From positions 1 through 28,838 of the forward strand of contig DATEWS010000451.1 in assembly GCA_035257785.1 (NCBI GenBank): a stretch of 28,838 nucleotides of DNA, in the 5' to 3' direction. This document shows, piece by piece, positions 1 to 28,838 of this stretch. Source of the DNA: Pyrinomonadaceae bacterium (GTDB lineage Bacteria > Acidobacteriota > Blastocatellia > Pyrinomonadales > Pyrinomonadaceae). The first letter of the stretch is position 1; each line of letters begins with the position of its first letter. The notes under the pieces were generated by a model. That model was not told where the DNA came from, did no database searches, and saw nothing but the letters and a program-made list of their open reading frames with translations. The translations under genes were made by a program, and so were the position numbers.

Positions 1-168
1 GACCCGACGCTACCGCGTTACGGTACTGACCCTCCCCAGGTAAGATTAGAGACTTACTTCTTGCGTAACCTTTCTTTCGCGTGCTAACTTCCACTCGTCT
101 CTTCATTTGCGAGGGGCCTCATAACTTCGCGCTGAACTAAACGAACTGGGAAGAAGTGGAGGTTACTG

Positions 169-2151
169 GTGTACAGTGACAAGCTCAAACAGATCCTTGG
201 ACTGGTTCTGCTGGCCTCGATAGCCCTTGTCAATCATTCGTGTACCACTGTCTCCAGTACCGAAGAGTTCTTCGGCTCTACCACACCTCCAGCGCGAAAC
301 ATCTTTCGCTACGTCAGCGGCGACGAACCGGAAACACTCGATCCCGCAATCAGCAACGGCCAGCCCGAAGCGCGACTCTACATGGCGCTTTACGAAGGCC
401 TCGTTGAATATAATCCCAAGACCCTCGCACCCGATCCCGCACTCGCCGAACGCTGGCATGAAAACAAAGACTCTTCCGAGTTCACGTTTCATTTGCGCAC
501 AACCGGCCGGTGGTCCAACGGCGACCCGATCGATGCCAACGATTTTGTTTACAGTTTCAGACGCGCACTCGCGAAAGAGACCGCCTCTCGCAATGCCTAC
601 ATGGCGGCATATATCAAGTACGCGCAGGCTTTCAACGCAGGACGTGTATTCGTGCGAGACTCTAAGACCGGTCAGTTCCTGCTCGCGAAAGACTTCGACG
701 ACAGCCTGCCGCCGGAACCGCTCAGCGGCAGTCCCATCGATACGGCGAAAAGCGAGTATCCTCCCGATCCGAACGAGACGACTCCTGACGCCGACACCGC
801 TTTCCATCATCTGATGCATACGCCGCAGCGTTTGACGCTGCCGGGCGACGAGAAAGCACGAAACAAACGTCTCGATGCCAATCAAAAATTGAAGGAAGCA
901 GTCGCCGGTAAAGAGTTCGTGCCGGTGAAGGGTGAAGACCTTGGCGTGGAAGCAGTTGACAAGTATACGGTGCGGATCTCGCTGGCCCAGCCGGCGCCTT
1001 TCTTCGTACACATGCTGGCGCACCAGCTTTTCCGAATCGTGCCGCGCAAAGTTGTAGAGCAGTACGGTGATAAGTGGACACAGCCGGAGCACATTGTTAC
1101 TTGTGGTCCATTCAAATTGAAGCTCTGGAAGCCTTACGATCAGTTAGTGCTCGAACGCGACCCGATGTACTGGGATGCGGCGAATGTGAAGTTGGACGAG
1201 ATCTATCTATATCCAATTCTCGACAACTCGACCGTTATGAACATGTACAAGGTGGGCGAGCTTGACGCGATGTACAACCACGCGGTGCCGAATCCGTGGG
1301 TGTTTGTGATCAAGACCAAGAAAGACTACATGGACAAAGCGGAGGCCGCGATCGATTATCTGATCATCAACACCACCAAGCCGCCATTGAACAACCCTAA
1401 GGTTAGAAAAGCATTCAACCTCGCGATCGACAAGGTCGCTTATGCTAACTGGCGCACCATCGTGAAACCATTAGCTGGTTTTACGCCCGAGGGAATGTTT
1501 CCAGGATACCCGCAGCCCAAAGCCGAGTTCTTCAATGCGGCGGAAGCACGAAGACTACTCGGCGAGGCTGGTTATCCAGTGATCCAAAACGCAGACGGCA
1601 GTTTCTCTTGTCCGACGTTTCCGGTGGGCCAGGTCGAGTTTGTTTACAACACGCAGGCACAGAATCGAGCGTTTGCCGAGTGGATGCAGGCTCAGTGGAA
1701 ACAGAATCTCGGTGTCACCGTCGGCTTGCGCAACATGGAGTGGAAAACTTTCCTTGATGCCAAGGCCAAAATGGAGTTCAAAGGATTCATGCGTGGAGCA
1801 TGGGGCGCCGACTACATGGACCCGTTCACATTCCTGAGTCTCTTCTACACTGGCGGCGAGAGTGGCACAGGCTGGCAGGATGCGAAATACGTCGCCATGC
1901 TGGATGAAGCCAATCGCACACTCGATAAGCAGAAACGTTTCGAGATGCTGGCGCAGGCAGAGGCGTACCTGATGGAAAACCAACCGATCATTCCGCTTGA
2001 TACACCTTCAGTGAACTGGCTGAAAAAACCGTACGTGAAAGGCATGTATCCGAATCCGGGTTGTTTGTTTCCCTGGAAGTACATTTACATTGAACGCGAT
2101 CAGGCCAAGTGGGATTACAGCACGCCGAGTTTGACGCCGATCACTGATTAA
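169..2151 (+). CDS. oppA: Oligopeptide ABC transporter substrate-binding protein (SBP family 5), 660 aa, probable lipoprotein, with an internal insertion of about 95 aa
   Basis: Family-5 motifs EPETLDP, LYEGLV, WSNGDPIDANDFVYSF, GPFKLK, W.ADY.DP.TFL. GTG start with GGAGG at 158-162. Hydrophobic leader ending in Cys25 (non-canonical lipobox). First gene of an oppBCDF run. Confidence 0.92.
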   Translation: MYSDKLKQILGLVLLASIALVNHSCTTVSSTEEFFGSTTPPARNIFRYVSGDEPETLDPAISNGQPEARLYMALYEGLVEYNPKTLAPDPALAERWHENKDSSEFTFHLRTTGRWSNGDPIDANDFVYSFRRALAKETASRNAYMAAYIKYAQAFNAGRVFVRDSKTGQFLLAKDFDDSLPPEPLSGSPIDTAKSEYPPDPNETTPDADTAFHHLMHTPQRLTLPGDEKARNKRLDANQKLKEAVAGKEFVPVKGEDLGVEAVDKYTVRISLAQPAPFFVHMLAHQLFRIVPRKVVEQYGDKWTQPEHIVTCGPFKLKLWKPYDQLVLERDPMYWDAANVKLDEIYLYPILDNSTVMNMYKVGELDAMYNHAVPNPWVFVIKTKKDYMDKAEAAIDYLIINTTKPPLNNPKVRKAFNLAIDKVAYANWRTIVKPLAGFTPEGMFPGYPQPKAEFFNAAEARRLLGEAGYPVIQNADGSFSCPTFPVGQVEFVYNTQAQNRAFAEWMQAQWKQNLGVTVGLRNMEWKTFLDAKAKMEFKGFMRGAWGADYMDPFTFLSLFYTGGESGTGWQDAKYVAMLDEANRTLDKQKRFEMLAQAEAYLMENQPIIPLDTPSVNWLKKPYVKGMYPNPGCLFPWKYIYIERDQAKWDYSTPSLTPITD

Positions 2152-2154
2152 CGA

Positions 2155-3081
2155 ATGCTTCGGTTCATTGTCAGACGCCTCCTGATTACGATACCGACGA
2201 TCCTTGTCGTAATCTCGATTACCTGGGTCCTGGTCAAACTTGCCCCAGGTAACTTCTACTCCACCGAAAGACGACTCTCTCCCGCCATCGAGAAAAACAT
2301 CCGCGAGAAGTACGGCCTCGACAAACCGTGGTACCAGCAGTACGGCAAAACGATGTGGACGATCATTCGTCACCTCGATTTCGGTACGTCTCTGAAGTAC
2401 GAAGGCCAATCAGTAAATACAATCATCAAGCGCTCGTTACCTGTATCAGCCGCGGTGGGAATTCTCGCTTACTTACTGGCGTTGGTCGTCGGCATCACGG
2501 TGGGTTCGATTGCGGCACTCAAGCAAAACTCGAAGTGGGATTATATGTCGATGGCTTTGGCGATGCTCGGGATCTCAATCCCGAATTTTGTCCTTGCGCC
2601 AATCCTTGTTCTCGTTTTTTCACTTGGTCTCTACTGGTTACCGCCGGCACGCTGGGAAGGATTTCCCAGTCGTAATCTCATCCTGCCGGTGTTAACGCTG
2701 TCGGCGCTTTACATGGCTTACATTGCGCGACTCACGCGCGCCGGGATGCTCGAAGTGCTTCGTTCCGACTACATTCGCACGGCGCGAGCTAAGGGTTTGA
2801 GTGAGCGCGACGTCGTGATCAAACATGCGCTGCGCGGAGGCTTGATGCCCGTCATCTCGTACACTGGACCAGCACTCGCGTTTCTGTTGACCGGCACCGT
2901 CGTGGTCGAGAGGATCTTCGCGTTGCCGGGTTTGGGCAACTACCTTATTCAAGCATCACTCAATCGCGACGAGCCGCTGATCATCGGCATCGTCGCGTTT
3001 ATCGCGATCACGCTCTTGTTAATGAACCTGCTGGTTGATATCGCTTACGCGTTTCTGGATCCGCGTGTGAGGTATCAGTAG
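2155..3081 (+). CDS. oppB: Oligopeptide ABC transporter permease, OppB type
   Basis: N-terminal MLRFIVRRLL, YGLDKP, LDFGTSL, EAA-like loop DYIRTARAKGLSER, C-terminal YAFLDPRVRY; multiple TM segments. Confidence 0.95.
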   Translation: MLRFIVRRLLITIPTILVVISITWVLVKLAPGNFYSTERRLSPAIEKNIREKYGLDKPWYQQYGKTMWTIIRHLDFGTSLKYEGQSVNTIIKRSLPVSAAVGILAYLLALVVGITVGSIAALKQNSKWDYMSMALAMLGISIPNFVLAPILVLVFSLGLYWLPPARWEGFPSRNLILPVLTLSALYMAYIARLTRAGMLEVLRSDYIRTARAKGLSERDVVIKHALRGGLMPVISYTGPALAFLLTGTVVVERIFALPGLGNYLIQASLNRDEPLIIGIVAFIAITLLLMNLLVDIAYAFLDPRVRYQ

Positions 3082-3084
3082 AAA

Positions 3085-4101
3085 ATGTCTACCGAGAAGA
3101 AACCGGAACAAGACGAACTCATTCACATCGGTCCTGAGATGGCCGTTGCTGAAGCGGACGTGCATCCCGGCGAAGCGGGTGCATTTGTGCGCGGGACGTC
3201 CCTGTGGCGCGATGCGTGGCGCCGGCTATTGAAGAACAAGCTTGCGGTGTTTGGTATGGTCGTAGTCATCATGGTCACAATCGCTTCGATTATTGGACCA
3301 ACGGTGATCGAGAAAATCTTTGGTTTCACGCCCGACTACATTCCCGCTCAGGATGAAAGGTTGACGAAATCGTTTCCGCCTTTCACTGGTCCGGACGGCA
3401 AGTTCTCGTATCTTCATCCGATGGGGACTGATAACGCCGGTCGCGATGTGATGGCGCGTGTGTTACAGGGCGGACAGATCTCGTTGTTTGTCGGCATTCT
3501 TTCCACAGTGGTCTCGTTATTAATCGGTGTGAGTTACGGCGCGATTGCGGGATATGTCGGCGGGCGCGTTGATGACGTGATGATGCGCGTCGTCGATGTG
3601 CTTTATTCACTGCCGTACATAATTCTCGTCATCGTGTTGCTGTCGTTGTTTCGCAGTCAGACGCCGCGAGGTCAGTTGACTCTGCTTTTTATTGCAATTG
3701 GTTCGGTGTCGTGGTTAACGATGGCGCGCATCGTTCGCGGGCAAATACTTTCACTGAAGAATCAGGAGTTTGTGCTCGCCGCGAGGGCGACTGGTGTTTC
3801 CGCGTCGCGGATTATCTTTCGTCACCTGGTTCCGAATACGCTTGGACCAGTCATCGTCTATGCGACCTTAACCGTGCCGCAGATCATGCTGACGGAAGCG
3901 TTTCTATCGTTTCTCGGTTTTGGTGTCCAGCCGCCGCTATCGTCGTGGGGCACGCTGGCGGCGGACGGCATTACAAACATCGCCATTTTTCCGTGGCAAC
4001 TGATCTTTCCGGGCGTGACGATGGCGCTAACACTCTTCTCGCTGAACTTCCTCGGCGACGGGCTGAGAGACGCGCTTGATCCGCAGATGCGAACGGTATA
4101 G
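3085..4101 (+). CDS. oppC: Oligopeptide ABC transporter permease, OppC type
   Basis: OppC_N motif SLWRDAWRRLLKNKLA, HPMGTDNAGRD, EFVLAARATG, EAFLSFLGFG, terminal LGDGLRDALDP. Confidence 0.95.
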   Translation: MSTEKKPEQDELIHIGPEMAVAEADVHPGEAGAFVRGTSLWRDAWRRLLKNKLAVFGMVVVIMVTIASIIGPTVIEKIFGFTPDYIPAQDERLTKSFPPFTGPDGKFSYLHPMGTDNAGRDVMARVLQGGQISLFVGILSTVVSLLIGVSYGAIAGYVGGRVDDVMMRVVDVLYSLPYIILVIVLLSLFRSQTPRGQLTLLFIAIGSVSWLTMARIVRGQILSLKNQEFVLAARATGVSASRIIFRHLVPNTLGPVIVYATLTVPQIMLTEAFLSFLGFGVQPPLSSWGTLAADGITNIAIFPWQLIFPGVTMALTLFSLNFLGDGLRDALDPQMRTV

Positions 4102-4121
4102 GACCTATATGTCCTATACCG
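4094..4121. repeat. Perfect 11-bp hairpin overlapping the oppC stop codon
   Basis: CGGTATAGGAC (4094-4104), loop CTATAT, GTCCTATACCG (4111-4121). No following U-tract. Confidence 0.7.
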
Positions 4122-4132
4122 CCTATTAAAAA

Positions 4133-5137
4133 ATGACGAACCTTCTCGACGTCAAGAATCTTCGCACCTATTTCGAAACAGACGACGGAACCGTCAAGGC
4201 CGTCGACGACGTCTCTTTTCAACTCAAACGCGGCGACACGCTCGGCATCGTAGGCGAGTCAGGCTCCGGTAAGTCAGTTACCAATCTTTCGATAATTCGT
4301 CTGGTTCCCAATCCTCCCGGAAAAATCGTGTCGGGCGAGGTGATTTTCAACGGGAGCGACCTGCTGTTGCTCTCCAACGAAGCGATCAGAAAGATTCGTG
4401 GCCGGCGCATCGCGATGATCTTTCAGGATCCGATGACGTCACTCAATCCTTACATGAAGATCTCCCGCCAACTGATGGAGATGACTCAGCTACACCTCGG
4501 TCACTCGAAAGCCCAGGCTCACGAGCACGCGATTCGCATGATGGAAACAGTCGGAATTCCTGATGCCCGTAGCCGAGCCGGCAGTTACCCACACGAATTC
4601 TCCGGCGGCATGCGCCAGCGTGTAATGATCGCCATGGCGCTTTCGTGTGAACCGGAGTTATTGATCGCCGACGAGCCAACTACGGCTCTCGACGTCACCA
4701 TTCAGGCGCAGATACTCGAGCTCATCAAGAAACTCAAAAGCGACACCGGTACGAGTGTCATTCTCATTACGCACGATCTCGGTGTTGTGGCGGGCATGAC
4801 TGATCACGTGATCGTGATGTACGCGGGAAAGATCTTCGAGCAGGCCCGGACTACGGAATTATTTTCGACGCCCGCAAATCCTTACACTAAAGGTCTGTTG
4901 CGATCCGTGCCAGACCCGACAGCGGAACATGGGAAGTTGTATCAGATTCCGGGTTTGCCGCCTGACATGGCCCATCTGCAACCCGGTTGTCCCTTCGCCG
5001 CACGGTGTGATTACGCGCAGGATATTTGTCGTCGCGAGTTTCCGCCGTTTGTAAAACTGAACACAGATCACCATTCACTCTGTCACTTCGCGCGCGAGGT
5101 GTACAGCGAATCGGGAGGCAAGCCGATCCAGGAATGA
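4133..5137 (+). CDS. oppD: Oligopeptide ABC transporter ATPase, OppD type
   Basis: Walker [20 protein letters not shown], signature FSGGMRQR, Walker B LLIADEP, HDLG; C-terminal four-Cys tail. Confidence 0.95.
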
Positions 5138-6201
5138 GCGCCAACGAATCAACACTGCTGTCGATCAGAGATCTGAAAGTGCATTTCGATCTTGGTGGTG
5201 GTGGTCCACTCGACAAACTCTTCGGCACCAATCCCGTCAAGCGCGTGGTGAAGGCTGTGGACGGCGTTTCGATTGATATTTACAAAGGAGAGACTCTCGG
5301 TCTCGTCGGCGAATCTGGTTGCGGTAAGTCAACACTCGGTCGCGCGATTCTGCGACTCACCGAACCCACTGCGGGCCAGGTACTCTATAACGATCAGGAT
5401 CTCGCACTTCTAAAACCCAAACGGTTGCGCGAACAGCGCCGGCACCTCCAGATCATCTTTCAAGATCCTTATGCCTCACTCAACCCACGCATGACCGTGG
5501 GCCAGATTGTTGGTGAACCACTCGAGACGTTTCGTCTGGCGCGCGGCAGGGAAGCTGAACAACGTGTGCAGGAACTGCTCGAAACTGTCGGTTTGAGTAA
5601 ACGTTTCATCAAGCGATATCCCCATGAGTTCTCCGGCGGTCAACGGCAGCGCATCGGCATCGCACGCGCGCTCGCAGTCGATCCTGATTTCATCGTCGCC
5701 GACGAACCGATATCCGCCCTCGACGTTTCCATTCAGGCGCAGATCATGAACCTGCTCGAACGACTGCGTCGCGAAAAGAACCTCACGTATCTCTTCATCT
5801 CCCATGACCTGCGTGCGATTCGACACGTTTCAGATCGCGTAGCGGTGATGTATCTCGGCAAGCTCGTTGAGATCGCCGACGCAAAAACCATCTACGAAGA
5901 GCCACTGATGCCTTACACGAAGGCGCTCATTTCCGCGGTGCCGGTCCCCGATCCACAGGTAGAAGCTGCGAGGCAGCGTATAATGCTTGAGGGAGACGTG
6001 CCTTCTCCGATCAATCCACCGACGGGTTGTCGCTTTCACACACGTTGCCCGTACGCGATCGAGGCATGCAAGGAGGTGGTTCCTCAGCTAGTTGAGATTA
6101 AGCCGGCGCATTTTGCGGCTTGCATCAGGATCAGTCCGGCACAACCCCACATCGAAGATGTCGCGCCGGGCACCGCTCCGGGTCTGCCCCAAAACAGTTG
6201 A
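5134..6201 (+). CDS. oppF: Oligopeptide ABC transporter ATPase, OppF type (355 aa from ATG 5134)
   Basis: [40 protein letters not shown] 5134 overlaps the oppD stop (ATGA) and lies just before the usual [11 protein letters not shown] start, so it is preferred over 5026. Confidence 0.93.
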
Positions 6202-6324
6202 AATCCCCTTCTTATTAAACGTTTAGCACTAGGGTAAACTTCCTCATGTGCGGATGAAGGTAGCTCAGTTCCCGTGGCAAGCGGTTAAGTGTGTGTCTGC
6301 CACAGGTTTGTAGCCCAGATCCTG

Positions 6325-7992
6325 ATGGTTAAGAAGTCCCCCATTGCCCTGAGTCCTCAGGAACATCGTGAAGACGCGCCAACTTCCTGGCCAGAAACCC
6401 AGGACGCTTTGGCGGAGTCGTCGGGACTCGCTCTGCTTTTAGTAGATGGCCATCAGCCGCCTGCGGTGGTAGTGTCAAACAACAACTCGATTTGTCACAC
6501 CTTTCAAACCTCGCCTGAGCACGTCCAACTTTGCGACCCTTATTGCGGCGCCGCTCATTCGAAGGCGATGAAAGCGGGCGGGACGATCGAATACAAATGT
6601 CATGCGGGACTCTCGTGTTTCGCGAGACCGGTTGAGATCAGTGGCAAACGAAATCTCGCGGTGATCGGCGGGCGGGCTTTCGTAAAGAGCTCGGATTACC
6701 AACAACTGATGGAACGCTTTCGCACTGGAGATTTGGAATCGATCGCATCGGATGAAGTCTTCGCGAACATTCTGTTCGCGGAGCCGCAGCGCCTTGCCGA
6801 GCTCGAAGAACGTGTCGAGCGGGCTGCACGACGTCTGCAAGCCGCATCGTCAAACGGCTCCGGCAAGGTGGTCCAACCCGCGGCGACAAAACCAGCAAAG
6901 CCGGAACCAACGAAGGCTCAGCAGGAGTTGGAACAGGAAGTAGAGCGTTTGCGAAATGAGCTCGCGTATCGCGCCCGTTTCACCGATTCGCTGCAACACT
7001 TTCTGGAGCGAATAAGCGGCGCAGATCCGGTTAAGACGTACAATTCGATTATCAGTAATTCGAAAGAACTTCTGCAGTCAGAACGTGCTTCGCTGATGGT
7101 GTTGGACGAAACTGCAAATGAGTTGATCCTGAAAGCTGCGAGTGGACTTTCGACTGATCCGAGTTCCGTGCCGCCGGTGCGTGTCGGTGAAGGCGTGTCG
7201 GGTGAAGTTATCGATACTGGCAAGGCGTTGATGGTAACGGATCTTCGGATGGCTGGTCGCAAACCTGCGCCTGCCGAACGTCATTACAAGACAAACTCGT
7301 TCATCAGTTATCCGATCACGATCGGGGGGCGGAAAGTTGGTGTGCTCAACGTCACTGACAAATCGGGTGGCGGAACTTATGACGAAGTCGATCTGAGTTT
7401 GCTGGAGATCATTGGACCACAAGTCGCGCTTGCGCTCGAGCGCGCCGAGTGGCAGGAACGAGCGACTGAATTTCAACTGATGTCGATCACGGATGCGCTC
7501 ACAACGCTGCCGAATCGGCGGTATCTCGAGGAGCGGCTCTCGGAAGAGTTGAGTCGTTCGAAGCGCTACGATTATCCGATGAGCTTTTTGATGATCGATA
7601 TTGACGACTTCAAGGTTTACAACGACAAAAACGGGCATCAGGCAGGCGACCTGGCGTTACAGATCACGGCGCACTGTTTGAAGGGCGCGCTGCGGCAGGC
7701 TGACGTGGCGTCGCGTTATGGTGGCGAAGAGTTCTGTATATTGCTGCCACAAACGGGCATGCTCGAGGCGGGAGTGATTGCGGATCGCATCCGCGCTCGG
7801 GTGTCGACGACAACCTTTCCGCACGGGAAGTCGCAGCCTCTTGGTCGTGTAACTATAAGTGTGGGAGTGTCGACGATTATGAAAAACGTGGACACGCCGG
7901 AAAATATCATTGCCGCCGCGGACCGTGCGCTTTACCAGGCGAAAAGCATGGGAAAGGATCGGGTGGAGTTTTACGGAGAAAAAGAAAGCTAG
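6325..7992 (+). CDS. PocR-like sensor / coiled coil / GAF / GGDEF diguanylate cyclase
   Basis: N-terminal Cys-containing PocR-like segment (ICHTF...LCDPYC...YKCHAGL...IGGRAF); GAF (VGEGVSGEV, PITIGGRKVGVLNV); DALTTLPNRR, DIDDFKVYND, GHQAGD, A-site GGEEF with RxxD I-site (RQAD) five residues upstream. ATG 6325 chosen over GTG 6289; start uncertain. Confidence 0.9.
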   Translation: MVKKSPIALSPQEHREDAPTSWPETQDALAESSGLALLLVDGHQPPAVVVSNNNSICHTFQTSPEHVQLCDPYCGAAHSKAMKAGGTIEYKCHAGLSCFARPVEISGKRNLAVIGGRAFVKSSDYQQLMERFRTGDLESIASDEVFANILFAEPQRLAELEERVERAARRLQAASSNGSGKVVQPAATKPAKPEPTKAQQELEQEVERLRNELAYRARFTDSLQHFLERISGADPVKTYNSIISNSKELLQSERASLMVLDETANELILKAASGLSTDPSSVPPVRVGEGVSGEVIDTGKALMVTDLRMAGRKPAPAERHYKTNSFISYPITIGGRKVGVLNVTDKSGGGTYDEVDLSLLEIIGPQVALALERAEWQERATEFQLMSITDALTTLPNRRYLEERLSEELSRSKRYDYPMSFLMIDIDDFKVYNDKNGHQAGDLALQITAHCLKGALRQADVASRYGGEEFCILLPQTGMLEAGVIADRIRARVSTTTFPHGKSQPLGRVTISVGVSTIMKNVDTPENIIAAADRALYQAKSMGKDRVEFYGEKES

Positions 7993-8043
7993 CCGCGGAT
8001 AACACGGATTGAAAATCCGGATTTTTTCCGTGTTATCCGTGGC
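7992..8043. repeat. REP-like inverted repeat, family A copy 1
   Basis: GCCGCGGATAACACGGA / TCCGTGTTATCCGTGGC: 17-bp stem with one G-U, and an 18-nt loop containing the palindrome AAAATCCGGATTTT. Confidence 0.85.
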
Positions 8044-8053
8044 CAAAAAGTTG

Positions 8054-10336
8054 ATGAGCAGTCGCAGCCCCAGCGAAAACTTCCGCCGCATCCTCGGCCG
8101 CGTGGTCCAGCAGGACTTTGTCGGCCGTGCAGAGGAACTTGACCGCATCATGGTCCACGCGGAACCCACCAATGCCGGCCGTGGTCTGCTGCTCCTGATG
8201 GAACCTTCTGCGGGCGTCTCTGAGCTGCTGCGCCAGGCCTACGATCAACTCTTCAACCAGCACACTGACGTCATCCCTATCTACTTTGCGATCACGCCCA
8301 ACGAGACCACAGCCGTCAGCGCTGCGATCGAGTTTCTCAACACATTCGTCCAGCAATACATCGCCTTTCGCCGCAACGAGCCCGTCGTCTCAAACGCGCC
8401 CTTAACCTTGCAGGAATTACAGGAGCTCGCACTGCCTACGGATCTCGAATGGATCGAACAACTCATCGAGTCGTACAACCGCCTGCGCTTCGGTAACGAC
8501 GACAAAGCACTGGTCCGCTTCTGTCTCGGCGCGCCACAACGCGTTCCCTCCGGTCGTGGCCGGCCCTTCGTAATGCTCGACGGTTCGCAGCTCGCTGAGT
8601 ATCTAAATGGCGCCGTAGTTTTGGGAACGGAAATCCTGCGCGTGTTCGCACGTGGCAGTTTCTCTTTCGTTCTCGCCGGGCTGCGTCGCCAGATCCTCGA
8701 AGCAGCACACGACGCAAAGTGTGACTTCGAATTCCTGGACACGCTGCGTCTCGAACAACTCGACACGAACGACGCAACAAAACTCGTCGAACACGTCGCG
8801 CAGCGCCAGCAGGTAACGACGAGCGAGATCGCGCGCGATCTGCTGGTCCAACAATTCGCCGGCAGCCCGTTTTTCATCAACATCTTTTTGCAGGCAGCAC
8901 GCGAGAAACACACGTCGCTTATCTCTTATCTCGATTGCCAACGGCTCTACGTCGATGAACTCTTCGGCGGTCATATTCACCGTCACTTTGCTGATTTACT
9001 CGAAGAAATCTCGCCACGTCTCGACACGCGTCATCTTCTAATTCGATTGCTTTGGGAAGCGGCTGCGGGTGAAGAGCAGGTCTCGTCGTTTGAAGTCTGG
9101 CGCAAACGTCTTCACATGGCGGCGAGTGAACTCGAAGACGTGCTGCATCGATTGCACGTGCAGGAGTTTATTAACTGGGACGGAGCGACAGTCGAAGCCG
9201 GAGCTGGACCACAGGCGTGGAAAGACTATCTCAAGATTCGCTATCGACTTGATGTGCTCAACGAGCCGCGCGCTCTCGTTGTGGCCGACATGCTGGCCGA
9301 CTCTCTCAAGCGCGCGCCGCACACGATGGCGCGACACTACAAACAGATCGCAGACGCGGGCTTGCGCGATTTGATCTCGCACTTCAACTGCCAGCGAGTG
9401 CCTGCGGTACTCTTCGACTATGAGAGCTTCAGCAACAAGTACAGAGGCGCGGAGAGCGAGACAATCGCCTCAGGACTCGCAGCCGAAACTGAGTTCGTTA
9501 AACTGCCGCAGACCATCCATCTCGCCAGTTGCGCGGCTTTCTTCAACGATATGCGTCAGGTCTGCGAAGAGGACCACTGTCTTGTCGCGCACACGTTCGA
9601 AGAGGGAAGTTATTCCGACGCGCAACAGGTGATCTGGCTCGCAGCGGACATCAAGTCAAAGCTCGAAGTCGACGTCGAAGTCGCACGCTCCTGGTGCGAT
9701 CGACTCGAGAACATGGCCGAGCGTCTCAGCTTCAGTCGTTTTCAGATCTGGCTAATTTCAAACGAAGGTTTCTCAGACCAGGCCGGACGATTACTCGAGC
9801 GTCGCAAAGCTTTTGGCTCGAGTCGTCAGCAACTGGGCCTGCTTGCTGCGCGTCTAGGCGAGGCTGTTGTGAGCGATATCGTACAGACGAGCGAGCGCGA
9901 CGAGTTTCTGATGGTGGTTCCGATGGGCGAGGACAACGAGCTGATTGCAGCCAACACTGCCGAGCAGATCGCGAAGCGTTTGACCTTTCGTCCGGAGGCA
10001 ATCAACCAGATAAAAACGGCGATTGTCGAGGCTTGTATCAACGCCTCCGAGCACAGTTTCAGCCCCGATCGAAAAATTTATCAACGTTTTCGCGTCGAAA
10101 GTGATAGATTAGTCATCACAATTTCGAGTCGCGGCATCGTGCCCGCCAATCTAAACGGCGCGAATAGCGGATCAGAAGCGAAAGAAGCGGCGGAAGAAAG
10201 ACGCGGTTGGGGACTTAAACTCATCCGAACTCTCATGGATGAGGTCGAGTTTGAACGAGTCGACGACGGCACCAGTTTGCGCATGACCAAGTATTTGCGG
10301 TCACAGAAAAGCACAAAAGGCGCAAGCGAATCTTAA
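8054..10336 (+). CDS. Multidomain protein (760 aa): degenerate STAND/AAA-like NTPase, wHTH, possible PD-(D/E)xK-like domain, and C-terminal RsbW/SpoIIAB-type GHKL (HATPase_c_2) domain
   Basis: FVGRAEEL (AAA_16-like pre-Walker motif), degenerate Walker A EPSAGVS, Walker B FVMLDG, STAND GxP motif AGSPFFI. C-terminus has EACINASEH (N-box), RGWGLKLI (G-box) and MDEVEF...GTSLRMTK. ATG 8054 preferred because TTG 8009 lies inside a repeat. The C-terminal call is firm; the N-terminal and middle calls are less so. Confidence 0.8.
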   Translation: MSSRSPSENFRRILGRVVQQDFVGRAEELDRIMVHAEPTNAGRGLLLLMEPSAGVSELLRQAYDQLFNQHTDVIPIYFAITPNETTAVSAAIEFLNTFVQQYIAFRRNEPVVSNAPLTLQELQELALPTDLEWIEQLIESYNRLRFGNDDKALVRFCLGAPQRVPSGRGRPFVMLDGSQLAEYLNGAVVLGTEILRVFARGSFSFVLAGLRRQILEAAHDAKCDFEFLDTLRLEQLDTNDATKLVEHVAQRQQVTTSEIARDLLVQQFAGSPFFINIFLQAAREKHTSLISYLDCQRLYVDELFGGHIHRHFADLLEEISPRLDTRHLLIRLLWEAAAGEEQVSSFEVWRKRLHMAASELEDVLHRLHVQEFINWDGATVEAGAGPQAWKDYLKIRYRLDVLNEPRALVVADMLADSLKRAPHTMARHYKQIADAGLRDLISHFNCQRVPAVLFDYESFSNKYRGAESETIASGLAAETEFVKLPQTIHLASCAAFFNDMRQVCEEDHCLVAHTFEEGSYSDAQQVIWLAADIKSKLEVDVEVARSWCDRLENMAERLSFSRFQIWLISNEGFSDQAGRLLERRKAFGSSRQQLGLLAARLGEAVVSDIVQTSERDEFLMVVPMGEDNELIAANTAEQIAKRLTFRPEAINQIKTAIVEACINASEHSFSPDRKIYQRFRVESDRLVITISSRGIVPANLNGANSGSEAKEAAEERRGWGLKLIRTLMDEVEFERVDDGTSLRMTKYLRSQKSTKGASES

Positions 10337-10387
10337 CAAGGGAACCAGAAAACAAAGTTCAATTAAGCTTTTGTCCCTTTTAGTGGC
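10300..10387. repeat. Degenerate REP-like inverted repeat, family C, straddling the stop codon of the upstream CDS
   Basis: GTCACAGAAAAGCACAAAAGG (10300-10320) pairs imperfectly with GCTTTTGTCCCTTTTAGTGGC (10367-10387) and resembles GCCACAAAAAGGCAC at 14544 and 28804. Confidence 0.55.
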
Positions 10388-10416
10388 AAACATTCGAGGC
10401 AGGAGGGAGCTTTCGA

Positions 10417-10797
10417 GTGGATACACCAAGTGGCAAGCTAGTACGCTCACATTGTGTTGGCACCACTGCGGTTGTTTACGCAAGCGACTACCTTAATAAG
10501 CTGACCGGCGAGAAGATCGAGCGCGAATGTCGCCGGCAACTGAATTGTGGGTGCCGCGCGCTCGTGATCGACTTCAGCGATACCAAACTGGTCAACAGTA
10601 TAGGTGTCTCAATCCTCCTCGGCATCATCGACGTCGCCGAAAAATGCGGCGCTCGCATCGCCTTTTCAGAAGTGAATAACGAAACAGTCCAGCTATTCGA
10701 AATGCTTGGACTGACTCGCCACGTTGTCCTCGCGAAAGACGAACGAGAAGCGCTGATGAATCTTTCGCACTATGAGACTACTCCCATAGTCCACTGA
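10417..10797 (+). CDS. STAS-domain anti-sigma factor antagonist (RsbV/SpoIIAA-like)
   Basis: 126 aa; LVIDFSDTKLVNSIGVSILL matches the STAS phospho-Ser loop (D-L/F-S...D/N-S-x-G); VQLFEMLGL. GTG start with GGAGG upstream. Confidence 0.88.
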   Translation: MDTPSGKLVRSHCVGTTAVVYASDYLNKLTGEKIERECRRQLNCGCRALVIDFSDTKLVNSIGVSILLGIIDVAEKCGARIAFSEVNNETVQLFEMLGLTRHVVLAKDEREALMNLSHYETTPIVH

Positions 10798-10801
10798 TTC
10801 C

Positions 10802-12064
10802 ATGGAGCCTTCGACTCAGAAACTGATCCACACATTCGGAGCGCTTGCCGACCTGGGCCAGGAGATTGCCGGCACCGGCGATTTCAATGAGATGGTCCGT
10901 ACGTCGATGCACATGCTGCTCGGGACGCTCGCATTGCGACGCGGTGCCGTGGTGGAGTGTACTTCCGGTGGTCCACTTCGTTGCGCCGCGCTCTGGGGTC
11001 TCAGCGACCAGATGTTTGACGGGTTTGAGATCGACGAGCTCGAAAAGCAGTCATTTCTCCAGGGCGATCCAAGTGAACTGCTGGTCAGCAGCACAGAGGT
11101 CACGAACACCTTCATTAATCGACATCGTGACAAACTCACAGCCGAGGGCATCGAACTCGTCTTGCCGATGATCGTGCGTGGTGAAGTGACAGGCATGGTC
11201 CTGCTCGGCGGCAAAGCCAGTGGTGAAGAGTTTTCAGAAGATGACTTCGAAACGATTCGCGCGATGGTCCGTCACATCGGTGTCGGGATTCACACGCATC
11301 GTTTACTCGAACAGGTGGCGCAGCGAGCGGAAGAGAATCGAAGACTGTATGAAGAGTTGCGCGCGATCTATCGCGACACAGTAAGGGCGTTTGCGGCGGC
11401 GATCGATATCAAAGACAAGTACACGCAGGGTCACTCGGAACGTGTGGGCAGGTACAGCGAGATCATCGCGCGTGAGATGGGTTGGAGTGAAGAAGAAGTC
11501 GAGGGAATTCAGATTGCTGGATACCTGCACGACATCGGCAAGTTGATCGTCGATCGCGACATCATCAACGCGCCTTACAACATCGATGCGAAGAATTCGA
11601 GTGAACTGAATCGACATCCTGCGGCGGGATACGAGATCCTGTCGCCGATCAATCATCCTTACGCGGACATACCGTTGATGGCTAAGTACCATCACGAGCG
11701 TCTCGATGGGCGTGGTTATCCGGATGGATTGACGGACGAGCAGATCCCGATCGGCGCAAAGATCGTTTCGCTAGCGGATTCATTTGACGCAATGACGACG
11801 GATCGTCCTTACCGGCGGCGGCGATCGTTTGAAGACGTTGTACGCGATCTGCGGGAGAACAGTGGCAAGCAGTTCGATGGCAAGGTTGTGGCTGCGTTTG
11901 CGAGAGCGATGCTGAAAGAGGTCAAGGGCGAAACCAAAGATCGACGCATCACGAAGATGCTCGGCAAAAGCTACCTCGAAGGTGAACAAGTCCCGACTTT
12001 ACTCACGGATCTCATCTCCGACCTGGAAGAAGTCTCGCGCAGCGGCGCAGCGGCACAACGCTAA
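10802..12064 (+). CDS. GAF + HD-GYP cyclic-dinucleotide phosphodiesterase
   Basis: GAF-like N-terminus (LVLPMIVRGEVTGMVLLGGK), coiled-coil linker, then DKYTQGHSERV, LHDIGK, HHERLDGRGYPDGL, ADSFDAMTTDRPYR. Confidence 0.92.
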   Translation: MEPSTQKLIHTFGALADLGQEIAGTGDFNEMVRTSMHMLLGTLALRRGAVVECTSGGPLRCAALWGLSDQMFDGFEIDELEKQSFLQGDPSELLVSSTEVTNTFINRHRDKLTAEGIELVLPMIVRGEVTGMVLLGGKASGEEFSEDDFETIRAMVRHIGVGIHTHRLLEQVAQRAEENRRLYEELRAIYRDTVRAFAAAIDIKDKYTQGHSERVGRYSEIIAREMGWSEEEVEGIQIAGYLHDIGKLIVDRDIINAPYNIDAKNSSELNRHPAAGYEILSPINHPYADIPLMAKYHHERLDGRGYPDGLTDEQIPIGAKIVSLADSFDAMTTDRPYRRRRSFEDVVRDLRENSGKQFDGKVVAAFARAMLKEVKGETKDRRITKMLGKSYLEGEQVPTLLTDLISDLEEVSRSGAAAQR

Positions 12065-12092
12065 AACCTTGCGTCGCTGCGCCGCTGCGTGA
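12035..12092. terminator. REP-like inverted repeat, family B, between convergent genes; likely bidirectional terminator or processing hairpin
   Basis: CGCAGCGGCGCAGCG (12038-12052) / CGCTGCGCCGCTGCG (12075-12089): perfect 15 bp, extendable to 18 with one G-U. Followed by an A-run. Terminator function is inferred. Confidence 0.65.
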
Positions 12093-12096
12093 AAAA

Positions 12097-12957
12097 TTAC
12101 TTAGGCTGGATTCGCAGAACAAAATTGCAGATCGCAATCTTCTGATCGGGCGCGACTTCGGTCGGTTCTTCGCGGATTAACTCTTTCCCATTCACGACCG
12201 TCGGATTTCGGCCCTTCGCCACGAGCCAGTATCGCCCTTCATTATCACGCGACAGCACCGCATGAACGCGACTCACTTCCGGATCGCCTTTGATCGGAAG
12301 GTCCACCGAGATACTCCGCGAACCACGACCAATCGTTATTTCGTTTTTGGCGATGGGAACCACTGCTTCGCGCACGCCGCTGCGCCACACCTCAACCGAG
12401 TAAAGCGCCTGCGCCTTCGGACGTACGACAGTTTGCTCACTCTCGCTGATTACATCCGAAGCACGCTCTACCACCGTGTCGTTCGGATTAAACGCGGGCG
12501 CCGTCTGCCCCGGATTTACACGCGGCGTCACCATCGTGTGACCACTCTCCGTCTCATCCCAAACTGCCTGCACGCGAAACTCACCCTTATTCAACGTTCC
12601 ATCAACACGCAGTTCAACTGCAAATGACTTGACTGCCAGTTGCGTCTGTCCGCTCAGCTCGCGCGCGCGTTCGGAAAGCACGTGAAAGAGTCCCTGCTCG
12701 AGTCCACGACGCTTATCGCCCTGCCAATCCTTATCGTCATCGGCGCTGAGGTAAACGATGTATTCGCGGGGAATGTAGGTTGGACCACCTGGCGGCGTGA
12801 ACATCTCGCGCTGCATCGCAGCCTCGACTTCGCGCGCAATCTTCACGAGAAACTCTTCCCACACGCGGCGGGGCTTGGCATGTTCGTCGGCGGCTTCGAG
12901 TAGATCCTCGCCTGTTTCACCGTCTATCCATTTTCTGATCGATTCAAGCAGGCCCAA
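12097..12957 (-). CDS. FhaA-like protein: DUF3662-like N-terminal domain + C-terminal FHA domain
   Basis: N-terminal ...TYIPREYIVYLS...GEFRVQA pattern; FHA motifs IGRG, VSRVHA, GRNPTVVNG. TTG start with AAGGAG 7 nt upstream. Confidence 0.85.
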   Translation of the reverse strand: MGLLESIRKWIDGETGEDLLEAADEHAKPRRVWEEFLVKIAREVEAAMQREMFTPPGGPTYIPREYIVYLSADDDKDWQGDKRRGLEQGLFHVLSERARELSGQTQLAVKSFAVELRVDGTLNKGEFRVQAVWDETESGHTMVTPRVNPGQTAPAFNPNDTVVERASDVISESEQTVVRPKAQALYSVEVWRSGVREAVVPIAKNEITIGRGSRSISVDLPIKGDPEVSRVHAVLSRDNEGRYWLVAKGRNPTVVNGKELIREEPTEVAPDQKIAICNFVLRIQPK

Positions 12958-12985
12958 ACTTTCGCTCCTTCTGCCGCACGCAAAA

Positions 12986-14533
12986 TCAGTCGAACTTTAC
13001 GTATATCTTTCGAATCCAGCCACGGTCCGAAGAGTATGGATCGGTCTTCGGCCGCGCATGTTCCAACACCTGCACTTCGTACCAATTGGGATCGGCATTC
13101 AAGATCTTAACCTTTGATCCTGACTCAGCGAGTCCGATGGGAGCGTTATTCGCGCTGCTCGCGATCGGTCGCAGATTTACATCGGTCGTCGTCACACCCT
13201 GCCGCCCAATCGGCTCAACATTCTGTATGGTGGTCAGCGGATTCCAATGCGTCGTCACGTACTTGTGCGTCGCCAATAGCATTCCGGAAAACGCGAGGAT
13301 CAAACCCAACGCAACTAAAGCGCGCCGCTTGCGGCTGGCAGGAAATACAGACGCTGTTACTGGTGGACCGATCGTCTCGAATCTACGTTCCGGTTCAACT
13401 CTCGCATCCTGACGCGTTTGCAGTTCCCGCTGACGCCGCGTTTCCATTCCGACACTGATCGGCACAACGATCCGCGGACGTCTTTGTGAATCAAGCTCGG
13501 TCAGCACCGGACGCGGCACATCGAAGTGCGGTCGCGGCGGCGCCGCTTCCGTGAACTCCTCTTCAGGCTCGACTGACAGATCCGCGCTCGGCTTCCGACG
13601 CATCTGCTGCAACTCAGGCGTCACCATCTGTAACGGCCGCGTCGGCGGCAGGCTCGCATCGGCAATGTCGTCCCAGAACTCTTCAACAGTTTGATAACGA
13701 GCTTCAGGCCGATTTTGAGTCGCCTTTTCAAGCACGCGCAGCACTGGCCTGGACCAAAACTCCTCGCTTATGTGCGACGGCAACTCGCTGATTGCGTGTT
13801 GCGCGAAGCGACGCGGCGATTCACCCGCAAGCAACGTGTACGTCGTCTTCGCAAGCGAATAGATGTCGGCTGCCGGAGTCAGGTGAACGTGCTGCAATCG
13901 CAATCCGGTGGTGTCGAGTTGCCCCGTTTGCATTAAGGGGTTGTGCTCGGGCGCTGAATAGATGTTTGTTCCGACTCTCGTAATCGCACCGTCAGTGTTG
14001 TCGAGACGAGCGACGCCGAAGTCCGCGATCTTCACGACCTCCTGATCGGCGGTGAGCAAAAGGTTTTGCGGTTTGATGTCGCGATGGATGACGCCGCACT
14101 TGTGCGCATGTGCGAGTCCGGAACAGACCTGCTCGAGATAAAACAGCGCTCGCTTGAGCGATAACGGTCGCGTCTTCGTCAACGCAAAGAGATCGCCGCC
14201 GGGCAAATATTCGAGCACGATGTAATGAAACGTTGTGCCCGCGAGATCGATGGCGGTTCCGTGACCAAGGCGATTGATGACGTTCGGATGGCGCACCCGA
14301 TCGAGCGCCACCGCTTCGTTCTGAAAATTCGTGACCAGAGTTCGCTCGAGCTCGGCATCCGGCGCGTCCTGGAGATAGAGATTCAGCGCCTTGATGACGA
14401 TGGTGCGCGCTGCGCCTTCAGGTGCGGCGTTGTCGTTGGCGACGTAGATCTCAGCATAACTGCCGCGTCCGAGGCATTCGAGGATGTCATACCGCCCATC
14501 GAGTCTGCTCTGTTGAAGTTTGAGTTCCGACAT
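12986..14533 (-). CDS. Hanks-type Ser/Thr protein kinase with a TM helix and a C-terminal SH3b-like domain
   Basis: GRGSYA, VIK, HRDIKPQN, DFG, GTNIYSAPE, DIYSL; TM ALVALGLILAFSGMLLA; tail TTTDVNLR...GSKVKILNADPNWYEVQV...GWI resembles bacterial SH3. Confidence 0.92.
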   Translation of the reverse strand: MSELKLQQSRLDGRYDILECLGRGSYAEIYVANDNAAPEGAARTIVIKALNLYLQDAPDAELERTLVTNFQNEAVALDRVRHPNVINRLGHGTAIDLAGTTFHYIVLEYLPGGDLFALTKTRPLSLKRALFYLEQVCSGLAHAHKCGVIHRDIKPQNLLLTADQEVVKIADFGVARLDNTDGAITRVGTNIYSAPEHNPLMQTGQLDTTGLRLQHVHLTPAADIYSLAKTTYTLLAGESPRRFAQHAISELPSHISEEFWSRPVLRVLEKATQNRPEARYQTVEEFWDDIADASLPPTRPLQMVTPELQQMRRKPSADLSVEPEEEFTEAAPPRPHFDVPRPVLTELDSQRRPRIVVPISVGMETRRQRELQTRQDARVEPERRFETIGPPVTASVFPASRKRRALVALGLILAFSGMLLATHKYVTTHWNPLTTIQNVEPIGRQGVTTTDVNLRPIASSANNAPIGLAESGSKVKILNADPNWYEVQVLEHARPKTDPYSSDRGWIRKIYVKFD

Positions 14534-14542
14534 TTAATTTTT

Positions 14543-14624
14543 AGCCACAAAAAGGCACACAAGGCACCTAACAGAACCAAACCGTTCTTTTACGCCTACG
14601 TGCCTTTGGTGCCTTTTTGTGGCT
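14543..14624. repeat. REP-like inverted repeat, family C
   Basis: AGCCACAAAAAGGCAC (14543-14558) / GTGCCTTTTTGTGGCT (14609-14624): perfect 16 bp, plus inner AAGGCAC/GTGCCTT. Confidence 0.85.
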
Positions 14625-14668
14625 CATTTCGCACCTTAGATGCCTCACAAGAGATCATGGTTCTGTGC

Positions 14669-16153
14669 CTAAGGGGCGTTTGAGTTGGAGGGAGGTTTGG
14701 TCAGTTCTTCGTAATGATTCAGCACTTTCCAACGGTCACGCTGAGTGCGAACGCTAACAGCCGCGAGGCCGAGAACTGCTTCTCTTTTGATCGTGGCGTT
14801 TGCGGGCGAGGGATTTGCATCCGCTTTACTGATCGCGGCGTCAAAAGCCTTGCTCGCCTCGTCAGTGTTTCCGGTCAGAAGATTTGCGCGACCGTAAAGA
14901 TACAAAAAATCCGCATTCGGCGAATCGAGTGGACTCTGAACGTTTGACGCCAGCAACTCCTTGCTGATGTCGTTCGCGAGCCACGCGCGTGGATCCTGAT
15001 CGACTTGCCTTCGCGCACGTTCGAACTTCACAAAAGGCTCCTCCGGAACCGGCGTGCTCGTTGGCGCGGAAACCGCCGGTGTTTGCGCCCTGGTTGCCAG
15101 GAAGGGAATTCGTTCCTTGTAACGCGCGCCTGCATAAAAAGCTCCGCCGATTAACAACAGCACGACCAGAACACCTAACAAGCGCCCCACGCCACTGCCT
15201 CCTTTCGCCGCCACAGGCGCCGCAACGTTGAGTGGTTCTGTCACAACTGCGGCTGCCGTCGCAGGCGCCGGAAACGCGATGCGCGAAGCCGGAACAAAAG
15301 TGTTCTCCGGTTCAGAACCGTTGCTCTGGACCGCGTAAACCGGCTCCGTTTCCGGCGTAATCGTCGGTTCCAGATCTGCCAAACGCTCGCCGGCTTTCAA
15401 ATGTTCGCCAACACGCACAACGATCACAGTCAAATTGTCTTCCGCGCCACGCTCGTAGCAACGTCGTTTCAACTCACTGCAAAGATCGTCGAGACTGTTG
15501 CTGATAACCATTAGCTGCCGCAGCTCGTTGTCGGAAACGTGACGAGTGATGCCGTCAGTACAGAGCAGAAACTCCGTGCCGTCTTCGACTTCCATCGTCT
15601 TCATGTCAACTTCGACAGCCTGCTCAGCGCCGAGCGCACGACTGATGACGTTCTTACTGGGATGATTCGCGGCTTGCTCGGGCGTCATTCGTCCGGCCCG
15701 CACTTCTTCTTCGACGATCGAGTGGTCCTCAGTTTCGCGGTGCAGTTGCCCGTCCGGAGTGAGACGGTAGAGACGTGAATCACCGACGTGACCGAACGTC
15801 GCGACGTTGCCTTTGAGATGGAGCGCGACGATCGTAGTCGCCATCATCGAAAACTTCGCGTGCTCCTGGGCCATCTGGTGAATGGAAGCATTCGCGCGTT
15901 GAATGGCGAGCTCCATCAAGTCTTCAACGTCGGCGCCGTCAACCTGGTGTCGAAACGCTTCGTCGAGAACTTCGATCGCTGTTTGCGACGCTACCTCGCC
16001 CGCCTCAGCGCCACCGACGCCATCCGCTACAGCGAAGATGGAACGACCCTGATCGTGGAGGAGTGCGTCCTCGTTCAGTGGGCGCCGTTCGTTCAGGCCG
16101 CGGTCCGTCAGGGCTGCGGAGTGGACCTGAAAGGTTTTAGTGTCTTCGCTCAT
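14669..16153 (-). CDS. PP2C/PPM-family Ser/Thr phosphatase (PstP/Stp1-like) with a TM helix and a helical, TPR-like C-terminal domain
   Basis: TDRG..R..NED, VADGVGG, GHVGDSRLY, LLCTDG, GAEDNLT; TM LLGVLVVLLLIGGAFYA; C-terminal FLYLYGRANLLTGNTDEASKAFDAA is TPR-like. ATGA overlap with the rodA stop. Confidence 0.92.
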   Translation of the reverse strand: MSEDTKTFQVHSAALTDRGLNERRPLNEDALLHDQGRSIFAVADGVGGAEAGEVASQTAIEVLDEAFRHQVDGADVEDLMELAIQRANASIHQMAQEHAKFSMMATTIVALHLKGNVATFGHVGDSRLYRLTPDGQLHRETEDHSIVEEEVRAGRMTPEQAANHPSKNVISRALGAEQAVEVDMKTMEVEDGTEFLLCTDGITRHVSDNELRQLMVISNSLDDLCSELKRRCYERGAEDNLTVIVVRVGEHLKAGERLADLEPTITPETEPVYAVQSNGSEPENTFVPASRIAFPAPATAAAVVTEPLNVAAPVAAKGGSGVGRLLGVLVVLLLIGGAFYAGARYKERIPFLATRAQTPAVSAPTSTPVPEEPFVKFERARRQVDQDPRAWLANDISKELLASNVQSPLDSPNADFLYLYGRANLLTGNTDEASKAFDAAISKADANPSPANATIKREAVLGLAAVSVRTQRDRWKVLNHYEELTKPPSNSNAP

Positions 16154-17841
16154 TCAACTGCCTCCAGCTTAAGGGGAGAAGAACTCTTAGCTACCGGCCG
16201 ATCCGCTATGACACGATCGCGGGCATTTCTACTTGAAAACGCCATCAGCATCCCGAGCATCGCAAAACTAGTAATCAAACTGAAACCACCGTGACTCACA
16301 AACGGCAACGTGATTCCAGTCATCGGCAAAGCACGCAAGATACCGCCAATATTCACGAGGGCTTGAAAACCGACAAACGCTGTTAGACCTGCCGCGCATA
16401 ACTTCGTAAACATATCACGCGCCTCCAGCGAAGTGCGAACTCCTGCGACCACAAAAATAATGATCGCGAGGATGATCACAGCCCCACCAGCGAGGCCGGT
16501 TTCTTCAGCAATTGCGGCGTAAATGTAGTCGGAGTCGGCAATCGGGATCACTTCCGGAAAACCCAGACCAAAGCCGCGTCCGGTTGATTTGCCGGAGGCG
16601 ATTCCAAACTGCGCCTGCGCGGGTTGAAAGGCGAGTTGGTCGAACCAGATATCAACGTTAACAGTCTTCTGCATCGCCGGGCTCTGCTCGGCTAGTTCTT
16701 TTAGTTTCGGATCCTTCTTCAGTGCTTCATCGTAGTCTTTCTTCCACCACGAGACTTCCGGCGACGGCGGATCGAAACCATCGAGCCAGAGATGGAAGCG
16801 TTGTTGAATGCGAGAGGGAAGTGCAGCGCTGATCGGGCGTGCGATCGTCGGCAGCAGCGGCACTTTTTCCTGTATGTCGCGCGGTAACGCGCCAACGACG
16901 AGGATGCTGATCACGAGCAGCACCGAACCGACGAAGAGAAGCAGTTGTGGCCAGCGACGAACAGCGACGAGATAAAGCGTCGTGTAAGCGCCGCTGAAGA
17001 TCAACATCTGGCCGAAGTCTTTGAGTGCGAAGAAGGGAACAAATGGCAATATTGCCATCACGAGTAGCGGCACGATGTCGCGCGCGCGTGGAATGCCCCA
17101 GTAAGTCTCAGCGAGATCTTTGTAACGAGCGGTGAGAATGCCTGCGAAGCCGACGAGGAACGGGATCTTCGAAGGTTCCCACGGCGTCATGTTACCGAGT
17201 GCTTTACCAGCGCTGGATGTGACGACTGCGATCGCGAGTGGAGCAAGCGTGAACAATACGATGATGAAACTATTTCGCTGTAGCCATAAGAGAAAACCGT
17301 CACGCGCACACAACGAATACGCGATCGCGAAAGCGAAGAACGAGAAGACTGGAATCCATGTGTAACTCGAAGTGATGGCGTTCCAGAGTGAGTAGTTCGA
17401 CTCTTTTTTCGGGAGTTGACTGATATCGATCGGCTGGGCCGGAGTTGGAGGCAGACCCATCATCTGTTTCTTGATGGGATCGTAGTTCTCCATGATGTAG
17501 CGCGTACGCAGCGCCTGCATCTTCTCTTCGCGCGCAGCGGCTTTGTTACGCGCGTTGTATTCCGGATCGCTATAGAGGCGATACTGGATCAGCATGCCGA
17601 AGGCGAACAGGAGAATCGCGGTGGTGAAGAGAACCCAGTTGCCGGCAAATCTCTTGCTGCGCGAGAGCCAGAGCACCAGGAAGATCAGTGGAACGAACAT
17701 CGCGAGGTCGCGCACCGCGCCGATGATCGATGTTTCGTATCCTCGCAACAAGCCGGAACGATGCACCGCGAAATAACCGGTGATCTCGAGGCCGAGAATG
17801 ATCAGGATGATTAATAGATGTGACGATGCCCGATTCCGCAT
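16150..17841 (-). CDS. rodA: SEDS-family peptidoglycan glycosyltransferase (RodA/FtsW), 563 aa, with loop insertions
   Basis: KDFG, GFGLGFP, DSDYIYAAIAEE (catalytic Asp region), NIGG...LPMTGITLPFVSHGGFS; about 10 TMs; adjacent to a class B PBP. The rodA symbol rests on synteny. Confidence 0.88.
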   Translation of the reverse strand: MRNRASSHLLIILIILGLEITGYFAVHRSGLLRGYETSIIGAVRDLAMFVPLIFLVLWLSRSKRFAGNWVLFTTAILLFAFGMLIQYRLYSDPEYNARNKAAAREEKMQALRTRYIMENYDPIKKQMMGLPPTPAQPIDISQLPKKESNYSLWNAITSSYTWIPVFSFFAFAIAYSLCARDGFLLWLQRNSFIIVLFTLAPLAIAVVTSSAGKALGNMTPWEPSKIPFLVGFAGILTARYKDLAETYWGIPRARDIVPLLVMAILPFVPFFALKDFGQMLIFSGAYTTLYLVAVRRWPQLLLFVGSVLLVISILVVGALPRDIQEKVPLLPTIARPISAALPSRIQQRFHLWLDGFDPPSPEVSWWKKDYDEALKKDPKLKELAEQSPAMQKTVNVDIWFDQLAFQPAQAQFGIASGKSTGRGFGLGFPEVIPIADSDYIYAAIAEETGLAGGAVIILAIIIFVVAGVRTSLEARDMFTKLCAAGLTAFVGFQALVNIGGILRALPMTGITLPFVSHGGFSLITSFAMLGMLMAFSSRNARDRVIADRPVAKSSSPLKLEAVE

Positions 17842-17848
17842 ATGTTTT

Positions 17849-17902
17849 AACCACAGATGACACAGATAGAAAATCGGATTTTTTTCTGTGTCATCTGTGG
17901 TT
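17849..17902. repeat. REP-like inverted repeat, family A copy 2
   Basis: AACCACAGATGACACAGA / TCTGTGTCATCTGTGGTT: perfect 18 bp. Its 18-nt loop TAGAAAATCGGATTTTTT is nearly identical to the loop of copy 1. Confidence 0.88.
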
Positions 17903-17904
17903 TC

Positions 17905-19740
17905 TTATCTGAAATACCCGAGGTCCCTCGCTTTCAACACGAGCGCTGCGGCGATGGGCGCAGCGGATCTCGATCCGTAACCACCACCTTCAACAATCAC
18001 CGCCATCGCAAGCTGCGGCTTCTCGAGCGGCGCGATGCACAGAAACCAACCGTCAATCCGCGGATGGTCATTGTCCATGATCACTTCATCGTACTCGCGG
18101 ATGATGTTGCCCTTATTATCGCGCTCGACCTTGTGTTGCGTCTTGGGTTCTCCAGTCTTGGGATCGTAAACAGGCACGACCTTCTGCGCCGTTCCCGTTT
18201 TGCCACCGGTATTGATTCCCGCGGCCTTCACTGGTCCAAACACACCGCGCGCCGTTCCACTTGGACCACCTGTGACCAACCCCATGATGGATCGCAAACG
18301 AGCCGCAGTCTGCGGCGTCATCACCTGGTTGAACGGCTGTGGCGCCACGTTGTACTCGATCCGGGGCTTCATCAACTTGCCTTCCATATTCCCAATCGCC
18401 GACGCCGCGAGCGCCATTTGAAACGGCGTCATCTGTCCCGCATAACCCTGACCGTAACCCATCAACGCCAGGTCGTATCTCGTCACCTGCTTCCCCGTAA
18501 CGATCGTCGCCTCCCTCGGTGCGAGCGCGCGTTTAACTGCATCAGTGCTCGCATCCCAGATCTCCGGCAGCTTGCGACCACGCAACGCTTCCGAAGGCGT
18601 GTCATAAGCACCGATGCCCAACAACTGCGCCGCGCGTTTCAGACGTTCCGGTCCGAGCTTCACGCCCATCTGCGCGAAGTACTGGTTACAAGAAACCTCA
18701 TACGCCTGATCGATCTTGATCCGGCCGTGTACTTCGCCCGGTCCACCATCGTCGAAAATCACGGGCGCTCCGGGCGCGGCATAGTAACCACCGCCACTAC
18801 AGGTAAACTCCGTGTCCTGCTCGCCCGCCAGAAACGCGGCAGTCATAGTCACTGTTTTAAAGGTGGAGCCGGGAATGTAATACGCACCGAGCGCACGACT
18901 GACGAGCGGTTTGTCGCGTTCATTCGCTTCGAGACGAATCCACGTTGCTTCGTCGTCAACTTCCGCCAGACTGTAAGAAGGCTCGCTGTAAAGCGCGAGC
19001 ACGTCTCCGGTTTGCGGATTAAGAACTACGACCGCGCCGTGCTTTCCCTTCAACTGGTCCACCGCGGCCTGTTGCAGCGAACGATCGATCGTGAGGCGCA
19101 CGTCCTGGTTGCCTTTGAACTCGACTTCCTTGCCTTTAACGATCTCAAGCGCTTCGGGCAGAGCGCCACTCTGAACTCCGAACAACGCACGCTCGAGTCC
19201 CGGATCGCCGCGATCCGATCCGAATATGTGGGCCAACGCCTTATCCATCGGATACTCACGCTGGATGTTGCCGCTCGAATCGCGTTTGTAATAAGCGAGC
19301 GGTTGGTCCACACGACCGCTGCGATCATAGATCCAGCCGCGCAGCGTAGATTGCGAAAGCCGGCGCACGCGCAGGTCCTTGTAACTCAAGTCCTGAAACT
19401 TTTCATTTTGTTCTACAGCGTATTGCGCCCAGTAGATATGAAAACCAAAGAGGCCGAACGCAAGCAGGATAAAAAACCAGCGCAGAGCGCGTAATCCGCG
19501 ATTGGTTGAAGTTGACCCGAGTCTTTTTCGGACTTCTTTGGGAAGGTCTTCAGGAATAGCAGGACCGATCTGGCGACGACTGCGAATCAGTCCGAGCAGT
19601 AAGAGCAAAATGACGAAGCCGAAACCTCCGACGTAGATCAGCGTGAACAGCGCCGGGGTTCGTTCGGGCACATGCGGAGTCGGAAGGGGAGTAGGTGCAG
19701 AAGTTTGGAAGAGAAGTAGAAGTAATATGAATCCGTTCAT
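17905..19740 (-). CDS. pbpA: Class B penicillin-binding protein (PbpA-like transpeptidase)
   Basis: LRGWIYDRSG pedestal motif, SxxK (PGSTFK), SxN (SCN), KTG (GKTGTAQ). The symbol is assigned from similarity of architecture and synteny to the actinobacterial rodA-pbpA pair. Confidence 0.88.
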   Translation of the reverse strand: MNGFILLLLLFQTSAPTPLPTPHVPERTPALFTLIYVGGFGFVILLLLLGLIRSRRQIGPAIPEDLPKEVRKRLGSTSTNRGLRALRWFFILLAFGLFGFHIYWAQYAVEQNEKFQDLSYKDLRVRRLSQSTLRGWIYDRSGRVDQPLAYYKRDSSGNIQREYPMDKALAHIFGSDRGDPGLERALFGVQSGALPEALEIVKGKEVEFKGNQDVRLTIDRSLQQAAVDQLKGKHGAVVVLNPQTGDVLALYSEPSYSLAEVDDEATWIRLEANERDKPLVSRALGAYYIPGSTFKTVTMTAAFLAGEQDTEFTCSGGGYYAAPGAPVIFDDGGPGEVHGRIKIDQAYEVSCNQYFAQMGVKLGPERLKRAAQLLGIGAYDTPSEALRGRKLPEIWDASTDAVKRALAPREATIVTGKQVTRYDLALMGYGQGYAGQMTPFQMALAASAIGNMEGKLMKPRIEYNVAPQPFNQVMTPQTAARLRSIMGLVTGGPSGTARGVFGPVKAAGINTGGKTGTAQKVVPVYDPKTGEPKTQHKVERDNKGNIIREYDEVIMDNDHPRIDGWFLCIAPLEKPQLAMAVIVEGGGYGSRSAAPIAAALVLKARDLGYFR

Positions 19741-19749
19741 CCAGTTTCG

Positions 19750-20598
19750 CTACTCACTTTTACGCAATCGTACTTCTACGTCTCCAAAACCAACCACATC
19801 GCCGTCTTCGATCAATCGTGATTCACCATAAGAGATGCGACGCCCGTTGAGGTAAGTGCCGTTGGTCGAACCAGTGTCGGCAACGAGAAGCGTGCCTTCG
19901 GCAGTCATCAAGAGCGCGCCATGAATCTTCGACACGCTTGCGTCGTTCAAGGTGAGTTCGTTATCAGCGGCGCGGCCGACGTTGAGTCGTTTGCCTCCGG
20001 GCTTGAAGATCAGCGGAATTTCGCGCGTGCCGGCTGGCATAGTAACGCGTGCGATCACCTGGATGTCAGGCATCGGCGGCGCCGCGCCCGGAATCGGCAA
20101 ACCCAATTTAGCGGCGCGCATCTCTTCGTCCTGACGCCTGAGATCCTCTTCGAATTCTCCAAAAGTCGGATCGACGGAGATTCCGGTGGTGAAGATGTCG
20201 ACTTCGGCGTCGACCGTAACTGGTCCAAGCGTGCGGTAACGATGATCGTTAATGTGATCGATCGCGGCGGCGAGCACTTCGTTTTTCAGATCGTGAAGAA
20301 TTTCGGGCGGTGCTTCGGAATGCGTGCCCCACTCGACTTTGAGGACGAGGTGGTGCGGCGCGATCCTGCCTTTCCTGCCTTCGTCTCGAACGCGCTCATC
20401 GATCAACTTTTTCATGCGCTCGATGAGTTTCGAAGTGGTGAGTCCGCTTCGCGGTTCGACTGTGCGACCGAGCCCGCGGTCGACGACGCTGCCCATGCCT
20501 TCGAGCACGCGACGCAGCAGGCGTTCGGGTAGCGCTTCCTCGCGCTTTTTCCTTGCGTCTTCGTTTACCTTACCAGCCGAGTCTTCTGCGTCAGTCAT
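19750..20598 (-). CDS. FhaA-like protein: DUF3662-like domain + FHA domain
   Basis: IAPHHLVLKV...AIDHINDHRYRTLGPVTV (DUF3662-like); FHA motifs VGRAADN, SVSKIHG, DTGSTNGTYLNG. Confidence 0.88.
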   Translation of the reverse strand: MTDAEDSAGKVNEDARKKREEALPERLLRRVLEGMGSVVDRGLGRTVEPRSGLTTSKLIERMKKLIDERVRDEGRKGRIAPHHLVLKVEWGTHSEAPPEILHDLKNEVLAAAIDHINDHRYRTLGPVTVDAEVDIFTTGISVDPTFGEFEEDLRRQDEEMRAAKLGLPIPGAAPPMPDIQVIARVTMPAGTREIPLIFKPGGKRLNVGRAADNELTLNDASVSKIHGALLMTAEGTLLVADTGSTNGTYLNGRRISYGESRLIEDGDVVGFGDVEVRLRKSE

Positions 20599-20640
20599 GA
20601 ATAACCAATACGAGTTTTCTCGAAAGCAGTTTCGTGCAGC

Positions 20641-20646
20641 ATTCTA
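20641..20646 (-). promoter_or_regulatory. Possible sigma70-type -10 element (TAGAAT) for the FHA-pbpA-rodA operon
   Basis: TAGAAT on the - strand about 43 nt upstream of ATG 20598. No convincing -35 at 17-nt spacing. Confidence 0.3.
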
Positions 20647-20664
20647 GCGCAAATTCAGAGAGGG

Positions 20665-20757
20665 TTTCACGCAAAGGCGCAAAGTTCACACAAAGCCCGC
20701 AAAGAAGGGTTCATTCTCCTTTGCGCCTTTGCGTAAACTTTGCGCCTTTGCGTGAAA
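20665..20757. repeat. REP-like inverted repeat, family B, nested double stem
   Basis: TTTCACGCAAAGGCGCAAAGTT (20665-20686) / AACTTTGCGCCTTTGCGTGAAA (20736-20757): perfect 22 bp, plus an imperfect inner stem of the same unit. Lies just downstream of the stop of the VIT-TBDR gene. Confidence 0.9.
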
Positions 20758-20767
20758 AAATTCGCAG

Positions 20768-23700
20768 CTAGAAGAGGAACTTCACCGAGAATCGCATAGT
20801 CCGGGCACCGCTCGTTGATGTCGACTGACCAAACGCAAGACTATTCCCCGCGACGAGATCATTCCCAACCGGATCTTCAAAATTCGTGTGATTGAACACA
20901 TTGAAAGCATCCGCCTGAATCTGTAGCGCGACGGTTTCGCTGAAGTTGAACTTCCGGCGTAATCCCCAATCAACCTGGCTGAACGAAAAACCGCGCAAGC
21001 CGTTTCGCGCAAAACTTCCTTGCTCCAAAGTTGACGGGATCAGAAACGCCCCCGGGTTGAGTCGTCGCCCTCCGGGCGCCGTCGCGTCAAGAATATAAAA
21101 CGAAGTTCCGGTAGCAACATCCGGTCGGAAATACGCCACGCCGTATGAAGTCGGAAACATGTAAACGACATTCAACGGCCGCGCGGAGCGAGCGTTGAAG
21201 ATCGAATGGGTCGCCCAATTACGGAAGAGTTTATTTCCCAGGCCATGCGCGAATGGCGCCGGCAGTTGGTAAGAGATGTGGCCGGCGAGATGGTGCCTGA
21301 CGTCAAAGTCGGATGGACCACGATCGAGTTCAGGATTCGCGCTCGCCATGATCACTCTTCGCTCTGAATCCTCACTCACATTGTCGCGTGACTGTGACCA
21401 CACGTACGAGACGTGCGCGACGAGATTGGCAGAAACCGAGCGATCAAAGCTCAGTTGAAGAGCGCGATAATCCGAGTTGCCGCGATTCGTTACGAGTCGC
21501 AGAAAACCCTCATCAAAAAGAGTCTCGGTATGCAGCAGTCTCTTGCCTGACGAACCAACATAGACAGCAGAGACTTCTTGATCTGATCCGAGAGTTCTTT
21601 CGAGTGAAACACTCCAGTCAATCGAGTACGGCACTTTCAGTTGGCGATCAAAAGCAATGACAGGCAGCGCGCTGTCGCCCGAGACGAAGGGGATCGAGTT
21701 TGCGAAATAGTTTCCGGAGCGGTCCTGGCTCACGTCGTATACAACACCCACAGATCCTCGCAACACCGTGTTAGCGTTCTGATCCATTTGATAAGCAACG
21801 CTCGCGCGCGGAGCGAAATTGCCGAACGTCGTGTTCCACAGTTGCTGGCCGTCGGTCGATGGCGCCGGCGCGAGTTCCCAACGCGTGCCGTACACGAGTG
21901 TCACTCGCGATGACGGTTTCCACTGATCCTGTCCGAACAGCGATAACCTATTGAACACCGGCTCCTGCGGAGTGTCGTGATTCACAAAGCTGATGCGAGA
22001 CAGCACACCGCCGGTAAACAGAACGTTTTGCTCCGATGCTCGCTGCCCGATAGTGGGTGAGAAGCGGCGATAGTCGGCACCAAACTTTAGATCGTGATTG
22101 CCGCTGATTCTTTGCACGAAGCCAACCAAATTAAACTGGCGTTGCACGCTCGCTGTCTCGTCGCCGCGCATGAACGCCGCGTTACGCGAACTCAGATCGA
22201 AAGTAAATGCTGACGGGGAGAGATTGTCAGGCACTACCGCGCCGCCAACGTCGTCGAGCAGATATGCGCCGTTCACCCTTGCGCGACTGTAGTTGGCGTG
22301 CAACTCCATCTGCATAACTGGCGAGAACAGGTGGATCAGCGATCCGGTGAATGCTCGTGCTCGGGTGCGAACTCGATTAGTGGTGTTGAGTGAAAAGCCG
22401 TTTGCGCCGCGCTGTGACGCGTCGGAGTCTGCGAAGCTATAACGTCCCAGCACGTTCGATCCGGAAGTGAAGTTATGTTCGAGTCGCAAACTGCCAACAT
22501 CGTGTCGCACCGGATTTGCGAAGCTCGCTGCGAACTCGGCGAAACCATCAGGCCGCGCTGGACCAGTCGGTAATGGAAACGCGTTCAGAAACGATCCGGC
22601 AGTTCGCGAGCTTAGTGAAGGCACATCCGTGACTCCGACGGATGGTTGCCGCAATCGCAGTCCTTCGTACGCGCCGAAGAAGAACGTGTGATCGCGTCTG
22701 ATTGGACCACCAAACGAAGCGCCGAAAAGATTCAGTCTTCTCGGTGGTTGCTCAAGACCGCGACTGTTGGCAAACCAGTCACTCGCATCGAAGACGTCGT
22801 TCCCGAAGAAATGAAACACAGAACCATGAAACTCATTGGTTCCGGCGCGCGTGCTCACGTTGATCTGCGCGCCTGCGCCGGGACCGTCCTCGGGCTTTGT
22901 GGCAAGTGTTTGAATGTTTATCTCAGCAATCGCGTCGAGCGAAGCAATGCCATTGGTTCCACCACTTGCAGTCAGCGCTGGAGCATTACCTGACGCAGAG
23001 GACCCGGGACTTTCACCGCCCGCGGCGATGCCGAACTTCGCGCTCACGCCATCAACCTTAAACTCATTTGCGTTTGGTCGATGACCATTCATTGCAAGAT
23101 CAACGTTGTACAGGGAATTGGCGGATTGATTGGCGCTCGCGCCGGGCGTCAGAGCTACCAGACTGTTGTAACTTCTCCCTTGCAGCGGCAATTCCGAGAT
23201 GGTACGTACAGCGATTGTTGAGTATAGAGCACAGGTAAATCCGGGACTCCCACTAACAATAGTGACGCACTCCGTAATGCCTACGACGTTCGATGAAACA
23301 TCGACACGTTGCGGCGCATCAGCACCAGTAAAGATCTGATCGTCGATCGCGACAAAGGACGTGTACTGCGTCATCAGCTTGAACGTCAGACCCAGTTGCG
23401 TGACCTCTTCCCGCAATTGTTCTTGTTGAGGTTTGTTTTCCGGCGATTGGGCCAACTCCTGGCCCATGAGATCGGAGACCTTGCGTCTGGCCCATAATGT
23501 TGCCAGCACGTCGTGATCAGCTTCAGTCTCCGGCAGTTTCACTCTGATCTCACGCACGAATTCCTGGCCCGCCATTTTTCCTTTCAAACGTATCGTTCCT
23601 TCAGCGCCGGACGAATATCGTCCCGAGAGAATCACGGGCTTCGCGCTAAAGAGGTCAGGGATGTTCTTTGGATAGACGTCGCTCACCGGCATGCTGCCCC

Positions 23701-25168
23701 AATCAACCGTGAGGTCAGTTAACAAAGGATTGCGAATGCGTTCATGGAAACGGCGCGCGGCGGCCGATGTATCCCCTTGGTCTGAAACATAGTCGACTTC
23801 GCCTCTGCCATATTCGGCCATCTTGTCGAGCAGGAAACGATTGGGATTACTTCCGAAACCCATCGCAAACACACGCGCATTCGGATGTTTCTGTACTTCC
23901 GAAATGATCTGCATGTCGTTGCCGACGAGACCGTCGGTCATGAAACACACGATGCGCACATGATACTGAGAATCTGAAGGATCGAGCGCAGCCTTGATCG
24001 CCTGCATCATTTCTGTGCCGCCGCCGCTGCTGTACCCATCAAGAAATGTTTTGGCCGTTGCCAGATTCTCAGGAGTAGCCGCCACGGGTTCGGGGAAGAG
24101 GATGTCAGTGCTGCCCGAAAAGGTAATTAAGTTGAACGTGTCGTGCGGGTAAAGGTTGTTGAGTGCGAGGCTCATCGTTTCTCTGGCTTTATCAAACGGG
24201 AAGCCGGACATCGAACCCGAAGTATCCAGAACAAAGACCAACTCTTTCGGCATCACGTCTTCCGGTGAGACGCGCTGGGGTGGCTGTAAGATAAGAGTGA
24301 AGAAGCCACCCCTTTCGGAGCGATGGGCGAGGACGGCATCGTTGATGGAGTCGCCGGCAACGCGATAGGTGAGAACGAAATCTTTATTCGGAATGGTGGC
24401 GCGATCTTTCAGACGAACGACGGAGTGATGTTCGCTGAGTTGTTGTACTTCAGTTTCGTGAGTTAGTGAGCTGACTTCGAGGATCGGCACACCCGCATCC
24501 AAATCGAGTTCGAGCGAGATATCGTGACCGTTACGTGCGTGGGCAGGACTATGGTGCAACTCTTGGCCATTTGAACGAGGCATATAACGCGGGCCAACCA
24601 CCATCGGAAACGACCACTCGTAAGATCCGTCTTCATACTTCAGGGTCTCAACGTAGCTGATGATGATTTGAATTTGTTGGCCCGGCATGATGTTGGCGAT
24701 TTGCTGCGTGAAGATATTCGGGCGCTGCTGATCGAGCAGGCTGGCCACTTTGCCTTGCTCTTTTGCAGCGGTGTACGCGGCTTGTGCTTCCTGGCGTCGC
24801 ATGATCTTGCCTTTGATCGTGCGGTCACCAATCCGCATCGTCAGATCGTCAACGGCGGCAGCTTGCGGCAGTGGGAACGTGTAGACCGCTTCAATCTTGT
24901 TCGGGAAGTTGTTTTCGAAATCCTGAGTGACTGTGACGCGCGAGATGGAGCCACTCACCTGCGCTTTAACCCACGTGTGTTTCAAAGGAACTTCGGCTGA
25001 AGGTTTTCCTTTGTCATCGAGGACCTGAATGCTGCCCCGACTCTGCGGTTTCTCATCGTCTTTTGCAGCGGCGGCAGTGTCGGAGTGCGCGAGGCGCAAG
25101 ATCGTCAAGACAGTTAAGGTCGCAACGATGGCGAGTGTGGTCCATTTGAGAAATAATCGGCGGCGCAT
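20768..25168 (-). CDS. VIT + vWA protein fused to a TonB-dependent-receptor-like plug and beta-barrel (1466 aa)
   Basis: VIT (VTVTQDFEN...IEAVYTFPLP...ASLLDQQRPNIF); vWA with complete MIDAS (DTSGS, GGGT, TDG); LMTQYTSFVA. Then TBDR plug (ISELPLQGR...LTPG...NGHRPNANEFKVDG), GTNEFHGS, FGGPIRRDHTFFFGAYEG, QDQWK, RLDRGPSDFD-like LDRGPSDFD, FNVFNHTNF and a terminal Phe (VKFLF). AAGGA RBS upstream. Confidence 0.85.
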   Translation of the reverse strand: MRRRLFLKWTTLAIVATLTVLTILRLAHSDTAAAAKDDEKPQSRGSIQVLDDKGKPSAEVPLKHTWVKAQVSGSISRVTVTQDFENNFPNKIEAVYTFPLPQAAAVDDLTMRIGDRTIKGKIMRRQEAQAAYTAAKEQGKVASLLDQQRPNIFTQQIANIMPGQQIQIIISYVETLKYEDGSYEWSFPMVVGPRYMPRSNGQELHHSPAHARNGHDISLELDLDAGVPILEVSSLTHETEVQQLSEHHSVVRLKDRATIPNKDFVLTYRVAGDSINDAVLAHRSERGGFFTLILQPPQRVSPEDVMPKELVFVLDTSGSMSGFPFDKARETMSLALNNLYPHDTFNLITFSGSTDILFPEPVAATPENLATAKTFLDGYSSGGGTEMMQAIKAALDPSDSQYHVRIVCFMTDGLVGNDMQIISEVQKHPNARVFAMGFGSNPNRFLLDKMAEYGRGEVDYVSDQGDTSAAARRFHERIRNPLLTDLTVDWGSMPVSDVYPKNIPDLFSAKPVILSGRYSSGAEGTIRLKGKMAGQEFVREIRVKLPETEADHDVLATLWARRKVSDLMGQELAQSPENKPQQEQLREEVTQLGLTFKLMTQYTSFVAIDDQIFTGADAPQRVDVSSNVVGITECVTIVSGSPGFTCALYSTIAVRTISELPLQGRSYNSLVALTPGASANQSANSLYNVDLAMNGHRPNANEFKVDGVSAKFGIAAGGESPGSSASGNAPALTASGGTNGIASLDAIAEINIQTLATKPEDGPGAGAQINVSTRAGTNEFHGSVFHFFGNDVFDASDWFANSRGLEQPPRRLNLFGASFGGPIRRDHTFFFGAYEGLRLRQPSVGVTDVPSLSSRTAGSFLNAFPLPTGPARPDGFAEFAASFANPVRHDVGSLRLEHNFTSGSNVLGRYSFADSDASQRGANGFSLNTTNRVRTRARAFTGSLIHLFSPVMQMELHANYSRARVNGAYLLDDVGGAVVPDNLSPSAFTFDLSSRNAAFMRGDETASVQRQFNLVGFVQRISGNHDLKFGADYRRFSPTIGQRASEQNVLFTGGVLSRISFVNHDTPQEPVFNRLSLFGQDQWKPSSRVTLVYGTRWELAPAPSTDGQQLWNTTFGNFAPRASVAYQMDQNANTVLRGSVGVVYDVSQDRSGNYFANSIPFVSGDSALPVIAFDRQLKVPYSIDWSVSLERTLGSDQEVSAVYVGSSGKRLLHTETLFDEGFLRLVTNRGNSDYRALQLSFDRSVSANLVAHVSYVWSQSRDNVSEDSERRVIMASANPELDRGPSDFDVRHHLAGHISYQLPAPFAHGLGNKLFRNWATHSIFNARSARPLNVVYMFPTSYGVAYFRPDVATGTSFYILDATAPGGRRLNPGAFLIPSTLEQGSFARNGLRGFSFSQVDWGLRRKFNFSETVALQIQADAFNVFNHTNFEDPVGNDLVAGNSLAFGQSTSTSGARTMRFSVKFLF

Positions 25169-25490
25169 AGATCATCCTTGTCTGCAAGACACACGTGGGC
25201 GTAATGCCGGCGCACAACAAGCGTGTCGCTGCCTGAGTAAAATCCCTGGTTGTAAATTTTTTGAGACCGGAGAACAGCGTGGTCTCAGAAGTTACTCTTA
25301 CTAGACCATGCGGGGGAGACCGCGCGAGGAACCATTCAATTGGCTAACCCTATTGATGCAGAATTTTGTAGGCGAGTAGCCTGACGCGAGAAAAGTTTTG
25401 TGGAAATTTGTTGCCCAGGGTTGCTGCGATCCATTACATTGAATTCATCTCGCCCCAATGACCTCACTCAATCTGAAGGAGGTCGCAAGA

Positions 25491-25601
25491 ATGTTACAGC
25501 AGTTATGGGACACGTTCGTCATGCTGATCCCAGTGTTCTTATTGCTCACGATGATCTTCGGGGCGGGCTTTTACATTGGGCGAGTAAGTAAGCGAGAATA
25601 G
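25491..25601 (+). CDS. Small single-pass membrane protein, 36 aa (MLQQLWDTFVMLIPVFLLLTMIFGAGFYIGRVSKRE); absent from the supplied ORF track
   Basis: Perfect SD AAGGAGGT at 25476-25483, 7 nt before ATG; a hydrophobic stretch of about 20 aa followed by the basic tail RVSKR; TAG at 25599-25601. Confidence 0.72.
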   Translation: MLQQLWDTFVMLIPVFLLLTMIFGAGFYIGRVSKRE

Positions 25602-25603
25602 AC

Positions 25604-25631
25604 GCCGCGGATTACACGGATTTACACGGAT
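25604..25631 (+). repeat. Half element of REP-like family A (left arm only, three tandem units) running into the DUF763 start codon
   Basis: GCCGCGGATTACACGGATTTACACGGAT; the first 19 nt match 7992-8010 at 18 of 19 positions. No partner arm seen. Confidence 0.75.
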
Positions 25632-26835
25632 GAAACGCTCGGGCATCGCTGATCTTCCTCTTCATGGCGGTCGTGTTCCGCCGTGGCTTGCCGAGCGCAT
25701 GACTAAACTCGGCACCGCGATCACGGAGTCGATTGTTCATCACTACGGCACATCAGCTTTTCTAACTCGACTCAGCGATCCATTCTGGTTCCAGGCGTTC
25801 GGCGCAGTGATGGGAATGGATTGGCATTCGTCCGGCATCACTACTTCCGTGATGGGCGCGTTGAAACGTGGCCTCGCTCCGCGTGCGAACGAGCTCGGGC
25901 TGTACGTGTGCGGTGGCCGCGGCAAGTCTTCGCGCAACACCCCAAACGAACTTCGTTCACTCGCTGAGCGCGGTAGTTTCGACGGCGACGCACTCGTCCG
26001 CACCAGTAGGCTTACTGCTCGCATCGACAATAACGCCATCAACGACGGCTTTCAGATCTATCTTCACAGCTTCGTGTTGAGTGCAACAGGCGAATGGGCG
26101 GTAGTGCAACAAGGCTTGAACGACGCGAACGGCCTGGCTCGTCGATACCACTGGCACTCAGCGTCAGTGCGCGACTTTGTGAACGAGCCGCACACGGCGA
26201 TCTTCGGCGAGAACCAGGGAACGATCATGAACCTCGTCGACTCGCGCGCGGATCGAGCCCAAACGGCGCTGCTCGAGATCGCGCATGAACATCCGGAAAA
26301 AACTCTGAGTGAAGCTCGTCATCTGCGTCTGCCGTCGCACCACGAAGTGCGCGAGAAGAACGTTGATCGGAAACGACTCGGAGCAGTTCTCGCCGTGGCT
26401 TACGAACGTGGACTACACGATTTTGCCGAGTTGCTGCTGCTCGAAAAGCTTGGACCACGCACATTGCAATCACTCGCGCTCGTCGCGGAAGTGGTTCACG
26501 GTGCGCCGAGCCGGTTCAACGATCCGGCACGATTTGCATTCGCGCATGGCGGTAAAGATGGACACCCGCATCCTGTGCCTTTAAAGACTTACGACGAGTC
26601 GCTGCATTTCCTGCGTAACACACTCAACGCAGCGAAAGTCGGTCACACGGAGAAGCTCGATGGATTTCGTCGTCTCGACAGCTTCGTTCGGATGGTTGAA
26701 AAACGTTTGAAACCAAAAGCGGACTTTGAAGCGCTCATTCGTCACGAAAATGCAATCTCACCAAGCCTCAATGGTCGCACTGTTTTTGACGACAAGCGCA
26801 GGGTTATTAATCCACGCCAGGGCTCATTGTTCTAA
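25630..26835 (+). CDS. DUF763 family protein
   Basis: Characteristic start MKRSGIADLPLHGGRVPPWL, RLSDPFWFQAFGAVMGMDWHSSGITT, GLYVCGGRG, QQG...ARRYHW, FAFAHGGKDGHPHPV. Family recognised from memory. Confidence 0.85.
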   Translation: MKRSGIADLPLHGGRVPPWLAERMTKLGTAITESIVHHYGTSAFLTRLSDPFWFQAFGAVMGMDWHSSGITTSVMGALKRGLAPRANELGLYVCGGRGKSSRNTPNELRSLAERGSFDGDALVRTSRLTARIDNNAINDGFQIYLHSFVLSATGEWAVVQQGLNDANGLARRYHWHSASVRDFVNEPHTAIFGENQGTIMNLVDSRADRAQTALLEIAHEHPEKTLSEARHLRLPSHHEVREKNVDRKRLGAVLAVAYERGLHDFAELLLLEKLGPRTLQSLALVAEVVHGAPSRFNDPARFAFAHGGKDGHPHPVPLKTYDESLHFLRNTLNAAKVGHTEKLDGFRRLDSFVRMVEKRLKPKADFEALIRHENAISPSLNGRTVFDDKRRVINPRQGSLF

Positions 26836-26974
26836 TTTGAATACAGCCTTTGATTTTCAGGGCCCTTTTGCTAATCTTTTTTGGACCCCCACCATTAAAT
26901 TGCCCCGACAGTAATAGACGCAGACGGAGTGCGCTATTTGCATTCCTAATTAAGTATTGAAGGAGCAAATAACT

Positions 26975-27922
26975 ATGAGCTTTAAGAGACTTTACCCGAT
27001 AACGGTGGGCTGCGTGCTGGCCGTCTTAGTGTCGTTGGCGCCTGCGGTTATGGGCCAGACGACGACCACGCAAACCGCACAGAACCCGAACATGACACTG
27101 CGTTCGGTTCCGAGTGGTTCAAAGATGAAGTTCAGAGGTGTTGTCATCAGCCGCGATGCAGACCTGTTCACTATTCGCGACCGCAGTCGCGCTGACTATC
27201 AAGTTCTCATTACTGACGATACGAGCATCAAGACCCACGGTGGTTTCCTTCGCTCCGGAAAGAAATATCCGGTGACTGACATCCTGCGAGGATTGATCGT
27301 TGAGGTCGAAGGAAAAGGCAACAACCAGGGTCAGTTAGTGGCCGACAAGATTCGGTTCAATGAGTCCGACATGCGTGCCGCCATCACTTCGGATACACGC
27401 GTGAGTCCGGTCGAAGCCAACCAGGAACGCATGGCGGGTCAGATGGACGAGCTTTATGCAGTGGCAGCAGAAGCGCGTGCTGAAGTGAAGGCTGTGAATG
27501 AGCGCGTTTCGGCCCTTGACGACTACGACGTGCAGGAAACTACTTCGGTTACTTTCCGCACGAACAGCGCCGTGCTTTCGCCTGAAGCCAAGACGCAACT
27601 CGACGAGCTTGCCGCGAAGACCTTGAATGCTCGTGCGTTCATGATCGAAGTTGCCGGACATACTGATTCGACCGGCAGCGACGCGAAGAATTTCCGGCTT
27701 AGCCAGCAACGTGCCCAGGCTGTCGTTCAATATCTGGCGGTCCAGCACAAGATTCCGCTCCGCCGGTTTGTCACCCCGATGGGTTATGGCAAGACGGAGG
27801 CAGTGGCTGATAACACCACGGCCGCAGGTCGTTCACAGAATCGACGTGTGGACGTGAAGATGATTATCAATCGCGGCATGAACCAGCCGGCTACGAGTTC
27901 GTCTTCGCCAGTACGACCGTAA
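26975..27922 (+). CDS. Exported OmpA-C (peptidoglycan-binding) domain protein with an N-terminal beta-rich (DUF5666-like) domain and a coiled-coil linker
   Basis: Signal peptide, then VTFRTNSAVL...IEVAGHTDSTGS...LSQQRAQAV...GYG...NRRV. ATG 26975 has AAGGAG upstream. No OmpA beta-barrel. Confidence 0.88.
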   Translation: MSFKRLYPITVGCVLAVLVSLAPAVMGQTTTTQTAQNPNMTLRSVPSGSKMKFRGVVISRDADLFTIRDRSRADYQVLITDDTSIKTHGGFLRSGKKYPVTDILRGLIVEVEGKGNNQGQLVADKIRFNESDMRAAITSDTRVSPVEANQERMAGQMDELYAVAAEARAEVKAVNERVSALDDYDVQETTSVTFRTNSAVLSPEAKTQLDELAAKTLNARAFMIEVAGHTDSTGSDAKNFRLSQQRAQAVVQYLAVQHKIPLRRFVTPMGYGKTEAVADNTTAAGRSQNRRVDVKMIINRGMNQPATSSSSPVRP

Positions 27923-27930
27923 GACAGAAT

Positions 27931-27969
27931 GCAGGAGCAGCGTACAGGAGCAGGGTTTCCTGCTCCTGC
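27931..27969 (+). terminator. Hairpin after the OmpA-domain gene, with a duplicated left arm
   Basis: CAGGAGCAGG (27945-27954), loop GTTT, CCTGCTCCTG (27959-27968): perfect 10 bp. A second copy, GCAGGAGCAG, at 27931-27940. No immediate U-tract. Confidence 0.55.
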
Positions 27970-28172
27970 TGACTGCGCCTGATACTTTTGCTGATCTCTA
28001 AAAAGTTCGTTGCATTTGGTTTAATGCCGTTCTAATACTTTCCTGCCAGTACACGGTTTCCGTACCCCAAACCCGCTTTCGTCGAAAATCGTCAAATTCA
28101 GCGTCAAAATTTCGTTAGAAATGGCCTTTTTCGTGACGTTTCAATGGCCCCTCGTTTGCTCAGTAAAGAGGC

Positions 28173-28799
28173 ATGACAAATAGTGAAGTCTTCCCAATTT
28201 TGCACGGTGGCCTGGCGGCCACAACGAAATCTGAACCAGCGCCAAATTCGGATTTGGCGTTGGCTATCGCCGCCGGCAAAGGCGACATGGGCGCGTTTGA
28301 GAAGATTTATGAGCGTCACAACCGGCGGGTGTATTCACTGTGTCTGCGGATGACGCAGAATGCGGCTGAGGCTGAAGATCTCGCCCAGGAGGCGTTCATA
28401 CAGTTATTTCGCAAGATCGGCAGCTTCCGTGGCGATTCTGCATTCACGACATGGCTGCACCGGTTGACGGTCAACCAGTGTCTGATGCACTTCCGGAAAC
28501 GCAGTGTGAAGATGGAGAAAACCACTGAGGAAGGTGAGACGCCGGTACAGATCGTCAGCGGCACTGAAAACCCCAACTCGATGCCGATCATGGATCGCAT
28601 CGCGCTGGATAATGCGTTAACACAACTACCGCCGGGATATCGAACCGTCTTTGTGTTACACGACGTTGAAGGTCACGAACACGAAGAGATCGCGAAGATG
28701 CTCGGCGTTGCTGTCGGCACTTCCAAGTCGCAGTTGCACAAAGCGCGCATGAAGCTGCGCAAGATTCTTAAAGCGCGCAACGAACCAAGCAAGAATTAA
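28173..28799 (+). CDS. ECF-family sigma-70 RNA polymerase sigma factor (208 aa)
   Basis: Region 2: AFEKIYERH...AEDLAQEAF...[11 protein letters not shown]. Region 4: [16 protein letters not shown]...EEIAKMLG...[11 protein letters not shown]. No region 3 and no C-terminal extension. Confidence 0.93.
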
Positions 28800-28802
28800 G
28801 TT

Positions 28803-28838
28803 AGCCCACAAAAAGGCACAAAAAGCACAATTGTTGTG
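28803..28838. repeat. REP-like element, family C, truncated by the window edge
   Basis: AGCCCACAAAAAGGCACAAAAAGCACAA immediately after the sigma stop codon; the same unit as at 14543. Confidence 0.7.

Follow-up and report, generated by a model that had tools for sequence, protein, structure and literature searches.

What does a partner switch control when its genes lie between those for a maker and a breaker of c-di-GMP, with no sigma factor gene among them? The known targets of partner switching are sigma factors and, from three studied cases, diguanylate cyclases. The question is raised by four genes of a Pyrinomonadaceae bacterium, a soil acidobacterium of a family that is abundant and little studied. 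They lie in a stretch of 28,838 nucleotides (the window; positions are counted from its first letter). A preliminary description, made from the sequence alone, took them for a self-contained module in which a STAS protein and an RsbW-like partner control the two opposing enzymes directly. We found no paper describing this cassette. The observation is confirmed by the present analysis, and the interpretation given to it is partly supported.

The four genes and their products

Four open reading frames are found on the plus strand at 6325-7992, 8054-10336, 10417-10797, and 10802-12064. Their starts (ATG 6325, ATG 8054, GTG 10417, and ATG 10802) leave gaps of 61, 80, and 4 nt, as first described. 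The second start is placed at M16 of a long reading frame, since the window's own protein has 760 aa in its database entry. The gene order is a PocR-GAF-GGDEF cyclase, a fusion of STAND-like ATPase, nuclease-fold, and RsbW-like domains (the hub), a STAS protein, and a GAF-like HD-GYP protein. The features are as follows.

6325-7992, plus strand: predicted diguanylate cyclase (Pfam, NCBIfam GGDEF, alignment A5)
about 6394-6726, plus strand: PocR-like sensor of the cyclase, with five conserved Cys and one His; a coiled coil is next
about 7030-7440, plus strand: GAF domain of the cyclase (Pfam)
about 7486-7959, plus strand: GGDEF domain of the cyclase (GGEEF and RxxD I-site)
7993-8043, plus strand: palindromic hairpin between cyclase and hub (sequence, RNA fold)
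8054-10336, plus strand: switch or hub protein, 760 aa (AF2 model, Foldseek, VIA, motif counts)
about 8111-9340, plus strand: Arch_ATPase/STAND-like AAA+ region of the hub with winged helix (Foldseek; Walker A Lys lost)
about 9347-9889, plus strand: PD-(D/E)xK nuclease-fold domain of the hub (VIA)
about 9896-10336, plus strand: RsbW-like GHKL domain of the hub (Foldseek, Pfam; G1 Asp replaced by Ser)
10417-10797, plus strand: single-domain STAS protein of the anti-sigma-antagonist type (Pfam STAS, alignment A3)
10802-12064, plus strand: predicted HD-GYP c-di-GMP phosphodiesterase (Pfam HD_5 and GAF, alignment A4)
about 10802-11311, plus strand: N-terminal GAF-like domain of the HD-GYP protein, predicted STAS docking site (Pfam GAF, complex model)
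about 11390-11887, plus strand: catalytic domain of the HD-GYP protein (Pfam HD_5)

The cyclase matches Pfam PocR (2.6e-14), GAF_2 (1.6e-18), and GGDEF (1.6e-47) and NCBIfam GGDEF (3.6e-51). Its GGEEF motif has the I-site RxxD (RQAD in the window) five residues upstream. In alignment A5 (42 sequences) E469 and the I-site R457 are invariant, and conservation is at least 90% at G466, G467, E468, F470, and D460. An active cyclase with a complete I-site is thus predicted. The HD-GYP protein matches Pfam HD_5 (1.5e-33) and, weakly, GAF (5.9e-5; 24 bits vs. a cut-off of 22.4), and its closest solved structure is PmGH (4mcw, 9e-37). Thirteen residues are invariant in alignment A4 (32 sequences): H211, H243, D244, H272, H297, H298, E299, D302, G305, Y306, P307, D326, and D329. 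These include the HD and HHE...D metal ligands and GYP, and indicate a putatively active enzyme whose substrate would be c-di-GMP or another cyclic dinucleotide. The motifs of both enzymes had been described as intact from the translation, and the alignments bear this out.

The gap between cyclase and hub is occupied by a long palindrome (7993-8043; RNA fold -33.5 kcal/mol, z -6.8), which is probably a REP-like insertion. A scan of 5900-12400 returned no sigma-70-type promoter. Since terminator-like sites in the same region were fewer than expected from shuffling, the scan is uninformative on co-transcription of the four genes.

Conservation and distribution of the gene order

The order cyclase-hub-STAS-HD-GYP is retained in 85 of the 98 loci examined, and the other 13 are explained by contig ends (10) or insertions (3). 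Therefore, the arrangement recurs far beyond chance, and the conserved synteny raised as a check in the preliminary description is present independently of the flanks. All 14 genome loci keep the order, including those of a second family of the class at 32-45% identity and with different flanks. It is also kept at 24-27% identity, with unrelated flanks, in metagenome contigs L035, L037, and L118 and in partial contigs. The cassette exists as a single copy in 27 of 27 sampled Pyrinomonadaceae genomes and in 2 of 2 genomes of the second family. It is absent from about 370 other Acidobacteriota genomes, with no further family found in the 401-genome sample of the phylum. A second scan of the phylum, using a basal Walker-A-intact member as query, gave no new family except for one weak match, and a cluster look-up of distant members returned a single taxon name, Blastocatellia. 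Because it is single-copy and universal in Pyrinomonadaceae, the cassette is probably central to c-di-GMP control in this family.

In some contigs that keep the order, the housekeeping gene appears non-acidobacterial. For FtsY of contig L035, the nearest named relatives (53-59% identity) are MAGs assigned to Thermodesulfobacteriota, 'Deltaproteobacteria', and Nitrospirota, and none is from Acidobacteriota; taxonomy assigned to this contig by FtsY is only indicative.

Over the 98 loci, the median gap is -4 nt between cyclase and hub, 56 nt between hub and STAS, and 14 nt between STAS and HD-GYP. Because starts were called from the longest ORF, the negative values may exaggerate how far the genes overlap. 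Unlike in the window, the cyclase/hub junction has no gap at all in most relatives. In the three loci with insertions (L096, L103, and L109), unrelated DNA is found only at the middle (hub/STAS) junction, and neither of the flanking pairs is ever split. The two annotated insertions, in L096 and L103, are 4.7 and 6.7 kb long. The cassette behaves as two tight pairs, cyclase with hub and STAS with HD-GYP, rather than as one block. Of the proposed self-contained module, the conserved cassette stands. Its self-containment is doubtful, as at least five SpoIIE-type phosphatase genes exist elsewhere in the genome and could serve it.

Predicted docking of the STAS protein on HD-GYP

The STAS gene matches Pfam STAS (PF01740, 2.9e-9), and its closest solved sequences are SpoIIAA and RsbV. 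The loop N60-S61-x-G63-x-S65 is invariant in alignment A3 (34 sequences), so the protein has the form of a single-domain Ser-loop partner. The invariant Ser61 is as expected of a phospho-acceptor.

The model of the STAS/HD-GYP complex, built from unpaired alignments, has an ipSAE (the model's own confidence) of 0.66 (0.65-0.81), while the best of three controls reached 0.00. The ipSAE mark is attained by 58 of 80 solved complexes vs. 2 of 110 mismatched pairs. The runs share at least 94% of contacts, with partner pLDDT of at least 80. The interface is formed by STAS residues 60-72, including the invariant Ser loop, and HD-GYP residues 3-47, 65-66, and 138-141. Conserved columns are enriched on both faces: 13 of 23 for STAS (5.3 expected, p 1e-4) and 9 of 28 for the HD-GYP N-terminal domain (4.6 expected, p 0.02). 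No solved STAS/HD-GYP complex is found among sequence relatives of either protein, which makes recall from the model's memory less likely. When STAS-paired relatives of the HD-GYP N-terminal domain were searched for outside the cassette, the matches listed were all close relatives. The model suggests that the STAS protein probably docks directly on the HD-GYP N-terminal domain through its Ser loop. Direct control of an enzyme by STAS, as originally proposed, thus gains in-silico support for HD-GYP, the enzyme modelled.

The hub protein and the mode of switching

The AF2 model of the hub has a pLDDT of 91 and a pTM of 0.86. Pfam detects HATPase_c_2 (PF13581, 5.1e-19) and, below threshold, AAA_16 (E 0.038). 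The N-terminus gives no match to solved structures by sequence up to E 1. By Foldseek it matches 2qen (6e-8), 2fna (5e-7), Cdc6/ORC, and Apaf-1/CED-4/NLR, i.e., an AAA+ core with a winged helix, in agreement with the STAND-like scaffold first described. At the Walker A position (GxxxxGK[ST]) the window's hub reads EPSAGVSE. Of 86 representatives, 76 have lost the Lys and 10 keep it; it is also present in the second-family genomes (L021-L023), and distant members match PF01637 or AAA_16 and retain GK[ST]. The hub retains the FxGR..EL lead-in as well as a Walker-B-like Asp. Judged by these motifs, the P-loop is dead in this genome, and the loss of Lys is a derived state, basal relatives keeping GK[ST]. 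The term pseudo-NTPase, used in the preliminary description, is therefore apt for this genome but not for the basal relatives.

The central domain (pLDDT 95) is predicted to have a restriction-endonuclease-like alpha/beta fold (PD-(D/E)xK, Mrr/DUF234-like). In VIA the leading match is 1y88 (Z 9.9, rmsd 2.5, 109 aligned), after which come 13 rows of nuclease folds with Z between 6.6 and 7.9. Foldseek against PDB gives nothing at E <= 0.001, so the clear nuclease-fold series comes from VIA-align only. The catalytic (D/E)xK triad is incomplete: the family consensus is E-I-[DE]-S-K (acidic in 69 of 82, K in 77 of 82), the window has D-I-K-S-K, and no conserved upstream Asp is found. An AFDB match named 'Mrr domain' was rejected as evidence, as its aligned part (162-680) may exclude the Mrr domain.

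The C-terminal domain has the RsbW fold (Foldseek match to RsbW in the RsbV/RsbW complex 6m36, TMt 0.94, rmsd 2.2) and is closest to RsbW and SpoIIAB by both sequence and fold. In GHKL ATPases, the G1 Asp contacts adenine. This Asp is present in 0 of 86 representatives, replaced by Asn in 69 and by Ser in 17, including the window. The second Gly of DxGxG is also gone, leaving [NS]xGxx. N-box residues E659 and N663 and the G2 box RGWGL are invariant across the family, so the ATP site fails at G1 and is retained elsewhere. Together with Ser61 of STAS, these invariant residues point to a functional nucleotide pocket more than to a dead one.

The preliminary description named an RsbW-like switch protein and a STAS antagonist with the phospho-Ser loop. 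In a classical system of this kind, the GHKL domain of the hub would be an active Ser61 kinase, a remote SpoIIE or PP2C phosphatase would reverse its action, and the phospho-state would pick the c-di-GMP enzyme, mainly the cyclase. The invariance of Ser61 (34 of 34), the conserved N-box and G2 box, and the SpoIIE-type genes elsewhere, at least five of which are strong matches, agree with this, and the published precedents (SiaABCD, HsbA-HsbD, and BgrV-BgrR) all target cyclases. However, the G1 change is found in 86 of 86 hub representatives, while a further two RsbW paralogues encoded in this genome keep DxGxG. Outside Pyrinomonadaceae the cassette has no linked phosphatase gene, the PP2C near it in the window's genus is part of the FHA/kinase cluster, and the gene pairing of STAS is with HD-GYP rather than with the cyclase. 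We regard a classical switch as unlikely, and the kinase reading as doubtful.

Sigma factors and phosphatases

Neither a sigma factor nor a SpoIIE/RsbU gene exists within the four genes, as noted in the preliminary description, and none travels with them: no PP2C or sigma gene beside the cassette is retained outside Pyrinomonadaceae (loci with different flanks). The PP2C gene at 14669-16153, 2.6 kb downstream on the opposite strand, was considered as the cassette's phosphatase and rejected. This PP2C gene is part of a convergent FHA/kinase/RodA/PBP cluster, and neither the second family nor the distant contigs have it next to the cassette. Across the 14 loci checked from the window's genus, any PP2C close to the cassette is likewise a member of the convergent FHA/kinase cluster.

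The RsbW-like domain could instead serve as a genuine anti-sigma factor whose sigma is encoded at another locus, with the two enzymes only feeding or reading c-di-GMP. Its closeness to RsbW and SpoIIAB is what such a function would lead one to expect, and an ECF sigma gene is found in the window at 28173-28799. However, RsbW-type anti-sigmas are not known to target ECF sigmas. Only two region-3 sigma genes, with RpoD-length frames of 526-620 aa, and no candidate of SigB/SigF size are found in the 89%-complete genome, and a sigma gene adjoins the cassette in none of the loci with different flanks. A sigma gene is neither part of the cassette nor conserved in its flanks, and while a remote target may exist, we consider an anti-sigma role very improbable.

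Proposed mechanism

On balance, we lean towards reading the four genes as a single signalling unit in which partner-switch logic, with no sigma factor involved, governs c-di-GMP turnover. The STAS face around the Ser61 loop would bind one of two partners at a time, the RsbW-like domain of the hub (as expected by homology) or the GAF-like domain of HD-GYP. Binding to the latter would alter phosphodiesterase activity, by either activation or inhibition. The hub would be made together with the cyclase and possibly associate with it, and its STAND-like AAA+/nuclease-fold body would serve as a conformational input determining whether STAS is retained or set free, so that synthesis and breakdown of c-di-GMP would not be on simultaneously. 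Signals would be received by the cyclase, at its Cys-rich PocR and GAF domains and its I-site, and by the hub. Because the P-loop of the hub is dead and its GHKL pocket lacks the adenine-binding Asp in this genome, switching probably relies on sequestration or on a non-canonical nucleotide rather than on the textbook phosphorylation of Ser with ATP.

It is conceivable, if quite unlikely, that the family-wide swap of G1 Asp to Asn or Ser changed base specificity rather than abolishing function, the N-box and G2 box that bind Mg and phosphate being invariant. The RsbW-like domain would then read or use a guanine nucleotide (GTP, pGpG, or c-di-GMP), and the hub would sense the pool made and broken down by the neighbouring enzymes and hand STAS to the phosphodiesterase accordingly. 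If so, the result would be a nucleotide-gated, phosphatase-free partner switch acting as a built-in c-di-GMP homeostat. That the four genes are neighbours by descent only, each enzyme acting independently under its own sensor domains, is hardly credible: loci mostly from one family do let shared ancestry account for much of the synteny, and the genome has about 10 other GGDEF, 5 other HD-GYP, and 4 EAL regions, but the order persists to 24-27% identity amid unrelated flanks and on contigs with a non-acidobacterial-looking housekeeping gene, insertions never separate the two pairs, the cassette is single-copy and universal in the family, and the complex model passes its controls.

If it works as proposed, the cassette would widen partner switching to include a c-di-GMP phosphodiesterase as target, a STAND-type scaffold as input device, and a switch possibly independent of ATP-dependent phosphorylation. 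The hub family displays a stepwise decay from NTPase to scaffold, with the Walker A Lys in basal members and its loss in others. The predicted STAS/GAF-like interface offers a concrete set of residues for testing.

Comparison with known systems

STAS-type proteins that bind c-di-GMP enzymes have precedents in SiaC-SiaD, HsbA-HsbD, and BgrV-BgrR, where the STAS partner acts on a cyclase and not on a phosphodiesterase (PMC8457831). SiaABCD of Pseudomonas aeruginosa resembles the cassette as proposed in that its small STAS-like protein, SiaC, directly contacts a c-di-GMP enzyme under the control of a kinase-type partner (PMC8457831). Like the cassette, SiaABCD lacks a sigma factor and has its genes in one cluster. 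However, SiaC is a DUF1987 protein that targets the cyclase stalk, whereas the cassette has a STAS protein with HD-GYP as predicted target. Sia has the PP2C SiaA and an active kinase, whereas the cassette has no linked phosphatase and its GHKL domain misses the G1 Asp. In addition, the hub of the cassette carries STAND-like and nuclease-fold domains totalling about 600 aa, and HD-GYP is included in the unit. The cassette is not a member of the SiaABCD type: on the SiaD model its cyclase reaches 162 bits (cut-off 290), over the GGDEF part only, STAS is not DUF1987, and PP2C is lacking.

In HptB-HsbR-HsbA-HsbD (P. aeruginosa) and BgrSTUWV-BgrR (Sinorhizobium meliloti), a true STAS antagonist-type protein modulates a diguanylate cyclase in partner switching (PMC8457831; see also PMC5085249). 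Unlike the cassette, these systems include a PP2C together with an active RsbW-type kinase (in HsbR, a receiver domain is present as well). A phosphodiesterase partner and a STAND/nuclease-fold hub are missing from them.

RsbW-RsbV and SpoIIAB-SpoIIAA of Bacillus (6m36, 1th8) are the closest relatives of the hub C-terminus and STAS, with N-box and G2 kept. The cassette differs in having no sigma target, in the change of G1 from DxGxG to [NS]xGxx, in N-S instead of the canonical D-S in STAS, and in the fusion of the RsbW-like domain to a 620-aa N-terminal body. For hub residues of about 20-400, the best fold matches are archaeal-type ATPases PAB2304 (2qen) and SSO1545 (2fna), i.e., PF01637 ATPase_2 and STAND/ORC-Cdc6/Apaf-1. 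In contrast to these, the hub is fused to a GHKL domain and has mostly lost the Walker A Lys (76 of 86, including the window). PmGH from Persephonella marina (4mcw), the closest solved relative of the HD-GYP gene, shares its GAF-like plus HD-GYP layout. We know of no protein partner for PmGH, whereas in the cassette the N-terminal domain of HD-GYP is the predicted docking site of STAS.

Gene organization and surroundings

The window lies in a 5.2-Mb assembly that is 89% complete, and public proteins almost identical to those of the window carry the names Pyrinomonadaceae (Acidobacteriota, Blastocatellia). Its main features, with Pfam and NCBIfam matches for the four cassette genes, are as follows.

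6325-7992, forward strand: gene 1, cyclase; PocR (2.6e-14), GAF (1.6e-18), and GGDEF (1.6e-47)
8054-10336, forward strand: gene 2, hub; C-terminal HATPase_c_2 (5.1e-19) and AAA_16 below threshold
10417-10797, forward strand: gene 3; STAS (2.9e-9)
10802-12064, forward strand: gene 4; weak GAF and HD_5/HD-GYP (1.5e-33)
12097-20598, reverse strand: FhaA, Hanks kinase (with SH3b), PP2C, RodA-FtsW, class B PBP, and FhaB cluster; downstream of the cassette and convergent with it

The preliminary description of four co-oriented ORFs is accurate: coordinates, domains, and the intergenic gaps of 61, 80, and 4 nt all agree. The nearest named models for the C-terminus of the hub are RsbW and SpoIIAB. The upstream neighbour of the cassette is an oppABCDF-type ABC transporter. 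The downstream Fha/kinase cluster, which is actinobacterial in style, keeps its synteny with the cassette in the genus and is not beside it in the second family or on the distant contigs. A 1466-aa protein encoded at 20768-25168 (reverse strand) combines VIT and von Willebrand A domains with a large outer-membrane beta-barrel (OMP_b-brl_4, 8.5e-114).

The gap between cyclase and hub is occupied by a palindrome of 51 nt (7993-8043), which has a 15-bp outer stem and an inner hairpin and folds as RNA at -33.5 kcal/mol (z -6.8). Since this gap is missing in most relatives, the palindrome has the look of a REP-like insertion, and it could fix the ratio of cyclase to hub product.

Conservation and distribution of the cassette

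Full-length relatives of gene 2 are found in 22 of the 24 genomes of the genus; a second family of the class has them in three genera, at 32-35% identity. All 14 loci examined retain the order cyclase, hub, STAS, HD-GYP, with different flanks in that second family. An exhaustive profile-free search gives 529 cluster representatives of the hub at 50% identity (186 with E <= 1e-30); almost all fall between 700 and 830 aa in length and therefore share a common architecture. When 98 loci are scored for gene order with purpose-built HMMs, the order is complete in 85, cut by contig ends in 10, and interrupted by insertions in 3. The same order, among unrelated neighbours, is found on three distant metagenome contigs (L035, L037, and L118) whose members are only 24-27% identical, and partial contigs with distant members are consistent with it. 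In a sample of 401 genomes of the phylum, the hub N-terminal region is present, always as a single copy, in 27/27 genomes of the window's family and 2/2 of the second family, and is not found in the other families sampled.

The cassette probably occurs outside Acidobacteriota too, because the nearest named relatives of the FtsY encoded on L035 are Thermodesulfobacteriota and Nitrospirota MAGs (53-59% identity), although this single protein is only indicative. Directly downstream of the 24%-identity copy on L035, and convergent with it, is a PilZ-domain gene (L035:11019-11411), a possible local c-di-GMP receptor.

Across the 98 loci, median gaps are -4 nt for cyclase/hub, 56 nt for hub/STAS, and 14 nt for STAS/HD-GYP; starts are longest-ORF calls, so the negative values are perhaps exaggerated. 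The three loci with insertions (L096, L103, and L109) come from related genomes and carry unrelated, foreign DNA at the hub/STAS junction only, leaving STAS and HD-GYP adjacent. The insert of L096 (4.7 kb) holds methyltransferase, epimerase, and GT2 genes on the opposite strand (L096:10357-14774), and that of L103 (6.7 kb) is an RHS toxin cassette, with a gene for a 1587-aa RHS-repeat toxin and small ORFs downstream of it (L103:10459-15222). This junction is apparently a hotspot for insertions. The gap pattern and the confinement of insertions to the middle junction argue for two co-translated pairs that may be transcribed separately, rather than one block.

Architecture of the hub

An AlphaFold2 model of the hub built from 86 family members has pLDDT 91 and pTM 0.86. 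Its N-terminal 400 residues are best matched by the archaeal Walker-type ATPases 2qen and 2fna, followed by Cdc6/ORC and Apaf-1/CED-4/NLR; as modelled, this part is a STAND/ORC-like AAA+ module with a winged helix, and distant hub members match Pfam PF01637 or AAA_16. The central domain (ORF residues 447-627), modelled separately at pLDDT 95, matches 1y88 (Z 9.9) and then R.BspD6I, NucS, Cdn1, Can2, AspBHI, FokI, and MspJI (Z 6.6-7.9). Foldseek by itself returns no significant match for this domain; the consistent series of matches identifies the modelled domain as a PD-(D/E)xK nuclease fold. Nuclease activity is unlikely in the window's hub because its motif reads D-I-K-S-K, not the family consensus E-I-[DE]-S-K. 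The C-terminal domain, at about ORF residues 620-775, superposes onto RsbW of the RsbV/RsbW complex (TMt 0.94).

Both nucleotide sites are altered. The Walker A position of the window's hub reads EPSAGVSE, and the Walker A Lys is kept in only 10 of 86 representatives, all among the most divergent. GK[ST] is also retained by the second family (L021-L023), so the dead P-loop is derived. Conservation persists at P51, G54, and E57 and at a Walker-B-like Asp. The GHKL domain shows little or no variation in its N-box Glu and Asn or in its G2 box (RGWGL). The G1-box Asp, its position set by alignment to RsbW (ADEGDSF) and SpoIIAB (RDEGVG), is replaced by Asn in 69/86 and Ser in 17/86 members and is present in none (0/86); as an internal control, the Asp is kept in the genome's two other RsbW-like genes (HDQGPGF and EDEGEGF). 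In GHKL ATPases such as Hsp90, GyrB, and MutL, the G1 Asp hydrogen-bonds adenine N6, and Asp-to-Asn substitution abolishes ATP binding. The pocket of the hub may thus be either inactive or retuned while still keeping the ligands for phosphate and Mg.

Enzymes, STAS, and the predicted complex

The GGEEF motif and RxxD I-site are maintained across 42 cyclase sequences, and the HD-GYP metal ligands and GYP motif across 32 sequences. The PocR-like domain (window 6493-6618) contains C57, C70, C74, C92, H93, and C98, numbered from the ATG at 6325. Each of these six residues (five Cys, one His) is either invariant or conserved in no fewer than 90% of 42 homologues, so the cyclase may take its input through a site that binds metal or Fe-S or senses redox state. 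STAS, to which SpoIIAA and RsbV are the nearest relatives of known structure, has N60-S61-x-G63-x-S65 in 34/34 sequences, including the most distant.

The preliminary description proposed that the STAS/GHKL pair directly controls both opposing enzymes. Support comes on the HD-GYP side. Predicted with a separate alignment for each protein, STAS docks on the HD-GYP N-terminal domain (residues 1-190) with ipSAE 0.66 (runs 0.65, 0.66, and 0.81), against 0.00 for the best of three controls. The tool's mark is attained by 58/80 solved complexes and 2/110 mismatched pairs, counts that apply only roughly here because our own alignments were supplied. Agreement between runs is 94% of contacts or better, with partner pLDDT of 80 or higher. 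The model thus supports rather than demonstrates binding of STAS to HD-GYP. The predicted interface comprises HD-GYP residues 3-47, 65-66, and 138-141 (GAF-like N-terminal domain) and STAS residues 28-32, 60-72, and 89-102. Conserved columns are enriched on both sides: 13/23 versus 5.3 expected for STAS (p 1e-4) and 9/28 versus 4.6 for the HD-GYP domain (p 0.02). No such complex is found among solved sequence relatives.

The STAS face in this interface surrounds the Ser loop, the same face that touches the kinase in the SpoIIAA/SpoIIAB and RsbV/RsbW structures. By inference, binding of STAS to the hub and to HD-GYP should be mutually exclusive.

Genome context

The genome has 3 RsbW-like and 5 STAS regions, together with 5 or more strong regions for SpoIIE-type phosphatases, the last all outside the window contig; a phosphatase may serve the cassette from a remote locus. 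Two region-3 sigma genes are present, in 526- and 620-aa frames, and no candidate of SigB/SigF size is among them in this 89%-complete genome. With about 11 GGDEF, 6 HD-GYP, 4 EAL, and 8 PilZ regions, the cassette is one node of an ordinary-sized c-di-GMP network. Two proteins of this genome, at C637 (6352-7995) and C527 (3650-5287) in frames of 669 and 685 aa, combine HD-GYP and GGDEF and are fused counterparts of the cassette's make/break pairing.

Proposed mechanism and known systems

In the proposed mechanism, STAS would alternate between the RsbW-like domain of the hub and the N-terminal domain of HD-GYP. The hub, made together with the cyclase and bearing a STAND-type conformational module, would govern whether STAS is free, and synthesis and breakdown of c-di-GMP would come under reciprocal control. 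Phosphorylation of Ser61 is a possible but not a necessary part of this switch: in its favour are the invariant Ser61 and the N-box and G2 box, both intact, and against it stands the absence of the G1 Asp and of any linked phosphatase.

The literature search found no paper on c-di-GMP signalling in Pyrinomonadaceae, on the pairing of STAS with HD-GYP, or on a fusion of STAND and RsbW, nor one describing the four-gene arrangement, which the preliminary description had put forward as a candidate new system. Among known systems, SiaABCD, HptB-HsbR-HsbA-HsbD, and BgrSTUWV-BgrR come closest; in each, a cyclase is under the control of a STAS-type protein (PMC8457831; PMC5085249). Whereas these systems target a cyclase, the predicted target of STAS in the cassette is the HD-GYP protein.

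Follow-up and report, generated by a model that had tools for sequence, protein, structure and literature searches.

The locus and its four-gene cassette

We analyzed a stretch of DNA 28,838 nucleotides long (here, the window), in which an open reading frame at 8009..10336 (+) contains a gene at 8054..10336 (+) that encodes 760 amino acids plus a stop codon. Translation almost certainly begins with the ATG at 8054: the alignment of homologues starts at this methionine, which is near-invariant (M1); the TTG at 8009 was ruled out as a start on the same grounds. Residues are numbered here from the Met at 8054. The gene is present in a single copy in its own genome and lies in a cassette with three partner genes:

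6289..7992 (+), PocR-GAF-GGDEF diguanylate cyclase with GGEEF and an RxxD I-site, from Pfam matches; upstream partner gene
8054..10336 (+), whole gene for the 760-aa protein: AAA+ (ATPase_2-like) core, lid, winged helix, helical linker, PD-(D/E)xK-fold domain, and RsbW-like GHKL domain
10417..10797 (+), single-domain STAS protein (RsbV/SpoIIAA-like), from a Pfam STAS match; downstream partner gene
10597-10599 (+), codon of the conserved Ser of the STAS protein, in LVNSIG
10802..12064 (+), GAF-HD-GYP phosphodiesterase, from Pfam HD_5, HD, and GAF matches; downstream partner gene

The cassette order (PocR-GAF-GGDEF, 760-aa gene, STAS, GAF-HD-GYP) was observed across 82 loci. The PocR-GAF-GGDEF gene is directly upstream in all 82 loci analyzed and also in L083, L084, and L099-L102, and both GGEEF and RxxD are present in 91/91 GGDEF-domain open reading frames scored in the fetched loci. 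The STAS gene is found downstream in nearly all loci with enough flanking sequence, as well as in distant members, and its N-S-I-G motif is invariant (84/84), so the gene has the adjacent STAS partner with a conserved phospho-Ser by which a partner switch is recognized. The GAF-HD-GYP gene follows the STAS gene, with its HD and GYP motifs kept. No PP2C phosphatase gene was found in the cassette; elsewhere in the genome, there are eight SpoIIE-family matches, at least five of them strong.

The Blastocatellia neighborhood is syntenic throughout, including a conserved OppF gene upstream and a conserved FHA gene downstream; therefore, functional linkage can be told apart from inherited gene order only at a few distant loci. 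At two such loci (L083 and L084), the cassette is retained around homologues that are 24 to 26% identical and have unrelated flanks. We detected the protein family in 16 of 16 genomes of the window's family and 2 of 2 of a second family; the sample comprised 300 Acidobacteriota genomes in addition to that of the window, and none of the others had it.

The N-terminal module has an ATPase_2-type AAA+ fold

We obtained an AlphaFold2 model of the 760-aa protein with a pLDDT of 91.4 and a pTM of 0.83. All of the motifs listed in the original prediction, which had been made from the sequence, were located in the gene at 8054-10336 (+) and could be assigned coordinates. The N-terminal part of the protein contains the following features:

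8054..8818 (+), AAA+ nucleotide-binding core, aa 1-255, from the order of strands and helices in the model and VIA matches
8117-8140 (+), FVGRAEEL, aa 22-29, motif in the AAA+ core
8201-8230 (+), Walker A without Lys, EPSAGVSELL, aa 50-59, motif in the AAA+ core
8567-8584 (+), Walker B, FVMLDG, aa 172-177, motif in the AAA+ core
8675-8692 (+), sensor-1-like AGLRRQ, motif in the AAA+ core
8819..9073 (+), helical lid, aa ~256-340, model helices 258-338, aligned with the lid of 2qen, ORC, and NLR structures
8858-8878 (+), GxP motif AGSPFFI, aa 269-275, inside the helical lid
9074..9208 (+), winged-helix domain, aa ~341-385, with strand 343-345, helices 346-353 and 357-369, and strand 379-381 in the model
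9098-9172 (+), WRKRLHMAASELEDVLHRLHVQEFI, aa 349-373, the wHTH-like segment of the original prediction, inside the winged-helix domain
9209..9358 (+), long helical linker, aa ~386-435, model helices 387-401 and 406-433

The original prediction had proposed a P-loop fold for this region, and the N-terminal ~400 residues do model as an AAA+ core, helical lid, and winged helix. In VIA searches, we recovered 2qen at Z 22.4 (323 of 350 residues aligned) and 2fna at Z 21.6, both over model residues 15-395, followed by NLR, CED-4, Dark, and ORC/Cdc6 structures at Z 16-18. The alignments to 2qen, 2fna, ORC2, and CED-4 cover the winged helix up to model residue ~405, and NLR, CED-4, and Dark superpose on model residues ~5-410. 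Foldseek returned E = 1e-7 for the N-terminal module.

At the sequence level, the query matched Pfam AAA_16 below threshold (E = 0.038, 14.9 bits, cut-off 32.6) and gave no match to ATPase_2. Homologues that keep the Walker A lysine pass these thresholds, P0271 and P0259 for ATPase_2 (43.4 and 37.8 bits versus 33.2) and P0231 and P0233 for AAA_16 (41.7 and 35.8 bits versus 32.6). Because the query falls under the Pfam AAA thresholds, its AAA+ membership is assigned by transitive homology and fold only; taken together, the model, the fold matches, and the transitive homology make this predicted membership secure despite the weak sequence signal.

Further comparisons identified relatives of the same type. 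At the top of the AFDB matches stood an Orc1-like AAA ATPase of 537 aa that covers query residues 1-586 (E = 2e-19); an Mrr-domain protein also matched, over residues 19-590, and Atlas neighbors of ~560 aa combine ATPase_2, HTH_IclR, and Mrr_cat. A PDB sequence search with the whole protein recovered RsbW and SpoIIAB only, to which a search with the family profile added only weak clamp-loader matches (RFC small subunit, E = 3e-4). The nearest kin are thus ATPase_2 or Orc1-like AAA_16 proteins that also contain winged-helix and Mrr-type nuclease domains.

STAND NTPases, reportedly defined by Leipe et al. in 2004, combine a nucleotide-binding domain, a helical domain with GxP, and a winged helix, with an Arg after strand 4; they undergo nucleotide-dependent oligomerization, and a conserved MHD-like His of the winged helix contacts the nucleotide. 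The 760-aa protein has the domain triad, the GxP (aa 270-272, part of the family consensus), and the Arg after strand 4 (R212, 80/87). In the winged helix, we identified no MHD-like His; the near-invariant residues there are L367 and E371. The STAND-like label given to the protein originally therefore describes a triad that is common to STAND and ORC/Cdc6 proteins, but it does not place the protein in the classical STAND clade, given its nearest kin.

The Walker A lysine was lost once

In the query, the Walker A motif reads E-P-S-A-G-V-S, with Val in place of Lys and the first Gly also gone. Distant homologues with GAPRVGKSELL or GRRGIGKSEVL match EPSAGVSELL column by column in the alignment, which bears out the register on which the Lys-to-Val replacement had been read. 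Of the 87 family representatives, 77 lack the Lys and carry a small or hydrophobic residue (A, S, T, L, V, C, I) at its position, with no conserved substitute. Likewise, none of the 88 Blastocatellia loci that we examined outside the sister family has the Lys, the residue there being V, A, L, I, G, or C. The sister family retains GAPRAGKTE or GAPRIGKTE, and more distant members also have GK[ST]. In the tree, the loss falls on a single branch (support 100), with one reversal. The Walker A Lys was lost once in the window's family and, with one exception, was not regained. Local decay of the window's copy is ruled out because the Lys is missing across the whole clade; the alignment, the tree, and the 88 loci thus answer the question of conservation that the original prediction had raised.

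The rest of the pocket is almost invariant in the Lys-less family (P51, G54, S/T56, E57, Asp176, Arg212). Among the 87 representatives, P51 is present in 83, G54 in 86, S/T56 in 84, and D176 in 86. The residue after the Walker B D176 is Asp in 35, Gly in 16, Asn in 11, Ala in 10, and Glu in 5. The earlier description of a Walker B motif without its catalytic Glu is accurate for the query, which has Gly; it does not extend to the family as a simple loss of Glu, given that Asp occupies this position in 35 of 87 members and Glu in only 5.

A PD-(D/E)xK-fold domain lies in the middle of the protein

A domain of ~170 aa that was absent from the original prediction separates the ATPase module from the GHKL domain:

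9359..9868 (+), PD-(D/E)xK (restriction-endonuclease or Mrr-like) fold domain, aa 436-605, from a separate model (pLDDT 95.3) and a wide VIA search
9644-9661 (+), ADIKSK motif site, inside the PD-(D/E)xK-fold domain

The fold emerged only with the exhaustive VIA search, in which 1y88_A was the best match (Z 10.1, rmsd 2.4 over 107 aa), followed by NucS, Can2, R.BspD6I, AspBHI, MspJI, and FokI (Z 6.5-7.8 for NucS, Can2, MspJI, and FokI). Foldseek found nothing under E = 0.01 for this domain, its best match having E = 0.013. Among the 87 representatives, the candidate catalytic positions are occupied by D/E507 in 65, D/E534 in 74, and K536 in 80, so a (D/E)xK site is plausibly retained by the family. 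The query itself reads D532-I-K534-S-K536; none of the other sequences in a set of 92 has Lys at 534.

The C-terminal domain is RsbW-like with a degenerate G1 box

The C-terminal part of the protein contains the following features:

9896..10303 (+), RsbW/SpoIIAB-like GHKL domain, aa ~615-750, from Pfam HATPase_c_2 and the RsbW 6m36 alignment
10028-10054 (+), N box EACINASEH, in the GHKL domain
10121-10141 (+), degenerate G1 box ISSRGIV, in the GHKL domain
10199-10225 (+), G2 box RRGWGLKLI, in the GHKL domain

The proposal of an RsbW/SpoIIAB-type C terminus is well founded: this domain matches Pfam HATPase_c_2 (PF13581) with E = 5e-19 (69 bits, cut-off 27.4) and aligns with RsbW 6m36 at VIA Z 19.9 and rmsd 1.4, with 37% identity over 105 structure-aligned residues. 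The NCBIfam RsbW/SpoIIAB models scored 60, 55, and 49 bits, far below their equivalog cut-offs of 145, 155, and 135. The 760-aa protein is, then, an already existing ATPase_2-type AAA+, winged-helix, and Mrr-like nuclease-fold module fused to an RsbW-like GHKL domain. Consistent with the view that this architecture is not an already characterized family, our literature searches retrieved no paper on an AAA+/STAND-RsbW fusion or on the four-gene cassette, and a search combining STAND, AAA_16, and HATPase_c_2 retrieved irrelevant papers only.

The N and G2 boxes are kept in the GHKL domain, and the DxGxG of the G1 box is not. At the position of the G1 Asp, we found Asn in 69 and Ser in 18 of the 87 representatives, and Asp in none; the two other HATPase_c_2 domains of the same genome keep DxGxG (HDQGPGF and EDEGEGF). 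Kinase-negative RsbW homologues are documented, and a kinase-positive homologue is noted as keeping the N, G1, and G2 motifs (PMC7693655). Lacking the G1 Asp, the GHKL domain may not be capable of phosphorylating the Ser of the STAS protein, in which case a classical kinase-driven switch would need an outside kinase.

A proposed partner switch for c-di-GMP and its alternatives

Because its gene is always located between genes for enzymes of c-di-GMP synthesis and breakdown, the 760-aa protein is probably the core of an undescribed partner switch for c-di-GMP. We put at about even the chance of the fuller proposal, in which the protein would serve as the central scaffold of a partner-switching system that is encoded by the four-gene cassette and determines how c-di-GMP is turned over in Blastocatellia. 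In this proposal, the GHKL domain would bind the neighboring STAS protein as RsbW binds RsbV, probably acting mainly as a binding domain rather than as an efficient kinase. The STAS protein, with its invariant, phosphorylatable Ser, would partition between the scaffold and the cyclase, the phosphodiesterase, or both, an arrangement that would be similar to the HsbA-HsbD pair of Pseudomonas aeruginosa, in which HsbD is the cyclase. The N-terminal module would no longer cycle by ATP hydrolysis and would serve instead as a ligand-holding or oligomerizing switch that controls access to the GHKL domain. A complex prediction for aa 436-760 with the STAS protein, run without controls, scored 0.19 against a mark of 0.34, and it weighs neither for nor against this proposal.

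A more specific version, which we consider improbable, is that one degenerate pocket has shifted its specificity from ATP to a guanine nucleotide such as c-di-GMP, GTP, or pGpG. The candidate pockets would be the Lys-less P-loop, with its clade-specific Arg, and the GHKL pocket, in which the adenine-binding Asp is replaced by Asn or Ser. If this were true, the scaffold would read the product or substrate of its two neighbor enzymes and close a feedback loop via the STAS protein, and it would represent a new class of c-di-GMP receptor derived from an AAA+ or Bergerat fold.

We weighed three other explanations. The protein could be a true anti-sigma factor, with the GHKL domain sequestering a sigma factor encoded elsewhere, the STAS protein relieving it, and c-di-GMP or GTP sensed by the scaffold as the input rather than the output. 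The closest matches of the GHKL domain are RsbW and SpoIIAB, whose binding partners are sigma B and sigma F; the RsbW and SpoIIAB models are also its best NCBIfam matches, and there are kinase-negative RsbW homologues whose only role is that of an anti-sigma factor (PMC7693655). However, those NCBIfam scores fall well short of the equivalog cut-offs, we found no sigma factor gene in the cassette at any locus examined, and the sole sigma gene within the window is of ECF type and 18 kb away, which makes this explanation unlikely. We assign a rather low probability to a live N-terminal module that still binds ATP or GTP and hydrolyzes it slowly, with other basic residues replacing the Walker Lys, and works as a STAND-like nucleotide-dependent oligomeric switch. 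The kept P-loop Ser/Thr, Walker B Asp, and sensor Arg would also fit residual NTPase activity; within the first 400 aa, conservation is among the highest at Gly54, Ser/Thr56, Glu57, Asp176, and Arg212, and Arg is enriched in the Lys-less clade relative to Lys-keepers at four positions (R93, 84% versus 0; R261, 77% versus 0; R211, 97% versus 22%; R163, 79% versus 11%). These clade-specific Arg residues, however, go back to one evolutionary event, the first Walker A Gly is lost along with the Lys, for which there is no conserved replacement, and the second Walker B acid is variable.

Finally, the protein could act on nucleic acid, with the winged helix and Mrr-like domain binding or cutting DNA and the RsbW/STAS pair merely regulating this activity. 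The PD-(D/E)xK fold, in which D/E534-x-K536 is kept in most members, points in this direction, as do the widespread occurrence of the ancestral ATPase_2, HTH, and Mrr_cat module on its own and the known pairing of AAA+ with PD-(D/E)xK domains (PMC1913061); moreover, the plausibly retained (D/E)xK site is left unexplained by a pure protein-protein switch. Nevertheless, we regard this explanation as very unlikely: the gene is invariably accompanied in its cassette by c-di-GMP enzymes, the window's copy has Lys rather than an acid at 534, and the gene is single-copy, syntenic, and present in every genome of its family, unlike mobile defense genes. PADLOC returned no family at E <= 0.01 for the 760-aa protein or the STAS protein, and a known anti-phage defense system is therefore ruled out.

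If the proposed c-di-GMP partner switch is correct, it would join partner-switching modules and c-di-GMP networks, two of the main bacterial decision circuits, between which documented links are few (the examples we found are HsbA-HsbD and SiaABCD). The cassette that would do so is conserved and single-copy, with four genes, of which those for the cyclase and the phosphodiesterase lie on either side of the switch pair, and its putative AAA+/nuclease-fold scaffold is of a type that has not been described among RsbW proteins. Sister lineages that share the cassette but differ in having or lacking the Walker A Lys constitute a natural experiment, and comparing them would show what role an AAA+/STAND-type switch plays after hydrolysis has been given up. 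The family also offers a first handle on the widespread, uncharacterized ATPase_2/wHTH/Mrr proteins, and the 760-aa protein is a candidate regulator of lifestyle switching in Blastocatellia, which are abundant and poorly studied soil bacteria.

Comparison with known systems

The archaeal-type ATPase_2 (PF01637) proteins 2qen (PABY2304) and 2fna (SSO1545) superpose on the core, lid, and winged helix of the 760-aa protein over ~320 residues, and ATPase_2 proteins share its N-terminal FxGR..EL and lid GxP. The same order of AAA+, winged-helix, and nuclease-fold domains is found in uncharacterized, stand-alone ATPase_2/AAA_16-wHTH-Mrr_cat proteins of ~540-600 aa. Compared to ATPase_2 proteins, the window's clade lacks the Walker A Lys and the first Gly and has gained a C-terminal RsbW-like GHKL domain. 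STAND proteins (Apaf-1, CED-4, Dark, plant NLRs, MalT) and ORC/Cdc6 share the triad of nucleotide-binding, helical, and winged-helix domains (Z 13-18), the Walker B Asp, the Arg after strand 4, and the GxP; however, they rank below the ATPase_2 structures, and the 760-aa protein has neither a Walker A Lys nor a repeat-type sensor domain. The winged helix of the 760-aa protein has a conserved Glu371 and no MHD-like His that we could identify.

RsbW and SpoIIAB, with RsbV and SpoIIAA, share with the 760-aa protein the Bergerat fold, the N box E..N..H, the G2 box, and an adjacent STAS protein with a conserved Ser. RsbW and SpoIIAB are stand-alone proteins of ~150 aa, whereas the 760-aa protein is about five times as long, has S/N-R-G-x-x in place of the G1 DxGxG family-wide, and has no sigma factor gene nearby. 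The STAS protein HsbA acts through the diguanylate cyclase HsbD, binding its cyclase domain in a manner that depends on the state of Ser56 of HsbA (PMC5085249). HsbR-HsbA-HsbD (PMC5085249) and SiaABCD (PMC8457831) resemble the cassette in that a STAS-type or switch protein is encoded beside a diguanylate cyclase. Their kinase partner is the response regulator-PP2C-kinase HsbR or SiaB, whereas the cassette has a putative AAA+/nuclease-fold scaffold, and they lack the HD-GYP gene found in the cassette. An RsbW-like domain also occurs inside the larger signaling proteins Rv1364c of Mycobacterium tuberculosis (3ke6, Z 16.9) and LvrC of Leptospira (9qih, Z 13.5), where its fusion partners are PP2C/PAS/STAS or a receiver domain; in the 760-aa protein, they are AAA+, winged-helix, and nuclease-fold domains.

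Gene model and sequence motifs

The open reading frame of the proposed scaffold protein and its partners in the four-gene cassette are arranged as follows.

6289-7992, PocR-GAF-GGDEF cyclase gene, upstream of the scaffold gene
8009-10336, forward strand, open reading frame of the scaffold protein, start taken at 8054
10417-10797, STAS gene, downstream of the scaffold gene
10802-12064, GAF-HD-GYP phosphodiesterase gene, after the STAS gene

We placed the start at 8054 and numbered 760 residues from there because alignments with homologues start at the Met of this position, which is the near-invariant M1 of an 87-sequence alignment. The original prediction of a STAND-like pseudo-NTPase fused to an anti-sigma-type domain drew on five sequence features, and all of them are present:

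aa 22-29, FVGRAEEL
aa 50-59, EPSAGVSELL
aa 172-177, FVMLDG
aa 269-275, AGSPFFI
aa 349-373, helix-rich segment

By sequence alone, the N-terminal AAA_16 assignment is not significant in Pfam (E = 0.038, 14.9 bits vs a cut-off of 32.6), and the C-terminal HATPase_c_2 is the sole Pfam domain of the protein to pass (E = 5e-19). We confirmed at least 589 relatives, and hundreds of genomes carry the cassette; the close relatives come from Pyrinomonadaceae (Acidobacteriota, Blastocatellia) and have no annotation beyond 'ATP-binding protein' or 'RsbW'. The stop codon of the cyclase gene and the ATG at 8054 are separated by a 61-nt gap, which contains a near-perfect inverted repeat (7992-8043) with arms of about 15 bp and a loop of 18 nt. 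Neither strand has a T-run after the stem, so intrinsic termination is not suggested; the repeat looks instead like a REP-like intergenic element.

Fold of the N-terminal module

We modeled the scaffold protein with AlphaFold2 from an alignment of 87 full-length representatives, which are 25 to 51% identical to the query, and obtained a mean pLDDT of 91.4 and a pTM of 0.83. The N-terminal region models as a P-loop fold, with the secondary-structure order of an ASCE core (strand, P-loop, helix, strand, helices, Walker B strand, sensor-1 strand, and fifth strand) followed by a helical lid and then a winged helix. The closest structures to residues 15-395 are the archaeal-type ATPase_2 proteins 2qen (Z 22.4 over 323 residues) and 2fna (Z 21.6); next in rank, with Z of 15 to 18, are plant NLRs, Dark, CED-4, Apaf-1, and ORC/Cdc6. 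A Foldseek search likewise matched the fold. Given these matches, the label 'STAND-like' is structurally sound, but the nearest known group is ATPase_2 and Orc1-like AAA_16 rather than a classical STAND clade.

A PD-(D/E)xK-fold domain and the origin of the module

Residues 436-605 form a domain that the original prediction did not include. Modeled alone, this region adopts a restriction-endonuclease-like fold (pLDDT 95.3). Foldseek by itself gave weak results; the best match in an exhaustive structural search was 1y88 (Z 10.1, rmsd 2.4, 107 residues), followed by NucS, Can2, R.BspD6I, AspBHI, MspJI, and FokI. AAA+ modules joined to PD-(D/E)xK domains are an established pairing (PMC1913061).

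Proteins with this module also stand alone. Clusters in the AlphaFold DB include a 537-aa 'Orc1-like AAA ATPase' that matches query residues 1-586 (E = 2e-19) and a 'Mrr domain' protein that matches residues 19-590, and the language-model neighbors of the scaffold protein are approximately 560 aa long, with ATPase_2, HTH_IclR, and Mrr_cat. The scaffold protein is therefore a pre-existing AAA+, winged-helix, and Mrr-like module to which the RsbW-like domain was added.

Residue 534 (window positions 9653-9655) belongs to a (D/E)xK-like motif and is Glu or Asp in 87 of 92 orthologs. The window's copy has Lys, alone among the 92 sequences, and its closest relatives (78 to 85% identical) have Glu, with one Gly. 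Lys534 may be a private change or a consensus error in the metagenome assembly.

Loss of the Walker A lysine

The Val at the Walker A Lys position was read correctly: the motifs GAPRVGKSELL, GQPQVGKTELL, and GRRGIGKSEVL of distant homologs align in exact register with EPSAGVSELL. We rejected local decay of this copy, as the Lys is missing across a clade. It is absent from 77 of the 87 representatives, in which A, S, T, L, V, C, or I takes its place without a conserved replacement, and from all 88 Blastocatellia loci examined outside a sister family. In the sister family, which belongs to the same class, two genomes have the cassette with the Lys-containing motifs GAPRAGKTE and GAPRIGKTE retained. 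Members that keep the Lys score above the Pfam cut-offs of ATPase_2 or AAA_16, which links the family to genuine P-loop NTPases.

We built a maximum-likelihood tree with the P-loop columns left out. The Lys-less sequences fall into one clade (78 rows, SH-aLRT 100), with a minimum of two changes under a root that we assumed to lie on three ATPase_2-scoring members. The only protein within this clade to read GGGKSELL is P0184, with the Lys-less P0179 as its sister (support 99); it appears to have regained the lysine. The remainder of the pocket (R25, P51, G54, S/T56, E57, D176, and R212) ranks with the best-conserved positions in the N-terminal 400 residues. We infer that selection would still be acting on the Lys-less pocket and that hydrolysis would no longer be its purpose.

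The RsbW-like GHKL domain

The C-terminus aligns to RsbW and SpoIIAB and superposes on RsbW (Z 19.9, rmsd 1.4), in agreement with its proposed anti-sigma type. The N box (E..N..H) and the G2 box are intact, and the G1 box reads S-S-R-G-I-V in place of DxGxG. Asn occupies the G1 Asp position in 69 of the 87 representatives and Ser in the other 18; members with the Walker A Lys are no exception. This loss is a family trait, given that both other strong HATPase_c_2 domains of the window's genome keep DxGxG. In GHKL proteins the G1 Asp hydrogen-bonds adenine, and the equivalent Asp-to-Asn change in Hsp90 and GyrB abolishes ATP binding. Kinase-negative RsbW homologs exist, and retention of the N, G1, and G2 motifs has been noted for the kinase-positive homolog (PMC7693655). 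Because the G1 Asp is lost and kinase-negative homologs are documented, a role in binding is more likely for the domain than efficient kinase activity.

Elsewhere in the genome, a canonical partner-switch set lies at the end of contig C442 (1485-2551, minus strand), where an RsbW-like gene with intact DxGxG precedes a tandem pair of STAS paralogs with the classical motif DSSG. Contig C779 (899-1666, minus strand) encodes a third RsbW-type protein, with a receiver-like N-terminus and a HATPase_c_2 domain whose G1 box is intact.

Conservation of the cassette

The cyclase gene lies directly upstream of the scaffold gene in all 82 Blastocatellia loci analyzed, and the STAS and HD-GYP genes come next, contig permitting, with three or four exceptions. 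Because the whole Blastocatellia neighborhood is syntenic, including OppF and FHA genes, the informative cases are the most distant members (loci L083 and L084, 24 to 26% identity), which have the four genes in identical order between unrelated flanks. The partners preserve their motifs: the Ser in L-V-N-S-I-G of the STAS protein is invariant (84 of 84), and the enzymes retain GGEEF with an RxxD I-site and the HD and GYP motifs.

The scaffold gene is single-copy in its genome. Setting that genome aside, it was found in 16 of 16 sampled genomes of the same family and 2 of 2 of one other family, and not in the remaining genomes of the 300 Acidobacteriota sampled. A 59%-identical ortholog with GGDEF and STAS neighbors occurs on a 3.9-kb contig labeled Deltaproteobacteria bacterium (VBKE01000560.1); this contig is probably mis-binned, since every other close match is from Blastocatellia.

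Other genes were observed around these loci. In L084, a gene at 10019-10411 (minus strand) for a PilZ domain, a c-di-GMP receptor family, directly follows the HD-GYP gene. In the window, the cassette is followed on the minus strand (12097-20598) by genes for FHA, a Hanks-type kinase with a C-terminal SH3 domain, PP2C, FtsW/RodA, a class B PBP, and a second FHA; the FHA gene adjoining the HD-GYP gene shows conserved synteny across most Blastocatellia loci. An ECF-type sigma factor gene (Sigma70_r2, r4_2) lies at 28173-28799, 18 kb from the cassette, with no link to the RsbW-like protein seen.

Proposed mechanism and comparison with known systems

Starting from the observed architecture, motif states, phylogenetic pattern of those states, and conservation of the cassette, we infer every interaction and the direction of signaling in what follows. 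There is about an even chance that the scaffold protein acts as a scaffolded partner switch for c-di-GMP. The GHKL domain would hold the STAS protein, whose release, governed by the state of its Ser and that of the scaffold, would let it act on the cyclase, the phosphodiesterase, or both. HsbA in its phospho-form acts on the cyclase HsbD in such a fashion (PMC5085249). Sensing or assembly would fall to the AAA+, winged-helix, and nuclease-fold module, which in the window's family would work without the Walker lysine.

The RsbW-like fold would also suit a genuine anti-sigma factor that takes c-di-GMP as its input, which we consider unlikely; no sigma factor gene is present in the cassette at the loci examined. 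Continued NTPase activity through other basic residues is rather improbable. Several arginines, R93, R163, R211, and R261, are fixed in the Lys-less clade only, a pattern that we treat as descriptive because it reflects one event. A function of the Mrr-like domain on nucleic acids, in which position 534 is acidic in 74 of 87 representatives and Lys536 is present in 80 of 87, seems very improbable, and PADLOC defense models gave zero matches.

In the literature that could be searched, we did not find this domain combination, the double degeneration of nucleotide pockets, or the fixed four-gene cassette. The parts are all of known kinds, namely an ATPase_2/STAND-like AAA+ module, a PD-(D/E)xK fold, RsbW, STAS, GGDEF, and HD-GYP. 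Our analysis adds the Lys-keeping sister lineages, the single-loss tree, and the internal G1-box controls, together with the occurrence of distant cassettes between unrelated genes, the phyletic counts, and the stand-alone ATPase-Mrr ancestors.

Follow-up and report, generated by a model that had tools for sequence, protein, structure and literature searches.

The window analysed is a 28,838-nt stretch of a Pyrinomonadaceae genome (contig DATEWS010000451.1), on the reverse strand of which one uninterrupted open reading frame joins a VIT-vWA module to a TonB-dependent transporter (TBDT) (Table 1). The domain order is signal peptide, VIT, vWA, ITIH-like part, TonB-box-like motif, plug and Oar-type barrel, and residues invariant in the family are spread across both halves of the protein. 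A preliminary description of the locus had reported neither a stop codon nor a second signal peptide at the junction, and the single frame, free of internal stops, agrees with this; the protein has no second signal peptide. The N-terminus (RRR, a hydrophobic stretch and AHS/D, without a lipobox cysteine) reads as a Sec signal peptide with a probable cleavage site at about residue 29, and both M1 and the hydrophobic N-terminus are kept in the family consensus. The hairpin past the stop codon is a weak candidate for a terminator, as the consensus scan found 10 terminator-like sites in the region versus 5.6 expected from shuffles. An Rfam scan of the whole window revealed no riboswitch or other RNA hinting at a substrate. 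Four X19 pieces and one X20 piece, all contigs of RNA libraries, fall on both halves of the gene and do not amount to proof of transcription or of a junction-spanning transcript.

Table 1. Features of the fusion gene and its surroundings in the window.
Feature	Residues	Positions	Strand	Basis or remark
Whole gene	1466 aa plus stop	20768..25168	-	VIT-vWA-TonB box-plug-barrel fusion
Probable Sec signal peptide	1 to about 29	25082..25168	-	Sequence reading
VIT domain	62-172	24653..24985	-	PF08487, E 5.3e-35; genome scan gives identical coordinates
vWA domain	309-463	23780..24244	-	PF13768 (VWA_3, E 3.7e-19) and PF00092
MIDAS	D315-x-S317-x-S319	24212-24226	-	Completed by T385 and D412
ITIH-like C-terminal part	464-612	23333..23779	-	Beta sandwich and two long helices; AF2 secondary structure
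TonB-box-like motif ECVTIVSG	633-640	23249..23272	-	Within variable linker 613-654
Plug domain	about 655-771	22856..23206	-	Aligned to plugs of six paralogs
Oar-type outer-membrane beta barrel	772-1466	20771..22855	-	PF25183 (OMP_b-brl_4)
Terminator-like hairpin, 10 pairs		20698..20725	-	43 nt past stop, before FHA gene; consensus scan
ECF sigma factor gene		28173-28799		3 kb from fusion gene

The N-terminal module is an ITIH-like VIT-vWA protein, in which VIT is followed by a vWA domain with MIDAS in an ITIH fold. The five MIDAS residues are invariant in 30 of 30 aligned fused family members and in 16 of 16 free VIT-vWA relatives. The AF2 model of residues 1-640 (pLDDT 74.7) was matched by Foldseek to ITIH1 (6fpy) over 608 columns (E 2e-34, TM 0.61-0.64), and a profile search of the PDB returned the VIT-vWA part of PARP4 (E 1.6e-49) together with ITIH4 and ITIH1. 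A full unit of VIT, vWA with intact MIDAS and ITI-like part had been proposed for residues ~60-610; Pfam, MIDAS invariance and the fold match confirm it, with slightly different limits, the unit ending near residue 612. The module thus shares with ITIH1, ITIH4 and PARP4 the VIT and vWA domains, the C-terminal part and the intact MIDAS, and with ITIH1 the fold of the whole module. It differs in its bacterial origin, in sharing only 18% identity with ITIH1 and in being joined to a membrane barrel. In NCBIfam, the module scored best with TIGR03788, "marine proteobacterial sortase target protein" (508.4 bits, residues 208-621). The fusion protein is not a member of that family, as the score lies below the curated cut-off of 551.65 and TonB box, plug and barrel stand in place of the C-terminal sorting signal.

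The junction was examined by aligning the protein with six PF25183 paralogs from the same genome that bear a CarboxypepD_reg domain. Homology begins at the TonB-box-like motif (for example, VTETVTVTSES...ELPLNGRN in a paralog and ITECVTIVSGS...ELPLQGRS in the fusion, with ELPLQGRS at residues 658-665), and VIT-vWA occupies the position of the small domain. No match to CarboxypepD_reg (PF13620/PF13715) was found in the fusion protein at E<=0.1. The alignment therefore supports the earlier proposal that VIT-vWA cleanly replaces the carboxypeptidase-regulatory-like domain. ECVTIVSG aligns with the corresponding motif of the paralogs and is a candidate TonB box. The family consensus is VTVT[AS], kept across all fused lineages; each of the 11 fused forms inspected has a comparable motif, as do ordinary relatives. 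The segment behind it can be assigned as a plug from its alignment with the paralogs, relative to which it carries a Gly/Ser/Ala-rich insertion, and from the match of the family profile to the FusA plug (ferredoxin receptor, 4zgv; E 3.9e-5), despite the missing match to Pfam Plug PF07715 at E<=1. In solved TBDTs, the end N-terminal to the TonB box and plug faces the periplasm. Because VIT-vWA replaces CarboxypepD_reg just before the TonB box, the module should, by TBDT topology, be periplasmic.

The C-terminal part is an outer-membrane barrel of the TBDT type. PF25183, which has 93 matches in the source genome, aligns in four stretches that together take in positions 1-837 of the 838 in the profile (E 8.5e-114), relatives of the protein also match PF00593, and the barrel ends in FSVKFLF with F1466 invariant in the family. 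A receptor had been noted at residues ~628-1466; the receptor part is indeed there, with refined limits that place the plug from ~655 and the PF25183 barrel from about 772. The AF2 model of residues 600-1466, built on a 30-row alignment of close relatives, was poor (pLDDT 44.8) and gave no usable strand count for the presumed closed 22-strand barrel and no position for the plug; its Foldseek matches, all of them TBDTs, reached TM values of only 0.22-0.39. The compactness remarked on earlier (about 840 aa) holds: 843 aa follow residue 623, where nine other fused forms have 895-966 and 45 ordinary relatives a median of 955. The barrel part owes its shortness to three deletions of 19, 20 and 9 columns, which fall in loop-like stretches rich in Pro/Gly; some of these deletions are common to the nearest relatives. 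Only loop-like segments are missing in comparison with relatives, which speaks against the earlier concern that the barrel might be too truncated to close.

Among the best relatives listed, 119 of 120 are full length, with at least 97% coverage and the same domains. The fusion lies in one frame at 25 of 80 related genome loci, and a junction-spanning match without stops was found in 25 of 400 further Pyrinomonadaceae genomes. None was found in 373 sampled genomes from other families of the phylum, and the distribution is patchy. The possibility that relatives always encode two separate genes, raised in the preliminary description, does not hold, since most carry one frame; its suspicion of misassembly was addressed by Logan contigs from two further studies (3546 and 1941 nt), which span nt 23206-23311 with no indel. 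An artefact or a decaying gene, arising by misassembly, by read-through of two genes or in a receptor losing its barrel, might be argued from the frameshifts at 2 of 27 loci with both halves (L031 twice, L035 once) and from the length of the protein, which at 1466 aa lies at the short end of the family (median 1520). However, the frameshifts fall inside the C-terminal part of vWA and away from the domain junction, the deletions affect loop-like segments and recur in relatives, invariant residues lie in both halves, more than 100 relatives are intact, and independent assemblies bridge the junction. We regard the chance of such an origin as negligible.

The combination of module and receptor also appears to be under selection. 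The VIT-vWA modules of L052 and L054 nest within the fused clade (SH-aLRT 97), but the barrel of L052 shares no more than 22-26% identity with any other; one lineage has kept the module and carries an unrelated barrel. Among 43 complete free VIT-vWA genes, six lie within 1 kb of a PF25183 receptor gene on the same strand, with either gene coming first. The unrelated barrel and these adjacent receptors together suggest selection for the pairing. A complex prediction between the free VIT-vWA protein of L082 and the adjacent receptor's N-terminal extension with its TonB box gave no answer (score 0.00) and so speaks neither for nor against a contact.

Elsewhere, relatives of the module form the extracytoplasmic part of zf-HC2 anti-sigma factors, in the order zf-HC2, TM helix, CarboxypepD_reg, VIT, vWA; one of these has a start that overlaps an ECF sigma gene by 4 nt. 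Fusions to TonB_C (E 3.1e-15), FecR (E 2.3e-18), LysM or PDZ are found in further relatives, the TonB_C, FecR and anti-sigma fusions each being single or few proteins among the 67 matches listed. Free VIT-vWA paralogs match TIGR03788 as well as the fusion does, and one in the source genome has RRKR behind a hydrophobic stretch at its C-terminus, which we interpret as a possible PEP-CTERM-like sorting tail.

The N-terminal extensions of TonB-dependent receptors decide their roles beyond transport, such as signalling and partner docking, and to our knowledge few kinds of extension have been described. The extension described here, roughly 570 aa long, ITIH-like and bearing a MIDAS, adds a new kind. 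It is conserved in many soil Acidobacteria, and genomes of this phylum each encode dozens of Oar-type receptors yet to be characterised. No VIT-vWA-TBDT fusion was found described in the literature searched, which did not cover subscription journals. A survey of 34,893 TBDTs, in the part of its text available, gives five N-terminal architectures, built from CarboxypepD_reg, STN and AMIN and not from VIT-vWA (PMC6434023). The fusion resembles Oar of Myxococcus xanthus in barrel class, TonB-box-like motif and plug sequence pattern, and its nearest non-fused relatives (36-44% identity) have exactly the Oar architecture of CarboxypepD_reg, plug and barrel. With VIT-vWA in place of CarboxypepD_reg, it falls outside the Oar subclass. 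Like FecA and FpvA, it has an extra folded domain N-terminal to the TonB box, and relatives of that domain occur in anti-sigma factors and with FecR. Unlike them, it has no STN, a domain of about 80 aa and thus about one-seventh the size of VIT-vWA, and no FecR-type partner lies beside the orthologous ECF gene of relative L040, so that it does not qualify as a transducer. MIDAS-bearing vWA proteins also work with barrels or Ton/Tol-like motors in CglB-GltABH and in proposed inner-membrane-tethered "force transducers". As far as the accessible portions of these reports go, those are separate proteins without VIT, CglB being a surface lipoprotein (PMC9946355, PMC12204202), whereas the VIT-vWA module of the fusion is part of one polypeptide with a TBDT.

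We consider it probable, though well short of certain, that the protein is an Oar/PF25183 TBDT whose N-terminal VIT-vWA extension makes a MIDAS-dependent periplasmic contact. After Sec export, barrel and plug would insert into the outer membrane, and the TonB-box-like strand with everything N-terminal to it would remain in the periplasm, so that VIT-vWA would sit where FecA-type receptors carry their signalling domain. There, the MIDAS could bind an acidic group on a partner that is periplasmic or anchored in the inner membrane. The contact may couple the transporter, presumably TonB-dependent, to its cargo or to a partner in trans-envelope signalling or energisation. Conservation is higher in the module than in the barrel (mean column identity about 0.82 versus 0.72; identity of relatives to the window protein 65-84% versus 55-78%), which fits a protected periplasmic domain, since a surface-exposed one would be expected to vary more. 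The extracytoplasmic place of related modules in zf-HC2 anti-sigma factors, and their fusions to TonB_C, FecR, LysM and PDZ, fit this compartment too. On the other side, proteins with vWA and VIT are classically extracellular adhesins, which counts against a periplasmic contact, as do the lack of a conserved partner gene and the small number of fusions to TonB_C, FecR and anti-sigma factors.

An alternative is that VIT-vWA is displayed outside and the barrel merely anchors it, much as in autotransporters or intimin. MIDAS-bearing vWA domains are typical adhesins, all VIT-vWA proteins here resemble the sortase target TIGR03788 (508 bits, cut-off 551.65), the tail of the free paralog can be read as a sorting signal, and the Myxococcus surface adhesin CglB, in the available part of the report, works with outer-membrane barrels bearing a TonB-box-like motif (PMC9946355). 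Nevertheless, the module lies N-terminal to a conserved TonB-box motif and plug, no pore-spanning linker was seen, its relatives are found within anti-sigma factors and next to TonB_C and FecR domains, and the difference in conservation runs the wrong way. AF2 models of VIT-vWA cores are deeply knotted according to a preprint available in part (10.1101/2023.06.16.545156), and such a knot would hinder threading through a pore. We judge surface display to be quite improbable. An Oar-like transporter that exports a periplasmic protein in a TonB-dependent manner, with VIT-vWA as the cargo-recruiting adaptor, is unlikely as well, if somewhat easier to entertain: the barrel is of the PF25183 class, the nearest non-fused relatives are built like Oar, and the only solved structure matched by the family profile in the transporter part is that of a protein (ferredoxin) transporter, FusA. 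No candidate cargo gene is conserved beside the fusion gene, however, and most receptors of such architecture, e.g. SusC, are importers. Oar secretes PopC even without its N-terminal extension (PMC6434023, which also names SusC). Extensions of this sort, then, need not be essential.

Signalling from the cell surface through the nearby ECF sigma factor seems very improbable. In its favour, the ECF gene lies in the same neighbourhood at 15 of 25 intact fused loci, and VIT-vWA occurs in anti-sigma factors of other Acidobacteriota whose genes adjoin an ECF sigma gene. The conserved neighbours (ECF, OmpA-like and DUF763 genes; FHA-PBP2-RodA-PP2C-kinase-FHA) are 80-96% identical among close kin, however, and the ECF gene itself is 92-96% identical, so that shared synteny can be mere relatedness. 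These neighbours are absent from four other genomic contexts of fused genes (L052, L058, L060 and L085), and no conserved partner gene of the fusion was found across the fused loci examined. Pfam detected no STN domain in the receptor; in L040, the orthologous ECF gene has no FecR or zf-HC2 anti-sigma gene beside it and is followed by cupin, SDR and methyltransferase genes; and the hairpin and divergent orientation suggest separate units. A link between receptor and sigma factor is thus not supported, in keeping with the earlier remark that nothing proved one. A zf-HC2 scan of the source genome gave 15 matches, and one long anti-sigma factor, C863 (903 aa), FecR-like by eye, adjoins an ECF sigma gene; nothing ties it to the fusion gene.

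More broadly, the same MIDAS module occurs on the outer-membrane side in the receptor and on the inner-membrane side in zf-HC2 anti-sigma factors, and is joined to TonB_C and FecR. On these grounds one might speculate, as a possible but doubtful extension of the periplasmic-contact reading, that VIT-vWA is a previously unrecognised coupling domain of Ton and cell-surface signalling, a "periplasmic integrin" that would link Oar-type receptors to ECF signalling or Ton motors by metal-dependent contacts and be transferable between unrelated barrels. We know of no function assigned so far to bacterial VIT-vWA proteins; their repeated joining to receptors, anti-sigma factors, TonB_C and FecR gives them a testable cellular address, and the hypothesis that follows is a periplasmic, metal-dependent contact within trans-envelope systems. 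The source genome holds 14 TonB_C matches, the best of which, C520, is peptidase-like and not a canonical TonB.

A single frame of 1466 aa with zero internal stops occupies 20768-25168 on the minus strand, and the domains of its product are listed in the table below. The Pfam match to the barrel family PF25183 consists of four stretches, the first beginning near residue 772 and the last ending at 1458, which together cover profile positions 1-837 of 838. For the N-terminal half, the top NCBIfam match was the sortase-target family TIGR03788 with 508 bits, under the cut-off of 551.65. The MIDAS residues D315, S317, S319, T385 and D412 are all found in the protein, and none of them varies across the 30 relatives aligned. 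Residues 1-640, modelled with AF2 (pLDDT 74.7), matched ITIH1 over 608 columns (E 2e-34, TM 0.61-0.64), and a profile search against PDB sequences placed PARP4 at the top (E 1.6e-49), followed by ITIH4 and ITIH1; the region after the junction matched the plug of the ferredoxin receptor FusA (E 3.9e-5). The plug carries a Gly/Ser/Ala-rich insertion. The AF2 model of the barrel was poor (pLDDT 44.8), and its Foldseek matches were weak and were TonB-dependent transporters (TBDTs) throughout. The preliminary description had read a VIT-vWA module fused in frame to a TonB-dependent receptor; the Pfam matches, the MIDAS and the ITIH1 fold match show that this architecture is correct, with borders now refined.

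Features of the fused protein, its neighbouring gene cluster and related proteins
Feature	Sequence	Position	Strand	Match or size
VIT	Fused protein	residues 62-172		Pfam, E 5.3e-35
vWA	Fused protein	residues 309-463		Pfam
End of VIT-vWA module	Fused protein	residue about 612		
TonB-box-like ECVTIVSG	Fused protein	residues 633-640		
Plug	Fused protein	residues about 655-771		
Oar-type outer-membrane barrel PF25183	Fused protein	residues 772-1466 (C-terminal Phe)		Pfam, E 8.5e-114
FHA (FhaA_N-like), PBP2-type transpeptidase, RodA/FtsW, PP2C phosphatase, Ser/Thr kinase, FHA (six-gene cluster)	Window	12097-20598	-	
Fused gene	L052	9974-15115		1713 aa
Fused gene	L054	9932-15088		1718 aa
VIT-vWA + TonB_C, single protein	P0277	TonB_C 773-844		E 3.1e-15
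VIT-vWA + FecR + TPR, single protein	P0336	FecR 84-172		E 2.3e-18
VIT-vWA + LysM, single protein	P0305			
VIT-vWA + PDZ, single protein	P0275			

The fused gene is real and conserved. Among the best 120 of 3674 matches at E<=0.001 (8000 candidates scored), 119 proteins span at least 97% of the query, are 1458-1586 aa long, show 57-99% identity and match the same Pfam families; the odd one is a 1169-aa fragment. In NCBI these relatives are Pyrinomonadaceae proteins called 'TonB-dependent receptor' or 'VIT domain-containing protein', and fused proteins stand in public databases under automatic names only. Both halves lie in one frame at 25 of 80 loci from species-representative genomes; at 53 the VIT-vWA has no in-frame barrel, and 10 of these 53 hit a contig end. 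Two orthologous fused genes carry frameshifts within the C-terminal part of the vWA, off the junction (two in L031, one in L035), which are either sequencing errors or occasional pseudogenes. The junction itself is bridged with zero indels by Logan contigs of two other studies, of 3546 nt (22034-25168) and 1941 nt (22034-23974), and near-identical DNA occurs in sequencing runs of soil, rhizosphere and plant metagenomes from 10 studies. Full-length relatives, one-frame loci and junction-bridging contigs thus exclude chance read-through and also misassembly, against which the preliminary description had wanted the junction checked, and they contradict the idea that relatives always encode two separate genes.

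The window genome, a MAG of 933 contigs that is 89% complete, contains 93 PF25183 matches, representing dozens of receptor genes, and three VIT genes. Residues 560-900 of the fused protein were aligned with six paralogs from the same genome, of which the first 420 residues were used. Homology starts at the TonB-box-like strand and runs on through the plug, and the VIT-vWA occupies the place of the paralogs' signal peptide and CarboxypepD_reg domain, as had been proposed from the linker. The barrel had also been called compact, and indeed the receptor part after residue 623 has 843 aa; nine other fused forms have 895-966 aa, and the median for 45 ordinary relatives is 955. The receptor part is short because 19, 20 and 9 columns have been deleted from Pro/Gly-rich segments that resemble loops, and some of these deletions are common to the nearest relatives. 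Two free VIT-vWA paralogs lie on contigs C11 (L012:879-2858) and C37 (L014) of this genome. One ends in a hydrophobic stretch and RRKR, which could be read as a PEP-CTERM-like tail; the other has a Gly-rich linker and a C-terminal domain common to the free proteins of about 850 aa in relatives.

A survey of 34,893 TBDTs (PMC6434023) recognized five types of N-terminal architecture, composed of CarboxypepD_reg, STN and AMIN, and the VIT-vWA extension is absent from all five. The fused proteins would have escaped that survey because PF07715 and PF00593 were required. A literature search outside subscription journals found, among the papers listed, no description of a VIT-vWA-TBDT fusion. The nearest functional analogies are to the CglB adhesin system (PMC9946355) and to vWA proteins of the periplasm for which a role as Ton/Tol-like force transducers has been proposed (PMC12204202).

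The fused gene is lineage-restricted and patchy. With a junction-spanning query of 321 aa (residues 480-800), a full-length match was found in 2 of 401 genomes of a phylum sample (five candidates scored per genome), namely the window's own and one congener. Within the same bacterial family, matches at E<=1e-60 came from 26 of 401 genomes and 9 of 60 genera, a count that includes the window's own genome and the unpublished G415; all have zero stops, in open frames of 1198-1691 aa. When the receptor part was searched exhaustively against 1.84 billion representatives, 27,394 matches were obtained. Among the best 150, four full-length representatives are fused (P0124, P0129, P0151 and P0192), and P0123 and P0249, which are shorter and match vWA and barrel with no VIT match, look like N-terminally cut copies. 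Most others are CarboxypepD_reg receptors of about 1000-1130 aa with 36-44% identity.

A quick IQ-TREE run with midpoint root took in the barrels of 11 fused forms, of 4 receptors beside free VIT-vWA genes and of ordinary receptors, for which the first 45 of 126 eligible ones were used; L054 and L085 were left out. All but one of the 11 fused barrels group in one clade (SH-aLRT 97), whose sister group is made up of the 45 ordinary barrels. The L052 barrel falls outside that clade, with 22-26% identity to every other barrel. In a tree of VIT-vWA modules (12 from fused proteins, 28 free ones at related loci and 2 of the window genome; L069 dropped), L052 and L054 are nested in the fused clade beside L058 (SH-aLRT 97). 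This points to a barrel swap, in which the L052 lineage would have retained its module while gaining an unrelated barrel, and the module-receptor combination would have been assembled at least twice. The TonB-box-like motif is kept in 11 of the 11 fused forms inspected. A PF25183 receptor lies within 1 kb on the same strand of 6 of 43 complete free VIT-vWA genes, in either gene order; these genes come from kin, so that the count carries no statistical weight.

In solved TBDTs, the TonB box and all parts N-terminal to it are on the periplasmic side, and we infer by analogy that the VIT-vWA module is periplasmic. Three observations agree with this placement. Mean column identity is about 0.82 in the VIT-vWA half versus 0.72 in the barrel. 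In other Acidobacteriota, relatives of the module form the extracytoplasmic part of anti-sigma factors: L116:180-3413 of genome G025 has, in order, zf-HC2, one TM helix, CarboxypepD_reg, VIT, vWA and a PDZ-like tail, its start is overlapped by 4 nt by an ECF sigma gene (L117:2569-3183), and L114:298-4080 of genome G096 and P0274 have the same architecture. Further fusions were sought among 67 relatives of the L116 protein at E<=1e-20, and the module was found joined to TonB_C, FecR, LysM or PDZ; the proteins are few, yet all of the partners are cell-envelope domains. A periplasmic location is established for FecR, for LysM and for the sensor parts of anti-sigma factors.

With moderate confidence, we propose that the window protein is a TBDT with the MIDAS-bearing VIT-vWA as N-terminal extension, placed where the signalling domain would sit in FecA-type receptors, and that this module contacts, in a metal-dependent manner, a partner that is either periplasmic or anchored in the inner membrane. 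A variant in which it recruits cargo for Oar-like secretion seems unlikely; in Oar, a Myxococcus xanthus TBDT with a CarboxypepD_reg extension, the TonB box is required for secretion of the protein PopC and the N-terminal extension is dispensable, according to PMC6434023. Display of the module on the cell surface is less probable still, since the location of the plug and the TonB box argues against it, as does the deep knot in AF2 models of VIT-vWA cores reported in a preprint (10.1101/2023.06.16.545156).

Two further loci were also seen. L115:951-4670 (genome G331) encodes a 1240-aa protein in which VIT-vWA is accompanied by two CarboxypepD_reg-like domains, a TonB-box-like motif and a plug-like domain (Plug E 4.6e-4); its tail looks helical by eye, with no barrel, and the frame ends 120 nt short of the contig end, so that either an unusual architecture or a fault in the assembly may lie behind it. 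Directly upstream of the fused gene in L085, the segment 5767-9577 holds a VIT-domain protein like XrtN-system targets (TIGR04477, under its cut-off at 114 bits) together with an exosortase whose best match, XrtQ, is also below cut-off.

At orthologous loci, a divergent ECF sigma gene and an OmpA-like gene (sometimes DUF763) lie on one side of the fused gene and the FHA-PBP2-RodA-PP2C-Ser/Thr kinase-FHA cluster lies downstream. The neighbours are 80-96% identical there, compared with 57-63% for the fused protein, and the synteny may be plain relatedness. The fused genes of L052, L058, L060 and L085 have wholly different neighbours, and in L040 a cupin, an SDR and a methyltransferase gene come after the ECF gene. 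With these loci, and with no STN domain found by Pfam in the window protein, a functional tie to the local ECF sigma is unsupported. A terminator-like hairpin follows the stop codon of the fused gene, and an Rfam scan of the whole window matched no family. The six-gene cluster directly downstream is 74-94% identical in related genomes, and its gene order is the arrangement of actinobacterial cell-wall regulation. Antisense to its PBP2 gene, an Arg-rich, low-complexity frame of 545 aa (17857-19494, plus strand) has most likely arisen by chance on the strand opposite a real gene. Elsewhere in the window (169-6201 and 6289-12064), an oligopeptide-type ABC transporter operon with SBP_bac_5, two permeases and two ATPases precedes genes for a PocR-GAF-GGDEF protein, a HATPase_c_2 protein of 775 aa, a STAS protein and a GAF-HD (HD_5) protein.
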